Below are positions 1-43,347 of a stretch of DNA of 43,347 nt, in pieces; position 1 is the first letter of the stretch; each line of letters begins with the position of its first letter. The translations under genes were made by a program, and so were the position numbers. Location: positions 1 to 43,347 of the forward strand of contig CAIMFR010000072.1 of the NCBI GenBank assembly GCA_903840375.1, read 5' to 3'. This stretch comes from Candidatus Adlerbacteria bacterium. GTDB taxonomy: Bacteria > Patescibacteriota > Minisyncoccia > Phycocordibacterales > SBAW01. The notes under the pieces were generated by a model, which was given only the letters and a program-made list of their open reading frames with translations, was not told the DNA's origin and made no database searches.

Positions 1-154
1 ACGTGTCATATGAGCTGTAGCCGGATCCGCCAACATCTTCGTCATCTGCATGGGCGACATTTATCGGGAAAATGGTCATGCACGCGCACAACATAACCGC
101 CGCGAGTGCGACTTTTTTAGAAATCGGGAAATATTTTGATGTTTTATAGTTCAT
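1..154 (-). CDS. 5' end of a secreted-protein gene (first 51 codons; the rest lies beyond the window edge)
   Basis: A reverse-strand ATG at 154-152 opens MNYKTSKYFPISKKVALAAVMLCACMTIFPINVAHA/DDEDVGG. This has a basic n-region, a hydrophobic core and an AHA signal-peptidase site. The frame stays open to position 1. It is shorter than the ORF-track cutoff. Confidence 0.4.
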   Translation of the reverse strand, partial: MNYKTSKYFPISKKVALAAVMLCACMTIFPINVAHADDEDVGGSGYSSYDT

Positions 155-220
155 AAGTCTTCGCGACCTAACCTATAAGCACAAAAGCAGTGTATCATTC
201 TTTATGTATATTGTCAATAT

Positions 221-255
221 ATAAGAAAAGGCCGCTCCTTGGTTAGGGAGCGGCC
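221..255 (-). terminator. Rho-independent terminator downstream of the lipoprotein gene
   Basis: There is a perfect 9-bp stem, GGCCGCTCC (230-238) / GGAGCGGCC (247-255), with an 8-nt loop. On the minus strand it is followed by CTTTTCTTAT. It lies 16 nt past the stop codon at 271. Confidence 0.55.
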
Positions 256-270
256 AGTAACAATCGCCTT

Positions 271-1113
271 TTACGGCTTACGCACAACCGGATTTAGACA
301 AGCTTCAGACAAGAACGGGGCTTCCCTGCCATTTACCTGCGTCACAAGGAGTTTCTCTCCGGAATAGCAATCGCGGTGAAATTGCAGGTCTATTTTACCC
401 GCATCGTCTACACGGCCGAAGTCGGCGCCTTCCAGTAGCTGAGAAGTACAGACAACTTCCCTCACTTCGGAGCTCGAGAGCCATGAAGCGAATGCTTGAC
501 GGTTCGACCACGTGCGGCCGATCTGTTGGCCGACTATGGACATGATGCCTTCCGGTGATACACGGAGAACGCTTGCATCATTCCTGCGAATGATGCCGGC
601 AACCTCGGCCTGCGTCCAACACCCGTAATGTTTCGCAAACGCGTGCCAGTGTCCGGTATGAGATACATCGCGAGCAGAAACATTCTTAGCATGGAATACC
701 GACATGTCGCACGACTCCGACACAGTCTGCTGAACAACAGGAGGTGGCGGCACGAAGGTCGTCACTTCCTGCCTCACAGAAAAGTTCGGTGTGGTCACGG
801 CCTGCACTACCCGGATAGGCGGCGCTGCTTGCGCAACATTCGCCACTTCGTACGAATGAGTGCATTCCCAATGCCGATGGAATCCCCTTGTGGTCCATTC
901 CGCAGCAGTGAGCGTGCAACCTTCCTGTTGGTGCCGCAGGTCATCTGCGGACATGGGCGGTGCAGAATCGGTACGAGTCGTCTGTTTGAGCGGCCCCGAT
1001 GTATACACATTCGGCGCATACGAGGACGACGAACAACTTGTGCCGATGCATACCTGTGCTGCACAGCCACCAAGCGTGGTAACCATCAGAATCGCAAAGA
1101 GAAGTTTTCTCAT
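271..1113 (-). CDS. Hypothetical Cys/His/Trp-rich lipoprotein
   Basis: A 280-aa ORF with an ATG start and GGGAG 8 nt upstream. The N-terminus MRKLLFAILMVTTLGGC has a lipobox (L-G-G-C). The mature part has many Cys and His (HWECTH, HTGHWHAFAKHYGCW) and belongs to no family I recognise. Confidence 0.6.
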   Translation of the reverse strand: MRKLLFAILMVTTLGGCAAQVCIGTSCSSSSYAPNVYTSGPLKQTTRTDSAPPMSADDLRHQQEGCTLTAAEWTTRGFHRHWECTHSYEVANVAQAAPPIRVVQAVTTPNFSVRQEVTTFVPPPPVVQQTVSESCDMSVFHAKNVSARDVSHTGHWHAFAKHYGCWTQAEVAGIIRRNDASVLRVSPEGIMSIVGQQIGRTWSNRQAFASWLSSSEVREVVCTSQLLEGADFGRVDDAGKIDLQFHRDCYSGEKLLVTQVNGREAPFLSEACLNPVVRKP

Positions 1114-1136
1114 CGCACATCTCCCATGTGTTTTTA

Positions 1137-1168
1137 TCCACTAATTTCGCATATGCGAAATTAGTGGA
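1137..1168. repeat. Perfect 32-bp palindrome (candidate operator or RNA hairpin) between the sortase stop and the lipoprotein start
   Basis: TCCACTAATTTCGCATATGCGAAATTAGTGGA equals its own reverse complement (14-nt arms around ATAT). It sits 24 nt upstream of the ATG at 1113. No U-tract follows on either strand. Confidence 0.6.
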
Positions 1169-1236
1169 TGTTCTGCTGATATTTCTAAAAGAACTTCCGC
1201 TCCGCTTTGCGAAGACGTATCCGATCACCTCTCGAA

Positions 1237-1893
1237 TTATTTCGAGACGAGCGGGTATGTCCCTACAAAGTCCGCACTGACGACGAACCGCGTATTTTTT
1301 GTTGCGAATGAATCGCAAGTCACGAGCACTAGATGTTTGTCTGCCGATGGAAGCGCGACCACATCCGCATCAGCTTGCGCTGTCGCGACACCGGTCACTT
1401 TGTATCGGTACTCATTGCTCTGCGAGTAGACGCTCACCATATCGCCTACTTTTAGATTCTGAATACCGTCGAAGGTTTTGTATGCCTGGTTATGCACGAC
1501 CGGCAAGTAACTCGAATGTCCGAAGAGCAACATTGTTCCATCCACACCAAGAAGTGCCGAGCTCGGATAGCGCGCTGATCCGGTGAGAAGTGCCTCGTCA
1601 AGAACGGAAACATTAGCCGATGTCGGGTTGCTGACCTTTGCGCTAAGCCCGATACTTGTGGCTACGATCCGCACCGGCAGCTCGCCGTTTTTCTCGGCAG
1701 CTGCTTTTGACACAGAAGGAGTCGCCGTTGCCTGTATAGAAACAACAGCATCCTGGCTCGTGTTTGCTTGTGCATGATCAGGCAGCAAGTCGGCAATGAA
1801 AAGCACAGAAAACGTAAGCGCCAAAATGCCGGCAAATGCAAGCAAAAAACCCTTACCATGCTCCGCTATTTCATGTATTACTCCGCGTGCCAT
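1237..1893 (-). CDS. Sortase-family transpeptidase
   Basis: 218 aa with an N-terminal TM anchor (FLLAFAGILALTFSVLFIADLL). The catalytic His context is LLFGHSS, the TLxTC-type motif is LVLVTCDSF, and a downstream Arg sits in NTRFVV. Confidence 0.8.
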   Translation of the reverse strand: MARGVIHEIAEHGKGFLLAFAGILALTFSVLFIADLLPDHAQANTSQDAVVSIQATATPSVSKAAAEKNGELPVRIVATSIGLSAKVSNPTSANVSVLDEALLTGSARYPSSALLGVDGTMLLFGHSSYLPVVHNQAYKTFDGIQNLKVGDMVSVYSQSNEYRYKVTGVATAQADADVVALPSADKHLVLVTCDSFATKNTRFVVSADFVGTYPLVSK

Positions 1894-1945
1894 ACCTCGA
1901 ACATGGTAGCAGAAACCATGCTAAATGTCAATACCCACCAAGCAG

Positions 1946-4012
<2,067 letters not shown>

Positions 4013-4095
4013 TCAGAAAATGACACTAAATGGAAGCTAAAAAATAGAGAAAATAGGGCTTACCTAAGGGTCAATTATGCGCTACCATTGCACAC

Positions 4096-4860
4096 ATGAC
4101 TCTCGACATATTGCTGCGGACATGCAACCGAAGCGAGAACAACCCCACAATGAAGCGCATTGTGACAGTCGATCGTGATGAACTTATCCTGCGCGGATTG
4201 CGGTCACTCATAACATCTATAAATACTGTGCCGGAGGAAATGCGAAGCAGCATCAAGCTCACGATCATCGACGATTCGACTCCCGAGTTTCAGAAAAAAC
4301 TTTTCAAATTGGCGAGTACTTGTCTGTGTAAGAAAAATTTTATCCGTGTTCATCTGGACAATAATGCGTCGATGAAATATTGCTACGAATATGCGATGGG
4401 ACACTTCCACGATGTCATCTATTTTGCAGAAGATGATTACCTGTACTTCCCTTCCTGTATACAGGAGATGGTAGAAGAATATGAAAACTTCACACTCAAT
4501 CTCGGCGGCAACTTCGTGGCGATACACCCGGCGGACTCACCGCTGGAATATTTCCCGAAAGAGATCCGCGAGGCGCGCATCGTGCTCGGTTCACATCGAC
4601 ACTGGCGCACATCGGTCAGCTCTCCCTTCTCGCTCATGCTGCCGAAAAAGGCATTCGTGAAGCACTATCAAAAATTCATGGATTATTCCAAGTTCGACGG
4701 CGTGATCTACCAAGAGGCGAGCACTATCAACCACATGTTCGTCGAAGGCGTTTTTCTTTTTACACCGATCCCGACGCTCGCCTTTCACCTCGGCTACCTA
4801 TACCCGCCGGCGCCACACGCACAGCATGAAGAATTGTGGGAAGAAAATGCGTCGCACTAA
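4096..4860 (+). CDS. GT-A fold (family-2-like) glycosyltransferase; divergent paralog of 40204-40977 and of the middle domain of 34329-36821
   Basis: 254 aa. It shares the LRTC(N/D)R start, IIDDS, YFAEDDYLYFP (DxD-like EDD), HWRT and LFTPIPTLAFH blocks with the two other copies. Confidence 0.6.
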   Translation: MTLDILLRTCNRSENNPTMKRIVTVDRDELILRGLRSLITSINTVPEEMRSSIKLTIIDDSTPEFQKKLFKLASTCLCKKNFIRVHLDNNASMKYCYEYAMGHFHDVIYFAEDDYLYFPSCIQEMVEEYENFTLNLGGNFVAIHPADSPLEYFPKEIREARIVLGSHRHWRTSVSSPFSLMLPKKAFVKHYQKFMDYSKFDGVIYQEASTINHMFVEGVFLFTPIPTLAFHLGYLYPPAPHAQHEELWEENASH

Positions 4861-6773
4861 CGTATCTCGTATCCCTTTTCACGAAGTGCATCAGAAACTT
4901 TTTCCAGTATCTGTTGGACTTCTGTGTCGAGAAGCGTGCGGTCGAATGATTGGAAGATGAGGCGAAATGCAAGCGAGACTTTTCCGTTTTTCTCGAACCG
5001 GTCGAATAGTTCGGAGCGGACAAGCAAGTCTCCAGCATTCTCGCGAATGAGCGACAGAATACTATCTGCATTCGTATCGCCCGACACCCACAAGGCAATG
5101 TCGCGCACGATGTATGGATATTTGGAAAATGATCGATACCGCACGGCGATTGAGACAGGAAGGTCGTCGTAAGAGGAAGGAGTCTCCAGGTGACTGAATA
5201 TTCCAGTCAGATTATATTCCTCAAATGTACCAGGGCCGTTTCTCATGATCAATGACGGTTCAAGTGATGAGACTTTTGGAGAAGACATTATTTCGTTGAG
5301 ACCATTCACAAAATCTTTCAGCGTCGGTTGTTTTTTTACAGGTTCGACCATAAGACCGAGCGAAAGTCTTTCTTCTCCTTTTTGCCAAACAGTGCCCACC
5401 TCAAACAAACGGACCTGCGCCAATCCGAGCAGCTCCTTGTTATGCACGTTCTTATCGAGCGACCCTTTCAATCCGTCCCGCAGATCTTTGCGTAAAAATG
5501 AACGCACGCCATCGACTTTGTTGAGAACGACACGTTCGCCTTCTTCTGCAAAAACAGTGGTGAACACTTCTGAAAATCCTTGTGAGACAAGATATTCGCG
5601 GATGTTTTCGCTCCAGTAAAAAGTATTGTTTACCTCGGGTGTTTTTTCAAACTTCGGCAACAGTCCTGCCGGAATTGCATCGTATCCAATGATGCGCACA
5701 ACTTCCTCTGCCAGATCCTCAGGGATTGCAATGTCGAGACGCTCAAATGGGACTACCACAGAGTAGATCTCATCACTTTTCTCAAATGAAAAACCAAGCC
5801 ACGTGAACACGTCTTCAATTTCCTTTTCGCTGATGTCTATACCGAGCACTTTGCGAATTTGCTGCACGGAAGCTGAGACGGTCATCGACTTCTGCGGCTG
5901 CGGATACACGTCGACAAATCCTTCCAGCTTCCCGCCTGCAAGTTCTACGATTAGATCGGCGACTGCACGCATGCCGTATGCCGCGATCTCCGGAGAAATG
6001 ACTTGCTCGAACCGCGTCGATGCATCAGTGCGAAGTTTCAACGCAGCAGCGGTCTTGCGCACAGACACGCCGCCGAAGTTTGCAGACTCGATGATAATGT
6101 CTGTTGTGTTCTCATCGATGGCCGCCGGCATGCCGCCCTTTATTCCCGCGATGCCAATGGCAACGTCGGCATTTGCGTCTGCGATGACAAGCATAGAATC
6201 CGTGAGCGTGTATTCTTTCTCATCAAGCGCAAGCATCTTTTCTCCCGGCTTCGCTTTACGCACCGCGATATTCCACTTTCCGTTTTCATTCTTTAATTTG
6301 ACGGCGTCGAATGCGTGGAGCGGCTGGCCGATGTTGAACATCACAAAGTTTGTCGCATCTACAATATTGTTGATCGAGCGCTGCCCCATCGACTCTAATC
6401 TTTCTCGCAACCATCTCGGCGACTCACCAACTTTCACGCCGCGCACCACGGCGGCAATGTATCGCTTGCACAACGTATCGTCTATCGAAACAGAAATCAG
6501 ATCTGTCTTTGCATCGAGAACGGGTTTGTCCGAGAATGGATCGTGCGCAATCGGCATTTTCAAAATAGCGGAAACTTCTTTCGCGATCCCGCGATGCGAG
6601 AGACAGTCGTGCCCGCGGTTCGGCGTCACCTTCACATCGAGCACATCGTCGCCGTTTATTTTTTCCACACCGTCTATTTCGAACACATGGAATGTTAGCG
6701 CATCAGAAAGCGTTGCCGCGTCCGGAAGCGGTGTATCAAAAAAAGTTTGCAGCCAATTTCTGGAGATTTTCAT
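4857..6773 (-). CDS. pheT: Phenylalanine--tRNA ligase beta subunit
   Basis: The start is set at ATG 6773 (MKISRNWLQTFFD, the typical PheT N-terminus). The longer ORF to 6902 would run antisense into the sat start. B3/4 and B5 regions are present, and the C-terminus is a ferredoxin-fold anticodon-binding domain (VSLAFRLIFQS...). Its stop codon overlaps the stop of the convergent gene at 4858-4860. Confidence 0.93.
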   Translation of the reverse strand: MKISRNWLQTFFDTPLPDAATLSDALTFHVFEIDGVEKINGDDVLDVKVTPNRGHDCLSHRGIAKEVSAILKMPIAHDPFSDKPVLDAKTDLISVSIDDTLCKRYIAAVVRGVKVGESPRWLRERLESMGQRSINNIVDATNFVMFNIGQPLHAFDAVKLKNENGKWNIAVRKAKPGEKMLALDEKEYTLTDSMLVIADANADVAIGIAGIKGGMPAAIDENTTDIIIESANFGGVSVRKTAAALKLRTDASTRFEQVISPEIAAYGMRAVADLIVELAGGKLEGFVDVYPQPQKSMTVSASVQQIRKVLGIDISEKEIEDVFTWLGFSFEKSDEIYSVVVPFERLDIAIPEDLAEEVVRIIGYDAIPAGLLPKFEKTPEVNNTFYWSENIREYLVSQGFSEVFTTVFAEEGERVVLNKVDGVRSFLRKDLRDGLKGSLDKNVHNKELLGLAQVRLFEVGTVWQKGEERLSLGLMVEPVKKQPTLKDFVNGLNEIMSSPKVSSLEPSLIMRNGPGTFEEYNLTGIFSHLETPSSYDDLPVSIAVRYRSFSKYPYIVRDIALWVSGDTNADSILSLIRENAGDLLVRSELFDRFEKNGKVSLAFRLIFQSFDRTLLDTEVQQILEKVSDALREKGYEIR

Positions 6774-6823
6774 ACCTGAACAGGATAGTACGAGAATACC
6801 ACGTATGCTATACTTTTTCAAAA

Positions 6824-8443
6824 ATGGATAACGCTCGTCTCCACCTAACCGACCGGCAACTCTATGACCTTGAACTCTTGCTGGTTGGAGGCTTTGCGCC
6901 ACTCACGGGGTTTTTAACAGAAGAAGAGTATAACTCTGTTGTCGATGACATGCGACTTCCGTCCGGCAAACTCTGGCCGATGCCTATCGTGCTCGATGTC
7001 GCATCAGCTGCGCAGTATGCGAAAGATCAACGAATTATTTTATGCGACCAGTCGGATAATCCGCTCGCGTATTTCACGATCTCGTCCATCTGTCAGCCGG
7101 ACAAACAGCGCGAAGCTTTCAATGTATATGGCACGACGGACGACACACACCCAGGCGTCCGATATCTCATGCACCACACGGGCTCGGTCTATCTCGGCGG
7201 CAAAATCGAACACATCGCACTTCCGCATCATTATGATTTTGCCGACATACGCCGCACACCGGCAGAACTGCGCGAAATATTTGCAAAGCGCGGGTGGAAT
7301 AAAGTCGCCGCATTCCAAACGAGAAATCCTGTGCACCGAGCGCACTTCACGCTCATGCAGCGCGCGCATCGCGAGAATGATATCAACGTTCTTCTTCATC
7401 CGGTCGTCGGCCCGACAAAAGAGGGCGACATCGACTACGTGACGCGCGTCAAAAGTTACAAACAACTTTACGAAGCTCGCATGAAAGATTTTGCGGAACT
7501 TTCACTGCTGCCGCTTGCAATGCGCATGGCAGGACCGCGCGAAGCGTTGTGGCATGCGCTCATTCGAAAAAATTACGGCTGCACACATTTCATCGTCGGG
7601 CGCGACCATGCCGGACCGGGCAAAGATAAAAATGGCGTTCCTTTTTACGGACCATACGACGCGCAAGAGCTCGCGCTTGCCCACCAAAAAGATCTCGGAA
7701 TAATTATTCTTCCACAACAGGAAATGCTCTATGTTCCGAAAGACGATACGTATCGCTCATGGCAGGAGATTCCCGCCGGAACAGAAACAAAAAACATTTC
7801 CGGCACGGCATTCCGTTCGATGCTTGCCGCCGGAGATCCCGTGCCCGAATGGTTTTCATTTCCGGAAGTCGTAGAGACATTGCGTGAAGGCGTGTCACAG
7901 CGCAGCAGAAAAGGCTGCACAATATTTCTCACTGGTTTGCCGTCCTCCGGCAAGTCCACCATTGCCGCCATTCTTGCAGGAAAACTTCGCGAGCTGCACG
8001 ACCGCAATGTTTCTCTTCTCGACGGCGACGTCGTGCGGCAACACTTGTCGAAAGGTCTCGGATTCTCGCGCGAGGATCGTGTTGAAAATATAAAGCGAAT
8101 CGGTTTTGTAGCATCGGAGATAACGAAACACGGCGGCGTTGCCATATGCTCCGCTATCGCGCCATACGCGGAATCGCGCGACCACAATCGTCAGACGATC
8201 GATCAGCACGGCGCATACATAGAGGTACATGTGGCCACGCCGCTCGCGGTGTGCATCGAGCGCGATGTTAAAGGTCTGTATAAAAAAGCACAAGCGGGGA
8301 TCATAAAACATTTCACCGGCATCGATGACCCGTACGAAGCACCGGAAAATCCGGAGGTGACGATAGACACCACGGACGAAACGCCGCAGCAGTCGGCAGA
8401 GCACATCATAGAACTCCTACGAAAACTCTCGGTAATTAAATAA
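6824..8443 (+). CDS. sat/cysC: Bifunctional sulfate adenylyltransferase / adenylylsulfate kinase (PAPS synthase)
   Basis: The start is ATG 6824 (MDNARLHLTDRQLYDLELL...). ATP sulfurylase motifs are QTRNPVHRAH (7316-7345), HPVVGPTKEGD and VGRDHAGPG. The C-terminal APS kinase part has the P-loop GLPSSGKST (7934-7960), LDGDVVRQ and FSREDRVENIKR. Confidence 0.9.
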   Translation: MDNARLHLTDRQLYDLELLLVGGFAPLTGFLTEEEYNSVVDDMRLPSGKLWPMPIVLDVASAAQYAKDQRIILCDQSDNPLAYFTISSICQPDKQREAFNVYGTTDDTHPGVRYLMHHTGSVYLGGKIEHIALPHHYDFADIRRTPAELREIFAKRGWNKVAAFQTRNPVHRAHFTLMQRAHRENDINVLLHPVVGPTKEGDIDYVTRVKSYKQLYEARMKDFAELSLLPLAMRMAGPREALWHALIRKNYGCTHFIVGRDHAGPGKDKNGVPFYGPYDAQELALAHQKDLGIIILPQQEMLYVPKDDTYRSWQEIPAGTETKNISGTAFRSMLAAGDPVPEWFSFPEVVETLREGVSQRSRKGCTIFLTGLPSSGKSTIAAILAGKLRELHDRNVSLLDGDVVRQHLSKGLGFSREDRVENIKRIGFVASEITKHGGVAICSAIAPYAESRDHNRQTIDQHGAYIEVHVATPLAVCIERDVKGLYKKAQAGIIKHFTGIDDPYEAPENPEVTIDTTDETPQQSAEHIIELLRKLSVIK

Positions 8444-9178
8444 TTAAAACTGGTCGATAAACCGCAGGTCGGCAGAATGCATGAGACGCACGTCGTCGAT
8501 GCCCCACTTCAACATTGCGAGACGGTCGATGCCCCCGCCGAATGCGAAGCCGCGATATTTCTCCGGGTCGATGCCTGCGTTTTTCAAAACGTTCGGATGC
8601 ACCATACCCGCACCCATCACTTCTATCCAACGGTCGCGCAATTTTTCCGGCACATTGTCTCCGGTGAGCCGCATGTCCACCTCGAGCCCCGGCTCGACGA
8701 ATGGGAAGAAACTCGGGCGAAAACGCACTTCGACAGAACCCTTGAAAAGCTGCTCGAAAAGATGTTGCAACGTACTGCGGAGATGCGTGAGCGATATATC
8801 CTCGCCGACAACCATGCCCTCGACTTGATAGAACTCCGCCTCATGCGTCATGTCGGTCGCCTCATTGCGGAAAACCTTTCCCATTGCCACCATGCGATAT
8901 GGCGGATTGATGCCTTTCTTCAGCTGCGATTCAATGTACCGCACCTGCACGTTCGACGTATGTGTTCGCAAAACCATGCCAGGCTCGTCTTTTACGAAAA
9001 AAGTATCTTGCATGTCGCGTGCGGGATGATCTTTCTGAAAGTTAAGAGCGTCGAAGTTGTACCATTCATTTTCCAGAAGAGGACCATCGGCAAAGGTAAA
9101 ACCCATGTCAAAAAAGATCTTATTTGCCTCGCGAATGACCGAGGATATCGGGTGTATGTGTCCGCATGTCTGTGCCAT
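8444..9178 (-). CDS. pheS: Phenylalanine--tRNA ligase alpha subunit, catalytic core only (short form)
   Basis: All class II motifs are present (GHIHPISS, FRNEATDMTHEAEFYQVEG, GFAFGGGIDRLAM). The start is set at ATG 9178, with an alternative at ATG 9217. The GTG-initiated extension to 9367 is antisense to the essential N-terminus of the HAD gene and looks nothing like the PheS helical arm. Confidence 0.88.
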   Translation of the reverse strand: MAQTCGHIHPISSVIREANKIFFDMGFTFADGPLLENEWYNFDALNFQKDHPARDMQDTFFVKDEPGMVLRTHTSNVQVRYIESQLKKGINPPYRMVAMGKVFRNEATDMTHEAEFYQVEGMVVGEDISLTHLRSTLQHLFEQLFKGSVEVRFRPSFFPFVEPGLEVDMRLTGDNVPEKLRDRWIEVMGAGMVHPNVLKNAGIDPEKYRGFAFGGGIDRLAMLKWGIDDVRLMHSADLRFIDQF

Positions 9179-9269
9179 ACATTGGAGTATAGTACAAAGT
9201 TGTGTTCTATGGAACATTGGACAAATGAGTGATATGCTTCTGCTCAGATTAGAAAAATAGGAGGCAACG

Positions 9270-9773
9270 ATGCGGCATGAGATCAATCTGATTGAGACAT
9301 TCGCAACTCTTGAAAAAAATCGCATACGAAACTCTGTCATACTTTTGGATATCGACGGAACTATCACACATCACGACGGACACGAAGTACCCGATGAAGC
9401 TCGATGCGTGATTGAAGAATTGCTTCGCAAGAACAATCTGATATACCTGCTAAGCAACAACAAGAATATTGAGCGCGGCAGATTCTTGGCACGGGCGCTC
9501 GGCGTTACTTTTGCCGAGACTCCGTATCGCAAACCGGACAAACGTACAGCCTCATGCATTCCGACGAAATATGCGGACAGGAAAATATTCGTCATCGGGG
9601 ATAAGTTTCTGACTGATGGATTGTTTGCAATACGACTCGGAGCAACATTCTTCTGGGTGCGGAGTATAAAGACTCCGACGGATGCAAAAAAAGTCCGCGC
9701 CAGCTACGCGATCGACACTATCATCAGATGGTTTTTTTCCATCTCGTATACCATGCGGAGAATAGAAAAATAG
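9270..9773 (+). CDS. HAD-superfamily phosphatase (YqeG/IIIA-like)
   Basis: 167 aa with AGGAGG 6 nt upstream of the ATG. It has the DxDxT nucleophile motif LLDIDGTIT, LLSNN (motif II) and GDKFLTDG (motif IV). Confidence 0.7.
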   Translation: MRHEINLIETFATLEKNRIRNSVILLDIDGTITHHDGHEVPDEARCVIEELLRKNNLIYLLSNNKNIERGRFLARALGVTFAETPYRKPDKRTASCIPTKYADRKIFVIGDKFLTDGLFAIRLGATFFWVRSIKTPTDAKKVRASYAIDTIIRWFFSISYTMRRIEK

Positions 9774-9783
9774 AAAAGAAAAA

Positions 9784-9824
9784 GGGCGTCGATACTTTTT
9801 ACGTATTCGACGCCCGTGTTTTTT
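9784..9824. terminator. Bidirectional Rho-independent terminator between the convergent HAD and vWA genes
   Basis: A perfect 9-bp stem, GGGCGTCGA (9784-9792) / TCGACGCCC (9807-9815). It is preceded by AAAAGAAAAA and followed by GTGTTTTTT, so a U-tract is available on both strands. Confidence 0.6.
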
Positions 9825-9851
9825 AGAATAACTACTCAGATGCGATGGACC

Positions 9852-10706
9852 TCATCGTCTCATGAAGGCACTCCCGGCTGTAGCCAGCGCGGCTGCCTTG
9901 ATGGCATCGTTTTCATCATCTTCCTTCGGATCTTCCTTCGGATCTTCATGCCCGAGCCATTCGACAAGTTTGGGTGTAATGAGTTCCTCGTTGATCTCAT
10001 CGTCGTTCTGCCCGACCCACTCTTTAATATCCTCGATGACGCAGAGACCGACGTTCGAATACTCGTTTGACAGTCGACGCAAGGAGTCGAAGTGACTTCT
10101 GCCTACTGCGATAAAGAGCACGTACATACCGTATTTGCGCTTTTGCATTTCGTCGAACAAACGTTCAGTTGCATCCCTATCGTTATTCTCACCGTCCGTG
10201 TTGAACAGGACAAGCGACTTGCGCCTTTTCGATGCCGTGGATGCGGTCTTTGTGCCGAGCCCGAGTCCGGATTTCACTCGCGCCCAGGGACCCTTCGTTG
10301 GTCCAACATCTTCTTCGGACGGAGTCCATCCGAAGATTTCGAGATTCTTCCGAAGGACTGGTGCGAAGTCGGTGGCACCATTCCATCCGGGCACTTTGTC
10401 GAGGATCTCGCGTCCGACGAAACCGTGATAGTTGTCGGCGTTGACCATACCGACGTGGTGAACATGTGAAGGTCCATCACTGAAGGTGCACACATCGAGC
10501 TGCCTATCGGGATCGAAAACCAGACCCCAGGGAACGAGACGCGTCATCAGTGCGTTCGTCGTTCCGTCCCTGTGCAAACCCTCATATGAACCCGACACGT
10601 CGAGATCAAAACAAACTTCAACCTCCGGCGGAGTGATCATGCCTGCCTTTTCGAGGCAAACACGAAGATTCGCTGCGCTCTTGTTGAGATCGACTTTAAG
10701 AGTCAT
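9852..10706 (-). CDS. vWA-domain protein of the TerF-C-terminal type
   Basis: 284 aa. The N-terminus (KVDLNKSAANLRVCLEKAG...EVCFDLDVSGS) has the DxSGS MIDAS motif in the layout typical of Ter-associated vWA proteins. The tail is acidic (HEDPKEDPKEDDEND). Confidence 0.7.
   Translation of the reverse strand: MTLKVDLNKSAANLRVCLEKAGMITPPEVEVCFDLDVSGSYEGLHRDGTTNALMTRLVPWGLVFDPDRQLDVCTFSDGPSHVHHVGMVNADNYHGFVGREILDKVPGWNGATDFAPVLRKNLEIFGWTPSEEDVGPTKGPWARVKSGLGLGTKTASTASKRRKSLVLFNTDGENNDRDATERLFDEMQKRKYGMYVLFIAVGRSHFDSLRRLSNEYSNVGLCVIEDIKEWVGQNDDEINEELITPKLVEWLGHEDPKEDPKEDDENDAIKAAALATAGSAFMRR
9919..9947 (-). repeat. About 2.4 copies of a 12-nt tandem unit inside the vWA gene
   Basis: TCTTCCTTCGGA TCTTCCTTCGGA TCTTC on the plus strand, which encodes the EDPKEDPKED repeat of the acidic tail. 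Confidence 0.85.
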
Positions 10707-10720
10707 GATCCGATTCCCTT

Positions 10721-11707
10721 TTACTTAAGTCGGTTGATGATATCCTCAAGACCTTGCCGAAGCGTGTAGAGCTCCGTCTCGGTGTGTGAGGAGTGCTGGT
10801 ATGCAAGCGTTACGATCTCTATCCAAGCGGGCAGCGTATGCAACACACCATCTTGAACACGCGATACAAACTGCCCGAGAATGTCGGCGGTTTGGCCGCG
10901 CAACAGAATTCCCTGCCGGATATGAGCAACCGTCTCGGTGAGACTGATACTCCGATCCAGCAAAGACTGCTTGGTACGATCTTTACCATGTAAGAGCTCC
11001 TCGGCAATGTATCGGCCGGCGAGACTCTCCGCATCCAAGTCGTTGCAAAGTTTTTCAAACTCCGATGACAAAGATGCAAGTGATGACTCGACGTCGACAA
11101 TTGCCGGAAGCGCCTGGCCTAACAGAGTCCGAAGCTGATTCAGCTCATTGCCCGCCGCTTGGAATTTCTCCCAGACAGTTTCTTCCTTTCTCCAGAACAA
11201 GAGCCCTTGCGAACTCTTATGCCGGAGTGCCTCATCTAATTCTTCGAGTATCGCGTACAGACGGGCGAGATGTCTCTCGCTGTCTTGCACGACTTTCGAG
11301 CCGGTTAGCTCAAGGGATCTCTCCGTCAGCTCTCCGAATCGTTTTTGTATCTCGCCGCCCCACATTACACATTGTGAGTCAGTGAGTAGGTCGAGGACAA
11401 CACCTTCCAGAACATATCTCGCCGACTTCAACACTTCGACCGGCGTACCGGGAAAATGCCGAGTGAGATCTTCCACAGACACATGCGCACCCATTCGCAC
11501 AGTACCCGCGATCGCCGTAGGTCGAATTGGTGGCACAACGGCAGCTGCAGGAGACTGCGAATTAAGTTGAGACACAGGCGGTGCGATCACTGTCGGCTTA
11601 CGTTCTTTCGGAACTTCAGCAGGCATGCCGCATCGTATTACAGTCGGATGCACTCCGCCCGGACTACCGCCGGAGGGAGGTATCCTCGTACCGTTTTCCT
11701 CCGGCAT
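10721..11707 (-). CDS. TelA-like (toxic anion resistance family) helical protein with a Pro-rich N-terminal extension
   Basis: The start is set at ATG 11707, which has GGAGG 5 nt upstream. The longer ORF to 11881 overlaps terD. Blocks GLLFWRK, KFQAAGNELNQLRTLL, LAGRYIAEELL and HTLPAWIEIV line up by eye with the TelA/YceH blocks GFLARMF, KYQ..IDRI, YIAAGEL and IPLWKN. Confidence 0.5.
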   Translation of the reverse strand: MPEENGTRIPPSGGSPGGVHPTVIRCGMPAEVPKERKPTVIAPPVSQLNSQSPAAAVVPPIRPTAIAGTVRMGAHVSVEDLTRHFPGTPVEVLKSARYVLEGVVLDLLTDSQCVMWGGEIQKRFGELTERSLELTGSKVVQDSERHLARLYAILEELDEALRHKSSQGLLFWRKEETVWEKFQAAGNELNQLRTLLGQALPAIVDVESSLASLSSEFEKLCNDLDAESLAGRYIAEELLHGKDRTKQSLLDRSISLTETVAHIRQGILLRGQTADILGQFVSRVQDGVLHTLPAWIEIVTLAYQHSSHTETELYTLRQGLEDIINRLK

Positions 11708-11723
11708 CAGAACCTCCACGTTG

Positions 11724-12347
11724 TTACGAGAAGCTTTCGAGGATCGTGTTGAAGTCGCCGTTAAAGCCGACGCCGACCTCGGCGAATTCCCAACCGTTCG
11801 CGCCGAGCACGAGGCTGCCCATTTGGACGGCATCGGACTGCCCGAACTGCTTGGAGAGTTGATACTCGGCAAGCACGACACCTTGGTCGTTCTTGATGCG
11901 AATACCCGCCTTTGCTACCTCTGCGAACTTGACCCTGCCCGGCGGATGAATGGTGACGAAGATCGGGATCTCGTTCACCGACTCACCGATCTTGCTGCCG
12001 TCGATGGTGATCATCTCATCAACATTGTCGGGCTTGCCGGTGAGGGCGTCGCCGCTGTGGCGCAGCGAACCGCAAAGTGTTTGGAACGAACCGTCCGAGT
12101 TACGATCGAACTCACCGACTATCTTGCCGCCAACCTTGCGCTTGAAGACATAGGTACTCAACACCTGTTCGAAGCCGGAGACCTTAGCCCTATCGCCGTT
12201 ATTAGTGGCAAGCAGGGCATGTGCGTCCAGATCATGTTTGCTTTCCCAGAAAAGCTCGACCGAGAAAGTCTCGCCCTTCTTGAGATTGAGATGCAGCTTC
12301 GTGCCTTCATCGCCAGCTTTAACGAGACTCAATGTTTTAAGTGCCAT
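11724..12347 (-). CDS. terD: TerD-family stress protein
   Basis: 207 aa with AGGAG upstream. The TerD domain signatures are FWESKHDLDAHALL and GDALTGKPDNVDEMITIDGSKI (the Ca-binding GDN-type loop). Confidence 0.9.
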   Translation of the reverse strand: MALKTLSLVKAGDEGTKLHLNLKKGETFSVELFWESKHDLDAHALLATNNGDRAKVSGFEQVLSTYVFKRKVGGKIVGEFDRNSDGSFQTLCGSLRHSGDALTGKPDNVDEMITIDGSKIGESVNEIPIFVTIHPPGRVKFAEVAKAGIRIKNDQGVVLAEYQLSKQFGQSDAVQMGSLVLGANGWEFAEVGVGFNGDFNTILESFS

Positions 12348-12391
12348 GGTAGTCTCCTATTTGAATCGCCCATCTTGGGACTAGTGAATGG

Positions 12392-13483
12392 TCAGTAACT
12401 GACCGGCTGATCCGGCCGAACAGCTTTGGCTGTGCCAAGCATGATCTGCCGGGATTCTTCGAACAAATTGCGCACCTGCGCAAACTTTTGCGCGTTAGCG
12501 ATACGAGCCTGTTCAACAACCATAACGAGACTGCGGGTCTCGTTTGTGATCTGTTTGAGTTGATTCGCTTGCGCAAGACGATTGTCGCCAGCAGCATTCG
12601 CCGCGGTTCCAACCACATCATGCATCATACGACCACGCACTATGGCAAGATTCGTATCAAGCTGCGCACCCTGCTCCGCGAGCCGCTGAACACCTTTGGT
12701 GACTAGAGCACTATGGAGCGTGAGCAGTGTCATCTTGATACTGGTGAAACGTGCGGCCGCAGTGGTCGTCGTTTCGCCCAGAGTCGTGATGCCGGCGTTT
12801 TGCAACTGCCGGATGACGAGCTGATCCGCCGGAAGACGGTTCAGTATGCCTTCAAGCGCAAGCGTTCTGCTTTCAAGTGCCTGGAGCTTGTCGCGCAACT
12901 CGTCCAGACTCGCCTTTTGAGCGAGATCGGACGGGTCGGCGGATCGCTCCGCTTGCGCGACTTCACCGCGAGATCGTGCCAAGAACGCATTCATCTCCCT
13001 CACCGTGACGACAAAGTCGTCAAAGCGATCTCGATACGCGTCCCTGAGTTGCTCCATCCTGTCGATCTCTGCCTCCAGCCTTTGCTGCTCGGCTTCGAGA
13101 TCACGCTCCAGGCTGTTGACGAAGTCCACAAGAGTCTTCGTCTTTCCGGATGCGAGGCGACAGGTTTCTTCCCACGCCGCAGCCGCAGCTTTGGCGAGAA
13201 ATTTTTTGTTTATGAGCCCGATCACTCGGTCCAAAAGACCGAGCTTGTCGTCGAGGATTCGGTCGGCGAGTTGCGGCAAGTTTTCCTTGTCCACCTCACC
13301 TTTCATCCGTTCCACCAACTGGAACAGTCTGGCTTTTTCCAGTCCGTCCAGTCCTGACAAGAACCCGTCCAACGTTCCATGAAGTGCGACCTCTGCCCCA
13401 TTGCCGAGAGTGGCAATAACGCGCAGAGATGTCTCACGAATTGTGACAGAGGTGATGTTTGGAACAAAAACTTCCGTAGACAT
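12392..13483 (-). CDS. TelA-like helical protein (first paralog)
   Basis: 363 aa, predicted all-helical. Its layout resembles TelA (GLINKKF..., coiled central region, LVIRQLQNAGITTLGE versus the TelA block RLIQNTNQALAE). The match is weaker than for 10721-11707. Confidence 0.45.
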   Translation of the reverse strand: MSTEVFVPNITSVTIRETSLRVIATLGNGAEVALHGTLDGFLSGLDGLEKARLFQLVERMKGEVDKENLPQLADRILDDKLGLLDRVIGLINKKFLAKAAAAAWEETCRLASGKTKTLVDFVNSLERDLEAEQQRLEAEIDRMEQLRDAYRDRFDDFVVTVREMNAFLARSRGEVAQAERSADPSDLAQKASLDELRDKLQALESRTLALEGILNRLPADQLVIRQLQNAGITTLGETTTTAAARFTSIKMTLLTLHSALVTKGVQRLAEQGAQLDTNLAIVRGRMMHDVVGTAANAAGDNRLAQANQLKQITNETRSLVMVVEQARIANAQKFAQVRNLFEESRQIMLGTAKAVRPDQPVSY

Positions 13484-13534
13484 CTTATTTTCCTTTCTTT
13501 TCCGTTACTATTCTTTTGTCAAAGAAACACTCTA

Positions 13535-13569
13535 CAGATACTCGATCACGTTCTGTGATCAAGTATCTG
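13535..13569. promoter_or_regulatory. Inverted repeat (15-nt arms, 1 mismatch, 5-nt spacer) upstream of the TelA-TerD operon
   Basis: CAGATACTCGATCAC gttct GTGATCAAGTATCTG. It lies between the DUF475 terminator-like hairpin and the TelA-like start at 13483. It could be an operator or a second stem-loop. Confidence 0.35.
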
Positions 13570-13576
13570 ATAAAGT

Positions 13577-13600
13577 GGGTGAGTCGTGACAGACTCACCC
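13577..13600 (-). terminator. Hairpin downstream of the DUF475 gene (possible terminator)
   Basis: A perfect 9-bp stem, GGGTGAGTC / GACTCACCC, with a 6-nt loop, 16 nt past the stop at 13616. The U-tract on the minus strand is weak (ACTTTATC). Confidence 0.4.
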
Positions 13601-13615
13601 AAACTGCGCACCGAT

Positions 13616-14641
13616 TTATTTTTCGGCAGCCAGTCGTTCGCGACGATTGACTCGCACAGAACTCCAGAGGGCGCTGAGGATAAATGCCGCACCGATGAAA
13701 CCGGTCACCGTATCCGGCACTTCCACCTTGACACCGATGAACATGATTGCCGCGAGGGCGAGGATGGCCCAGAACGCGCCATGTTCAAGATAGCGATACT
13801 CGCCGAGCGTTCCTTTGTCCACCAAATATATGGTCAGGGAGCGCACGAACATCGCGCCGACGCCGAGACCTGCCGCGATGAGGAATAGATTGTTGCTCAC
13901 AGCAAACGCGCCGATGACACCGTCGAAACTGAACGATGCATCCAGAATCTCAAGGTACAAGAGCCCTCCGATCCCCTGCGCAACTTTCTTCCCCGTACTC
14001 CCGTCGCCACCGGAAAGCATCTGTCCGACAACACGCGCGCCGATGTAAGTGATGAACCCGAGCAATCCGGCAACGATGAACGCGTACTTTTCTCCATCAC
14101 CGAGCAACATAGTTGTCGCAAGCAGAACCGCCATGGTGATACCCGCTTCGACGGCAACTTCGTACTGACTCAATTTGACGAAAAACTTTTCCAATGGGAC
14201 GATCCAGTGATTCTCCTTCTCATCGTCGATGAAAAACTGGAGAGCCACCATCAACAGGAACGTCCCACCGAAAGCCGCGATCTGTTGGTGTGCCGAGATC
14301 AGCGCGTTCGCGTAGTCAGTCGGCCTGTGCATGGCGAGTTGGAGGGCTTCCAACATCCCGAGTCCTGTCGTCAGCGATACGATGACGACAGGAAATACGA
14401 GACGCATGCCAAACACGGCGATCGGCAATCCTACATAGATGAACAGACGCCGCCAAGCATGACTCCAGTTTTCGAGCACGGTTGCATTCACAACCGCATT
14501 ATCCAGGGACAGCGATGTCTCCAGAACTGCCAAGACAATAACAGTCCAAGCTCCGGCGACACCACCCAGCCAGAGGCCGAACAACAAGGCTACCCCAAGG
14601 GTCACGAACGACCCGTAAAAGTACGGCAGCAGTCTTTGCAT
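13616..14641 (-). CDS. Integral membrane protein of the DUF475 / TerC-like superfamily
   Basis: The start is ATG 14641 with AAGAGG upstream; the ORF-track start at 14683 is GTG. The protein is polytopic with duplicated signature loops, LETSLSLDNAVVNA and LEILDASFSFDGVIGAFA. Confidence 0.65.
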   Translation of the reverse strand: MQRLLPYFYGSFVTLGVALLFGLWLGGVAGAWTVIVLAVLETSLSLDNAVVNATVLENWSHAWRRLFIYVGLPIAVFGMRLVFPVVIVSLTTGLGMLEALQLAMHRPTDYANALISAHQQIAAFGGTFLLMVALQFFIDDEKENHWIVPLEKFFVKLSQYEVAVEAGITMAVLLATTMLLGDGEKYAFIVAGLLGFITYIGARVVGQMLSGGDGSTGKKVAQGIGGLLYLEILDASFSFDGVIGAFAVSNNLFLIAAGLGVGAMFVRSLTIYLVDKGTLGEYRYLEHGAFWAILALAAIMFIGVKVEVPDTVTGFIGAAFILSALWSSVRVNRRERLAAEK

Positions 14642-14729
14642 GATAATACCTCTTATAGTACATGGTTTGATGCTAAGGAACACGTTATAGAAATATTACA
14701 TGACTATTATCAACAAGTCAATAGACTCG

Positions 14730-14759
14730 TTGACATACGGATAGCTTCCATGCTTAAAT
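14730..14759 (+). promoter_or_regulatory. Candidate sigma70-type promoter for the GT2 synthase gene
   Basis: TTGACA (14730-14735), an 18-nt spacer, then TTAAAT (14754-14759), 28 nt upstream of ATG 14788. Confidence 0.3.
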
Positions 14760-14787
14760 CGAGGTACTCTTCACTAATATATAATTT

Positions 14788-16020
14788 ATGGATATTGGCT
14801 CGATCGGCATCTATATATGTCTTTTCCTAGCCCTCTATTTTGAGGTGTTTTTGCTTATCTCATTCCTCGAGAAACGCCCGGATGCGCGCTCCACAAAACG
14901 CCCGTCGCGCTACCCAAGCGTTTCGATCCTCGTCCCTTGTTTCAATGAAGAGAGGACGGTCGCGAGCACCATCAATTCCCTCCTCGCACTCGACTATCCG
15001 AAAAAGAAATTGGAAATTGTTGTCATTGACGACGGCTCGACGGACGGCACGCGTGCCATTGCAGAATCATTTACGAAAAATCCGCGCGTCAAATATTTTT
15101 ATAAAAAGAACGGCGGCAAGTACACCGCGCTCAACTTCGGCATCGCACATTCGACAGGCGATATAATCGGCTGCCTTGACGCGGACTCATTCGCCGCACC
15201 TGACGCGTTGCTCGAGATGGTGAAGCGATTCGAGAGCGATCCAACCATCATGGCATGTACGCCGGTGATGAAAGTCTACAAGCCTCGCACCATGCTGGAG
15301 CTCATGCAGGCGGTCGAATACACCTTCGGTATTTTCTATAAAAAAATGTTCGACAACTTATCCGCACTGAACGTATTGCCCGGACCATTTTCCATGTATC
15401 GCCGCGCGGTATTCGACCAAATAGGCATCTTCCATCACGCACACAACACTGAGGACATGGAGATCGCGTTCCGCATGCAGTCATACGGATTAAAAATTGC
15501 AAATGCGCACACTGCGTTCGTCTACACGACCGTGCCGAAGACGATCCGTGCACTTATCAAACAGCGCACACGATGGTCGCAAGGCTTCCTGCAAAATTCG
15601 CGCGACTACTATTATATGTACCTCAATCCGCGTTTCGGACATTTCGGCATGCTGGTACTACCGATCGGCCTTACCGCATTTTTCGCCGGGATCTACACGG
15701 CAGGATATTCGCTCTATCACCTTCTTTCATTCCTAATAACGCGCGCGCTTGACCTGTTCACTACGCATATACCGCTGCATCTGCCGGTAGTCCAGCATTT
15801 CAACTGGCTCTACGTCAATGTAAACACACTGACATTCCTCATCTTTTTCATGATAGGCATGACCTTCATCGCCGTACTACTCGGCTCGCGCATCTCGGAA
15901 ACACGGCTCACCGTCAAGTCGTATATCTCATACTTCTTATTCTTCGGACTCATCGCACCATTGTGGCTCGTACAAGCCGCGTGGGGCGCTTTACTTGCCC
16001 GCGAGAGCTCTTGGCGGTAG
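14788..16020 (+). CDS. Processive family-2 glycosyltransferase (PgaC/IcaA/NodC/cellulose-chitin synthase-like)
   Basis: 410 aa with an N-terminal TM and a C-terminal TM bundle. The D,D,D,QxxRW signature is present: VIDDGSTDGT, LDADS, TEDMEI and QRTRWSQG (QRTRW at 15562-15576). Confidence 0.85.
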   Translation: MDIGSIGIYICLFLALYFEVFLLISFLEKRPDARSTKRPSRYPSVSILVPCFNEERTVASTINSLLALDYPKKKLEIVVIDDGSTDGTRAIAESFTKNPRVKYFYKKNGGKYTALNFGIAHSTGDIIGCLDADSFAAPDALLEMVKRFESDPTIMACTPVMKVYKPRTMLELMQAVEYTFGIFYKKMFDNLSALNVLPGPFSMYRRAVFDQIGIFHHAHNTEDMEIAFRMQSYGLKIANAHTAFVYTTVPKTIRALIKQRTRWSQGFLQNSRDYYYMYLNPRFGHFGMLVLPIGLTAFFAGIYTAGYSLYHLLSFLITRALDLFTTHIPLHLPVVQHFNWLYVNVNTLTFLIFFMIGMTFIAVLLGSRISETRLTVKSYISYFLFFGLIAPLWLVQAAWGALLARESSWR

Positions 16021-16034
16021 AGTCCATTAATCCT

Positions 16035-16703
16035 ATGTCTTGGAAAAAATACATTCTTACCTTCGCAATAACTGCGACTATATTCGGCACAGCCTTTTAT
16101 GTTGCTTCCCAAATAGACGCGCAGCGCGTCGCGGATATTCGCACCACAGAGGATAACATCTCGATCGATATTCTCTCGACCGAGACCCAGTTCGAGCTCC
16201 TCGGCAACCTAGACTGCCAGGAGATCTCGGATAATCCCGTACTTTCAGAGGAGCTCAATTCCCTTGCCGGTCGCTTATCCGTGGCAGAGAGTAATCTTGG
16301 CGATAACAACACAGAAGTTATCGCATTGAAAAAACAATATTCATTGCTCGAGATAAAAGATTATTTATTGATGAAACAGATCTCGACGAAGTGCCACCTC
16401 AAGCCGGTGTATATCCTCTACTTCTACTCCAACGCCGGCGACTGCCCCGACTGTTCACGCGCGGGTGAAGTCCTCACCTACCTGCGACAGCAATATCCCG
16501 ACCTGCGCGTCTATTCGTTCGATTATAACCTCGACCTTTCCGCACTCAAGACACTCACCTCGCTCAGTGCGATAAAAGACGAACTACCTGCATTCATCAT
16601 CAACGGCCGCCAGCCGGTGTATGGTTTCAAAACCCTAGACGAAATGCAAACCCTCATCCCAGAACTAAAAACCCTCGCCACCTCGACCAGTGCTGTAAAA
16701 TAA
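16035..16703 (+). CDS. Membrane-anchored protein with a thioredoxin-like CxxC C-terminal domain
   Basis: The start is ATG 16035 (MSWKKYILTFAITATIFGTAFYV is a TM anchor). The CPDC motif lies at 16443-16454 in the context YFYSNAGDCPDCSRAGEVL. It sits 14 nt downstream of the synthase gene. Confidence 0.5.
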   Translation: MSWKKYILTFAITATIFGTAFYVASQIDAQRVADIRTTEDNISIDILSTETQFELLGNLDCQEISDNPVLSEELNSLAGRLSVAESNLGDNNTEVIALKKQYSLLEIKDYLLMKQISTKCHLKPVYILYFYSNAGDCPDCSRAGEVLTYLRQQYPDLRVYSFDYNLDLSALKTLTSLSAIKDELPAFIINGRQPVYGFKTLDEMQTLIPELKTLATSTSAVK

Positions 16704-16712
16704 TTTTCTCAG

Positions 16713-16785
16713 AGCCACCTCCCAGATTTGAACTGGGGACCTTCGCTTTACAAAAGCGCTGCTCTACCAACTGAGCTAAGGTGGC
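16713..16785 (-). tRNA. tRNA-Thr (anticodon UGU)
   Basis: The reverse complement folds as a cloverleaf: GCCACCT TA GCTC AGTTGGTA GAGC A GCGCT TTTGTAA AGCGA AGGTC CCCAG TTCAAAT CTGGG AGGTGGC T. The anticodon loop is TT-TGT-AA. No CCA is encoded. Confidence 0.9.
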
Positions 16786-16807
16786 AAATATTACTGAACT
16801 CTTTGCA

Positions 16808-17218
16808 CTACTGCCGTATTGTGGACTTTTTGTCCCTGTAGCGCAAGAGCTTCTTTTTATGCTCGGCTACCTCACGCAAGAATGCTGATACTTCGCCCGA
16901 GCCGCGAGGTATCTCTGTGGTTCTGCGTACCATATGGAGCGTGTGCTCAAGAAGCTGCTCCAGCTTGATAGCAACACGAGCAGCTGTGTGGTGCGCAGAG
17001 ACACTTATCGCTCGCCATGCGCGGCGCGAATAGATCCGTATCAAAGTAGGCAGAATATGTCCGCACCAAAGCGATACGAAACGGAGTGCCCTGCTCATCT
17101 GAGGTCGGACATTCGTCAAACACACATTCCCGGTCTCAAGCTCCCAATGTCTCACGGAGAGTATCGCAACCATGCCGATTATGGCGAGTATAAATGTTGT
17201 GACAAAGAAAAAAACCAT
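16808..17218 (-). CDS. Hypothetical small membrane protein
   Basis: 136 aa with an N-terminal TM (MVFFFVTTFILAIIGMVAILSV) and a basic helical C-terminal part. It sits 12 nt downstream of tsf. I recognise no family. Confidence 0.5.
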   Translation of the reverse strand: MVFFFVTTFILAIIGMVAILSVRHWELETGNVCLTNVRPQMSRALRFVSLWCGHILPTLIRIYSRRAWRAISVSAHHTAARVAIKLEQLLEHTLHMVRRTTEIPRGSGEVSAFLREVAEHKKKLLRYRDKKSTIRQ

Positions 17219-17230
17219 GATAGATGCTTG

Positions 17231-17815
17231 CTAACGAACGGAGAAATGTGAGATCTTACTTACTTCGATTCGCTCGCCAAACTTCTGTGCTGCAGCAGAA
17301 AGCAAGTCATCTATCGTTTTGGTATCATCCTTAATGAACGGCTGATCGAGCAGCACTATCTCCTTTAGGCGCGAAGCCACTTTTCCGGAGAGTATTTGAG
17401 CTTGAAGATTTTCAGGCTTACCCACGACTTCCGGTGCGAATATCTCGCGAATGGAAGCCATCTGTGCCTCGTCTATATCTCCACGACGAACGTACTGTGG
17501 GTTTGTGGCTGCTGCATGCATCGCGATATCGCGCGCGAGCTTGATGAACTCCTCATTCTTGGATACGAAATCAGTCTCACACAAAAGAAGCACCATCGCG
17601 CCAACCTGACCAGTGTTGTGAATATATGCTGCGACTGTGCCGGCACCGAGTGTGCGATCTGCTTTCTTGCGGGCAACATCGGCACTCTTGCGCGACAGGA
17701 TCTGAATGGCCTTTTCCATATCTCCGCCGGATTCCTCAAGAGCCTTCTTGCACGCCATGACAGATATACCGGTTCGATCACGAAGCTCTTTAACTACATC
17801 TGCGCTAATGGCCAT
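17231..17815 (-). CDS. tsf: Elongation factor Ts (short form)
   Basis: 194 aa. The N-terminal UBA-like motif is VKELRDRTGISVMACKKALEESGGDMEKAIQIL, followed by GRIGAMV-type core blocks. Confidence 0.9.
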   Translation of the reverse strand: MAISADVVKELRDRTGISVMACKKALEESGGDMEKAIQILSRKSADVARKKADRTLGAGTVAAYIHNTGQVGAMVLLLCETDFVSKNEEFIKLARDIAMHAAATNPQYVRRGDIDEAQMASIREIFAPEVVGKPENLQAQILSGKVASRLKEIVLLDQPFIKDDTKTIDDLLSAAAQKFGERIEVSKISHFSVR

Positions 17816-17866
17816 AAAAAATTTATATTATTTTTTTAAACGGCACAGAACACTACTCTGGAACTA

Positions 17867-18580
17867 TTATTTGACCGGGGTCGGCGGTGGCGGAACGATG
17901 CCGATATTGCTTTCGTATGTCTTTGCTACCTCGCCGAGCACGAACGCGATGGTCTGAAGCGATGCGTCATTTGCAGGGATCGAGTATGTGATAGCTTTAT
18001 TATCACAGTCTGAATTCAAAAGTGCGATGACCGGAATATTGAGCTGGCGAGCCTCTTCGACTGATCCGCTTTCTTTTCTCGGGTCGACGACAAAAAGTGC
18101 ATCCGGAAGCTTATGCATCGAGCGAAGACCGCCGAACATCGTTTCCAGGTCTGTTATCTCGCGGTCGATAAGAAGACGCTCATGTTTGGTGAACTTCGCC
18201 AACTCGCCTTTCTCTCGCATATCTGAAAGCTCCGTGAGGCGGTCGAGGCGCTTCTGAATCTGGGAAAAATTAGTGAGCGAACCCCCTATCCAGCGCGATG
18301 CGACGTATGGCTGATTGAGTCGCTGTGCCGCTCGGATAAGAGCCTCGCGCGCCTCTGCCTTGCCACCAACGAAGAGGATCGTCTTGCGCTGAGCGGCAAG
18401 CGACTTGATAAAATCTAAAGCCGTTTCCATGCAGCCGGCTGTCTTCTCAAGATCGAACAGCTCCGCACCGCCCTTTACGCCGAAAAGATACGGCGCGACA
18501 GACGGATGCCTACGCGACGGCGCATAGCCGAAATGAGCCCCGACTGAAAATAGTTTGTCTATTAGTTCGCTTTTTTCCAT
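17867..18580 (-). CDS. rpsB: 30S ribosomal protein S2
   Basis: Signature blocks are LFSVGAHFGY, ILFVGGK and RWIGGSLTN. The start is probably ATG 18580 (MEKSELIDKLF), with an alternative ATG at 18607. Confidence 0.92.
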   Translation of the reverse strand: MEKSELIDKLFSVGAHFGYAPSRRHPSVAPYLFGVKGGAELFDLEKTAGCMETALDFIKSLAAQRKTILFVGGKAEAREALIRAAQRLNQPYVASRWIGGSLTNFSQIQKRLDRLTELSDMREKGELAKFTKHERLLIDREITDLETMFGGLRSMHKLPDALFVVDPRKESGSVEEARQLNIPVIALLNSDCDNKAITYSIPANDASLQTIAFVLGEVAKTYESNIGIVPPPPTPVK

Positions 18581-18618
18581 AGTAGGTGTACCAAAAGAGC
18601 GTAGCATGTTCGACCGCT

Positions 18619-19587
18619 TTACGCAACATGTTCGACCCCGCCGTCAGCCGTAGCAAGCGCCTCGAGGATCGATCCGATGTTGCCGGCAAAAATAGACGGC
18701 AAATTGTGCCAGCTCTCTTTGAGACGGTGGTCAGTCACGCGATCCTGCAAGATATTGTACGTGCGAATCTTCTCTGAACGGTCCGCAGTGCCTATCTGTG
18801 ATAGGCGATCTGATGACAATTTAGCCGCCGCTTTTTCCTCCTCATAAGCCTCAATTTTCGCCATCAAAACTTCCATGGCTTTCTCGCGGTTGGCGAGCTG
18901 CTGACGCTCCGACTGCGAGCGCGCCTCGATGCCGGTCGGCTTATGCACTATACGCACAGCCGTCTCTACCTTGTTGACGTTCTGTCCGCCTGCGCCGCCT
19001 GCGCGAGAAAATTCCATATAGATATCTGCCGGATTGATCACGACCGTGTGTTTTTTACGAATCGGTAAAATTGCTACCGATGCGGTCGAGGTGTGAATAC
19101 GACCGGACTTCTCTGTTTCCGGTATGCGCTGAATGCGGTGCACCCCTGTCTCGAAACGTAGTTCTTTGTAGACTCCGATTCCATGCAGCTCAAGCACAAC
19201 TTCCTTGTAACCGCCGAGGTCGGTCTTGGACTCTGACAGCACACGCACTTGCCAACCCTTTCCTTCGGCATAGGCACGGTACATTTTGGAAAGTTCCTCC
19301 GCGAAAAGTGCCGCCTCTTCCCCGCCGACGCCGGCGCGTATTTCCAAAATAGCTTCGTTCGGAAATTCTTCCTCCGCCTTCTCATGTGTGAGTATCTTTT
19401 CTATCTCAGCAAGCAGAGCAGCCTTCTGATCTTCGATGCGCGCAAGCTCCTCCCTGGCAAGTTCTCCGAGCCCGCCGACAGTAAGCTCCTTCACCTCTGC
19501 TTCTTCAGCAATTAGGCGCTCTAATTGCGCGGCAAAATATGCCGTCTTCGGATTTTCCTTGTACCGTAAAATGTCTTCGGTTGTCAT
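18619..19587 (-). CDS. prfA: Peptide chain release factor 1
   Basis: It has the GGQ motif ([24 protein letters not shown]) and an RF1-type tripeptide context ([17 protein letters not shown]). The start is ATG 19587; the track start at 19692 is TTG. Confidence 0.92.
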
Positions 19588-19725
19588 AAAAAATGTACAG
19601 GCATGGTGTGCAAAACAAGGTTGCGGGAGGCTTCTGAGCGCGACGGCGCGAGGATTGAGCAAATTTTTAGCAAAAAAATTGAGTACTCCCAAAACCTTGG
19701 TTTTGCATACAATGCATGTTCCAAA

Positions 19726-19944
19726 TTATTTGGCCGTCTTTGTTGCTGCAGCACGGCGTGCTTTGAATTTCTCAACGCGACCTGCTGTGTCGAGGATCTT
19801 TTCGTTGCCGGTGTAGAACGGGTGGCATGCGCTGCAGATTTCAACATTGAGTGCCTTCTGCGTAGAACCCACGGTAAAAGTGCGCCCGCAAACGCAGGTA
19901 GCCTTGGCGTCGGAAACATATGTCGGATGCGTATCTGCTTTCAT
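19726..19944 (-). CDS. rpmE: 50S ribosomal protein L31 (Zn-ribbon type)
   Basis: MKADTHPTY..., with Cys pairs CVC and CSAC, and HPFYTG. The start is ATG 19944; the track start at 19980 is TTG. Confidence 0.92.
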
Positions 19945-19991
19945 AAATGGAACGATACCACCAAAACCATTTTGGTGCAAATCAAACAGCC

Positions 19992-21368
19992 CTAATTACA
20001 ATTACCGCCGTTGGTGTTGTTGTTCAGAATGTCTATTTGACACTGATATTTCTGCGCCAAGGCTGCGACTTGCTGTCCGTAGAATTGGAGACTCTTGTTG
20101 TTGGTGTTGCCGCAGCCTGCCAGGTAACACATCGCGGCCTTGAACTCTGTCGCGGATGTCTTCCCGTCTGCACCGCTATCGGTTAGGTAGATTGCCGCCG
20201 CCATGAACGCATCCTCGGGATTCCACGGATTCGGCGGCGTAGCGCCAGTGAGCTTGCCGACGCGATCTTTGGACGAGTCATAATGCCAGTCCGGCTTCAC
20301 ATACCCTGCGTAGAGCGCCCATGTCGACGGAATGAATTGTGCCGGGCCCATCGCACCGCCGTAGCCATACCATGGCTTCTTCGATACCGGCATCGTATCG
20401 GGATTGAGGCCGAGGCTTGCGGTTATTGCCTTGAAGATCGGCATGTCGCGCGTCTTGTTCATGTCAACGGTCCACGAACCGGTGCCGACATTCTGACCGA
20501 GATCCGACTCTTCTGCGATGATGCCGAGTAGGAACGCGGGGCGGATGCCGGTCTCCTTTGCCGCGAGGGTGGCATAGTCGAGCGCTTTGCCGAATGGAAT
20601 CGCCGCCGAACCGGTGAGCTGGAAGAGTGCGGCACGGATCTGCGCGGCGGACTTCTGATTCTGCGCTATCAATGCTTGATACGCTTTCTCCTGCCCTTTC
20701 GTCTCCGTCAAGATCTGCTGCTTTTGATCCTCCTGATCGGTGATCTGCGACGCCTGCAGCTGCTGTACCTGGCGCAACTGAGTCTCTTCCTCTAGCTGCG
20801 CCTCAAGGTCATCTTTCTCCTGCTGCGTTGTTTGTTTGGTCGTTTGTATCTTAGTAAATGAACTCTGCATTTGTACGTTTATCTGGTCGAACGAGGCAAG
20901 GTCGCCAAAAAATTGCGACAAACTCTCCGCAGACATGACAGCCACTACGAGCGACGTAGTGTCGAGTTGATCCTTCTCGCGCATAATAGCGCCGAGCGAT
21001 TCAAGCTCGCTGTTGAGTTGCGTGTTTAGACCAAAAATGGTGTTTTGTTTGTCCTCGATACTGCTTGTCAATTGCTGTATCACGAGTGTGCGAGCATTTA
21101 TGGAAAGTTGCGCCTGCTTGATCTGAGCATCAAGTATGGCAATGTCGCGATTGAGCGACGTGTGTTCCTGCTGTTTGGTATCAAGAACTTTCTGCTGCTG
21201 TGCTATGGCCGCGTTGATTATATCAAGCTGTGCTTGGAGCTGCGCGCGATACGTATCCGTCAAGGTTGTACCGGAATCCTGTGCGCGAACGACACCGCAG
21301 TTTCCGTATAACAGCAATCCCGTAAGAAGAATAATGGCGACAATGAGCCGCCGAATCGTAGTGCACAT
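19992..21368 (-). CDS. Secreted coiled-coil protein with a C-terminal lytic transglycosylase (SLT_2/MltB-like) domain
   Basis: 458 aa with a signal peptide ([22 protein letters not shown]) and about 230 aa of Gln-rich coiled coil. The catalytic region follows, with IIAEESDLG (Glu-Ser) and [14 protein letters not shown]. Confidence 0.7.
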
Positions 21369-21386
21369 AGATATAGTATAGCAAAT

Positions 21387-22025
21387 CTATTCTGCCGCCG
21401 GCACTTCCTCTTCTTCTTTCTTGCCTTTCTTTTCTACTTCGATCGCAGAGAGATCTACGGGCGCAGACGATTCTTCTTTTTCCTCCTCAACCTTCGATGC
21501 CATCGCGACAACTTCGTCTGCATCTACATTTATGGTAGCGCTCGGCGGAATGGCGAGGTCGCTCACCAAGATCTTGTCGTCGATATGTACGAGTTTGCTG
21601 ATGTCCACAATGATCGAGTGCGGTAATTCTTTCGGTAGGATCTCCATCTCTATCTCATGCATGACCTTCACCAAAATAGCACCACTGTCTTTAACGGCAG
21701 GAGATACGCCGGTGAATTCGAGCGGGACGGACACGGTGACCTTCTGACCCTTCTGAATAACGTACAGGTCAGCGTGGACCATGATACCGGTGAGAGGATC
21801 TGCGACAACGTCGTTGATGAGCGCCTCCTTTTCATCTCCAAAGCCTGTAAGAGTAATAACGGTAGACTCGCCTGCCGCGGCAAAGACCTTTTCAAATGCC
21901 TTTCGGTCAAGGCTTATCGGCATAGATTCCTGGCTGCGACCGTACATGACCGCAGGCAATATGCCGGCACGGCGAAGTGCCGCTGTGTTTGCTTTGCTGT
22001 CGCGTTTTTGTACCGTTAATTCCAT
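21387..22025 (-). CDS. rplY: 50S ribosomal protein L25 / general stress protein Ctc
   Basis: 212 aa. The N-terminus is LRRAGILPAVMYG, followed by the Ctc-type two-domain body and an acidic/Lys-rich tail. Confidence 0.9.
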   Translation of the reverse strand: MELTVQKRDSKANTAALRRAGILPAVMYGRSQESMPISLDRKAFEKVFAAAGESTVITLTGFGDEKEALINDVVADPLTGIMVHADLYVIQKGQKVTVSVPLEFTGVSPAVKDSGAILVKVMHEIEMEILPKELPHSIIVDISKLVHIDDKILVSDLAIPPSATINVDADEVVAMASKVEEEKEESSAPVDLSAIEVEKKGKKEEEEVPAAE

Positions 22026-22045
22026 GTCGATAGACTATACAGAAA

Positions 22046-22915
22046 CTACTGTGATTTTGCAAACAGACGCATCTTCTGTGCGACGAAGTCCTGCATGCGC
22101 CCGACCGAAGGGGCTAGGAACTTGTACGGGGTCGTTTCTTTCGAATTAGCTGAAAGCGTCTCGGCGAGAGTGTCGTGGTATATGACACGCAGGTCGGTGT
22201 TGATGTGTATCATGACAATACCCGCCGTTATGGCCTGAACAAACTCGCCATCACTCGAACCCGAACCGCCGTGGAGCACGAGCGGCGCGCCCGCCGTCGT
22301 CGCCAACTCCGCAATGCGCGCAATGGAAAGCTTAGGCTGACCACTCCGCACCACACCGTGGATATTGCCGACGGCGGGCGCGACCAGATTCGCATGTGTC
22401 TCCATCACCAGATCATGCAGCTCGCCCGACGTTGTCATCATCTCCTCGGTGATAGCTGCGCCTTCCGGCAAAGTGTCCATCACACTGGACGAAGTGCCGA
22501 TGTATCCTAATTCTCCTTCTATCAAGATCTCGCGAGTGCTCGCGCGCGCCTCCTCGACACAAGTCTTCAGCAAAGCGATATTCTCTATGAACGGCAACTT
22601 TGCTCCGTCGACGACGATGGAGTCTACTCCTGCCGCAATGGCCTCCTTTACTTTCTCTACACTGTACGTGTGGTCGGCATTGAGATACATCTGTAGACCG
22701 TCTGTATTGTATGCATTGATGATCGCGCGCGCATGCGCAAGAGGAAAGAACTCGCGCTCGCCTTCGGACAGTCCGACGACGACCGGCAAGCCTGTCTCAC
22801 GCGCCGCCAGGGCGATGGCACGAAGCTGGTTGGAATCAGAGACATTGAAATGTCCGAGCGCCTTCCCGCCGTTTTTATATTCTTCGACACACTCGCGTAG
22901 TGTTTGCATTAACAT
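22046..22915 (-). CDS. fba: Class II fructose/ketose-bisphosphate aldolase
   Basis: The homologous region starts at MLMQTLRECVEEYKNGGKALGHFNV (ATG 22915 or 22909). Signature blocks are NADHTYS, VVDGAKLPF, IEGELGYIG and LVLHGGSGS. The 133-codon upstream extension of the track ORF is antisense to the pfkB-type kinase gene. Confidence 0.85.
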   Translation of the reverse strand: MLMQTLRECVEEYKNGGKALGHFNVSDSNQLRAIALAARETGLPVVVGLSEGEREFFPLAHARAIINAYNTDGLQMYLNADHTYSVEKVKEAIAAGVDSIVVDGAKLPFIENIALLKTCVEEARASTREILIEGELGYIGTSSSVMDTLPEGAAITEEMMTTSGELHDLVMETHANLVAPAVGNIHGVVRSGQPKLSIARIAELATTAGAPLVLHGGSGSSDGEFVQAITAGIVMIHINTDLRVIYHDTLAETLSANSKETTPYKFLAPSVGRMQDFVAQKMRLFAKSQ

Positions 22916-22925
22916 AGTATATACT
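22916..22925. promoter_or_regulatory. Palindromic AGTATATACT that offers a TATACT -10 box in both directions
   Basis: This is a perfect 10-bp palindrome in the 18-nt gap between the divergent fba and kinase genes. On the plus strand, TATACT is followed by 8 nt and then ATG 22934. On the minus strand, TATACT abuts ATG 22915 and lies 6 nt from ATG 22909. There is no SD on either side. Confidence 0.35.
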
Positions 22926-22933
22926 AAAAATGT

Positions 22934-23929
22934 ATGAACCAAATAGATTTCCTCGCAATAGGCGACACTGTTATCGACGATTTTATACGACTGAATGATG
23001 TAGCTATTAAGTGTGACGCACACTCTGACCAATGTGAGATGTGTCTGGAGTGGGGCGGGAAAATTCCATACGAGTCGAACACCGTCATTGCGGGGACAGG
23101 CAACGCCGCGAACGCCGCCGTGTGCGCCGCGCGTCTCGGACTCTCTTCCGCATTGTGCAGCGTCGTCGGCGACGACCTGCGCGGTACGCAGTGCATCGAA
23201 GCCCTTACCGGCGAACAGGTAGATACTTCGCTCATACATCGCCAAAGCGGCGTTCAGACAAACTACCATTATGTTCTCTGGCACGAAGCCAATCGCACAA
23301 TCCTCGTGCATCACGATGCATTCGCGTACAATGTGCCGACTGTAAAACCGAAGTGGGCGTACCTTTCATCGGTGGCGAAAGATTCATTACCATTTCATCA
23401 TGAGTTATTGAAATGGCTCTCCGATAATCCTGAAATAAAACTGGCATTCCAGCCGGGCACATTCCAAATACAGTTCGGCATTGAAGCACTCCGAGCTATC
23501 TACGGCCGCAGCGAAATTGTATTCTGCAATAAAGAAGAGGCGGAACATATACTCGGGATCGATAACACTGATGATATAAAAAATATTTTGCAGAAAATGA
23601 AAGCTCTCGGACCGAAGAAAGTTGTCGTGACCGACGATGTGCATGGCGCGTACGCAATAGATGACAACGGCGCGATGTGGCATGTGCCGATCTACAACGA
23701 TATTAAGCCTCCATTTGAAAGAACCGGCGCAGGCGACGCCTTATCCTCGAGCATCACGACAGCACTCGCACTCGGAAAACCATTTGCAGAAGCACTCCTC
23801 TGGGGACCGATCAACGCGATAAAAGTGACACATGAAATAGGCGCACAAAAAGGTTTGATCTCAAGAGAGGAACTCGAAAAGATACTCACAACCGCACCGG
23901 AATCCTACAAGTTGACAAAATACGAATAA
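22934..23929 (+). CDS. PfkB-family carbohydrate kinase (specificity unknown)
   Basis: 331 aa. The N-terminal ribokinase-like block is FLAIGDTVIDDF ... GGKIPYESN ... GTGNAAN, and the C-terminal motif is TGAGDALSS. Confidence 0.8.
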   Translation: MNQIDFLAIGDTVIDDFIRLNDVAIKCDAHSDQCEMCLEWGGKIPYESNTVIAGTGNAANAAVCAARLGLSSALCSVVGDDLRGTQCIEALTGEQVDTSLIHRQSGVQTNYHYVLWHEANRTILVHHDAFAYNVPTVKPKWAYLSSVAKDSLPFHHELLKWLSDNPEIKLAFQPGTFQIQFGIEALRAIYGRSEIVFCNKEEAEHILGIDNTDDIKNILQKMKALGPKKVVVTDDVHGAYAIDDNGAMWHVPIYNDIKPPFERTGAGDALSSSITTALALGKPFAEALLWGPINAIKVTHEIGAQKGLISREELEKILTTAPESYKLTKYE

Positions 23930-23986
23930 CACCGCACAATCCCGTGCAGAAGTTACCTTAACCACGTCTTCCTTTTGGAGGCAAAA

Positions 23987-26209
23987 ATGCCTGGCGAATC
24001 GGACGAAAGAGTTCCGATGCTCACTTCCCTTACGCTGGCGCTGCTGGCATTGGGAATCGTATTCGGTGACATCGGAACATCTCCACTCTATGTCTTGACG
24101 GCGATCCTCGGACCGGACAAAAGCTTCTACACTCCGCCACACATCATCGGCGCAAACGGCATCATCTTCTGGATACTGATCCTCGTGGTGACCGCATTCT
24201 ATTGCGGAGTGGTCTTGAAGATAAATCTAAACGGCGACGGCGGTATCACCGTACTCTACGGTATGGCGCATCGACAGATCGATCGACTGTGGGCGCGCGT
24301 CGGCATCGCCGGAGTAATAGCTGACGGACAGATCACGCCGGCAATATCAACACTCTCAGCTTGGTGGGGACTGCTTGCGATACCAGGATTCGTGACACTG
24401 ACAACACTTGTTCAGAATCACGCAGTCTCTTACGGATGGATCCCGCATGTAAAAGCCGCTGCGGCACTTGAAACGCAGCGTGCCGCACTGGGTGAATGGA
24501 TTGCGATCGCCCTCACACTAGCATCTCTCGTTGTGCTTTTTGCGATCCAGAAAAAAGGTACGAACAAGATCGGAGCGTACTTCGGTCCCGTCATGTTTGT
24601 ATGGTTCGCTATGTTGACGTACGGAGGGATGCCGCAGATCACACAACACCCGAGTATCTTGCTCGCTCCGTTGCGGTTCGACTATATGTGGGCATTACTC
24701 ACACACGATCTGGAGTGGTGGAAATCACCTGCAATATTCGCAGCCGCCATACTTTCCGCTCTGACCACGTTCGGCGCAGGACTTCTTGCTGCAACAGGCG
24801 GAGAGGCTCTCTACGCCGATATGGGACATTTCGGACGGCGTCCGGTGGTCACCGCATGGGCGCTGGTGATGATCGGCCTGCTTACAAATTACTTTGGGCA
24901 GTGCGCATCAATGGTCACCAACGGATACACGGATACGCCCTTCTTCGCACTGTATAAAAACAACATGTCTGTCCTTGCCTTCATGGTGGGATTGGCGGTC
25001 GCGGCGACATTTATCGCTTCACAAGCGTTGCTGACAGGATGCTTCAGCCTAGTAGTGCAAGCTATCCGACTTCGTCTCGTACCGCGTGTGCGTATCATAT
25101 TCACATCCAACAATGCGGCGCATGTATATGTACCGATGGTGAATGCATTCTTGCTCATCGGCGAGATAGGCTTCGTGCTCATCTTCAGAGACCCAAACTC
25201 GATGACATACGCATACGGCATGGCGGTCGGTACGACCATGACCATCACCTACACACTGATCAGAAGGATCCGCAAAGAACAAGGAAGGCGTCTCTGGTTC
25301 ATAGACCTATGCGGCGTACTCATCGTACTGCTCACTATCGGCGCTTATTCGAAACTTTTGGAAAGTCTGCTCGGTCTCATCCCTCTCTGCAGCATGGTGA
25401 TGTTTACTTTCGCCATGACCATCTGGGGAAAGGGTCAGCGGATAATTCTGGAGACAGAATATGAAAGCGACAACACTCCGACATTCCGGCAAATGATCGA
25501 TTGCCATGGAGATGCGGTTATCGCACCGATCACACGCGTCTTTCTTTGCTCCCGCGCAGTAGGTCTGGAAGAAAAAGTTCCTCTCGCACTCCAACGCTAT
25601 CTATACGAACAAGGTGCGTGGCCGAGAACGGCGGCGTTCGTACACATAGAACCTGTCGTTAATAAGCCGTATGTAAATGCGGATGATGAAGTCGCATCCA
25701 TCGAGATATACGGAGTCTGTGGCTCTCTGAAAAGGCGGATCTCTATCCTTCTAAAGGACCTACCTCCAAGACCAATACGCTCGCAGGTCCTAACGAAATG
25801 GATACGGGACAGCCTTGACCGCGCCCCGCAAGCTATCCAAGAGGTTGTCTCTGCCGACCAAATGAGCGGACTATTCGACGGACATGCAGAGCCTGATCCT
25901 AAGTATCGCCTCATGCCTGACGAGGACTGTGTGGCACTCGTGACAATACGGTGGGGAAGGAAAGATCCGCCGTTCCTGGTGTCAGTACTACGCTGTCTTG
26001 GAGTCTCATCGGATGAAGCTAAAGTTGTGGCGCATCGACCGGTCTTTCTGATCGACAGCAAGACCACATTTGGAACGAGACTCTGGGTCCATGTGTTTAG
26101 ATGGATCCGCGACAAAGTGCAAACTCTGCCGGAATATCTCGGAGTTCCGTTGTGCCGCGCAATGTTCGTCACACTACAGGTTGATCCGAATCGGACAAGT
26201 ACAAAATAA
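23987..26209 (+). CDS. kup: KUP/HAK/KT-family potassium transporter
   Basis: GGAGG lies 5 nt upstream of ATG 23987; the track start at 23975 is TTG. The signature LGIVFGDIGTSPLYVL is present, followed by about 12 TM segments and a cytoplasmic C-terminal domain. Confidence 0.88.
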   Translation: MPGESDERVPMLTSLTLALLALGIVFGDIGTSPLYVLTAILGPDKSFYTPPHIIGANGIIFWILILVVTAFYCGVVLKINLNGDGGITVLYGMAHRQIDRLWARVGIAGVIADGQITPAISTLSAWWGLLAIPGFVTLTTLVQNHAVSYGWIPHVKAAAALETQRAALGEWIAIALTLASLVVLFAIQKKGTNKIGAYFGPVMFVWFAMLTYGGMPQITQHPSILLAPLRFDYMWALLTHDLEWWKSPAIFAAAILSALTTFGAGLLAATGGEALYADMGHFGRRPVVTAWALVMIGLLTNYFGQCASMVTNGYTDTPFFALYKNNMSVLAFMVGLAVAATFIASQALLTGCFSLVVQAIRLRLVPRVRIIFTSNNAAHVYVPMVNAFLLIGEIGFVLIFRDPNSMTYAYGMAVGTTMTITYTLIRRIRKEQGRRLWFIDLCGVLIVLLTIGAYSKLLESLLGLIPLCSMVMFTFAMTIWGKGQRIILETEYESDNTPTFRQMIDCHGDAVIAPITRVFLCSRAVGLEEKVPLALQRYLYEQGAWPRTAAFVHIEPVVNKPYVNADDEVASIEIYGVCGSLKRRISILLKDLPPRPIRSQVLTKWIRDSLDRAPQAIQEVVSADQMSGLFDGHAEPDPKYRLMPDEDCVALVTIRWGRKDPPFLVSVLRCLGVSSDEAKVVAHRPVFLIDSKTTFGTRLWVHVFRWIRDKVQTLPEYLGVPLCRAMFVTLQVDPNRTSTK

Positions 26210-26231
26210 AAAATAAAAGTAGTGCAATAGT

Positions 26232-26261
26232 ATCCCGGAGTCTCACAAAGACTTCCGGGAT
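26232..26261. terminator. Hairpin between the convergent kup and transketolase genes (possible bidirectional terminator)
   Basis: ATCCCGGA / TCCGGGAT forms a perfect 8-bp stem, extendable to 11 bp with one bulge. It is followed by CTTTCT on the plus strand, and a T-rich run lies further along the minus strand. Confidence 0.45.
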
Positions 26262-26285
26262 CTTTCTATCCTAATGTAAGCGATG

Positions 26286-27287
26286 CTAATTTCTAAAAAT
26301 TTTCCAGACGGACGAAGTTCTGCGACCATTCGCCTTTCGCACTGCCGCAACGATGTGCGACACACCCATTCCATAGTGCTCGATGAGTTCTTTCGGCGTG
26401 CCGGATTGACCGAAACTGTCATGTACGCCAACGAACTCCATTGGTGTCGGACAGCACTGCGCCAATACTTCCGCGATGGTGCTGCCAAGGCAACCTACTA
26501 TTTGATGATCCTCAACTGTCACCACCGCACCGGCGCGTTTCGCTTCTGCAACCACAGCGTCAATATCAAGCGGCTTTATCGTATGAATGTTTATAACTGA
26601 AACTGCAATATCCTTTTCCAATTCTTTCGCGGCGAGCAGCGCATTGTGTGCCATCGGACCAGTCGTGAAAATTGCGACCTGCGGCTTTTCTGAAGTCCAC
26701 AAGGGGACTGACTTCCCTATCTCAAATTTCGTTTTTTCCGTCGTGATTGCCGGCGACACTTCGCGAGACAGGCGTATGTATACCGGGCCTTCGTGCGATG
26801 CCGCGGCAAGTGTTGCCTTGTACGCTTCCTCCTCGTCGCACGGAGAGACGATGGTCATGTTCGGCAACACGCGCATCATCGCAATGTCTTCGAGCGCCTG
26901 ATGAGTCGCACCGTCCGGACCGACTGTGACGCCGGCGTGTGCGCCTGCTATTTTCACCGGAAAATTATTTATCGCGATAGTGGTGCGGATCTGTTCCCAA
27001 TTGCGCCCGGGAGAAAAAACAGCGTACGCTGCGACGAATGGTATCTTACCGTAATTTGCAAAACCTGCGGCAACCGTTACCAAGTTTTGCTCTGCGACCC
27101 CGAGCTCGATGTATCGCTCAGGAAACTTTTCTTTAAAGTCGGCAACGCGCGTACTCTCCGCGACATCGCTGCAAAGCACCACCACGCGCGGGTCTTTCTC
27201 GCCGAGCTCCACGAGAGCACGCCCAAACCCGTCGCGAGTCGCAAGTGTCGAGGCCTCAACATTGAATCGTATGTGTTCGGATACCAT
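26286..27287 (-). CDS. tkt: Transketolase, C-terminal subunit (pyrimidine-binding and C-terminal domains)
   Basis: 333 aa with the blocks RDGFGRALVELG, ELGVAEQNLV and GPDGATHQALEDIAMMRVLPNM. It starts 1 nt after the stop of the N-terminal subunit gene. Confidence 0.9.
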   Translation of the reverse strand: MVSEHIRFNVEASTLATRDGFGRALVELGEKDPRVVVLCSDVAESTRVADFKEKFPERYIELGVAEQNLVTVAAGFANYGKIPFVAAYAVFSPGRNWEQIRTTIAINNFPVKIAGAHAGVTVGPDGATHQALEDIAMMRVLPNMTIVSPCDEEEAYKATLAAASHEGPVYIRLSREVSPAITTEKTKFEIGKSVPLWTSEKPQVAIFTTGPMAHNALLAAKELEKDIAVSVINIHTIKPLDIDAVVAEAKRAGAVVTVEDHQIVGCLGSTIAEVLAQCCPTPMEFVGVHDSFGQSGTPKELIEHYGMGVSHIVAAVRKANGRRTSSVWKIFRN

Positions 27288-27288
27288 A

Positions 27289-28113
27289 TTATTTTAATTC
27301 TTCCAAAAATCTTTTACCTTCCTCCGGTGTCGGAACTTTTCCGTGCCAGCGATAGTCTCCTTCTATTTCTTTTATCCCTTTGCCGGGGATCGTGTGCGCA
27401 ATAATGACGGTCGGTTTATCTAGGAAAGTTTTCGCTTCATCGACTGCATCGCAAAACTCCTGGATGTTGTGTCCGTCTACTTCAATGACATTCCAATTGA
27501 ATGATTCCCACTTCTCGCGCAACGGCTCAAGCGGCATGACGTGTTCTGTCGTGCCGTCGATCTGTATTTTATTTCGGTCGACTATGGCGGTGAGATTCTG
27601 CAATTTATTATTGCCGGCAAACATGATCGATTCCCAGGTATTACCCTCGTCATGTTCGCCGTCGCTCATGACGCAATACACGCGAAAATCTTTTTTATCC
27701 ATTCGCGCTGCATACGCATAGCCTGCAGCCTGCGCAAGTCCACATCCGAGCGGCCCTGATGTAGTTTCTATGCCGGGCAGACGGTTACGCTCCGGATGCC
27801 CTTGCAGACGTGATCCGAACTTGCGCAGAGTCATACATTCTTCAACAGGAAAATATCCGACATGCGCCAGCGCGGCATATTGCACGGGACAAATGTGTCC
27901 ATTGGACAATAGCAACCTGTCGCGTTCTTCCCATGCGGGTTTTTTAGGATCGTGTTTGAGAATATAAAAGTAGAACACGGCAAAAATATCAGCCATGCCG
28001 AGTGGCCCGGCCGTATGCCCTGAACCTGCCGCGACCAGCATCTCTATTATTGTTTTGCGGATAGCTGCCGCCTTTTGTTCCAGCTCTTTTATTTTTTCAT
28101 CAGTGATGGTCAT
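27289..28113 (-). CDS. tkt: Transketolase, N-terminal subunit (thiamine-diphosphate-binding)
   Basis: 274 aa with the blocks AGSGHTAGPLGMADI, LSNGHICPVQYA and VMSDGEHDEGNTWE (GDG-type TPP motif). Confidence 0.9.
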   Translation of the reverse strand: MTITDEKIKELEQKAAAIRKTIIEMLVAAGSGHTAGPLGMADIFAVFYFYILKHDPKKPAWEERDRLLLSNGHICPVQYAALAHVGYFPVEECMTLRKFGSRLQGHPERNRLPGIETTSGPLGCGLAQAAGYAYAARMDKKDFRVYCVMSDGEHDEGNTWESIMFAGNNKLQNLTAIVDRNKIQIDGTTEHVMPLEPLREKWESFNWNVIEVDGHNIQEFCDAVDEAKTFLDKPTVIIAHTIPGKGIKEIEGDYRWHGKVPTPEEGKRFLEELK

Positions 28114-28808
28114 ACTTGATTTTTATTCGCCGATCTTCGCAATCGATCTATCGAGGCACGCGAATCATCTGCAGTAAATATCACAGAACCGACGACAAGA
28201 CGGCTCGCACCTGCATCCACCAGTGCACGAACATTTTCCAGACTCACTCCACCGTCAACTTGTATCATTGTATCGCAATATGTCTCACGCAACTTGCGCA
28301 CAAGCGCCAATGCACGACTATCAAACGCCTCTCCCTGGAAACCGATACGAGCAATACCCATCACTTGTATAAAATCATAGAGACCGTCAAATGGAGTTAG
28401 CGACTCCGCATCCGCATCGGGCAAGATCGCTATCCCGACAGACACAGGAAAATCATCTTCCTTCCGAGCACTCTGTAACCCGTCGAGTGCTTGCATCGAA
28501 CCTTCTGACTTTGCATGAACAATAATACTCGACGCGCCTGCCAAAATAAGATCGGTCGTTATTTGCTCAGGGTGAACAGCCATCACATCAAATTGAAAAT
28601 CAAATTCCTCCCACAGCGGCAGACCTTCATCACCGGAAATTATTTTTTGGAATGCCTCACGATCTTTATACGGCCATGTCGTATTTTTCGCGAACATACC
28701 GTCAACGATATCTATCTGCACCTCACTTGTCTCTCCACGGACACGCTCAAGCTGCGCTTCAAGATCGCGCAGCGACTTCGGCATTATGGCTGGGATTATT
28801 TCGATCAT
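28110..28808 (-). CDS. rpe: Ribulose-phosphate 3-epimerase-like protein
   Basis: 232 aa with the blocks QIDIVDGMFAKN, FDVMAVHPE, IQVDGGVS and VVGSVIF. It is a divergent form. Its stop overlaps the tkt N-subunit start (ATGA). Confidence 0.72.
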   Translation of the reverse strand: MIEIIPAIMPKSLRDLEAQLERVRGETSEVQIDIVDGMFAKNTTWPYKDREAFQKIISGDEGLPLWEEFDFQFDVMAVHPEQITTDLILAGASSIIVHAKSEGSMQALDGLQSARKEDDFPVSVGIAILPDADAESLTPFDGLYDFIQVMGIARIGFQGEAFDSRALALVRKLRETYCDTMIQVDGGVSLENVRALVDAGASRLVVGSVIFTADDSRASIDRLRRSANKNQV

Positions 28809-28811
28809 AGA

Positions 28812-29264
28812 CTAGTGTAATACGGAATCAAGTTTTACGATGCGACGCGCATGTCTTTCTTCGCCGGAGAACGATGTCGAGAGCCACAAGAGGACGGCAT
28901 ACTGCGCATCTGCATCCGGGACAAACCGCGCGCCGAGCGAGAGGATATTCGCATCATTGTGTTCGCGAGAAAGTTTCAATGTTTCTACATCGCCACCGTA
29001 GAAAACTGCGGCACGCGCGCCTATTATTCTGTTCGCCGCCATCGCCTCACCTTGCCCGGACATTCCTACAACGATGCCGAAATAATCCTTACTTTGAGCC
29101 ACTTTTTCAGCAAGCGGTATGATAAAGTCGGGATAATCATCATGAGGGTCGAACGTGTGCGGACCGGTATCCTCGACCTCGTACCCGTGCTCAGACAAAA
29201 ACTGCGCCAGTGAATTCTTCAGAGCGAAACCTGCGTGATCAGATGCGAGAAATATTTTTTTCAT
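28812..29264 (-). CDS. rpiB: Ribose-5-phosphate isomerase B
   Basis: 150 aa with the blocks MKKIFLASDHAGFALK, GIVVGMSGQGEAMAANR and NILSLGARF. Confidence 0.9.
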   Translation of the reverse strand: MKKIFLASDHAGFALKNSLAQFLSEHGYEVEDTGPHTFDPHDDYPDFIIPLAEKVAQSKDYFGIVVGMSGQGEAMAANRIIGARAAVFYGGDVETLKLSREHNDANILSLGARFVPDADAQYAVLLWLSTSFSGEERHARRIVKLDSVLH

Positions 29265-29285
29265 AAAATTAGTACGTTCATTTGT

Positions 29286-30308
29286 TTATTTTGCGAGATA
29301 CTTTGCCGCCGCTTTCACATGACGAAGCAACGTGTACGTATACCCCATCTCATTGTCGTACCAACCCATCACCTTCACTAAGTTACCGCCGACGACGCGT
29401 GTCATGGAAAGATCCGCCGTCGATCCGTAGCGTGTGCCAACAATATCCGCCGAAACAAGTTGCTCGTATGTCGCCGTGAAGATGCCGTTCCATCGTTCTT
29501 CCTTTGCAGCCGCTTCGAGGATCGCATTCACTTCTTCTGCGGTCGTATCTCGCTTCGCAATAAATGTTATGTCTACTATCGAGCCGCAGACGACCGGCAC
29601 GCGCATCGCTACGCCATCAAACTTGTCGACAAGCTGTGTGTATGCACGAGTGACCGCGATGGCGGCACCCGTCGATGACGGCACTATATTTTGCGCAGCA
29701 GCACGACCTCGACGCATGTCACCCTTCGCCGGCGAGTCAACAATGGATTGCGTCGCCGTGTACGCATGCACTGTATTCAGCAACGCTTTCTCGATGCCGA
29801 GCTTCTCGTCGAGAATGGCGATGAGCGGACTTGCAGAGTTGGTCGTACATGACGCATTGGAGCTTATGTTGCATGTCTTTAACCTTTCCTCGTTTACTCC
29901 AACCAACACGGTCGCGCCGGTCTCTGTATCTTCACCTCTTGCCGGTGCGGTGATAACAACGCGCTTCGCTCCTGCCGTGATATGCGCGCTCGCTTTGTCA
30001 TAACTGTCGAAGATGCCGGTAGACTCGACGACGATATCGATCTGCATATCCTTCCACGGAAGTTTCGTAGGATCTTTCTCACTGATGAAAGCAACTTCCT
30101 TCCCGCCGATGACAATTTTTCCATCAGTCGTCTCAACACTGAACGGCGCACGACCGGAGACGCTGTCATACCGAAGCAGATACGCGAGGTTCGACACATC
30201 GCCAAGGTCATTCACGGCGACTATTTCTATATCCTCATCATTATACGCAGCACGTACAAAGGATCTCCCGATACGCCCGAACCCGTTTATCGCAATTCGT
30301 GTTTTCAT
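29286..30308 (-). CDS. gap: Type I glyceraldehyde-3-phosphate dehydrogenase
   Basis: 340 aa with the blocks INGFGRIGR, SNASCTTNS (the catalytic Cys) and WYDNEMGY. Confidence 0.95.
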   Translation of the reverse strand: MKTRIAINGFGRIGRSFVRAAYNDEDIEIVAVNDLGDVSNLAYLLRYDSVSGRAPFSVETTDGKIVIGGKEVAFISEKDPTKLPWKDMQIDIVVESTGIFDSYDKASAHITAGAKRVVITAPARGEDTETGATVLVGVNEERLKTCNISSNASCTTNSASPLIAILDEKLGIEKALLNTVHAYTATQSIVDSPAKGDMRRGRAAAQNIVPSSTGAAIAVTRAYTQLVDKFDGVAMRVPVVCGSIVDITFIAKRDTTAEEVNAILEAAAKEERWNGIFTATYEQLVSADIVGTRYGSTADLSMTRVVGGNLVKVMGWYDNEMGYTYTLLRHVKAAAKYLAK

Positions 30309-30344
30309 ATTCTTCTAGAATATCACATCGTTAGAAATAAAAAC

Positions 30345-32210
30345 CTACTGTTGTTTGGAATAAAGGATGCGTGCATCGACGTAGTCCGGCTTCAACACAA
30401 GTGCGCGATATGCAAACGCGCGAACATTTCCGACATCTCCAACCGCCTCGGCAAGCTTTGCCTGCAGGAAGAACGGGAACGGGTTGGAAGGTTCTAGCGC
30501 TATGGCATGCGCATATGCATCGCTGCCCTGTTGCGGCGCACCGGCAACCTTAGCAAGCGCCAACTGCGCATACACATTGCCAAGCACTATCCAATTTAGA
30601 ACATTGGCCGGTTCCATATCGACCGCCTTTCGCGCATTTTTTACCGCAGCTTGCGCGTATATGCCAAAGCCTGCCGCAGATTCTTCTTTCGGCATAGAAG
30701 TATCGACGACCAGCTGTGCCATACGCTCCTGTTGAACTTCTGAAAGCGCTCGATAGTACACGGGCTGCGGAAAAATACTGACCGCTTTCGATATCAATGC
30801 CTGGCTGGCATCAACATTTTGATTCTGCATTACCTGTTCAACACCTCCGTTATAGAGCACCACTGAATAAGTGCGAATGATCAAACATACCAATAAGATC
30901 ACGCATACCGATAACACCATGACTCCGGCAAGCCATGGCTTAGTCTTGGAGACGAGAATGAGTCTGCGAAACTTATCTGTATCAATGGTCCATGCCGTGG
31001 CGATACCACTAACGGCGACGATAGCCACCAGACTGATCATGTTCGGCATATACCCTATGAATGCCAACCATCCGTACATGGCGGCAAAAAAACTCACGCA
31101 CAACAAACACCTATCCTCGGTTTCGTCTAAGGTCACGACTCGCCGCCAACCACTCCGGATGGCGAGCACGAGCATTGCCAATGCTGCGACAATCCCTAGG
31201 ATACCGACTGTAACCGCGACCGAATCATACAGACCGACGCCTTGCGTGTAGGTCATATTCCACAGCGGAGTTTTGTTCACGGACACAGGCTTGTAAAGTT
31301 CCCACGCCTGCGCATACGTGTTCGGACCGGTTCCGACAAAAGCCCTAATAGGGCTGGCTCTATATGATGCCGCGACAACCGCAACCGCATCTGAGAATTG
31401 CGGAGATACAGGCATGCCGGCTGACATACGTGGAAATGGAATACTGTTTCCGCAGAAAAAGAGTAGCAACGAAGCGATGCCGACGGCACAAAACAAACCA
31501 GCAGAAGAACGGTGATGCGCGCGGAATCGCTCGATACACATCAGTATTGCGACTATACCTACTGAGCACCAAACAAATGTGACCGGCGCGAATAAAAGAA
31601 AGGTAGCGCACAACAAGGTTGATACAGTGCAGGCAAAACGGCCGATGGGGTTAAGTGAAAAATATTTTGGAAGTGCGAGCGACAGAACTAACGCAAATCC
31701 CGCCATGAATGTTACATCGGACATCGACGATATGCCGGCCGCTTCATGCGCGACAACAGATCGAAGTATGGCTATGAACAAATCCGCAACAACGACCAGT
31801 GTTGTGGTCGCCATCATTGCAAACAAAATCGCTCTGACTCGTAAACCGTTACGCAGCCACACGATGGATAACCAAAAAAGCGCCAAGAGCGCAAGTACTG
31901 ATGCAACTGTTCCAGCTTCCAGATCAAAACCGTCAAATGAAAAACGTCGCGAGATGGAGAAAAGAGTCGAGATCAAGAATATAGCAGCAACGAGCGCCGG
32001 AAATATGACCGGCTTGGCATATACAATACGCAACCCGCCGGCGAACAATGCAACATAACCAACCACAATACCGCACAGTACGAGGAGCACATAGAAATAT
32101 GCAGTACTAAACAAAGAAGAAAATACCGTAAGGAACGGCATGAGGAAAAACGGCATTATTCCAATTGCCAAAGTATAAAAAAGCTTAAGATGATGTTGTC
32201 TTGTAATCAT
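30345..32210 (-). CDS. Polytopic membrane protein, O-antigen ligase/polymerase-like (Wzy_C-type), with C-terminal TPR repeats
   Basis: 621 aa with at least 10 predicted TM segments. A large loop carries FVGTGPNTYAQAW, which resembles the G-x-G-x-G-x-F loop of Wzy_C proteins. The C-terminal ~170 aa has TPR-like repeats (NWIVLGNVYAQLA, AYAHAIALEPSN, AYRALVLKPDY). Confidence 0.55.
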   Translation of the reverse strand: MITRQHHLKLFYTLAIGIMPFFLMPFLTVFSSLFSTAYFYVLLVLCGIVVGYVALFAGGLRIVYAKPVIFPALVAAIFLISTLFSISRRFSFDGFDLEAGTVASVLALLALFWLSIVWLRNGLRVRAILFAMMATTTLVVVADLFIAILRSVVAHEAAGISSMSDVTFMAGFALVLSLALPKYFSLNPIGRFACTVSTLLCATFLLFAPVTFVWCSVGIVAILMCIERFRAHHRSSAGLFCAVGIASLLLFFCGNSIPFPRMSAGMPVSPQFSDAVAVVAASYRASPIRAFVGTGPNTYAQAWELYKPVSVNKTPLWNMTYTQGVGLYDSVAVTVGILGIVAALAMLVLAIRSGWRRVVTLDETEDRCLLCVSFFAAMYGWLAFIGYMPNMISLVAIVAVSGIATAWTIDTDKFRRLILVSKTKPWLAGVMVLSVCVILLVCLIIRTYSVVLYNGGVEQVMQNQNVDASQALISKAVSIFPQPVYYRALSEVQQERMAQLVVDTSMPKEESAAGFGIYAQAAVKNARKAVDMEPANVLNWIVLGNVYAQLALAKVAGAPQQGSDAYAHAIALEPSNPFPFFLQAKLAEAVGDVGNVRAFAYRALVLKPDYVDARILYSKQQ

Positions 32211-32224
32211 TGCTGTAACTCTGT

Positions 32225-33475
32225 CTATTGTGCAGCATCGACCGGGGGTGTGCTAGACGAATCTGCAGGGGCGACAGGAGACACGTCGGTCGGCGCAGAT
32301 GGATCTGCGGGAGTGATCGCGTCTGTGGTCGGAGATGTATCTGTGGAAGTAGTAGCGGGAGAACTCGTGTCCGGCGGAGCCGTAGGAACCACAGAATCCG
32401 GCGTCGATGACGATGACGAAATATTGTCTGCCTGAGGAACAATCGGAGTCGTTGCAGGAGTGGAAGTATCAGCCGGGGTCTCGGGCACCGCGACTGTCGG
32501 CAAAACAGGTACGGCGATCGGTATCGTCGACGGGTCAATCGGCGGACCCTTTAGGGGGTCATAAACAATGACCGTGCGTTTAGCAACGGAAGTATTGCCA
32601 GCATGATCGACCGCAGTGTACGTTATGGTGAATTGCCCCGGTTTCGATGTATCAATGGAACCTGTTCCCTGTGTGCTGTAATTTACATCCCGAGTTATGT
32701 TGTCGGTCACAAATGCTCCAAGGTCCATATAGGTTGAACCGACCGGTATCTGTGCCGGATTCTTTCCGAGGATCTGTATCGTCGGTGCGATCGAGTCGCC
32801 GCCTTTGCCTGTTACGGTGGTCGCGACGCCGTCGCCGGCAATACCGCCGGAGGATGGCGATACGCCCGGCGTACCTGATACTCCTGTGGCACTGCCGCCG
32901 TCATCGGGCACTATCGTCGCAGGCTGCGCGACGACCGGAACATAACCCGGCAAGATACTTTCCTTCGAATCAAGGAACTTGCCGACAAGACCTCCGTATA
33001 CGGTCGCGACTACAGCCTGGCTCACACCGCTCTTCCGCTCAATATCCTGCACACGTTGCAGGTACGAGAGCTGCCAGTTCATGACATCCTTAAGCTGCCT
33101 TGTCACATAAAGACCAAGATCCTGCCCTGCAAGGACGTTCTTTGGCACGGTGATGCTATTTAGTTCGGCAACTTGCTGCCAAACATACTCTTTCAGATCA
33201 ATAGTGGTCAACTTATACGCAACGTAATAATTATCGTTATCTTCGGTTACTCCTGTTATTTGTATCTTAGGCGCGTATGTCGATAAGTCGACATTTACTA
33301 TGTATGAATTATCCACAGACTTTATCGTCTGTTGCGTAGACAAAACAGCGTTGGAAACATCAGCACGAACCTCGGGACTCGCGGCTAAAGCGCCGCTGCA
33401 GGACAAAAAAAGCAAAGCAACGCCTATCGAAACGGCGTTATTATATTTTATAAAGTCGAGAAATTTTCCTCCCAT
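32225..33475 (-). CDS. Surface protein with a signal anchor, an Ig-like (DUF5011-type) domain and a Ser/Thr/Pro-rich C-terminal tail
   Basis: 416 aa with an N-terminal hydrophobic segment (AVSIGVALLFLSCSGALA). APTIQILGKNPAQIPVGSTYMDLGAFVTDN...FTITYTAVDHAGNTSVAKRTVIVYD is the classic DUF5011 pattern. The last ~110 aa are low-complexity (DTSTPATTP, DTSSPATTSTDTSPTTD, PADPSAPTDVSPVAPADSSSTPP). Confidence 0.65.
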   Translation of the reverse strand: MGGKFLDFIKYNNAVSIGVALLFLSCSGALAASPEVRADVSNAVLSTQQTIKSVDNSYIVNVDLSTYAPKIQITGVTEDNDNYYVAYKLTTIDLKEYVWQQVAELNSITVPKNVLAGQDLGLYVTRQLKDVMNWQLSYLQRVQDIERKSGVSQAVVATVYGGLVGKFLDSKESILPGYVPVVAQPATIVPDDGGSATGVSGTPGVSPSSGGIAGDGVATTVTGKGGDSIAPTIQILGKNPAQIPVGSTYMDLGAFVTDNITRDVNYSTQGTGSIDTSKPGQFTITYTAVDHAGNTSVAKRTVIVYDPLKGPPIDPSTIPIAVPVLPTVAVPETPADTSTPATTPIVPQADNISSSSSTPDSVVPTAPPDTSSPATTSTDTSPTTDAITPADPSAPTDVSPVAPADSSSTPPVDAAQ

Positions 33476-33507
33476 ACCTCAAAATATAATACCACGCTTT
33501 TTCTACA

Positions 33508-34332
33508 CTATTGCGCGCGTGGCCATGTCGGATGCCAAAATTCCCCGCCCTGATACTGTCTGTACAGATCATCCCCGAGCACCTTTGCCGCATCCTGCGA
33601 TATCTTGCCGAGCACCGGACGGATCTTGTGCATGCCGGGCATGTTATACGCTGACATATCATCTTCCTGCACCGTATTAGTGATGCCGGTAAAATTATGC
33701 GCAAATGTCGGCATATCGAAAAATGAATACACGCGTGCAAGCTCTCGCGCAGGGTCATTCACAAGGTCGTCATACTCCACAAAAAGAATATTCTGTGGAT
33801 AGCGTATAAAGCCGTCGTGCAACACCGACCACGACTGAAAGACATGTCCGTCCTTACTCATCAGCAACCTACAGCGATTGCTATCGTTCAGCGGCTCACC
33901 AAGTGAAATGAGGCTTTGGTCGATAAAAGAGACGGTATCCGGATTCTTCCGAACCAACGCGATGAATGATGCGAGAATGTCTGCGATCGACCGAACCGTG
34001 CACACCAGCTTTGGCATCTCGCCGAGCGCCAGTGTGAGCCTATCCTGATTGACGGGGTTCGGCCACGCGCGGTTTTTATCAAAAATAAAAGGCTTGTCGA
34101 TGTGTGCGTAAAATCCTTCAACAATGCCGCGCAAAACGGACTCTATTTGCCCGGGGACTGCATACGCCTTCACATGTTCTGCTGTGTCCCACATCTCCTT
34201 CGTACCATGCACCAGTCCGACAAGCGGAGACGAAGGTGATGCGTAGATGTCCGGGTTCTGGGAAAGAATAGACGCGAGAACAGTGGAGCCGGTACGCGGC
34301 AAACCTGAAAGAAAGTAAAAATGTTTTTTCAT
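33508..34332 (-). CDS. PAPS-dependent sulfotransferase-family protein
   Basis: The start is ATG 34332 and overlaps the upstream stop (ATGA at 34329-34332). The track start at 34353 is TTG. The 5'-phosphosulfate-binding loop GLPRTGST lies at 34282-34305 in the context YFLSGLPRTGSTVLASIL. A downstream block, VRSIADILAS, resembles the 3'-phosphate-binding motif. Confidence 0.75.
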   Translation of the reverse strand: MKKHFYFLSGLPRTGSTVLASILSQNPDIYASPSSPLVGLVHGTKEMWDTAEHVKAYAVPGQIESVLRGIVEGFYAHIDKPFIFDKNRAWPNPVNQDRLTLALGEMPKLVCTVRSIADILASFIALVRKNPDTVSFIDQSLISLGEPLNDSNRCRLLMSKDGHVFQSWSVLHDGFIRYPQNILFVEYDDLVNDPARELARVYSFFDMPTFAHNFTGITNTVQEDDMSAYNMPGMHKIRPVLGKISQDAAKVLGDDLYRQYQGGEFWHPTWPRAQ

Positions 34333-36821
34333 AAGTGGAATACAGTCTTCCAAAATTGTTCCGGACCATATTTCTCTGAAGCTGCCTTGTGGCCGGCGGA
34401 GGCGATGACCGCGCGCTCGTCTTCATGTGCGAGATAATATCGCACCTTCTCCAATAGATCATCTACTGTGGCGAACGAAACATATTCTTTGCCGTCCACG
34501 AATAGCCGCGACGTTTCCGGATTCGATTGTTCGAGAAGCATCGCACCGCACAACATCGTCTCGAACACGCGGCCTTTGAGCTGATGCGTCTCGTGAGATG
34601 AGCGAGAAAAATTGAGCACGATCTTGGACCGGCACAAGACATCGACATATCGCTCGATCGACACGCGTGTGTCCGGTGTATTTCCGCCCAGTATCTCGAC
34701 AGGGACACCTGCATTGCGAAGCGCGTCCAACATGACGCGACGGTCTCGATGTGCACCCTCTATCGTTCCCGCAAAAGATACACCGATGTTGCGAACACTT
34801 CCGACATCACGGAAAAGGCGCGTGTCACACGGAAACCACAAGCTATGGATGCGCGAAGCGACCGACTCGTCATAGCCGTTGATCGCGCTGCAGTGTGCAC
34901 GATATTCGCCGTCATTTCTATCCTGCAACACAACATGCGCACCGGCGGACAGCACACTATCAATAGACGGAAACCACATCGGATCTGTATCGGAAAATTG
35001 CGCAACCACCGGAATTCCAAGCGTCTGAATGATAGATGCGATGACCATGCGTTCCTGCTCGCGCAATCCGTGGTATGCGTAAAGCGCAATAAAATTAGGC
35101 CGTGTCTGCGCACAATAATCAAAAAGCCCCGCAATACCGCCGCGATACTTGTGTACGGTCGCAAGACCGGTCGATTCCAGAGAACCCCATGCGTAATGCT
35201 CGATCACATATTCCTCCGGTACTACACTCACAAAAAGTACGGACGGCCGTGACGTATTCGCCTGCCTCACTACATGCGGTTCTGCATTTGCATCCCACAA
35301 TGCTTGCCAATCTTCATACTGTGGAGGCGTGTCTTGCATGTGGAATGCCAGTGACGGGATCGGAGTAAAGAGTATCACACCTCCTTGTGTCCATATGCGA
35401 TTGATCGTCGTTTCCTCCGTCACGGTCGGGTCAATACCATAACGAGTTAGCGCATCGAAATTGCTGCGAAATTTTCTGAAAGTCGTAGCGTGGACGAGTA
35501 ATGTTCCGGTCGTATGAACATTGGTGCGCCATGGACGTTTTACGCCTGGCACTATTCTGCACTGGTCCATACGCACATAATTGTTCGGATCGTCACAAGG
35601 AGCTACTCCTACTTCAAGTTCGCCCAACTTTGCTCTAAATGCAAAATATGATGATAACATGCCGAAAATTGCTTCCGGATAATGCAGATAATCATCCTCT
35701 ACAAAATAGATAAGATTTTTACACCGATCAGCTTTGCGATATGCCGCCGCAAGCGATGCGCCGTTTCCGGTACTCTCCAAGGCTTCGATCTCTACAGGAT
35801 GCTTTAGTGCCTCTGTTATCTCTCGCATTTTGGAAAGCAGCTCCGGCGACGAATGATCGTCGATGATGTGCAGGGCCAGCGGTTCGGTGCAACGATTCAT
35901 ACTCGCAACGAGTGAACTTATACAGCGCGTGGTAATTTCTCGTTTCGATACAGTAACGAACCTCTTTCCGGCATGCACTGAATGCACTCTATCGCATGTG
36001 CGCAAAATAATATCTAGAACCACCGGCGGCTGCGGTGTCTGCCACCATGCGGGACTTTCTTCGACATCAGAGTAGAGCGGCGGCGGTACTTCGCCGTACT
36101 TCGCATACCATGCAACATCGAATTCTAATGCTTGCTTTTCATCATTCCACCGATACGAACTGGAGCCCATGCGCACATTCTGATATTGTGCTTTCTTTTT
36201 TCCGGAACTGTTCAGCCACGTAAGATGTTTTATGTAAGCTACATCTTCAGGAATATCTAGATGGTTAGAACTTCTTGTCGTGTGCCCGTCGAGATATTGC
36301 AATTCATTGTCCCAACTGAATTTTTCTATCCCGCCATATCGATCGGTCCAAAAAATGCGCGGCGGTCGAAAGCCCTTGATCCAATGCTTGCCGTCGAAAA
36401 TATAATTCTTGAAATGTATCCGGTAGAGATCCGGTAGAGGATTCGCCAATACAAAGTCAATTATTTTTTTTATAGAATCGACTGTATAAAACTCGTCGCC
36501 GTCGAGGATCCAAATGCAATCTACACCTGCCGCCAGTAGTGCTTGCAGGACAGCCGTCCGCGCTTCCTGCTCCTGCATCGGAACATCTGACGCCTTATAC
36601 CAATCAAAAACATCTTTATTCTCCGCGAGGCTATTCCTCGTCTCATCGTCGTCATTTTTATAGCCAAGCGTTGCATACTCGGCAAACTGGCAATTCATCG
36701 CGGCAATATACACCTCGTGTCCCAACTCCGGCGCGATCTTCTTAAACTCGCGCCACGGTGCCAATACATCCGGCAAAGTCTCCGCGCAACCATAGAATAA
36801 CCCTACGATGCCTATCTTCAT
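34329..36821 (-). CDS. Three-domain glycosyltransferase: N-terminal GT-A (DGD), central GT-A paralog module (EDD), C-terminal CgeB/Glyco_trans_1_2-like domain
   Basis: 830 aa. Residues 1-255 carry CIWILDGDEFY. Residues ~266-512 (35286-36026) are collinear with the whole protein encoded at 40204-40977. The C-terminal ~300 aa end in the pattern LNFSRSSH...KGRVFETMLCGAMLLEQ...VSFATVDDLLEKVRYYLAHEDER...AGHKAASEKY, typical of CgeB-like GT domains. Confidence 0.7.
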   Translation of the reverse strand: MKIGIVGLFYGCAETLPDVLAPWREFKKIAPELGHEVYIAAMNCQFAEYATLGYKNDDDETRNSLAENKDVFDWYKASDVPMQEQEARTAVLQALLAAGVDCIWILDGDEFYTVDSIKKIIDFVLANPLPDLYRIHFKNYIFDGKHWIKGFRPPRIFWTDRYGGIEKFSWDNELQYLDGHTTRSSNHLDIPEDVAYIKHLTWLNSSGKKKAQYQNVRMGSSSYRWNDEKQALEFDVAWYAKYGEVPPPLYSDVEESPAWWQTPQPPVVLDIILRTCDRVHSVHAGKRFVTVSKREITTRCISSLVASMNRCTEPLALHIIDDHSSPELLSKMREITEALKHPVEIEALESTGNGASLAAAYRKADRCKNLIYFVEDDYLHYPEAIFGMLSSYFAFRAKLGELEVGVAPCDDPNNYVRMDQCRIVPGVKRPWRTNVHTTGTLLVHATTFRKFRSNFDALTRYGIDPTVTEETTINRIWTQGGVILFTPIPSLAFHMQDTPPQYEDWQALWDANAEPHVVRQANTSRPSVLFVSVVPEEYVIEHYAWGSLESTGLATVHKYRGGIAGLFDYCAQTRPNFIALYAYHGLREQERMVIASIIQTLGIPVVAQFSDTDPMWFPSIDSVLSAGAHVVLQDRNDGEYRAHCSAINGYDESVASRIHSLWFPCDTRLFRDVGSVRNIGVSFAGTIEGAHRDRRVMLDALRNAGVPVEILGGNTPDTRVSIERYVDVLCRSKIVLNFSRSSHETHQLKGRVFETMLCGAMLLEQSNPETSRLFVDGKEYVSFATVDDLLEKVRYYLAHEDERAVIASAGHKAASEKYGPEQFWKTVFHL

Positions 36822-36849
36822 GTTCGCCAGTATACCGCATCGCGGCTAA

Positions 36850-37707
36850 TTATAGATATTTTTCAGTAAAATAGTTCGTCCACTCAGGAATTCTGTCGTA
36901 CTGGTGGACGATGGCAAAGGGTTTACCGTCTGCATTACGCACGGTAGAACCGTCGAATGTGGGCCGTGATTCCAACAGGTATGGCTCGTAGGTATCGCAC
37001 ATATCTGGCTGCGATGTGACCTGTGCATTAAGTACCCAGGCATCGGCCAATGTCTGGTGCAACGTGACCGACCACCACGGCTCGATCGACATCAAGATAA
37101 TATAGGCCGCCTGATCTGCGCCGAAATAGGGAACTCGCACACACATCTCGAAGACCATAAGACACATATCACGCACGTAGTCCGCATATCCGGCTATCAC
37201 ACCGCCGCATTGCACCTCCTTATGTTTAACGATGTTGTAAAAATAATCGCCGAAATTTTTGCGTACTTCATTCGCATTCCACTCTTCATGCTCGACAAGG
37301 ATACGCTCGCCTGCCGCAACCAATTTTTTACCTGACGGAATAAGATTCTTTTCCAACCATGGAATCGGGTTTTGTTGGAACACCAGATCGCTCACGTCAG
37401 CGAACACGACGAACCGGTATTTCCCTTCCTGCTTTTGCAAAAAATCGAACACATGCAGAAAACGCTCGATCACCTTCGGCGAGTTCGGCCCGGTGCGCAT
37501 AGGAACGACCATGACGCCCTCGCCGCGTATCTGTTCCAGCAGAGCTGTTTCGGCATCAAGCGCTATCAGACAAATGTCGCCGGTGAATCCCGTCTGCTTG
37601 ATAGACCGTATCCACGGTTTGAGCACCGGCAGGTCGTAGCCGAAAAACACACCTATCACAAGATCTTTTTTATCAGAAGGTGAGTGTGGTGGCATGGATG
37701 TTAGCAT
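36850..37707 (-). CDS. Hypothetical protein, possibly a GT-A nucleotide-diphospho-sugar transferase
   Basis: The start is uncertain (ATG 37707 preferred; ATG 37695 and GTG 37734 are possible). YRFVVFADVSDLVFQQNP is a DxD-like block after a Rossmann-like N-terminus, and there is a later GADQAAYI block. The family assignment is tentative. Confidence 0.4.
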   Translation of the reverse strand: MLTSMPPHSPSDKKDLVIGVFFGYDLPVLKPWIRSIKQTGFTGDICLIALDAETALLEQIRGEGVMVVPMRTGPNSPKVIERFLHVFDFLQKQEGKYRFVVFADVSDLVFQQNPIPWLEKNLIPSGKKLVAAGERILVEHEEWNANEVRKNFGDYFYNIVKHKEVQCGGVIAGYADYVRDMCLMVFEMCVRVPYFGADQAAYIILMSIEPWWSVTLHQTLADAWVLNAQVTSQPDMCDTYEPYLLESRPTFDGSTVRNADGKPFAIVHQYDRIPEWTNYFTEKYL

Positions 37708-37720
37708 ATATAGTAGTGTC

Positions 37721-39016
37721 TCACCGGCGAACACACCAGCGCTCGCCTGCCGACAAACCGTCTTTGATCGAGTCGGCTATGCCTTGGAACTTCCAGCGGG
37801 CATACCTGCCGACCGGATAAATATTTTTCGCTTCCAAAGCCGCGATCGCCTTTTCTCGCCAATGCGAGTCGGGGTAAGACCACGTGTAAGCAACATCTAT
37901 CCAGGTAGCATCCACAACTTCCGTCTCCTTTATCCAGCCCCATTGTGTTAATTCTTCAACAACGGAACACGAAATTTTCTCGATCTCTTCCGCGTCAGGA
38001 CAAGCACCTCCGACATATGCCTTTTCTACATAGATACCAACCCTGTCACCTCGTGATGAAAGCGGTAAAAATGAGGCGTCTACATTGCTATAGAATCCTA
38101 CGCGATGAAAACCGGCGCGCGAATGCGGAATATATACCCAATGTTCTTTCGGACAAAATTCGCCGGAGACAGCTCCAATATTTATCACCAGAACAGAAGT
38201 GTGCGGGTCAGGCCGCTCATCAACATTCACCTGTGCGATCCGCAAAGTCTCGTGCAGCGGCAGCGTAGAAATGATATTGTCGTATCGGATGCTTGAGTTG
38301 CTTGAGTCGGAAAAAATAACCTCATGTTTCTTTGTGTCGATCGACTCAACTCGCTTACCGTATCGCACATCACATGCATCGGCCAACTCTCGGACAAGCG
38401 CGTCTAATCCGCGTTCGGGATATAAAAAGCTTGTGTTATATCCGACATTTGCCTTTTGTGAAGAATTACGCGGCGTCTTATATGAGTCCTGCGGCGCGAT
38501 CTTTGTGTAAAGTCCCGCAGTATACAGGTCATGGAACGGGTGGAAAAATGTCTCACAAAGAGTCTTGCCGAAACTTTCTTCAAGCCACTCCGACATTGTG
38601 CCAACTTCCCTTTTGTCACTTTCTTTTTTTAACATTTCTTCAGCGACAGACGCGCGTTCCATGTCCGATAAATGAGAAACATGATTTTGCAGCGGATATG
38701 GCACGAGCAGTTTTCTTTCGTGGAAAAATATCCCGGATCTTCGTCCATGCGAGTTGCACGCTGCCAATCGCTGAATCAATTCTTGAATTGAAGAATCGCC
38801 GCCGAATATCCAATGACCTCCGCCGATCTCAAAACGGTACGCTTCATGATCTTCGGGTGTGTGCGTGAGTCGCTCCTTCGCACCACGCCGCATGTAGTAT
38901 GAAGAACAAATGCCTCCGGCATCTTTTCTAGCTTCATAGACGGGAGCGCCGGAAGCATACCCGGCGGAAAGACCGGTTATGCCTGCACCAAGGATCACTG
39001 TCTCGCTTTTTTGCAT
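37721..39016 (-). CDS. FAD-dependent oxidoreductase, UDP-galactopyranose-mutase / amine-oxidase-like
   Basis: The start is ATG 39016 (MQKSETVILGAGITGLSAGY is the GxGxxG dinucleotide fold). Later blocks (GGGHWIF, FFHPFHDLYT, FLYPERGLDAL, C-terminal VGRYARWKFQGIADSIKDG) resemble UGM-like flavoenzymes. Confidence 0.6.
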   Translation of the reverse strand: MQKSETVILGAGITGLSAGYASGAPVYEARKDAGGICSSYYMRRGAKERLTHTPEDHEAYRFEIGGGHWIFGGDSSIQELIQRLAACNSHGRRSGIFFHERKLLVPYPLQNHVSHLSDMERASVAEEMLKKESDKREVGTMSEWLEESFGKTLCETFFHPFHDLYTAGLYTKIAPQDSYKTPRNSSQKANVGYNTSFLYPERGLDALVRELADACDVRYGKRVESIDTKKHEVIFSDSSNSSIRYDNIISTLPLHETLRIAQVNVDERPDPHTSVLVINIGAVSGEFCPKEHWVYIPHSRAGFHRVGFYSNVDASFLPLSSRGDRVGIYVEKAYVGGACPDAEEIEKISCSVVEELTQWGWIKETEVVDATWIDVAYTWSYPDSHWREKAIAALEAKNIYPVGRYARWKFQGIADSIKDGLSAGERWCVRR

Positions 39017-39021
39017 AATTA

Positions 39022-40200
39022 TTATTTTTTGTCCGAGACAGCAGGGAAGAATATCGGCACATTTCTTCCGTTCAACAAACGTTGTGCATCTACATTTACC
39101 ACGCCATTTTCCAAAAATGCAGTCCAATGTTTCCTCAATACTTGGTGATGCGTTATGAAAGAAGAACTACCCGCATCACCTTCTTTCCATTCCCTATTCG
39201 GGTTTTTAAATTCTCTTGCCAACTTCCCGTATCTACTTGTATACGGCGCATCGTGTGCGTTCGGCATTAAACTCAGGACCACCTCACGGCCGTTGTTTAT
39301 AGTAAATTTCGAATAATAATATGTCTCAAACAATTCTAGGAACAGATCTTTGTCTATCGACACTTCATCACCACGTATAAAACAAACAAGATCTCTCCCA
39401 CTTTTTAAGACATACTGCAGCGCATCGGATATCGTGTTTACCAAAGTTACTTTGCAGCGACCAAGCCATGACATCTCACCGGTATCGCATTTAGTATCGC
39501 CAACAACGACAACGTTAAATACAATGTCCGACCGGTGCGACAAAACAAAAGATATGGCTTGAGAAACCGCATGCATCTGCGACCCGGACGTCCACACAAT
39601 ATCAAACTGATACATATTACTCACATCATTTGCCCCGAACACATATGGCCAGAGACGCTCCATCACATAGCCTTCGAGCGGATTGACCGAATAATTAACT
39701 TTCGTTATGAGTTCCTGATACTGAGACTTCGGACGCCTCAGTATCATCTCGCGCGGTACTATGTATTGCGCGCCGGTCGAATAACTCAAAGACTCCATGT
39801 CGCGAAGGCCGATCAAACTCCCCAAACTAAGCAGGTATTCTTTGAATCCGGGCCAGTTATATTCCGCATCCAGCGTTTCCCTTTTCCAACATTCGGAAAG
39901 CGGAACGACAACATTGGAGTCAGCGTGATCGGACAAAATAGTGAACAGGTCATAACAATGGTCTATCGGATACCCCTGCAAAAGTACAAGATAATCCGGC
40001 AACGAATCATAATTTTCTATAATGTGATGCAAGTATGTCTCGGATTCTCTCCCGAAATTTGGCCTGCGTATGACCGGAAGATCCATCTCAAGACCCGTCG
40101 CACTTGCGCCTTTGTTGTACACAACAACGGGCATCTTTATATTGCGTACCCAATTGATATCCTCTTCGAATCTCGAGATTACAACTTGATATGTGGACAT
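39022..40200 (-). CDS. Two-domain hypothetical protein; the N-terminal half is DUF3431-like
   Basis: 392 aa. VVISRFEEDINWV, NFGRESETYLHHIIENYDSLPDY and ERLWPYVFG resemble the DUF3431 pattern (N-x-G-R-E-x-x-x-Y-L...NYD.L, ..LW..IFG). I do not recognise the C-terminal ~190 aa. Confidence 0.4.
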   Translation of the reverse strand: MSTYQVVISRFEEDINWVRNIKMPVVVYNKGASATGLEMDLPVIRRPNFGRESETYLHHIIENYDSLPDYLVLLQGYPIDHCYDLFTILSDHADSNVVVPLSECWKRETLDAEYNWPGFKEYLLSLGSLIGLRDMESLSYSTGAQYIVPREMILRRPKSQYQELITKVNYSVNPLEGYVMERLWPYVFGANDVSNMYQFDIVWTSGSQMHAVSQAISFVLSHRSDIVFNVVVVGDTKCDTGEMSWLGRCKVTLVNTISDALQYVLKSGRDLVCFIRGDEVSIDKDLFLELFETYYYSKFTINNGREVVLSLMPNAHDAPYTSRYGKLAREFKNPNREWKEGDAGSSSFITHHQVLRKHWTAFLENGVVNVDAQRLLNGRNVPIFFPAVSDKK

Positions 40201-40203
40201 AAA

Positions 40204-40977
40204 TTATTTATACATCTTCCACAATGGCTTCCAATCTTCATAGACTGGCGGCGTATCTTCCATGTGGAATGCAAGTGCAGGTATCGGAGTGAACAAAGTC
40301 ACGCCACGCTTCCATATTTGATTGATCGTAGACGCCTCCGTCACTGACGGATCGATTCCATAACGGCTCAAGGCGTCAAATGTGCTTCTAAATGTTGCAA
40401 GCGTCTTTGGCGTTATGAGCACCGTTGCGGTTGTCTTCGTGTGAGTTCTCCATGGGCGCCCCTGTCCTGGCACAATGCGACATACATCGGCGCCTTCATA
40501 GTAGTTCCACGGGCTGTCGTATGGCGCGATAGCTACTTCAGCGCTGCCAAGTTTAGCTGAAAAAAATCGATACGCGGCAAGCATTTCCGGCAATGCTCCC
40601 GGATAGTGCAGATAATCATCTTCTACAAAATAGATCAGATTTTTATACTGATCGGCCATGCGATACGATTCCGCAAGTGATGCAGGATTACCAGTTTCTC
40701 GCAGTGGCACGATCTCAGCCGGATGAAATGAACGTGCAATGCTGTCGCGAATAAGCGCCAGAGTCTCAGCCGATGAATGATCATCGAGAATGCGGAGTAC
40801 AAGCGACTCGGGACACAGGTTCATACTCGCTATCAACGAACGGAGACAGCGCGCGATCAATTCCCTCTTTGGCACTTTTATAAACCGCTCGCGGTTGTGT
40901 ACGGAGGAGTGGTCGCAAGTACGGAGGATTATATTGAGAGCGGGCGGCACCACCTGTTCTGAACTCGCTTTATCCAT
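40204..40977 (-). CDS. GT-A fold (family-2-like) glycosyltransferase, paralog module
   Basis: 257 aa with the blocks ILRTCDHSS, ILDDHSS, KNLIYFVEDDYLHYP, CRIVPGQGRPWRT and LFTPIPALAFHMEDTPPVYEDW. By eye, over half the residues are identical to residues 266-512 of the 830-aa protein. Confidence 0.65.
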   Translation of the reverse strand: MDKASSEQVVPPALNIILRTCDHSSVHNRERFIKVPKRELIARCLRSLIASMNLCPESLVLRILDDHSSAETLALIRDSIARSFHPAEIVPLRETGNPASLAESYRMADQYKNLIYFVEDDYLHYPGALPEMLAAYRFFSAKLGSAEVAIAPYDSPWNYYEGADVCRIVPGQGRPWRTHTKTTATVLITPKTLATFRSTFDALSRYGIDPSVTEASTINQIWKRGVTLFTPIPALAFHMEDTPPVYEDWKPLWKMYK

Positions 40978-40992
40978 GTATATGTTCGTATT

Positions 40993-42255
40993 TTATTTTT
41001 TAGCTGAAAGGAATGTTTGCACGTGCTCCGCAGCGAGGTCTATCGCTTCATTCCACCTGCCTATCTTCGCCTGCTTCGTAACCAACACCGAATCGTACCA
41101 ATTGCTCCTCGGAAGTATCGTCTCATCCGCCCACGGATAATAGGAAAGTATCGGGGTTATTACGATCGTATTCACCCCCATTGCCGCCGCCGCATGCACA
41201 ATAGACGTGCACGATGACACAACGACATCCATCTGCGAGAGTGCCGCGCAAGTATCTTCCCAAGTAACCAACTGTGAAGAGAGATCCCTGATATACGGAG
41301 GACAAAACTCAGTCCCCTCGTCACGCTGGAATGAGAACAGATCCCCCATGCCGCGAAGCGCGTTGAACAATAATTCCGGCGGAAACTTGCGACGTTGTTC
41401 ATCTTCAAATTTTGGATTGCCGCGCCAACGAATACCGATGCGGGGTTTTGTTTTCTTGCCCAAACGCTCAGCCCACTCGGCAGCCTTGTATGGAATAGGT
41501 TTAAGATATGGCCTGCCGTCAAGTTTTTCCATATGCAACAAAGCTGGCACCGCCATACCGGGAACCCACACATCGTGAGGAACAATATTGGAAGTTGCAC
41601 CTACAACACCCTCGGCCTGACTAAGCGTAGCAACAAGCGACTGGTTTGTGCGGATGGTAACTATGGCTCCGAGCGCGGCCAGATCTCGCGCATGTCGCGC
41701 TTCTATTATATGGTCGCCGAGACCTCGCTCAAGATTGAGGAGCACGGATTTCCCTTTGAGATCAGAAACACCGTCCCACCGCCGAGTCGTTAAGTGGAAA
41801 TCATTGTCGCCCCACACACCTATCGACCGCCCATGTTCCAGCAAAGGAAAGGCATCTTTTATATTGCCGCGACGCAAGGCGTGCCAACCAAGGTTATAAA
41901 ATTTCTCCGGACTGTCTTCTAGCTTTCGTATGACAGCCTCCGCCTCGCTGAACTTACCCTGCCAAACAAGTGCCAGAACCATGACTTGCATGTCAGAGGT
42001 GTCTCCAAGAGCACGAGAGTCGCTCACACGAGCACGATTCAACAATTCTTCCGCACGTTCAGGATCGCCGCCGTATATATGACAGCGTGCTGCATTAAGA
42101 AACGAACCGAACGTACCGTCGGTCAATCCGATGACGGCTTCCGCAACATGTGCGGCTTCCGCAAAGCGTTTACAGTCAAAAAGCTCTTTTGCGAGGACAT
42201 CTGTACGCTCTATGAATCGCATCACGAACTGTGCTTGTGCTTCTTCCGTATTCAT
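40993..42255 (-). CDS. TPR-repeat protein with a C-terminal GT9-like (heptosyltransferase-fold) glycosyltransferase domain
   Basis: The start is ATG 42255; the track start at 42261 is TTG. The N-terminal ~150 aa has TPR-like helices. The C-terminal blocks PRIGIRWRGNP, LFSFQRD and DVVVSSCTSIVHAAAAMGVNTIVI follow the GT9 pattern. Confidence 0.55.
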   Translation of the reverse strand: MNTEEAQAQFVMRFIERTDVLAKELFDCKRFAEAAHVAEAVIGLTDGTFGSFLNAARCHIYGGDPERAEELLNRARVSDSRALGDTSDMQVMVLALVWQGKFSEAEAVIRKLEDSPEKFYNLGWHALRRGNIKDAFPLLEHGRSIGVWGDNDFHLTTRRWDGVSDLKGKSVLLNLERGLGDHIIEARHARDLAALGAIVTIRTNQSLVATLSQAEGVVGATSNIVPHDVWVPGMAVPALLHMEKLDGRPYLKPIPYKAAEWAERLGKKTKPRIGIRWRGNPKFEDEQRRKFPPELLFNALRGMGDLFSFQRDEGTEFCPPYIRDLSSQLVTWEDTCAALSQMDVVVSSCTSIVHAAAAMGVNTIVITPILSYYPWADETILPRSNWYDSVLVTKQAKIGRWNEAIDLAAEHVQTFLSAKK

Positions 42256-42281
42256 CACCAAGCATTGTACCTAAATAATAT

Positions 42282-42629
42282 TTATTTATCTATGATGAGG
42301 ATCGGCTCGCCGCTTTGCCGATCAAAAAATGATAAAGATTGACCGGTTTCCTTCACGATAAAATTTTCGAACATCTTTTCACTTAATACAGTATCACCTG
42401 TAAACATGTCCATAACAGAACTCAGTACTTTTGTCGCAACAAGCGCACCTCCGCCCAATATACAAGCAGTAAGAACCCTCCGACGATTTCTGTTAACGCC
42501 ATTTTCGATCGTCGCACCGAAAAACTTGTCTGACAGTACATCCAAAACTATAAGAGTCTTGCGATGGACATCGCGGATCTTCTTATTACTCTTTATTTTA
42601 TTGCTTATGTCAGGAACAAGATTCTTCAT
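42282..42629 (-). CDS. Small hypothetical protein with an internal twin-arginine-like motif and a hydrophobic segment
   Basis: 115 aa. NRNRRRVLTACILGGGALVATKVLS (RR at about 42471-42491) resembles a Tat signal but begins near residue 46. The gene lies 7 nt downstream of tatA. Confidence 0.45.
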   Translation of the reverse strand: MKNLVPDISNKIKSNKKIRDVHRKTLIVLDVLSDKFFGATIENGVNRNRRRVLTACILGGGALVATKVLSSVMDMFTGDTVLSEKMFENFIVKETGQSLSFFDRQSGEPILIIDK

Positions 42630-42636
42630 GTCTTTA

Positions 42637-42849
42637 TTATTTCTTCTTCGACTCGACCGCCGCGCGCACGCCTTTCACTTCCTCTTCAACCTTGCGTATT
42701 TCATCCTCGATCTCCAGTTTTCCCTTCTTGAACTCGCCGCTGAACCTGCCGAGCGTGCGCGCAAAATCACTCACCTTTTCACTTCCAAACATAAACACAC
42801 CGAACACTACCAATATTATTAAAACCTCCGGTATTCCAAGTCCAAACAT
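42637..42849 (-). CDS. tatA: Twin-arginine translocase TatA/E-family protein
   Basis: 70 aa. MFGLGIPEVLIILVVFGVFMFGSEKVSDFARTLGRFSGEFKKG has the canonical TatA TM plus amphipathic helix (the G-x-P-E and FG hinge). Confidence 0.85.
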   Translation of the reverse strand: MFGLGIPEVLIILVVFGVFMFGSEKVSDFARTLGRFSGEFKKGKLEIEDEIRKVEEEVKGVRAAVESKKK

Positions 42850-42959
42850 ATAATTATCATATCGTTACAATTAATAAAATCAGAAATTTGTTCTATTCCT
42901 GTACGAAGTAATTATCTCGTCCGCAACGTGCAAAGTCAACGATCCACACCTGCATTACC

Positions 42960-43347
42960 TCATATCTGGTCGATTCTTAAGACCTCAGCACCGTTCTTGT
43001 CATAAACGCTGATAGCCGGACCAATCGATGGAGCTGTAGTAGATGAAATGGAGAATCCGTCACCGATGTACATAACAGATGTTGAGCCAAGATACATGTT
43101 GTTTTCGACTTCCAGGTTGCCGGTGCCGGGTAGAGTTATTAGCGGACACGCTCCTCCGGAACATACGAAGAAGTTGTTGTTGTTGAGATATATGTTCCCG
43201 CTTTGGGAATTTATGGTGAGGTCTCCTATAGCATCTACCTGCATTGAAGCGTACCGAGTGGTATCGTATGCAATAACAACCTGATTTTGCGTCGTTGAAA
43301 CTGCTTGCTGTACCGAAAGAACGGTACCGGGGGTCGATGTTCCTATG
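42960..43347 (-). CDS. 3' end of a larger secreted/surface protein gene (C-terminal fragment)
   Basis: The frame is open from the window edge (43347) to the stop at 42960-42962. The product is Gly/Asn/Ser/Thr-rich and looks beta-rich (...NQVVIAYDTTRYASMQVDAIGDLTINSQSGNIYLNNNNFF...). The internal ATG at 43244 is probably not the real start. Confidence 0.45.
   Translation of the reverse strand, partial: IGTSTPGTVLSVQQAVSTTQNQVVIAYDTTRYASMQVDAIGDLTINSQSGNIYLNNNNFFVCSGGACPLITLPGTGNLEVENNMYLGSTSVMYIGDGFSISSTTAPSIGPAISVYDKNGAEVLRIDQI

What the first reader, a model, noticed from the sequence alone, without database searches (positions are those of the whole stretch)
6824..8443. Stand-alone PAPS synthase (ATP sulfurylase fused to APS kinase) with no sulfate-reduction genes, inserted between pheS and pheT
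Seen: one ORF carries intact ATP sulfurylase motifs (QTRNPVHRAH, VGRDHAGPG). It also has an APS kinase half with an intact P-loop (GLPSSGKST) and LDGD. It runs opposite to pheT and pheS on either side. Its stop (8441-8443) abuts the pheS stop (8444-8446). Its start is only 50 nt from the pheT start. Established knowledge: the sulfurylase-N/kinase-C fusion order is known from fungi, where the kinase-like half is regulatory, and from a few bacteria such as Aquifex, where it is catalytic. PAPS serves either as the substrate of CysH or as the sulfuryl donor for sulfotransferases. Inference: the window has no cysH, cysIJ or cysDN but does have a sulfotransferase 26 kb away. The enzyme therefore most likely exists to make the sulfuryl donor rather than to assimilate sulfur. 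Its position inside the normally contiguous pheST pair suggests an acquired accessory gene.
Basis: partly seen in the sequence, partly recalled or inferred. Interest (0 to 1): 0.65.

Follow-up and report, generated by a model that had tools for sequence, protein, structure and literature searches.

The report
PAPS synthase splitting pheS-pheT in CPR bacterium
An ordinary, intact two-in-one enzyme that makes the activated sulfate donor PAPS sits between the two phenylalanyl-tRNA synthetase genes of a tiny candidate-phyla-radiation (CPR) bacterium, most likely to feed sulfotransferases that decorate its surface sugars, not to make cysteine.

Summary
ORF 6824-8443 (+) encodes a 539-aa PUA-like / ATP sulfurylase / APS kinase fusion. 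It scores above the curated cut-off of NCBIfam NF004040 and aligns end to end with the catalytically bifunctional Aquifex enzyme (2GKS). All sulfurylase and kinase motifs are intact. It lies antiparallel between pheS and pheT, with abutting stop codons and a 50-nt gap between the two start codons.

The host is a Paceibacteria-type CPR bacterium. Three syntenic relatives have GT2-pheS-pheT-gyrB contiguous with no sat gene, so the insertion is real and lineage-specific. The gene is not foreign, though. Its composition matches the window, and it falls in a 100%-bootstrap clade whose named members are all Paceibacteria or Kaiserbacteria.

In 8 independent loci of that clade the gene sits in surface-glycan clusters:
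- a sulfotransferase within two genes in 6 of 8;
- a CysQ-like PAP phosphatase adjacent in 3 of 8;
- PAPS reductase in 0 of 8.

Next to the closest homolog lies one protein that fuses homologs of two window genes: the sulfotransferase (33508-34353) and the TPR-glycosyltransferase (40993-42261). This is a new member of a known kind, of modest interest. Absence of sulfate reduction across the whole genome could not be tested.

The parts
6824..8443 (+). sat-cysC: bifunctional sulfate adenylyltransferase / adenylylsulfate kinase (PAPS synthase), 539 aa
   Evidence: Pfam finds PUA_2, ATP-sulfurylase and APS_kinase. NCBIfam NF004040 equivalog scores 773.9 bits against a cut-off of 669. The protein aligns end to end with Aquifex 2GKS, E 1.7e-168.
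6836..7216 (+). PUA-like N-terminal domain (residues 5-131)
   Evidence: PF14306, E 3.9e-39.
7244..7888 (+). ATP sulfurylase catalytic domain (residues 141-355) with QTRNPVHRAH, HPVVGPTK and VGRDHAGPG
   Evidence: PF01747, E 5.2e-83. The motifs are conserved across 104 family members.
7910..8368 (+). APS kinase domain (residues 363-515) with P-loop GLPSSGKST, LDGD, GLGFSREDR and KGLYKKA
   Evidence: PF01583, E 2.6e-60. Motifs compared with Aquifex and the fungal enzyme and across the family.
6774..6823 (.). 50-nt divergent gap between the pheT and sat start codons. It holds a promoter-like site for pheT on the minus strand (TTGAAA-17-TATTCT with TG, 6821..6793). It also holds a TGcTATACT extended -10-like sequence (6806-6814) 9 nt before the sat ATG.
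   Evidence: Sequence read; promoter scan. These are consensus matches only, and their number in the region does not exceed chance.
4857..6773 (-). pheT (638 aa), separated from pheS by the insertion
   Evidence: B3_4, B5 and FDX-ACB domains. The nearest homologs are Patescibacteria/Paceibacteria at 62% identity or less.
8444..9178 (-). pheS (244 aa from the ATG at 9178). Its stop codon abuts the sat stop codon.
   Evidence: tRNA-synt_2d, E 8.4e-91. Alignment with three relatives supports the start at MAQTCGHIHPISS. The public gene call of 220 aa removes conserved residues.
33508..34353 (-). PAPS-dependent sulfotransferase, the probable consumer of the PAPS
   Evidence: PF13469 and PF00685. 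The 5'-PSB motif GLPRTGST and the 3'-PB residues R114...S122 are conserved. It is 36.5% identical to the N-terminal half of the fusion protein that lies directly upstream of the closest sat-cysC homolog.
40993..42261 (-). TPR protein with a C-terminal, probably glycosyltransferase-like domain; first gene of the glycan cluster
   Evidence: Residues 122-408 are 41% identical (E 1.5e-62) to the C-terminal half of the same L004 fusion protein. It is 62% identical to the gene directly upstream of the sulfotransferase in L098. The glycosyltransferase assignment rests on a faint GT9 hit only.
34329..40977 (-). Glycan-biosynthesis genes between the TPR protein and the sulfotransferase: an 830-aa glycosyltransferase, a 294-aa unknown, an FAD/amine-oxidase-like protein, DUF3431 and a GT2
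   Evidence: Pfam.
32225..33475 (-). Surface protein with an Ig-like domain, an N-terminal signal/anchor and a C-terminal Pro/Thr/Ser-rich tail; candidate carrier of the sulfated glycan
   Evidence: PF16403. Sequence read. Its position directly after the sulfotransferase is conserved in L097, L098 and L099.
30345..32210 (-). Polytopic membrane protein with a C-terminal TPR region. It is distantly related to the Wzy_C+TPR proteins that follow sat-cysC in other Paceibacteria.
   Evidence: hhalign probability 92.5%, E 5e-7. Its position is conserved in L097 and L098. Pfam itself finds no Wzy_C domain.

Best explanation
The gene encodes a catalytically bifunctional, Aquifex-type PAPS synthase.

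How it works (inferred from the well-studied family):
- The N-terminal PUA-like and catalytic domains make APS and PPi from ATP and sulfate.
- The fused C-terminal P-loop kinase immediately phosphorylates APS to PAPS. This pulls the unfavourable first step forward.

In this Paceibacteria-type CPR bacterium the PAPS is used as a sulfuryl donor, not as a substrate for reduction to sulfide. The likely consumer is the cytoplasmic sulfotransferase at 33508-34353. That gene belongs to a surface-glycan / glycoprotein module:
- a TPR-glycosyltransferase and further glycosyltransferases;
- the sulfotransferase;
- an Ig-like surface protein with a Pro/Thr/Ser-rich tail;
- an O-antigen-ligase-like membrane protein.

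In other Paceibacteria the same enzyme is encoded inside such clusters, often followed by a CysQ-like PAP phosphatase. In this lineage it was relocated, or re-inserted from a related CPR genome, into the pheS-pheT junction on the opposite strand. pheT then depends on a promoter of its own in the 50-nt gap.

What is shown: the domain architecture, the motif integrity, the gene order, the synteny break, the clade membership and the neighbourhood statistics.
What is inferred: the enzyme activities, the identity of the sulfated acceptor, the absence of sulfate reduction elsewhere in the genome, and the promoter function.
For: Enzyme identity:
- Domains and curated family membership.
- End-to-end alignment to Aquifex 2GKS. 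The P-loop and LDGD are intact, whereas the fungal regulatory domain has lost them. The literature agrees that the Aquifex kinase domain is active and the fungal one regulatory (PMC3779200).
- All catalytic motifs are conserved in 68 members of the CPR clade and in 36 other members.

Gene neighbourhoods of the same clade:
- L004/L005: a sulfotransferase-TPR-GT fusion overlaps the sat-cysC start by 4 nt.
- L006: sulfotransferase, sat-cysC, Inositol_P, Wzy_C-TPR.
- L007: sulfotransferase, then sat-cysC.
- L008: a divergent sulfotransferase two genes upstream, with Inositol_P and Wzy_C-TPR downstream.
- L009: sulfotransferase, NeuB, sat-cysC.
- L095: sat-cysC, then sulfotransferase.
- L012/L013: glycan genes, sat-cysC, (CysQ), Wzy_C-TPR.
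- None of these has a PAPS reductase.

Links to window genes:
- The L004 fusion protein matches the window sulfotransferase (E 1.5e-51) and the window TPR protein (E 1.5e-62).
- The window sulfotransferase keeps its PAPS-binding motifs.

Insertion and origin:
- Relatives L010, L011 and L096 have pheS and pheT 2-9 nt apart within otherwise the same gene order.
- The gene's composition equals the window mean.
- It lies in a 100%-bootstrap clade with only Paceibacteria/Kaiserbacteria names.

Background: Parcubacteria generally lack amino-acid biosynthesis (PMC4508563).
Against: - Only 43 kb of the genome is visible. cysH, sir and cysK elsewhere cannot be excluded.
- No PAP phosphatase and no sulfate transporter is seen in the window.
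- In the window the sulfotransferase is 25 kb away, so co-regulation is not evident.
- Every member of this family has Ala in place of the Ser of the APS-kinase 'ISP' motif: IAPY here, VSPY in Aquifex. From my own recollection this Ser is not essential, but I did not verify that.
- In other phyla the same family sometimes sits next to PAPS reductase (2 of 145 immediate neighbours) and next to sulfate or anion transporters. The family as such is therefore not restricted to sulfation.
- No paper that I could search addresses sulfation in CPR bacteria.
Confidence: 0.75

Rival explanations
1. Assimilatory role: PAPS is reduced by a CysH-type PAPS reductase encoded elsewhere in the genome, and the sulfur ends up in cysteine.
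For: This is the default role of Sat and CysC in bacteria. Two of 145 immediate neighbours of non-CPR family members are PAPS reductases, and several are sulfate or anion transporters. The rest of this genome is unseen.
Against: No reductase appears in the window or in any of the 8 CPR-clade loci examined with up to 10 kb on each side where the contig allowed. Those loci carry sulfotransferases, CysQ and glycan genes instead. Parcubacteria lack amino-acid biosynthesis in general (PMC4508563).
Confidence: 0.1
2. Only one half is catalytic. Either the kinase half is an allosteric or structural domain, as in filamentous fungi and yeast, or the sulfurylase half is inactive, as in Thiobacillus denitrificans and Entamoeba APS kinase.
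For: Both kinds of degenerate fusion exist (PMC3779200, PMC13213808). The family-wide IAPY in place of ISPY resembles the fungal regulatory domain, which reads APIAPY.
Against: The P-loop GLPSSGKST, LDGD, GLGFSREDR and KGLYKKA are intact, as are QTRNPVHRAH and VGRDHAGPG. All are conserved across 104 members. The protein passes the NF004040 equivalog cut-off. A sulfotransferase in the same genome needs PAPS, not APS.
Confidence: 0.07
3. The PAPS feeds protein tyrosine sulfation (RaxST-like) or a small-molecule or lipid sulfation, rather than glycan sulfation.
For: PF13469 and PF00685 sulfotransferases include enzymes that act on proteins and on small molecules. The sulfotransferase is always followed by an Ig-like surface protein, which could itself be the acceptor.
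Against: The sulfotransferase is fused to, or adjacent to, a TPR-glycosyltransferase-like protein. In all 8 clade loci the context is sugar-nucleotide and glycosyltransferase genes.
Confidence: 0.15
4. The pheS-sat-pheT order is ancestral and the relatives lost sat, rather than sat having been inserted.
For: Only three relatives were examined, at 57-62% PheT identity.
Against: All three share the wider gene order with the window and have pheS and pheT 2-9 nt apart. pheST adjacency is the general bacterial state (own knowledge). None of the 8 sat-cysC loci of the clade lies next to pheS or pheT. The window also carries two further lineage-specific insertions, one on either side (Ter cluster plus HAD, and a 254-aa GT-A-like gene), in the same stretch.
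Confidence: 0.05

Closest known systems
Aquifex aeolicus bifunctional ATP sulfurylase / APS kinase (PDB 2GKS; NCBIfam NF004040)
   Same: It has the same domain order (PUA-like, sulfurylase, C-terminal kinase). The alignment runs end to end at E 1.7e-168. All catalytic motifs of both halves are intact.
   Different: Aquifex is an autotroph in which the enzyme is discussed in an assimilatory or chemolithotrophic setting. Here the host is a reduced CPR bacterium and the context points to sulfation. The Ser of the ISP motif (VSPY in Aquifex) is Ala here (IAPY).
Fungal ATP sulfurylase with a C-terminal APS-kinase-like allosteric domain (Penicillium chrysogenum 1I2D; yeast Met3)
   Same: Same fusion order and high similarity, E 5.5e-163.
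   Different: The fungal domain has lost the P-loop (GYMNSGKDAI) and the first Asp of DGD (LLGD), and it binds PAPS as an inhibitor (PMC3779200). The window protein retains both.
Dedicated PAPS supply for sulfotransferases: rhizobial NodPQ-NodH, Xanthomonas RaxPQ-RaxST, mycobacterial CysDNC-Stf0 (own knowledge)
   Same: A sulfate-activating enzyme is kept to feed a PAPS-dependent sulfotransferase that modifies a surface or secreted molecule. In CPR relatives the genes are clustered.
   Different: Those systems use the heterodimeric, GTPase-coupled CysD/CysN-type sulfurylase. This one is the homo-oligomeric Sat type fused to CysC. In the window the two genes are 25 kb apart.
Entamoeba histolytica sulfate-activation pathway
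   Same: A metabolically reduced, host-dependent organism keeps sulfate activation to supply PAPS for sulfated surface or lipid molecules (PMC13213808). That it lacks reductive sulfate assimilation is from my own knowledge.
   Different: It is eukaryotic and located in mitosomes. It uses separate enzymes, and its APS kinase carries an inactive sulfurylase-like domain. The products are sulfolipids.
Thiobacillus denitrificans two-domain APS kinase (PDB 3CR8)
   Same: Same two-domain layout; matched at E 1.4e-111 over residues 123-529.
   Different: Its sulfurylase-like domain is inactive (PMC13213808). The window protein keeps QTRNPVHRAH and GRDHAG.

Membership tests
NF004040 bifunctional sulfate adenylyltransferase/adenylylsulfate kinase (Aquifex type) | Whole-protein score above the curated equivalog cut-off | tested here: met
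   773.9 bits against a cut-off of 669; residues 6-535 match profile positions 36-567 of 572.
NF004040 bifunctional sulfate adenylyltransferase/adenylylsulfate kinase (Aquifex type) | Domain order: PUA-like, then ATP sulfurylase, then C-terminal APS kinase | tested here: met
   PF14306 at 5-131, PF01747 at 141-355, PF01583 at 363-515.
NF004040 bifunctional sulfate adenylyltransferase/adenylylsulfate kinase (Aquifex type) | Intact sulfurylase motifs (QTRNPxHRxH, HPxxG, GRDHAG) | tested here: met
   QTRNPVHRAH, HPVVGPTK and VGRDHAGPG are present and align with 2GKS and 1I2D.
NF004040 bifunctional sulfate adenylyltransferase/adenylylsulfate kinase (Aquifex type) | Intact kinase motifs (P-loop GxxxxGKS/T, LDGD, GFSxxDR, KGLYKKA) | tested here: met
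   GLPSSGKST, LDGD, GLGFSREDR and KGLYKKA are present. The Ser of the ISP motif is Ala in every member of the family examined here, whereas Aquifex 2GKS has Ser.
NF004040 bifunctional sulfate adenylyltransferase/adenylylsulfate kinase (Aquifex type) | Both APS and PAPS are formed by the protein | not testable with these tools
   This needs an enzyme assay.
Fungal-type ATP sulfurylase with a regulatory kinase-like domain | Degenerate P-loop and DGD in the C-terminal domain | tested here: not met
   The window reads GLPSSGKST / LDGD; P. chrysogenum reads GYMNSGKDAI / LLGD.
T. denitrificans / Entamoeba-type APS kinase with an inactive sulfurylase-like domain | Loss of the sulfurylase catalytic motifs | tested here: not met
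   The motifs are intact. 3CR8 aligns only from residue 123.
Assimilatory sulfate reduction pathway | PAPS/APS reductase and sulfite reductase in the same genome | tested here: inconclusive
   Absent from the 43-kb window and from the flanks (up to 10 kb each side, where the contig allowed) of 8 CPR-clade loci. The rest of the genome is not available.
Dedicated sulfation system (PAPS synthase plus sulfotransferase) | A PAPS-dependent sulfotransferase with intact PAPS-binding motifs in the same genome | tested here: met
   The gene at 33508-34353 matches PF13469 and PF00685. The 5'-PSB motif GLPRTGST and the 3'-PB residues R114/S122 are conserved.
Dedicated sulfation system (PAPS synthase plus sulfotransferase) | Genomic linkage of the synthase and the sulfotransferase | tested here: inconclusive
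   Not linked in the window (25 kb apart). Linked within two genes in 6 of 8 clade loci.
Dedicated sulfation system (PAPS synthase plus sulfotransferase) | A PAP-recycling phosphatase (CysQ or equivalent) | tested here: not met
   No CysQ-like ORF in the window at E<1e-4. It is present directly downstream in L006, L008 and L012 and in 24 of the 95 sources scanned (94 loci plus the window). It may be encoded elsewhere in this genome.

The most novel reading that the evidence does not exclude
Many Paceibacteria-type CPR bacteria cannot make their own amino acids. They nevertheless spend ATP on a dedicated PAPS synthase in order to sulfate a surface glycan. That glycan would be attached to a mucin-like, Pro/Thr/Ser-rich Ig-domain surface protein by an O-antigen-ligase-like / TPR enzyme. 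The result would be a sulfated, strongly anionic glycoprotein coat, a bacterial counterpart of sulfated mucins or proteoglycans, that could mediate attachment to host cells. The conserved module of TPR-GT, sulfotransferase, Ig-like protein and Wzy_C-like-TPR protein, together with the recurring order sulfotransferase, sat-cysC, cysQ, Wzy_C-TPR, would be its genetic signature.
Probability: 0.3. Interest if true: 0.55.

Novelty: new member of a known kind. Interest (0 to 1): 0.3.

Why it matters
The enzyme itself is textbook. The context gives it modest value. It shows that a clade of ultra-small, biosynthetically poor CPR bacteria retains sulfate activation, and that this is consistently wired to sulfotransferases and surface-glycan genes. 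That points to sulfated cell-surface structures in these organisms. I found no paper on the topic in the searchable literature. Such structures could bear on how these episymbionts recognise or stick to hosts.

For annotation it is a caution. 'sat/cysC' in CPR metagenome-assembled genomes should not be counted as sulfur-assimilation or sulfur-cycling capacity.

The pheS/pheT split is a clean, datable synteny break. It is useful as a lineage marker and as a small natural experiment in operon disruption.

Tried and rejected
- The metagenome-contig scan with the single protein returned only 3 loci, two of them duplicates and of unknown lineage, so it added little.
It returned mostly non-CPR phyla and only 2 Paceibacteria, so CPR contexts had to come from the 12 encoding-contig look-ups.
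- My first greedy ORF caller dropped real genes that were overlapped by longer spurious ORFs. I replaced it with an all-ORF search.
- A search for direct or inverted repeats flanking the insertion found only short chance matches. There is no target-site duplication and no mobile-element signature.
- Rfam and tRNA scans found nothing near the locus, so there is no T-box or leader upstream of pheS.
- Terminator-like hairpins around the convergent pheS/sat junction do not exceed the shuffle expectation (10 found against 7.5 +/- 3.0), so I make no claim about them.
- Recent horizontal acquisition from another phylum was considered and rejected on composition and on the tree.
- The HAD phosphatase at 9270-9773 was considered as a substitute PAP phosphatase. 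I rejected this as unsupported: it is YqeG/HAD-IIIA-like and lies at the edge of the inserted Ter cluster.
- Literature searches for sulfotransferase, PAPS or sulfation in CPR/Patescibacteria returned nothing relevant.
- A whole-genome test for cysH was not possible with the tools available.
Full report
**Observation**

ORF 6692..8443 on the plus strand has its most plausible start at the ATG at 6824. That gives a 539-aa protein, the same call made in the public assemblies that carry this contig. Pfam finds three domains:
- PUA_2, residues 5-131, E 3.9e-39;
- ATP-sulfurylase, residues 141-355, E 5.2e-83;
- APS_kinase, residues 363-515, E 2.6e-60.

The junctions were read base by base:
- The sat stop codon TAA is at 8441-8443.
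- The pheS stop codon is at 8444-8446 on the other strand, so the two stops abut.
- The pheT start codon is at 6771-6773. This leaves exactly 50 nt (6774-6823) before the sat ATG.

pheS (8444-9178) and pheT (4857-6773) are both on the minus strand in the canonical pheS-then-pheT order. A sulfotransferase lies at 33508-34353. No PAPS reductase, sulfite reductase or CysD/CysN domain occurs in any ORF of 150 aa or more in the window.

**What the protein is**

It passes the curated NCBIfam equivalog NF004040, 'bifunctional sulfate adenylyltransferase/adenylylsulfate kinase', at 773.9 bits against a cut-off of 669. Its best solved relative is the Aquifex aeolicus bifunctional enzyme 2GKS, aligned from residue 6 to residue 539 at E 1.7e-168.

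In that alignment every sulfurylase motif is present: QTRNPVHRAH, HPVVGPTK and VGRDHAGPG. So is every kinase motif: GLPSSGKST, LDGD, GLGFSREDR and KGLYKKA. The Penicillium regulatory domain, by contrast, reads GYMNSGKDAI and LLGD. The literature states that the fused kinase is active in Aquifex and regulatory in filamentous fungi (PMC3779200). It also states that the opposite degeneration, an inactive sulfurylase-like domain, occurs in Thiobacillus denitrificans and Entamoeba (PMC13213808). Neither kind of degeneration applies here.

Across 104 family members the motifs are essentially invariant. One caveat remains. The Ser of the kinase 'ISP' motif is Ala (IAPY) in every member of this family, CPR or not, whereas Aquifex has VSPY.

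**Host lineage**

The window has several signatures of a CPR genome:
- a split transketolase;
- a GAPDH-RpiB-RPE-transketolase cluster;
- a short EF-Ts;
- a short PheS and PheT;
- a sortase;
- many glycosyltransferases.

The PheT search agrees. The best named hits are Patescibacteria, Adlerbacteria, Kaiserbacteria and Paceibacterota, with the nearest relative at 62% identity.

**Is it an insertion?**

The closest PheT relative (L010) and two further close ones (L011, L096) share the window's wider gene order: L25, SLT, RF, S2, EF-Ts, two small ORFs, GT2, pheS, pheT, gyrB. In all three, pheS and pheT are 2-9 nt apart with nothing between them.

Against that backbone the window carries three extra blocks:
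- a Ter cluster plus a HAD gene (9270-14683), between GT2 and pheS;
- sat-cysC, between pheS and pheT;
- a 254-aa GT-A-like gene (4096-4860), between pheT and gyrB.

The split of pheST is therefore a derived, lineage-specific state. No repeats or mobile-element traces flank the gene.

The disrupted operon needs a new promoter for pheT. The only promoter-like match in the 50-nt gap is on the correct strand: TTGAAA-17-TATTCT with an upstream TG, at 6821..6793. This is a consensus match only. The sequence TGcTATACT lies 9 nt upstream of the sat ATG, which would suggest a leaderless or nearly leaderless mRNA. That is an inference.

**Is it foreign?**

No. Three composition measures sit at the window mean:

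| Measure | sat-cysC | Mean over 37 window genes |
|---|---|---|
| GC | 0.526 | 0.511 +/- 0.026 |
| GC3 | 0.557 | 0.560 +/- 0.058 |
| Codon-usage distance | 0.099 | 0.105 +/- 0.026 |

The family is widespread and slowly evolving. It is 50-58% identical to members from Proteobacteria, Acidobacteriota, Rhodothermales, Planctomycetota and others.

In a neighbour-joining tree of 104 sequences the window protein falls in a clade of 68 with 100/100 bootstrap support. That clade contains all 66 database hits I sampled (the top 60 plus six further ones) and both GTDB Paceibacteria. It excludes all 36 non-CPR sequences. Five of its six named members are Paceibacteria, Pacebacteria or Kaiserbacteria; the sixth (P0023) is named only 'bacterium'. 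Branching inside the clade is unresolved. The gene therefore belongs to the Paceibacteria gene pool. Relocation within the genome and transfer between CPR genomes cannot be told apart.

**What it is for**

I obtained gene neighbourhoods for 8 independent loci of this clade:

| Locus | Neighbourhood |
|---|---|
| L004/L005 (closest homolog, 62%) | a 605-aa sulfotransferase-TPR-C-terminal-domain fusion overlaps the sat-cysC start by 4 nt |
| L006 | sulfotransferase, sat-cysC, Inositol_P (CysQ-like), Wzy_C-TPR |
| L007 | sulfotransferase, sat-cysC, methyltransferase, PMT_2, FAD protein |
| L008 | divergent sulfotransferase two genes upstream; Inositol_P and Wzy_C-TPR downstream |
| L009 | sulfotransferase, NeuB, sat-cysC |
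| L095 | NeuB / CMP-sugar genes, sat-cysC, sulfotransferase |
| L012 | GDP-mannose dehydratase etc., sat-cysC, Inositol_P, Wzy_C-TPR |
| L013 | UDP-GlcNAc 2-epimerase, CMP-sugar synthetase, sat-cysC, Wzy_C-TPR |

The tally over these 8 loci:
- sulfotransferase within two genes: 6 of 8;
- CysQ-like gene adjacent: 3 of 8;
- Wzy_C-TPR downstream: 4 of 8;
- glycan cluster: 8 of 8;
- PAPS or sulfite reductase: 0 of 8;
- pheS/pheT flank: 0 of 8.

Immediate neighbours of non-CPR members are heterogeneous by comparison. Among 145 of them are TauE (7), Inositol_P (6), SLC13/CitMHS-type transporters, Polysacc_synt (4) and PAPS_reduct (2).

The strongest single link is the L004 fusion protein. Its N-terminal half matches the window sulfotransferase (36.5% identity, E 1.5e-51). 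Its C-terminal half matches residues 122-408 of the window TPR protein at 40993-42261 (41% identity, E 1.5e-62). Two window genes at the ends of the glycan cluster are thus fused in a relative and placed directly against the closest sat-cysC homolog.

The window sulfotransferase keeps the PAPS-binding 5'-PSB loop (GLPRTGST) and the 3'-PB residues R114 and S122. Parcubacteria in general lack amino-acid biosynthesis (PMC4508563).

They do not prove that reduction genes are absent from the unseen part of the genome.

**The probable acceptor system**

The closest homologs of the window sulfotransferase (72% and 68% identity) lie in a conserved module, which the window shares:
- a TPR protein, 62% identical to the window gene at 40993-42261;
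- the sulfotransferase;
- a surface protein with an Ig-like domain, 53% identical;
- a polytopic membrane protein with a C-terminal TPR region, 30-44% identical.

In the window, extra glycosyltransferase genes (34329-40977) sit between the first two members.

The Ig-like protein (32225-33475) has an N-terminal signal or anchor sequence and a long Pro/Thr/Ser-rich C-terminal tail. This is the kind of sequence that is often O-glycosylated (own knowledge).

The membrane protein (30345-32210) is distantly related to the Wzy_C-TPR proteins that follow sat-cysC in other Paceibacteria (hhalign probability 92.5%, E 5e-7). Pfam does not detect Wzy_C in it.

A coherent but inferred model follows. A glycan is built and sulfated in the cytoplasm with PAPS from Sat-CysC. 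It is then transferred by the ligase-like enzyme to the surface protein.

**Comparison with what is known, and verdict**

The protein is a regular member of the Aquifex-type bifunctional PAPS synthase family. The use of a dedicated PAPS supply for sulfotransferases is known from NodPQ/NodH, RaxPQ/RaxST and mycobacterial CysDNC/Stf0 (own knowledge). Retention of sulfate activation for making sulfolipids is known from Entamoeba (PMC13213808); that Entamoeba has no reductive assimilation is from my own knowledge.

What is particular here is the host (a reduced CPR bacterium), the consistent embedding of this clade in glycan clusters, and the clean disruption of pheST. I found no paper that discusses sulfation in CPR bacteria.

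I rate it a new member of a known kind, with interest 0.3. The most novel reading still open is a sulfated, mucin-like surface glycoprotein coat in Paceibacteria (probability about 0.3).

Noticed in passing
window 9270-14683: A tellurite-resistance-type stress cluster lies between GT2 and pheS. It comprises TerC/DUF475, a 363-aa coiled-coil protein, TerD, a weakly TelA-like protein, vWA-TerF and a YqeG-like HAD phosphatase. It is absent from the three syntenic relatives L010, L011 and L096, so it is a second lineage-specific insertion next to the finding. A Ter system seems unusual in so reduced a genome.
   Followed up: partly
window 4096-4860 (+): A 254-aa ORF between pheT and gyrB is also absent from the syntenic relatives. 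It has only a weak GT2 (GT-A fold) match (E 0.014) and a DxD-like EDDY motif. This is a third insertion in the same stretch and possibly another glycan gene.
   Followed up: partly
window 8444-9178 (-): PheS in this lineage is only about 244-257 aa and lacks the usual N-terminal domain. The public gene call of 220 aa (start at 9106) cuts off the conserved GHIHPISSxIREAN segment. Alignment with relatives supports the ATG at 9178. PheT (638 aa) also shows no N-terminal tRNA-binding domain in Pfam.
   Followed up: partly
window 6806-6814 and 9186-9191 (minus strand): Both sat and pheS have a TATACT hexamer only 7-9 nt upstream of their ATG and no Shine-Dalgarno sequence. This suggests leaderless or nearly leaderless mRNAs in this organism.
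   Followed up: no
window 30345-34353 (-); L097 and L098: The gene trio of sulfotransferase, Ig-like surface protein with a Pro/Thr/Ser-rich tail, and polytopic membrane protein with C-terminal TPR is conserved. It sits directly upstream of the GAPDH-RpiB-RPE-transketolase cluster in both the window and L097.
   Followed up: yes
window 39022-40200 (-): A DUF3431 protein (PF11913, E 2.9e-16) sits inside the bacterial glycan cluster. Its ORF overlaps the neighbouring FAD/amine-oxidase-like ORF (37721-39127) by about 100 nt, so one of the two start codons is probably miscalled.
   Followed up: no
window 22046-23314 (-) and 22934-23929 (+): The class II fructose-bisphosphate aldolase ORF has a 137-aa N-terminal extension with no domain match, and this extension overlaps the divergent PfkB ORF. 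The real aldolase start is probably near 22900.
   Followed up: no
loci L006, L008, L012 and L013: The order sat-cysC, (CysQ-like Inositol_P), roughly 780-aa Wzy_C + TPR membrane protein recurs in Paceibacteria. A CysQ-like gene lies close downstream of sat-cysC in most of the 24 of 95 scanned sources (94 loci plus the window), spread over several phyla, that have one within 10 kb.
   Followed up: partly
window 16712-16785 (-): A single tRNA-Thr (TGT) is the only RNA gene detected in the window.
   Followed up: yes

Follow-up and report, generated by a model that had tools for sequence, protein, structure and literature searches.

A gene cluster for possible glycosylation and sulfation of co-encoded surface proteins in Candidatus Adlerbacteria

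The stretch of DNA that was analysed (the window, 43,347 nucleotides) contains nine consecutive minus-strand genes, g1 to g9 in the order of transcription, in which a PAPS-type sulfotransferase (g7) lies amid glycosyltransferases and next to a secreted protein with a Ser/Thr/Pro-rich tail (g8), while a Sat/CysC fusion is encoded elsewhere in the window. This much of the first-pass annotation, which proposed a sulfated O-glycosylation system, was supported. We tentatively read the genes as a cassette whose soluble enzymes attach sugars and sulfate to co-encoded surface proteins while these are still in the cytoplasm. The TPR domain of g1 would bind the acceptor in the cytoplasm and g1 would put the first sugar on Ser/Thr, after which the soluble glycosyltransferases would lengthen the glycan, g7 would sulfate it with PAPS from Sat/CysC, and the modified protein would be exported. 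If this is true, then, judging from the sequence, a small CPR-like bacterium probably decorates its surface proteins with sulfated sugars, a trait that to our knowledge has not yet been described in CPR-like bacteria.

Organization and conservation of the gene run

The nine open reading frames proved real and were placed correctly (Table 1). Metagenome contigs of identical sequence, whose genes had been called independently, show the same genes; there g9 begins at M24 (598 aa) and g5 has 281 aa. The reported gaps of 3-36 nt agree with the coordinates, the ATGA overlap of g6 and g7 (34329-34332) is present, and terminator-like hairpins are indeed absent from the gaps between the nine genes, as all matches were intragenic. 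The description of 30345-42261 as a closed island did not survive, as the run has no boundary at 42261 or at 30345. It extends 5' of g1 with the genes for a Tat-signal protein, TatA and a large S/T/G-rich protein, and 3' of g9, after 36 nt, with the gene for GAPDH and the pentose-phosphate genes for RpiB, RPE and a split transketolase. The TACAAT box (42264-42269) that had been put forward as the island promoter does exist and is a 9/12 promoter-like match, but given that the run continues 5' of g1, it lies in the gap of ~20 nt behind the stop codon of the Tat-signal gene and the assignment was wrong. Promoter-like matches in the region were not more frequent than in shuffles (27 vs 19.5 +/- 4.7), the best one being TTGACT-17-GATAAT (10/12, 42939-42911), just 5' of tatA.

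Table 1. Features of the window, with the basis of each assignment
Feature	Coordinates	Strand	Product	Basis
Large surface-protein gene	42960..43347	-	3' end, cut by window edge	C-terminal alignment
Tat-signal gene	42282..42629	-	115-aa protein, twin-arginine signal (NRNRRRVLTACILGGGALVA)	translation
tatA	42637..42849	-	TatA (twin-arginine translocase subunit), 70 aa	Pfam TatA_B_E 1.2e-7
g1	40993..42255	-	N-terminal TPR solenoid (~1-145) + GT-B domain (GT9-like)	Pfam TPR, AF2, Foldseek
g2	40204..40977	-	GT-A (GT2-like) glycosyltransferase	Glycos_transf_2, phmmer vs g6
g3	39022..40200	-	DUF3431 protein	Pfam
g4	37721..39016	-	UDP-galactopyranose-mutase-like flavoenzyme	Pfam, PDB matches
g5	36850..37707 (gene caller start 37695)	-	soluble protein without detectable family
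g6	34329..36821	-	three-domain glycosyltransferase, 830 aa: GT2-like N, g2-like GT-A middle, Glyco_trans_1_2 C
g7	33508..34332	-	PAPS-type sulfotransferase	Pfam, motifs, family profile vs PDB
g8	32225..33475	-	secreted protein, Ig-like domain, 111-aa S/T/P tail	Pfam, tail composition
g9	30345..32210	-	13-TM membrane protein, WaaL-like fold, extracytoplasmic C-terminal TPR domain	AF2/Foldseek, hydropathy
sat/cysC	6692..8443	+	Sat/CysC fusion (PUA_2 + ATP-sulfurylase + APS kinase), PAPS supply	Pfam

The passage of the run through housekeeping genes on either side would suit a series of unrelated co-directional genes, in which adjacency reflects only the gene density of a compact genome, and short gaps and missing terminators are usual in reduced genomes. 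We consider it highly improbable that there is no single system, and fusions and conserved synteny have largely refuted this reading already. At least 23 protein clusters (564-608 aa) consist of an N-terminal g7-like sulfotransferase (30-39% identity) fused to a C-terminal g1-like domain, and a 618-aa fusion of the same kind is encoded in a Saccharibacteria MAG. Among the related loci (numbered L001 onwards), L007 keeps the order g1-g7-g8-g9 at 39-68% identity (62% for g1), with no other glycosyltransferase in the module, which is shared by L008, and L010 keeps g7-g8-g9 in the synteny of the window. The families of the cluster recur around g7 homologs in L004, L006, L009, L011 and L016. The genes g1, g7, g8 and g9 thus form a core, into which g2-g6, with a lower GC content, are a lineage-specific insert. 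Both the 'Rosetta-stone' fusions and the minimal module favour the modification of surface proteins.

Sulfotransferase, PAPS supply and glycosyltransferases

The assignment of g7 as a sulfotransferase was confirmed by matches above cut-off to Sulfotransfer_3 (3.6e-13) and Sulfotransfer_1 (1.2e-11). The GLPRSGST loop (PSB motif) and R114...S122 (3'PB motif) show no variation among 33 relatives. Likewise, the sat/cysC fusion matches PUA_2 (1.9e-39), ATP-sulfurylase (6.1e-83) and APS_kinase (3e-60). In ~15 of the 87 related loci that were compared, a gene for APS kinase, CysDN or sat-cysC is no farther than 10 kb away; such genes are repeatedly adjacent to g7 relatives, and in a Saccharibacteria MAG (L027) a 55%-identical sat/cysC directly precedes the g7 homolog. 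In CPR and Proteobacteria alike, g7 relatives occur beside APS-kinase or sat/cysC genes and giant surface proteins. The invariant PAPS motifs and the nearby PAPS-synthesis genes are a further reason to favour surface-protein modification.

What g7 sulfates is less straightforward. When the family profile was compared with the PDB, the best matches were TPST1 (4.9e-13), CurM/PKS sulfotransferases (4e-10) and TPST2 (1e-9), whereas the carbohydrate sulfotransferase HS 3-OST reached 0.012. The nearest solved relatives are thus protein-tyrosine, not carbohydrate, sulfotransferases, so that sulfation of a glycan is something we infer, and the proximity to TPSTs and PKS sulfotransferases counts against the cytoplasmic glycan reading. 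It is for this reason that direct sulfation of side chains of neighbouring surface proteins has to be weighed, for instance of the tyrosines in TEDxDNYY of g8, with the glycosyltransferases acting independently. The sequence ITGVTEDxD(N/W)YYV is conserved in 4/4 g8-family proteins, one of which is from Saccharibacteria, and the Proteobacterial sulfotransferases adjoin adhesin genes, mostly without g1/g2-like glycosyltransferases, which likewise counts against the cytoplasmic glycan reading. However, the position of the catalytic Glu of TPSTs is Ser/Pro in the g7 family, the residue preceding the g8 tyrosines is Asn or Trp instead of Asp, and the g8 motif is missing from the RCC1 and adhesin neighbours. 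In CPR loci, moreover, the repeated GT-B fusion or adjacency and the GT-A, GT41 and GT25 genes adjoining the sulfotransferase (true Glyco_transf_41 genes in L004 and L006) point to a sugar context. Direct tyrosine sulfation therefore seems unlikely to us.

The TPR repeats of g1 are matched by Pfam and its AF2 model is confident (pLDDT 95.5). A Foldseek search with this model returned the bacterial OGT 5DJS (1.3e-7), SPINDLY and XcOGT at the top, along with GT9 3TOV (TMt 0.53), WaaF 1PSW (0.50) and TibC 4RB4 (0.45), so that the analogy with FlmG/OGT drawn earlier was borne out. The label 'TPR+GT9-like' is right with respect to the TPR, the GT-B domain and the fold, but g1 itself has no Glyco_transf_9 match in Pfam; a weak one was obtained for 19/46 relatives and an NCBIfam GT9 match of E=0.065 for g1. 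That g1 stays below every glycosyltransferase threshold in Pfam counts against the preferred reading. On the basis of the modelled fold g1 is a candidate protein O-glycosyltransferase, and modification of surface proteins is favoured because its nearest structures, for a protein combining TPR and GT-B, are protein O-glycosyltransferases, GT9 and TibC.

Within the insert, 'three-domain GT' describes g6 well (Pfam GT2 9.5e-9, Glyco_trans_1_2 8.4e-26). Its middle domain (residues 266-510) is a paralog of g2 (phmmer 1e-95), whose own call as GT-A passes by only 0.1 bit (Glycos_transf_2, 23.4 bits vs a cut-off of 23.3); g2 homologs are found in L004, L006 (3 copies) and L011. The DUF3431 call for g3 was confirmed (2.9e-16, 60 bits). 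A search for functional literature on DUF3431 yielded none; in L006 and L009 g3 homologs adjoin an RGP-family (UDP-arabinopyranose-mutase-like) gene, and g3 may be a glycosyltransferase that transfers a furanose sugar. The flavoenzyme g4 is UGM-like as proposed (Amino_oxidase 2.4e-13), all 14 of its 14 PDB matches being eukaryote-type UGMs (best 4DSG, 2.7e-11), while NCBIfam gave only the 'hypothetical' PRK07208, below cut-off; it probably makes a UDP-furanose such as UDP-Galf. For g5 the term 'GT-A-like' had to be dropped, as Pfam, NCBIfam and PDB gave no credible match (the sole Pfam match, DUF1413 at E=0.044, is below cut-off) and the related loci compared contain no homologs.

Several glycosyltransferases, a UGM-like mutase and Glyco_trans_1_2 are typical of polysaccharide clusters, and most of the sulfated glycans known from bacteria belong to lipo-oligosaccharides, LPS and EPS. 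The product might accordingly be a sulfated glycoconjugate without a protein part (a polysaccharide of the wall, a glycolipid or an exopolysaccharide), with g8 and the like as mere neighbours or polymer binders; the envelope context of g9-family genes beside murJ would agree with this. We regard it as rather unlikely, since no polymerase or exporter was seen and, as had been noted before for the window, neither the window nor the gene-scanned related loci (L001-L010, L016) gave a match to phosphoglycosyltransferase or flippase families. As only the window was seen of this genome, a phosphoglycosyltransferase or flippase may be encoded elsewhere in it, which counts against the cytoplasmic reading. 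Furthermore, the minimal module of L007 holds one glycosyltransferase only, the adjacency of sulfotransferase and surface protein recurs in unrelated phyla, and the architecture of g1 is that of protein glycosyltransferases. Inspection of the translations by eye revealed no hydrophobic segments in the enzymes g1-g7, and this, together with the lack of phosphoglycosyltransferase and flippase in the scanned loci, favours a cytoplasmic route.

Surface proteins and the membrane protein g9

The 'Ig-like protein with S/T/P tail' stood as described: g8 matches Bact_surface_Ig-like (3.1e-17), its 111-aa tail contains 17 S, 19 T and 25 P, and a Sec-type signal (ALA|AS) was recognized by eye. The conserved N-domain carries TEDNDNYYV and has a homolog in L016. 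Orthologs lie directly 3' of the sulfotransferase in L007/8 (53%) and L010 (54%) and keep the acidic YY motif and the P/T/S-rich tail. More generally, g7 relatives are found directly beside large secreted or repeat proteins, those of CPR beside proteins of 1428-1940 aa that are S/T/G-rich or carry RCC1 repeats, and those of Proteobacteria beside autotransporter, cadherin/Big-OmpA, fn3 and RTX proteins. These neighbours and the conserved tail again favour surface-protein modification, with g8 as the likely acceptor via its S/T/P-rich tail. The Sec-type signal of g8, on the other hand, counts against the cytoplasmic reading, although heptosylated autotransporters and HMW1 offer an analogy that would make it plausible for Sec to export a tail so heavily glycosylated.

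A further acceptor is possibly the large S/T/G-rich protein encoded 5' of g1. By eye, its last 60 aa can be aligned with the C-terminal end of a 1799-aa S/T/G-rich protein encoded at the equivalent position in L007. Neither this product nor the 115-aa Tat-signal protein has a Pfam match; the latter is homologous to a 108-aa protein directly 5' of the g1 ortholog in L007. TatA/TatC occupy the same position in L007/L008 and lie near the sulfotransferase in L006.

The protein g9 was correctly seen as a TPR membrane protein, with 13 TM and a C-terminal TPR domain, but not as 'Wzy_C-like' by sequence, as Pfam gave no Wzy_C match at E<=0.1. The likeness is one of fold: the AF2 model (pLDDT 73) matches WaaL 7TPG (Foldseek E 4.2e-4, TMt 0.60 over 447 columns), and hydropathy and charge predict an N-in topology with a large outside loop (257-326, between TM9 and TM10) and the TPR outside. 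In the g9 family (2678 representatives) a GxGPxxF motif is conserved, and two relatives show sub-threshold, full-length, in-register Wzy_C matches that end at this motif. On this model g9 would be a distant Wzy_C relative.

These features, and the adjacency of g8 and g9 in three genomes (g9 directly following g8 in L007 and L010), speak for the route proposed in the first-pass annotation, in which a sulfated glycan is built on undecaprenyl-pyrophosphate, flipped, and moved en bloc to the g8 tail by g9, which would be an O-oligosaccharyltransferase of the PglL/PilO/WsaB type and bind the acceptor with its external TPR. Set against this, g9 and most of the 61 family members scanned fail the Wzy_C HMM, a membrane-only profile matches no PDB sequence, and in the family we found no invariant His or Arg for binding a pyrophosphate donor. 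No g9 homolog occurs in L004, L006, L009 and L016, despite their sulfotransferase, glycosyltransferases and RCC1 proteins, and 3/3 sampled family members adjoin murJ-lepA-divIC instead of glycosylation genes. With phosphoglycosyltransferase and flippase also missing from the scanned loci, the en-bloc route is improbable. The original proposal that a glycan is built, sulfated and attached to a surface protein was supported in part, but not with respect to the PglL-like route. We think it likelier that g9 works on g8 or the envelope from the extracellular side, by anchoring or ligation, than that it serves as the pathway's oligosaccharyltransferase, although its conservation with g8 and its outward WaaL-like loop also fit an extracytoplasmic transfer step and as such count against the cytoplasmic reading.

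Comparison with known systems

Bacterial carbohydrate sulfotransferases (NodH, NoeE, LpsS, mycobacterial Stf0) sulfate glycoconjugates in a PAPS-dependent way, with dedicated PAPS-synthesis genes nearby, and in both respects g7 would be similar. Its match to NoeE, however, spans only the 30-residue P-loop (24.5 bits vs a cut-off of 500), and the Stf-type structure 2ZQ5 scores far below TPST (6.7e-5). With TPST1/2 the g7 family has the GxPRSG(S/T)T 5'-PSB loop and the overall length in common, but not the catalytic Glu position, and g7 is genomically tied to glycosyltransferases. By description only, g7 can be set beside the bacterial RaxST, a cytoplasmically acting enzyme whose substrate is a peptide destined for secretion (PMC4892823).

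With WaaL and PglL/PilO/WsaB (Wzy_C superfamily), g9 shares the polytopic fold, the large outward TM9-TM10 loop and the coincidence of GxGPxxF with the end of Wzy_C matches in relatives; it differs by the failed HMM, the lack of conserved His/Arg, the extra TM13 and external TPR domain, and the location of all three sampled relatives next to murJ.

The enzymes of the OGT/SPINDLY type (GT41), including the bacterial OGTs of Thermobaculum (5DJS) and Xanthomonas (XcOGT), are soluble, cytoplasmic and glycosylate Ser/Thr of proteins. Like g1 they have a TPR solenoid followed by GT-B, but g1 and its relatives miss the Glyco_transf_41 HMM, whole-chain TM-scores are low (0.27-0.34), and the catalytic domain alone is nearer to GT9. 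The adhesin heptosyltransferases TibC and Aah (BAHTs) act in the cytoplasm on Ser of large surface adhesins, which are exported by Sec afterwards. The GT-B domain of g1 superposes on TibC as well as on 3TOV and WaaF, but g1 carries a TPR domain, fails the Pfam GT9 model and, unlike BAHTs, is linked to a sulfotransferase. Finally, FlmG of Caulobacter glycosylates flagellins; the targets of g1 would be others, as the window has no flagellar genes. In its described architecture FlmG is nevertheless bipartite like g1, joining a TPR substrate-binding domain to a glycosyltransferase that acts directly on a secreted protein.

A sulfotransferase recurrently coupled to a putative TPR glycosyltransferase

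Gene g7 is one of nine minus-strand genes, g1 to g9 (see table), that had been proposed to form an island for the assembly of a sulfated glycan. Its annotation as a sulfotransferase holds, as the protein matches the Pfam families Sulfotransfer_3 (50.7 bits, cut-off 27) and Sulfotransfer_1 (44.9 bits, cut-off 22). The canonical PAPS-binding motifs, being the GLPRSGST loop that binds the 5'-phosphosulfate and the R...S pair (8 residues apart) that binds the 3'-phosphate, are kept in 33 relatives, with G10, P12, R13, G15, S16, T17, R114 and S122 invariant. In the PDB, the family profile lies nearest to TPST1 (4.9e-13), CurM/PKS sulfotransferase domains (4e-10) and TPST2 (1e-9), with the heparan-sulfate 3-O-sulfotransferases at 0.012. 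On the NoeE equivalog model (NCBIfam NF052394) g7 scored 24.5 bits (cut-off 500), over P-loop residues 6-35 only. At the level of sequence, the homology does not reveal the substrate class. The similarity to TPST and the acidic TEDxDNYY motif that each of the four g8-family proteins carries would be consistent with direct sulfation of protein tyrosines by g7. However, the position of the catalytic Glu of TPST, which presumably lies in the 'GEET' segment, is not conserved in the g7 family (the segment aligns with 'sptS' in the profile-TPST1 alignment), and we consider tyrosine sulfation improbable.

For g1, the first-pass annotation had proposed a TPR protein with a GT9-like, FlmG-like glycosyltransferase domain, which is supported at the level of the predicted fold. 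The AlphaFold model (46 relatives, pLDDT 95.5) places a GT-B domain after some 145 residues of TPR-like helices, an architecture like that of the GT41 enzymes (OGT/SPY). The whole-architecture Foldseek matches were bacterial OGT 5DJS (1.3e-7), SPINDLY and XcOGT (the best being 5DJS, 7Y4I, 8DTF and 2VSN), and the catalytic domain matched GT9 3TOV (TMt 0.53), WaaF 1PSW (0.50) and the adhesin heptosyltransferase TibC (0.45). Pfam Glyco_transf_9 (PF01075) gave no match for g1 and the NCBIfam heptosyltransferase I model reached E=0.065, while 19 of the 46 relatives match Glyco_transf_9 weakly (best 1.3e-4). Glyco_transf_41 was not found in g1 by Pfam and is absent from the 25 families listed for its relatives. 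The TPR repeats of both g1 and g9 were confirmed by HMM.

Comparison with related loci was the most informative line of evidence, and in it the two proteins recur together. At least 23 protein clusters (P0135-P0238; 564-608 aa), one of which (P0151) has 413 member sequences, represent fusions of an N-terminal g7-like sulfotransferase and a C-terminal g1-like, GT9-like domain; the GT-like half of these fusions is covered by no Pfam model. A 618-aa Saccharibacteria protein (L016:5808-7664) carries the same fusion, and in three further loci (L011, L017 and L033) the separate genes adjoin. In the related locus L007/L008 (GCA_039741135.1), genes for a large S/T/G-rich protein, TatC, TatA and a small Tat-signal protein precede g1, g7, g8 and g9, in this order, with identities to the window of 62% for g1, 68% for g7, 53% for g8 and 39-44% for g9; no glycosyltransferase besides g1 is present in this module. 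Another locus (L010) contains g7 (72%), g8 and g9 followed by GAPDH-RpiB-RPE-transketolase, as in the window. That the genes form no functional unit is very unlikely. In other CPR loci the g7 homolog is accompanied by GT41, GT2-like (g2-type), GT25, DUF3431, RGP-family and methyltransferase genes, and always adjoins a large RCC1-repeat or S/T/G-rich protein of 1428-1940 aa. The named relatives of the window proteins derive from Patescibacteria, Saccharibacteria and Paceibacteria MAGs.

Within the Proteobacteria, a sulfotransferase of 30-35% identity adjoins an ORF of 1000 aa or more in 8 of the 12 loci inspected (Dyella, Rheinheimera, Acidovorax, Gilvimarinus, Undibacterium, Pelomonas and Pseudomonas). 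Four of these giant neighbors were scanned and proved to be an ESPR/PATR autotransporter, a DUF4347-cadherin/Big-OmpA protein, a DUF4347-fn3-IPTL-CTERM protein and an RTX protein. The similarity of the sulfotransferase to the CurM type had raised the option that the neighbors were NRPS/PKS proteins, which was rejected because the four scanned are adhesin-like. Just upstream of the proteobacterial sulfotransferase, in L023, L024, L028 and L040, there are one to three tandem genes for proteins of around 165-195 aa, which share …FAPRGWxxCNGQ…LPDLRGR…GGSQPHxNxQP…FPSR(N/S) and by eye resemble phage-tail-collar/MdpB-type proteins; in L023, two further sulfotransferase-like P-loop ORFs were seen by eye upstream.

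With respect to the supply of PAPS, the sat/cysC fusion reported for the window is unambiguous. Its longest ORF (ATG 6692) shares around 210 nt with the 5' end of the pheT ORF (GTG 6902), which is divergent, and since the PUA_2 match begins only at residue 48, the true start may be the earlier proposed 6824 or later. CysD-CysN-APS kinase lies directly ahead of the sulfotransferase in L004, as does a full sat/cysC in L027, and of the 87 related loci compared, about 15 have an APS-kinase homolog not more than 10 kb away.

Features of the window and of the compared loci
Feature	Position	Strand	Remark
Sortase gene	1237-1893		
sat/cysC fusion	6692-8443		
g9, membrane/TPR protein	30345-32210	minus	
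g8, Ig-like protein with S/T/P tail	32225-33475	minus	
g7, sulfotransferase	33508-34332	minus	
g6, three-domain GT	34329-36821	minus	
g5	36850-37707	minus	
g4, UGM-like	37721-39016	minus	
g3, DUF3431	39022-40200	minus	
g2, GT-A	40204-40977	minus	
g1, TPR + GT9-like	40993-42255	minus	
115-aa protein with twin-arginine signal	42282-42629	same as g1	stop codon ~20 nt before g1
TatA	42637-42849	same as g1	Pfam 1.2e-7
3' end of large S/T/G-rich protein	42960-43347	same as g1	cut by window edge
DUF3431 gene with RGP-family gene	L006:2917-4038 and 1943-2920; L009:8588-9733 and 9723-10703		
g9-family protein directly upstream of murJ	L091:8001-12055; L092:1404-5525; L093:376-4478		
Proteobacterial sulfotransferase with 1000-3000-aa ORF	L020, L023, L024, L028, L047, L060, L076, L081		sulfotransferase at ~10001-10800 in each
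Tandem ~165-195-aa genes	L023:8158-9786; L028:8363-9959; L040:9094-9681; L024:8800-9372		

The extended gene run and its surface proteins

All nine ORFs are present at the coordinates that had been assigned to them, and the same genes were obtained in independent gene calls on identical ENA metagenome contigs, in which two starts differ (g9 from M24, 598 aa; g5 of 281 aa). The gaps of 3-36 nt follow from the coordinates and a check of the sequence confirmed the ATGA overlap at 34329-34332. Likewise, the reported lack of terminator-like hairpins in the gaps was borne out, with none of the 22 hairpins of 28500-43347 being intergenic. The limits of the island at 42261 and 30345 were wrong, as co-directional genes continue on both sides. 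Upstream of g1 these encode the Tat-related and large proteins listed in the table, and downstream of g9, after 36 nt, GAPDH, RpiB, RPE and a split transketolase. The TACAAT box at 42264-42269 that had been read as the island promoter thus sits in a tiny gap within a longer run. It is a 9/12 promoter-like match, and such matches are no commoner than chance in the region (27 versus 19.5 +/- 4.7 in shuffled sequence), the top site (10/12) being located at 42939-42911, ahead of tatA. Elsewhere in the window, a 422-aa ORF at ~22046-23314 (fructose-bisphosphate aldolase) is probably over-extended; on the identical contig, the independent calls place a 289-aa aldolase here and, between this and kup, an opposite-strand 331-aa PfkB-family kinase.

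By eye, the small Tat-signal protein and the large S/T/G-rich protein upstream of g1 have a similar C-terminal motif (…SFFDRQSGEPILIIDK vs …SVYDKNGAEVLRIDQI), which is kept in L007 (6451-6777 and the C-terminus of a 1799-aa protein) and may represent a sorting or assembly signal. The Ig-like assignment of g8 was confirmed by HMM (Bact_surface_Ig-like), and its Ser/Thr/Pro tail, estimated at ~110 aa, measures 111 aa, of which 17 are Ser, 19 Thr and 25 Pro. As this P/T/S-rich tail is kept in the orthologs, g8 is the obvious candidate acceptor, with the large upstream protein as a second candidate. The C-terminus of g8 (…PPVDAAQ) lacks an LPXTG-type motif or C-terminal anchor; a sortase gene is found elsewhere in the window. 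At residues ~73-88 g8 contains the sequence ITGVTEDxD(N/W)YYV(A/S/D)Y, conserved in 4 of 4 family members (window, L007, L010 and L016), in which the acidic run ahead of two tyrosines resembles tyrosine-sulfation sites.

The membrane protein g9 and the intervening genes

The assignment of g9 to Wzy_C could not be upheld, as Pfam PF04932 gave no match at E<=0.1; the family is not among the 25 most-matched in 61 scanned g9-family members, at most 4 of which match. Sub-threshold matches were obtained for 2 of 8 close relatives (25.0 and 21.6 bits vs a cut-off of 31.7), both full-length, in register and ending at GxGPxxF, the most conserved motif of the family. In PDB sequence searches g9 retrieved TPR proteins only, and a membrane-only family profile (A3) retrieved nothing. 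The AlphaFold model (pLDDT 73) matched WaaL 7TPG_B over 447 columns (Foldseek E 4.2e-4, TMt 0.60); with full-length g9 most matches were to TPR proteins and WaaL ranked 49th, as the sole natural membrane protein in the top 50. Hydropathy and charge predict an internal N-terminus, 13 TM helices, an external TPR domain and a large external loop (257-326) between TM9 and TM10. WaaL has the same arrangement of a large TM9-TM10 loop. The family alignments (8 and 61 sequences) contain no His or Arg that is invariant or nearly so.

The g9 family counts 2678 representatives, mostly of ~780 aa. Three out of three sampled members (~780-806 aa, membrane + TPR) are encoded directly upstream of murJ, which is followed by lepA and divIC in two of the loci (L091 and L092), the third (L093) ending at murJ. 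This neighborhood suggests a housekeeping role of the family in envelope or cell-wall assembly. Given the WaaL-like model, the sub-threshold Wzy_C matches and the murJ neighbors, g9 is a distant relative of the Wzy_C superfamily belonging to an envelope-associated family, for which a role as O-oligosaccharyltransferase is not demonstrable. The first-pass annotation had proposed that a glycan is built, sulfated and attached to g8 or another envelope acceptor; in the corresponding en-bloc model, g9 would be the transferase. For such a lipid-carrier route, no family match to an initiating phosphoglycosyltransferase or flippase was obtained in the window and none is listed for L001-L010 and L016; we regard the en-bloc model as quite unlikely.

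Of the remaining genes, g6 (GT2 and Glyco_trans_1_2) and g3 (DUF3431) were confirmed by HMM, the latter with 60.3 bits for PF11913 (cut-off 25; best stretch residues 8-75). The g2 protein clears the GT2 cut-off by 0.1 bit, and the middle domain of g6 is clearly paralogous to it (1e-95). For g4, Pfam reports Amino_oxidase without a match to GLF, and NCBIfam models stay below cut-off; the description 'UGM-like' is nevertheless reasonable, because all 14 PDB matches are UDP-galactopyranose mutases of the eukaryotic type (best 2.7e-11, residues 48-314). The 'GT-A-like' label of g5 found no GT family match in Pfam, NCBIfam or PDB sequences; Pfam gave DUF1413 only (E=0.044, below cut-off), NCBIfam and PDB searches were empty, and there is no paralog within the island. 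For g3 no PDB match was obtained, and the literature searched names no function for DUF3431. The DUF3431 gene is paired with the UGM-like gene in the window and with an RGP-family (UDP-arabinopyranose-mutase-like) gene in two other loci, and on basis of these pairings we propose that the protein may use a UDP-furanose donor. The lowest GC content of the window (0.46 vs about 0.51) is found at 38001-41000, over g2-g4. This dip and the lack of g2-g6 in the L007 synteny suggest that an older g1-g7-g8-g9 module acquired g2-g6 by insertion. Horizontal transfer or a mobile island was considered and rejected; only the modest GC dip over g2-g4 supports an insertion, and the island contains no mobility genes.

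A candidate cytoplasmic route and its relation to known systems

The model that we tentatively prefer, as a real possibility, is that soluble enzymes would modify the surface proteins sequentially in the cytoplasm. This route is favored over one via a lipid carrier and O-oligosaccharyltransferase because the GT9-like GT-B protein is recurrently paired or fused with the sulfotransferase, the architecture of g1 is OGT-like, g1-g7 look soluble (by eye, the translations lack hydrophobic segments), a phosphoglycosyltransferase or flippase is missing from the window and the scanned loci, and large secreted proteins are constantly nearby. The main sulfated glycoconjugates known in bacteria are rhizobial Nod factors and LPS, mycobacterial sulfolipids and cyanobacterial EPS; a sulfated non-protein glycoconjugate as the product of the enzymes discussed here seems unlikely. 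Extending the preferred cytoplasmic model, g1 and g7 could constitute a widespread two-enzyme system (often one fused polypeptide), in which a GT9-like protein glycosyltransferase and a TPST-related sulfotransferase put sulfated O-glycans, or sugar and sulfate, on giant surface proteins and adhesins of CPR bacteria and Proteobacteria, with g9 representing a large WaaL-fold/TPR family tied to murJ; in this full form the proposal is rather doubtful. Sulfated surface glycoproteins as such can be put forward, from the sequence comparisons, as a well-supported and testable hypothesis.

To our knowledge, no sulfated glycans on bacterial proteins have been characterized, and the system of g1 and g7 would, if true, be the first bacterial pathway known to put sulfated glycans on proteins. 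Attachment to host cells is the lifestyle of CPR bacteria, and surface proteins are central to it; a strongly anionic layer of sulfated glycans on secreted S/T/P-tailed proteins and giant repeat proteins would directly concern how the cells adhere and recognize their hosts. Tractable organisms are available for testing the hypothesis, because the g7 family also adjoins autotransporter, cadherin-like and RTX adhesins in cultivable members of Pseudomonas, Dyella, Rheinheimera and Acidovorax.

In the literature searched, we found neither the combination of a TPR-GT9-like protein and a TPST-related sulfotransferase beside surface proteins, nor work on CPR/Patescibacteria sulfotransferases or GT9-sulfotransferase fusions. 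The parts are of known kinds, namely a PAPS sulfotransferase, GT-B and GT-A enzymes, a UGM-like mutase and a WaaL-fold membrane protein. What appears to be new is the coupling or fusion of a putative TPR-GT9-like protein glycosyltransferase to a TPST-related sulfotransferase, beside surface proteins, in both CPR bacteria and Proteobacteria. The proposed cytoplasmic route would be analogous to that of OGT, FlmG, TibC/Aah and HMW1C.
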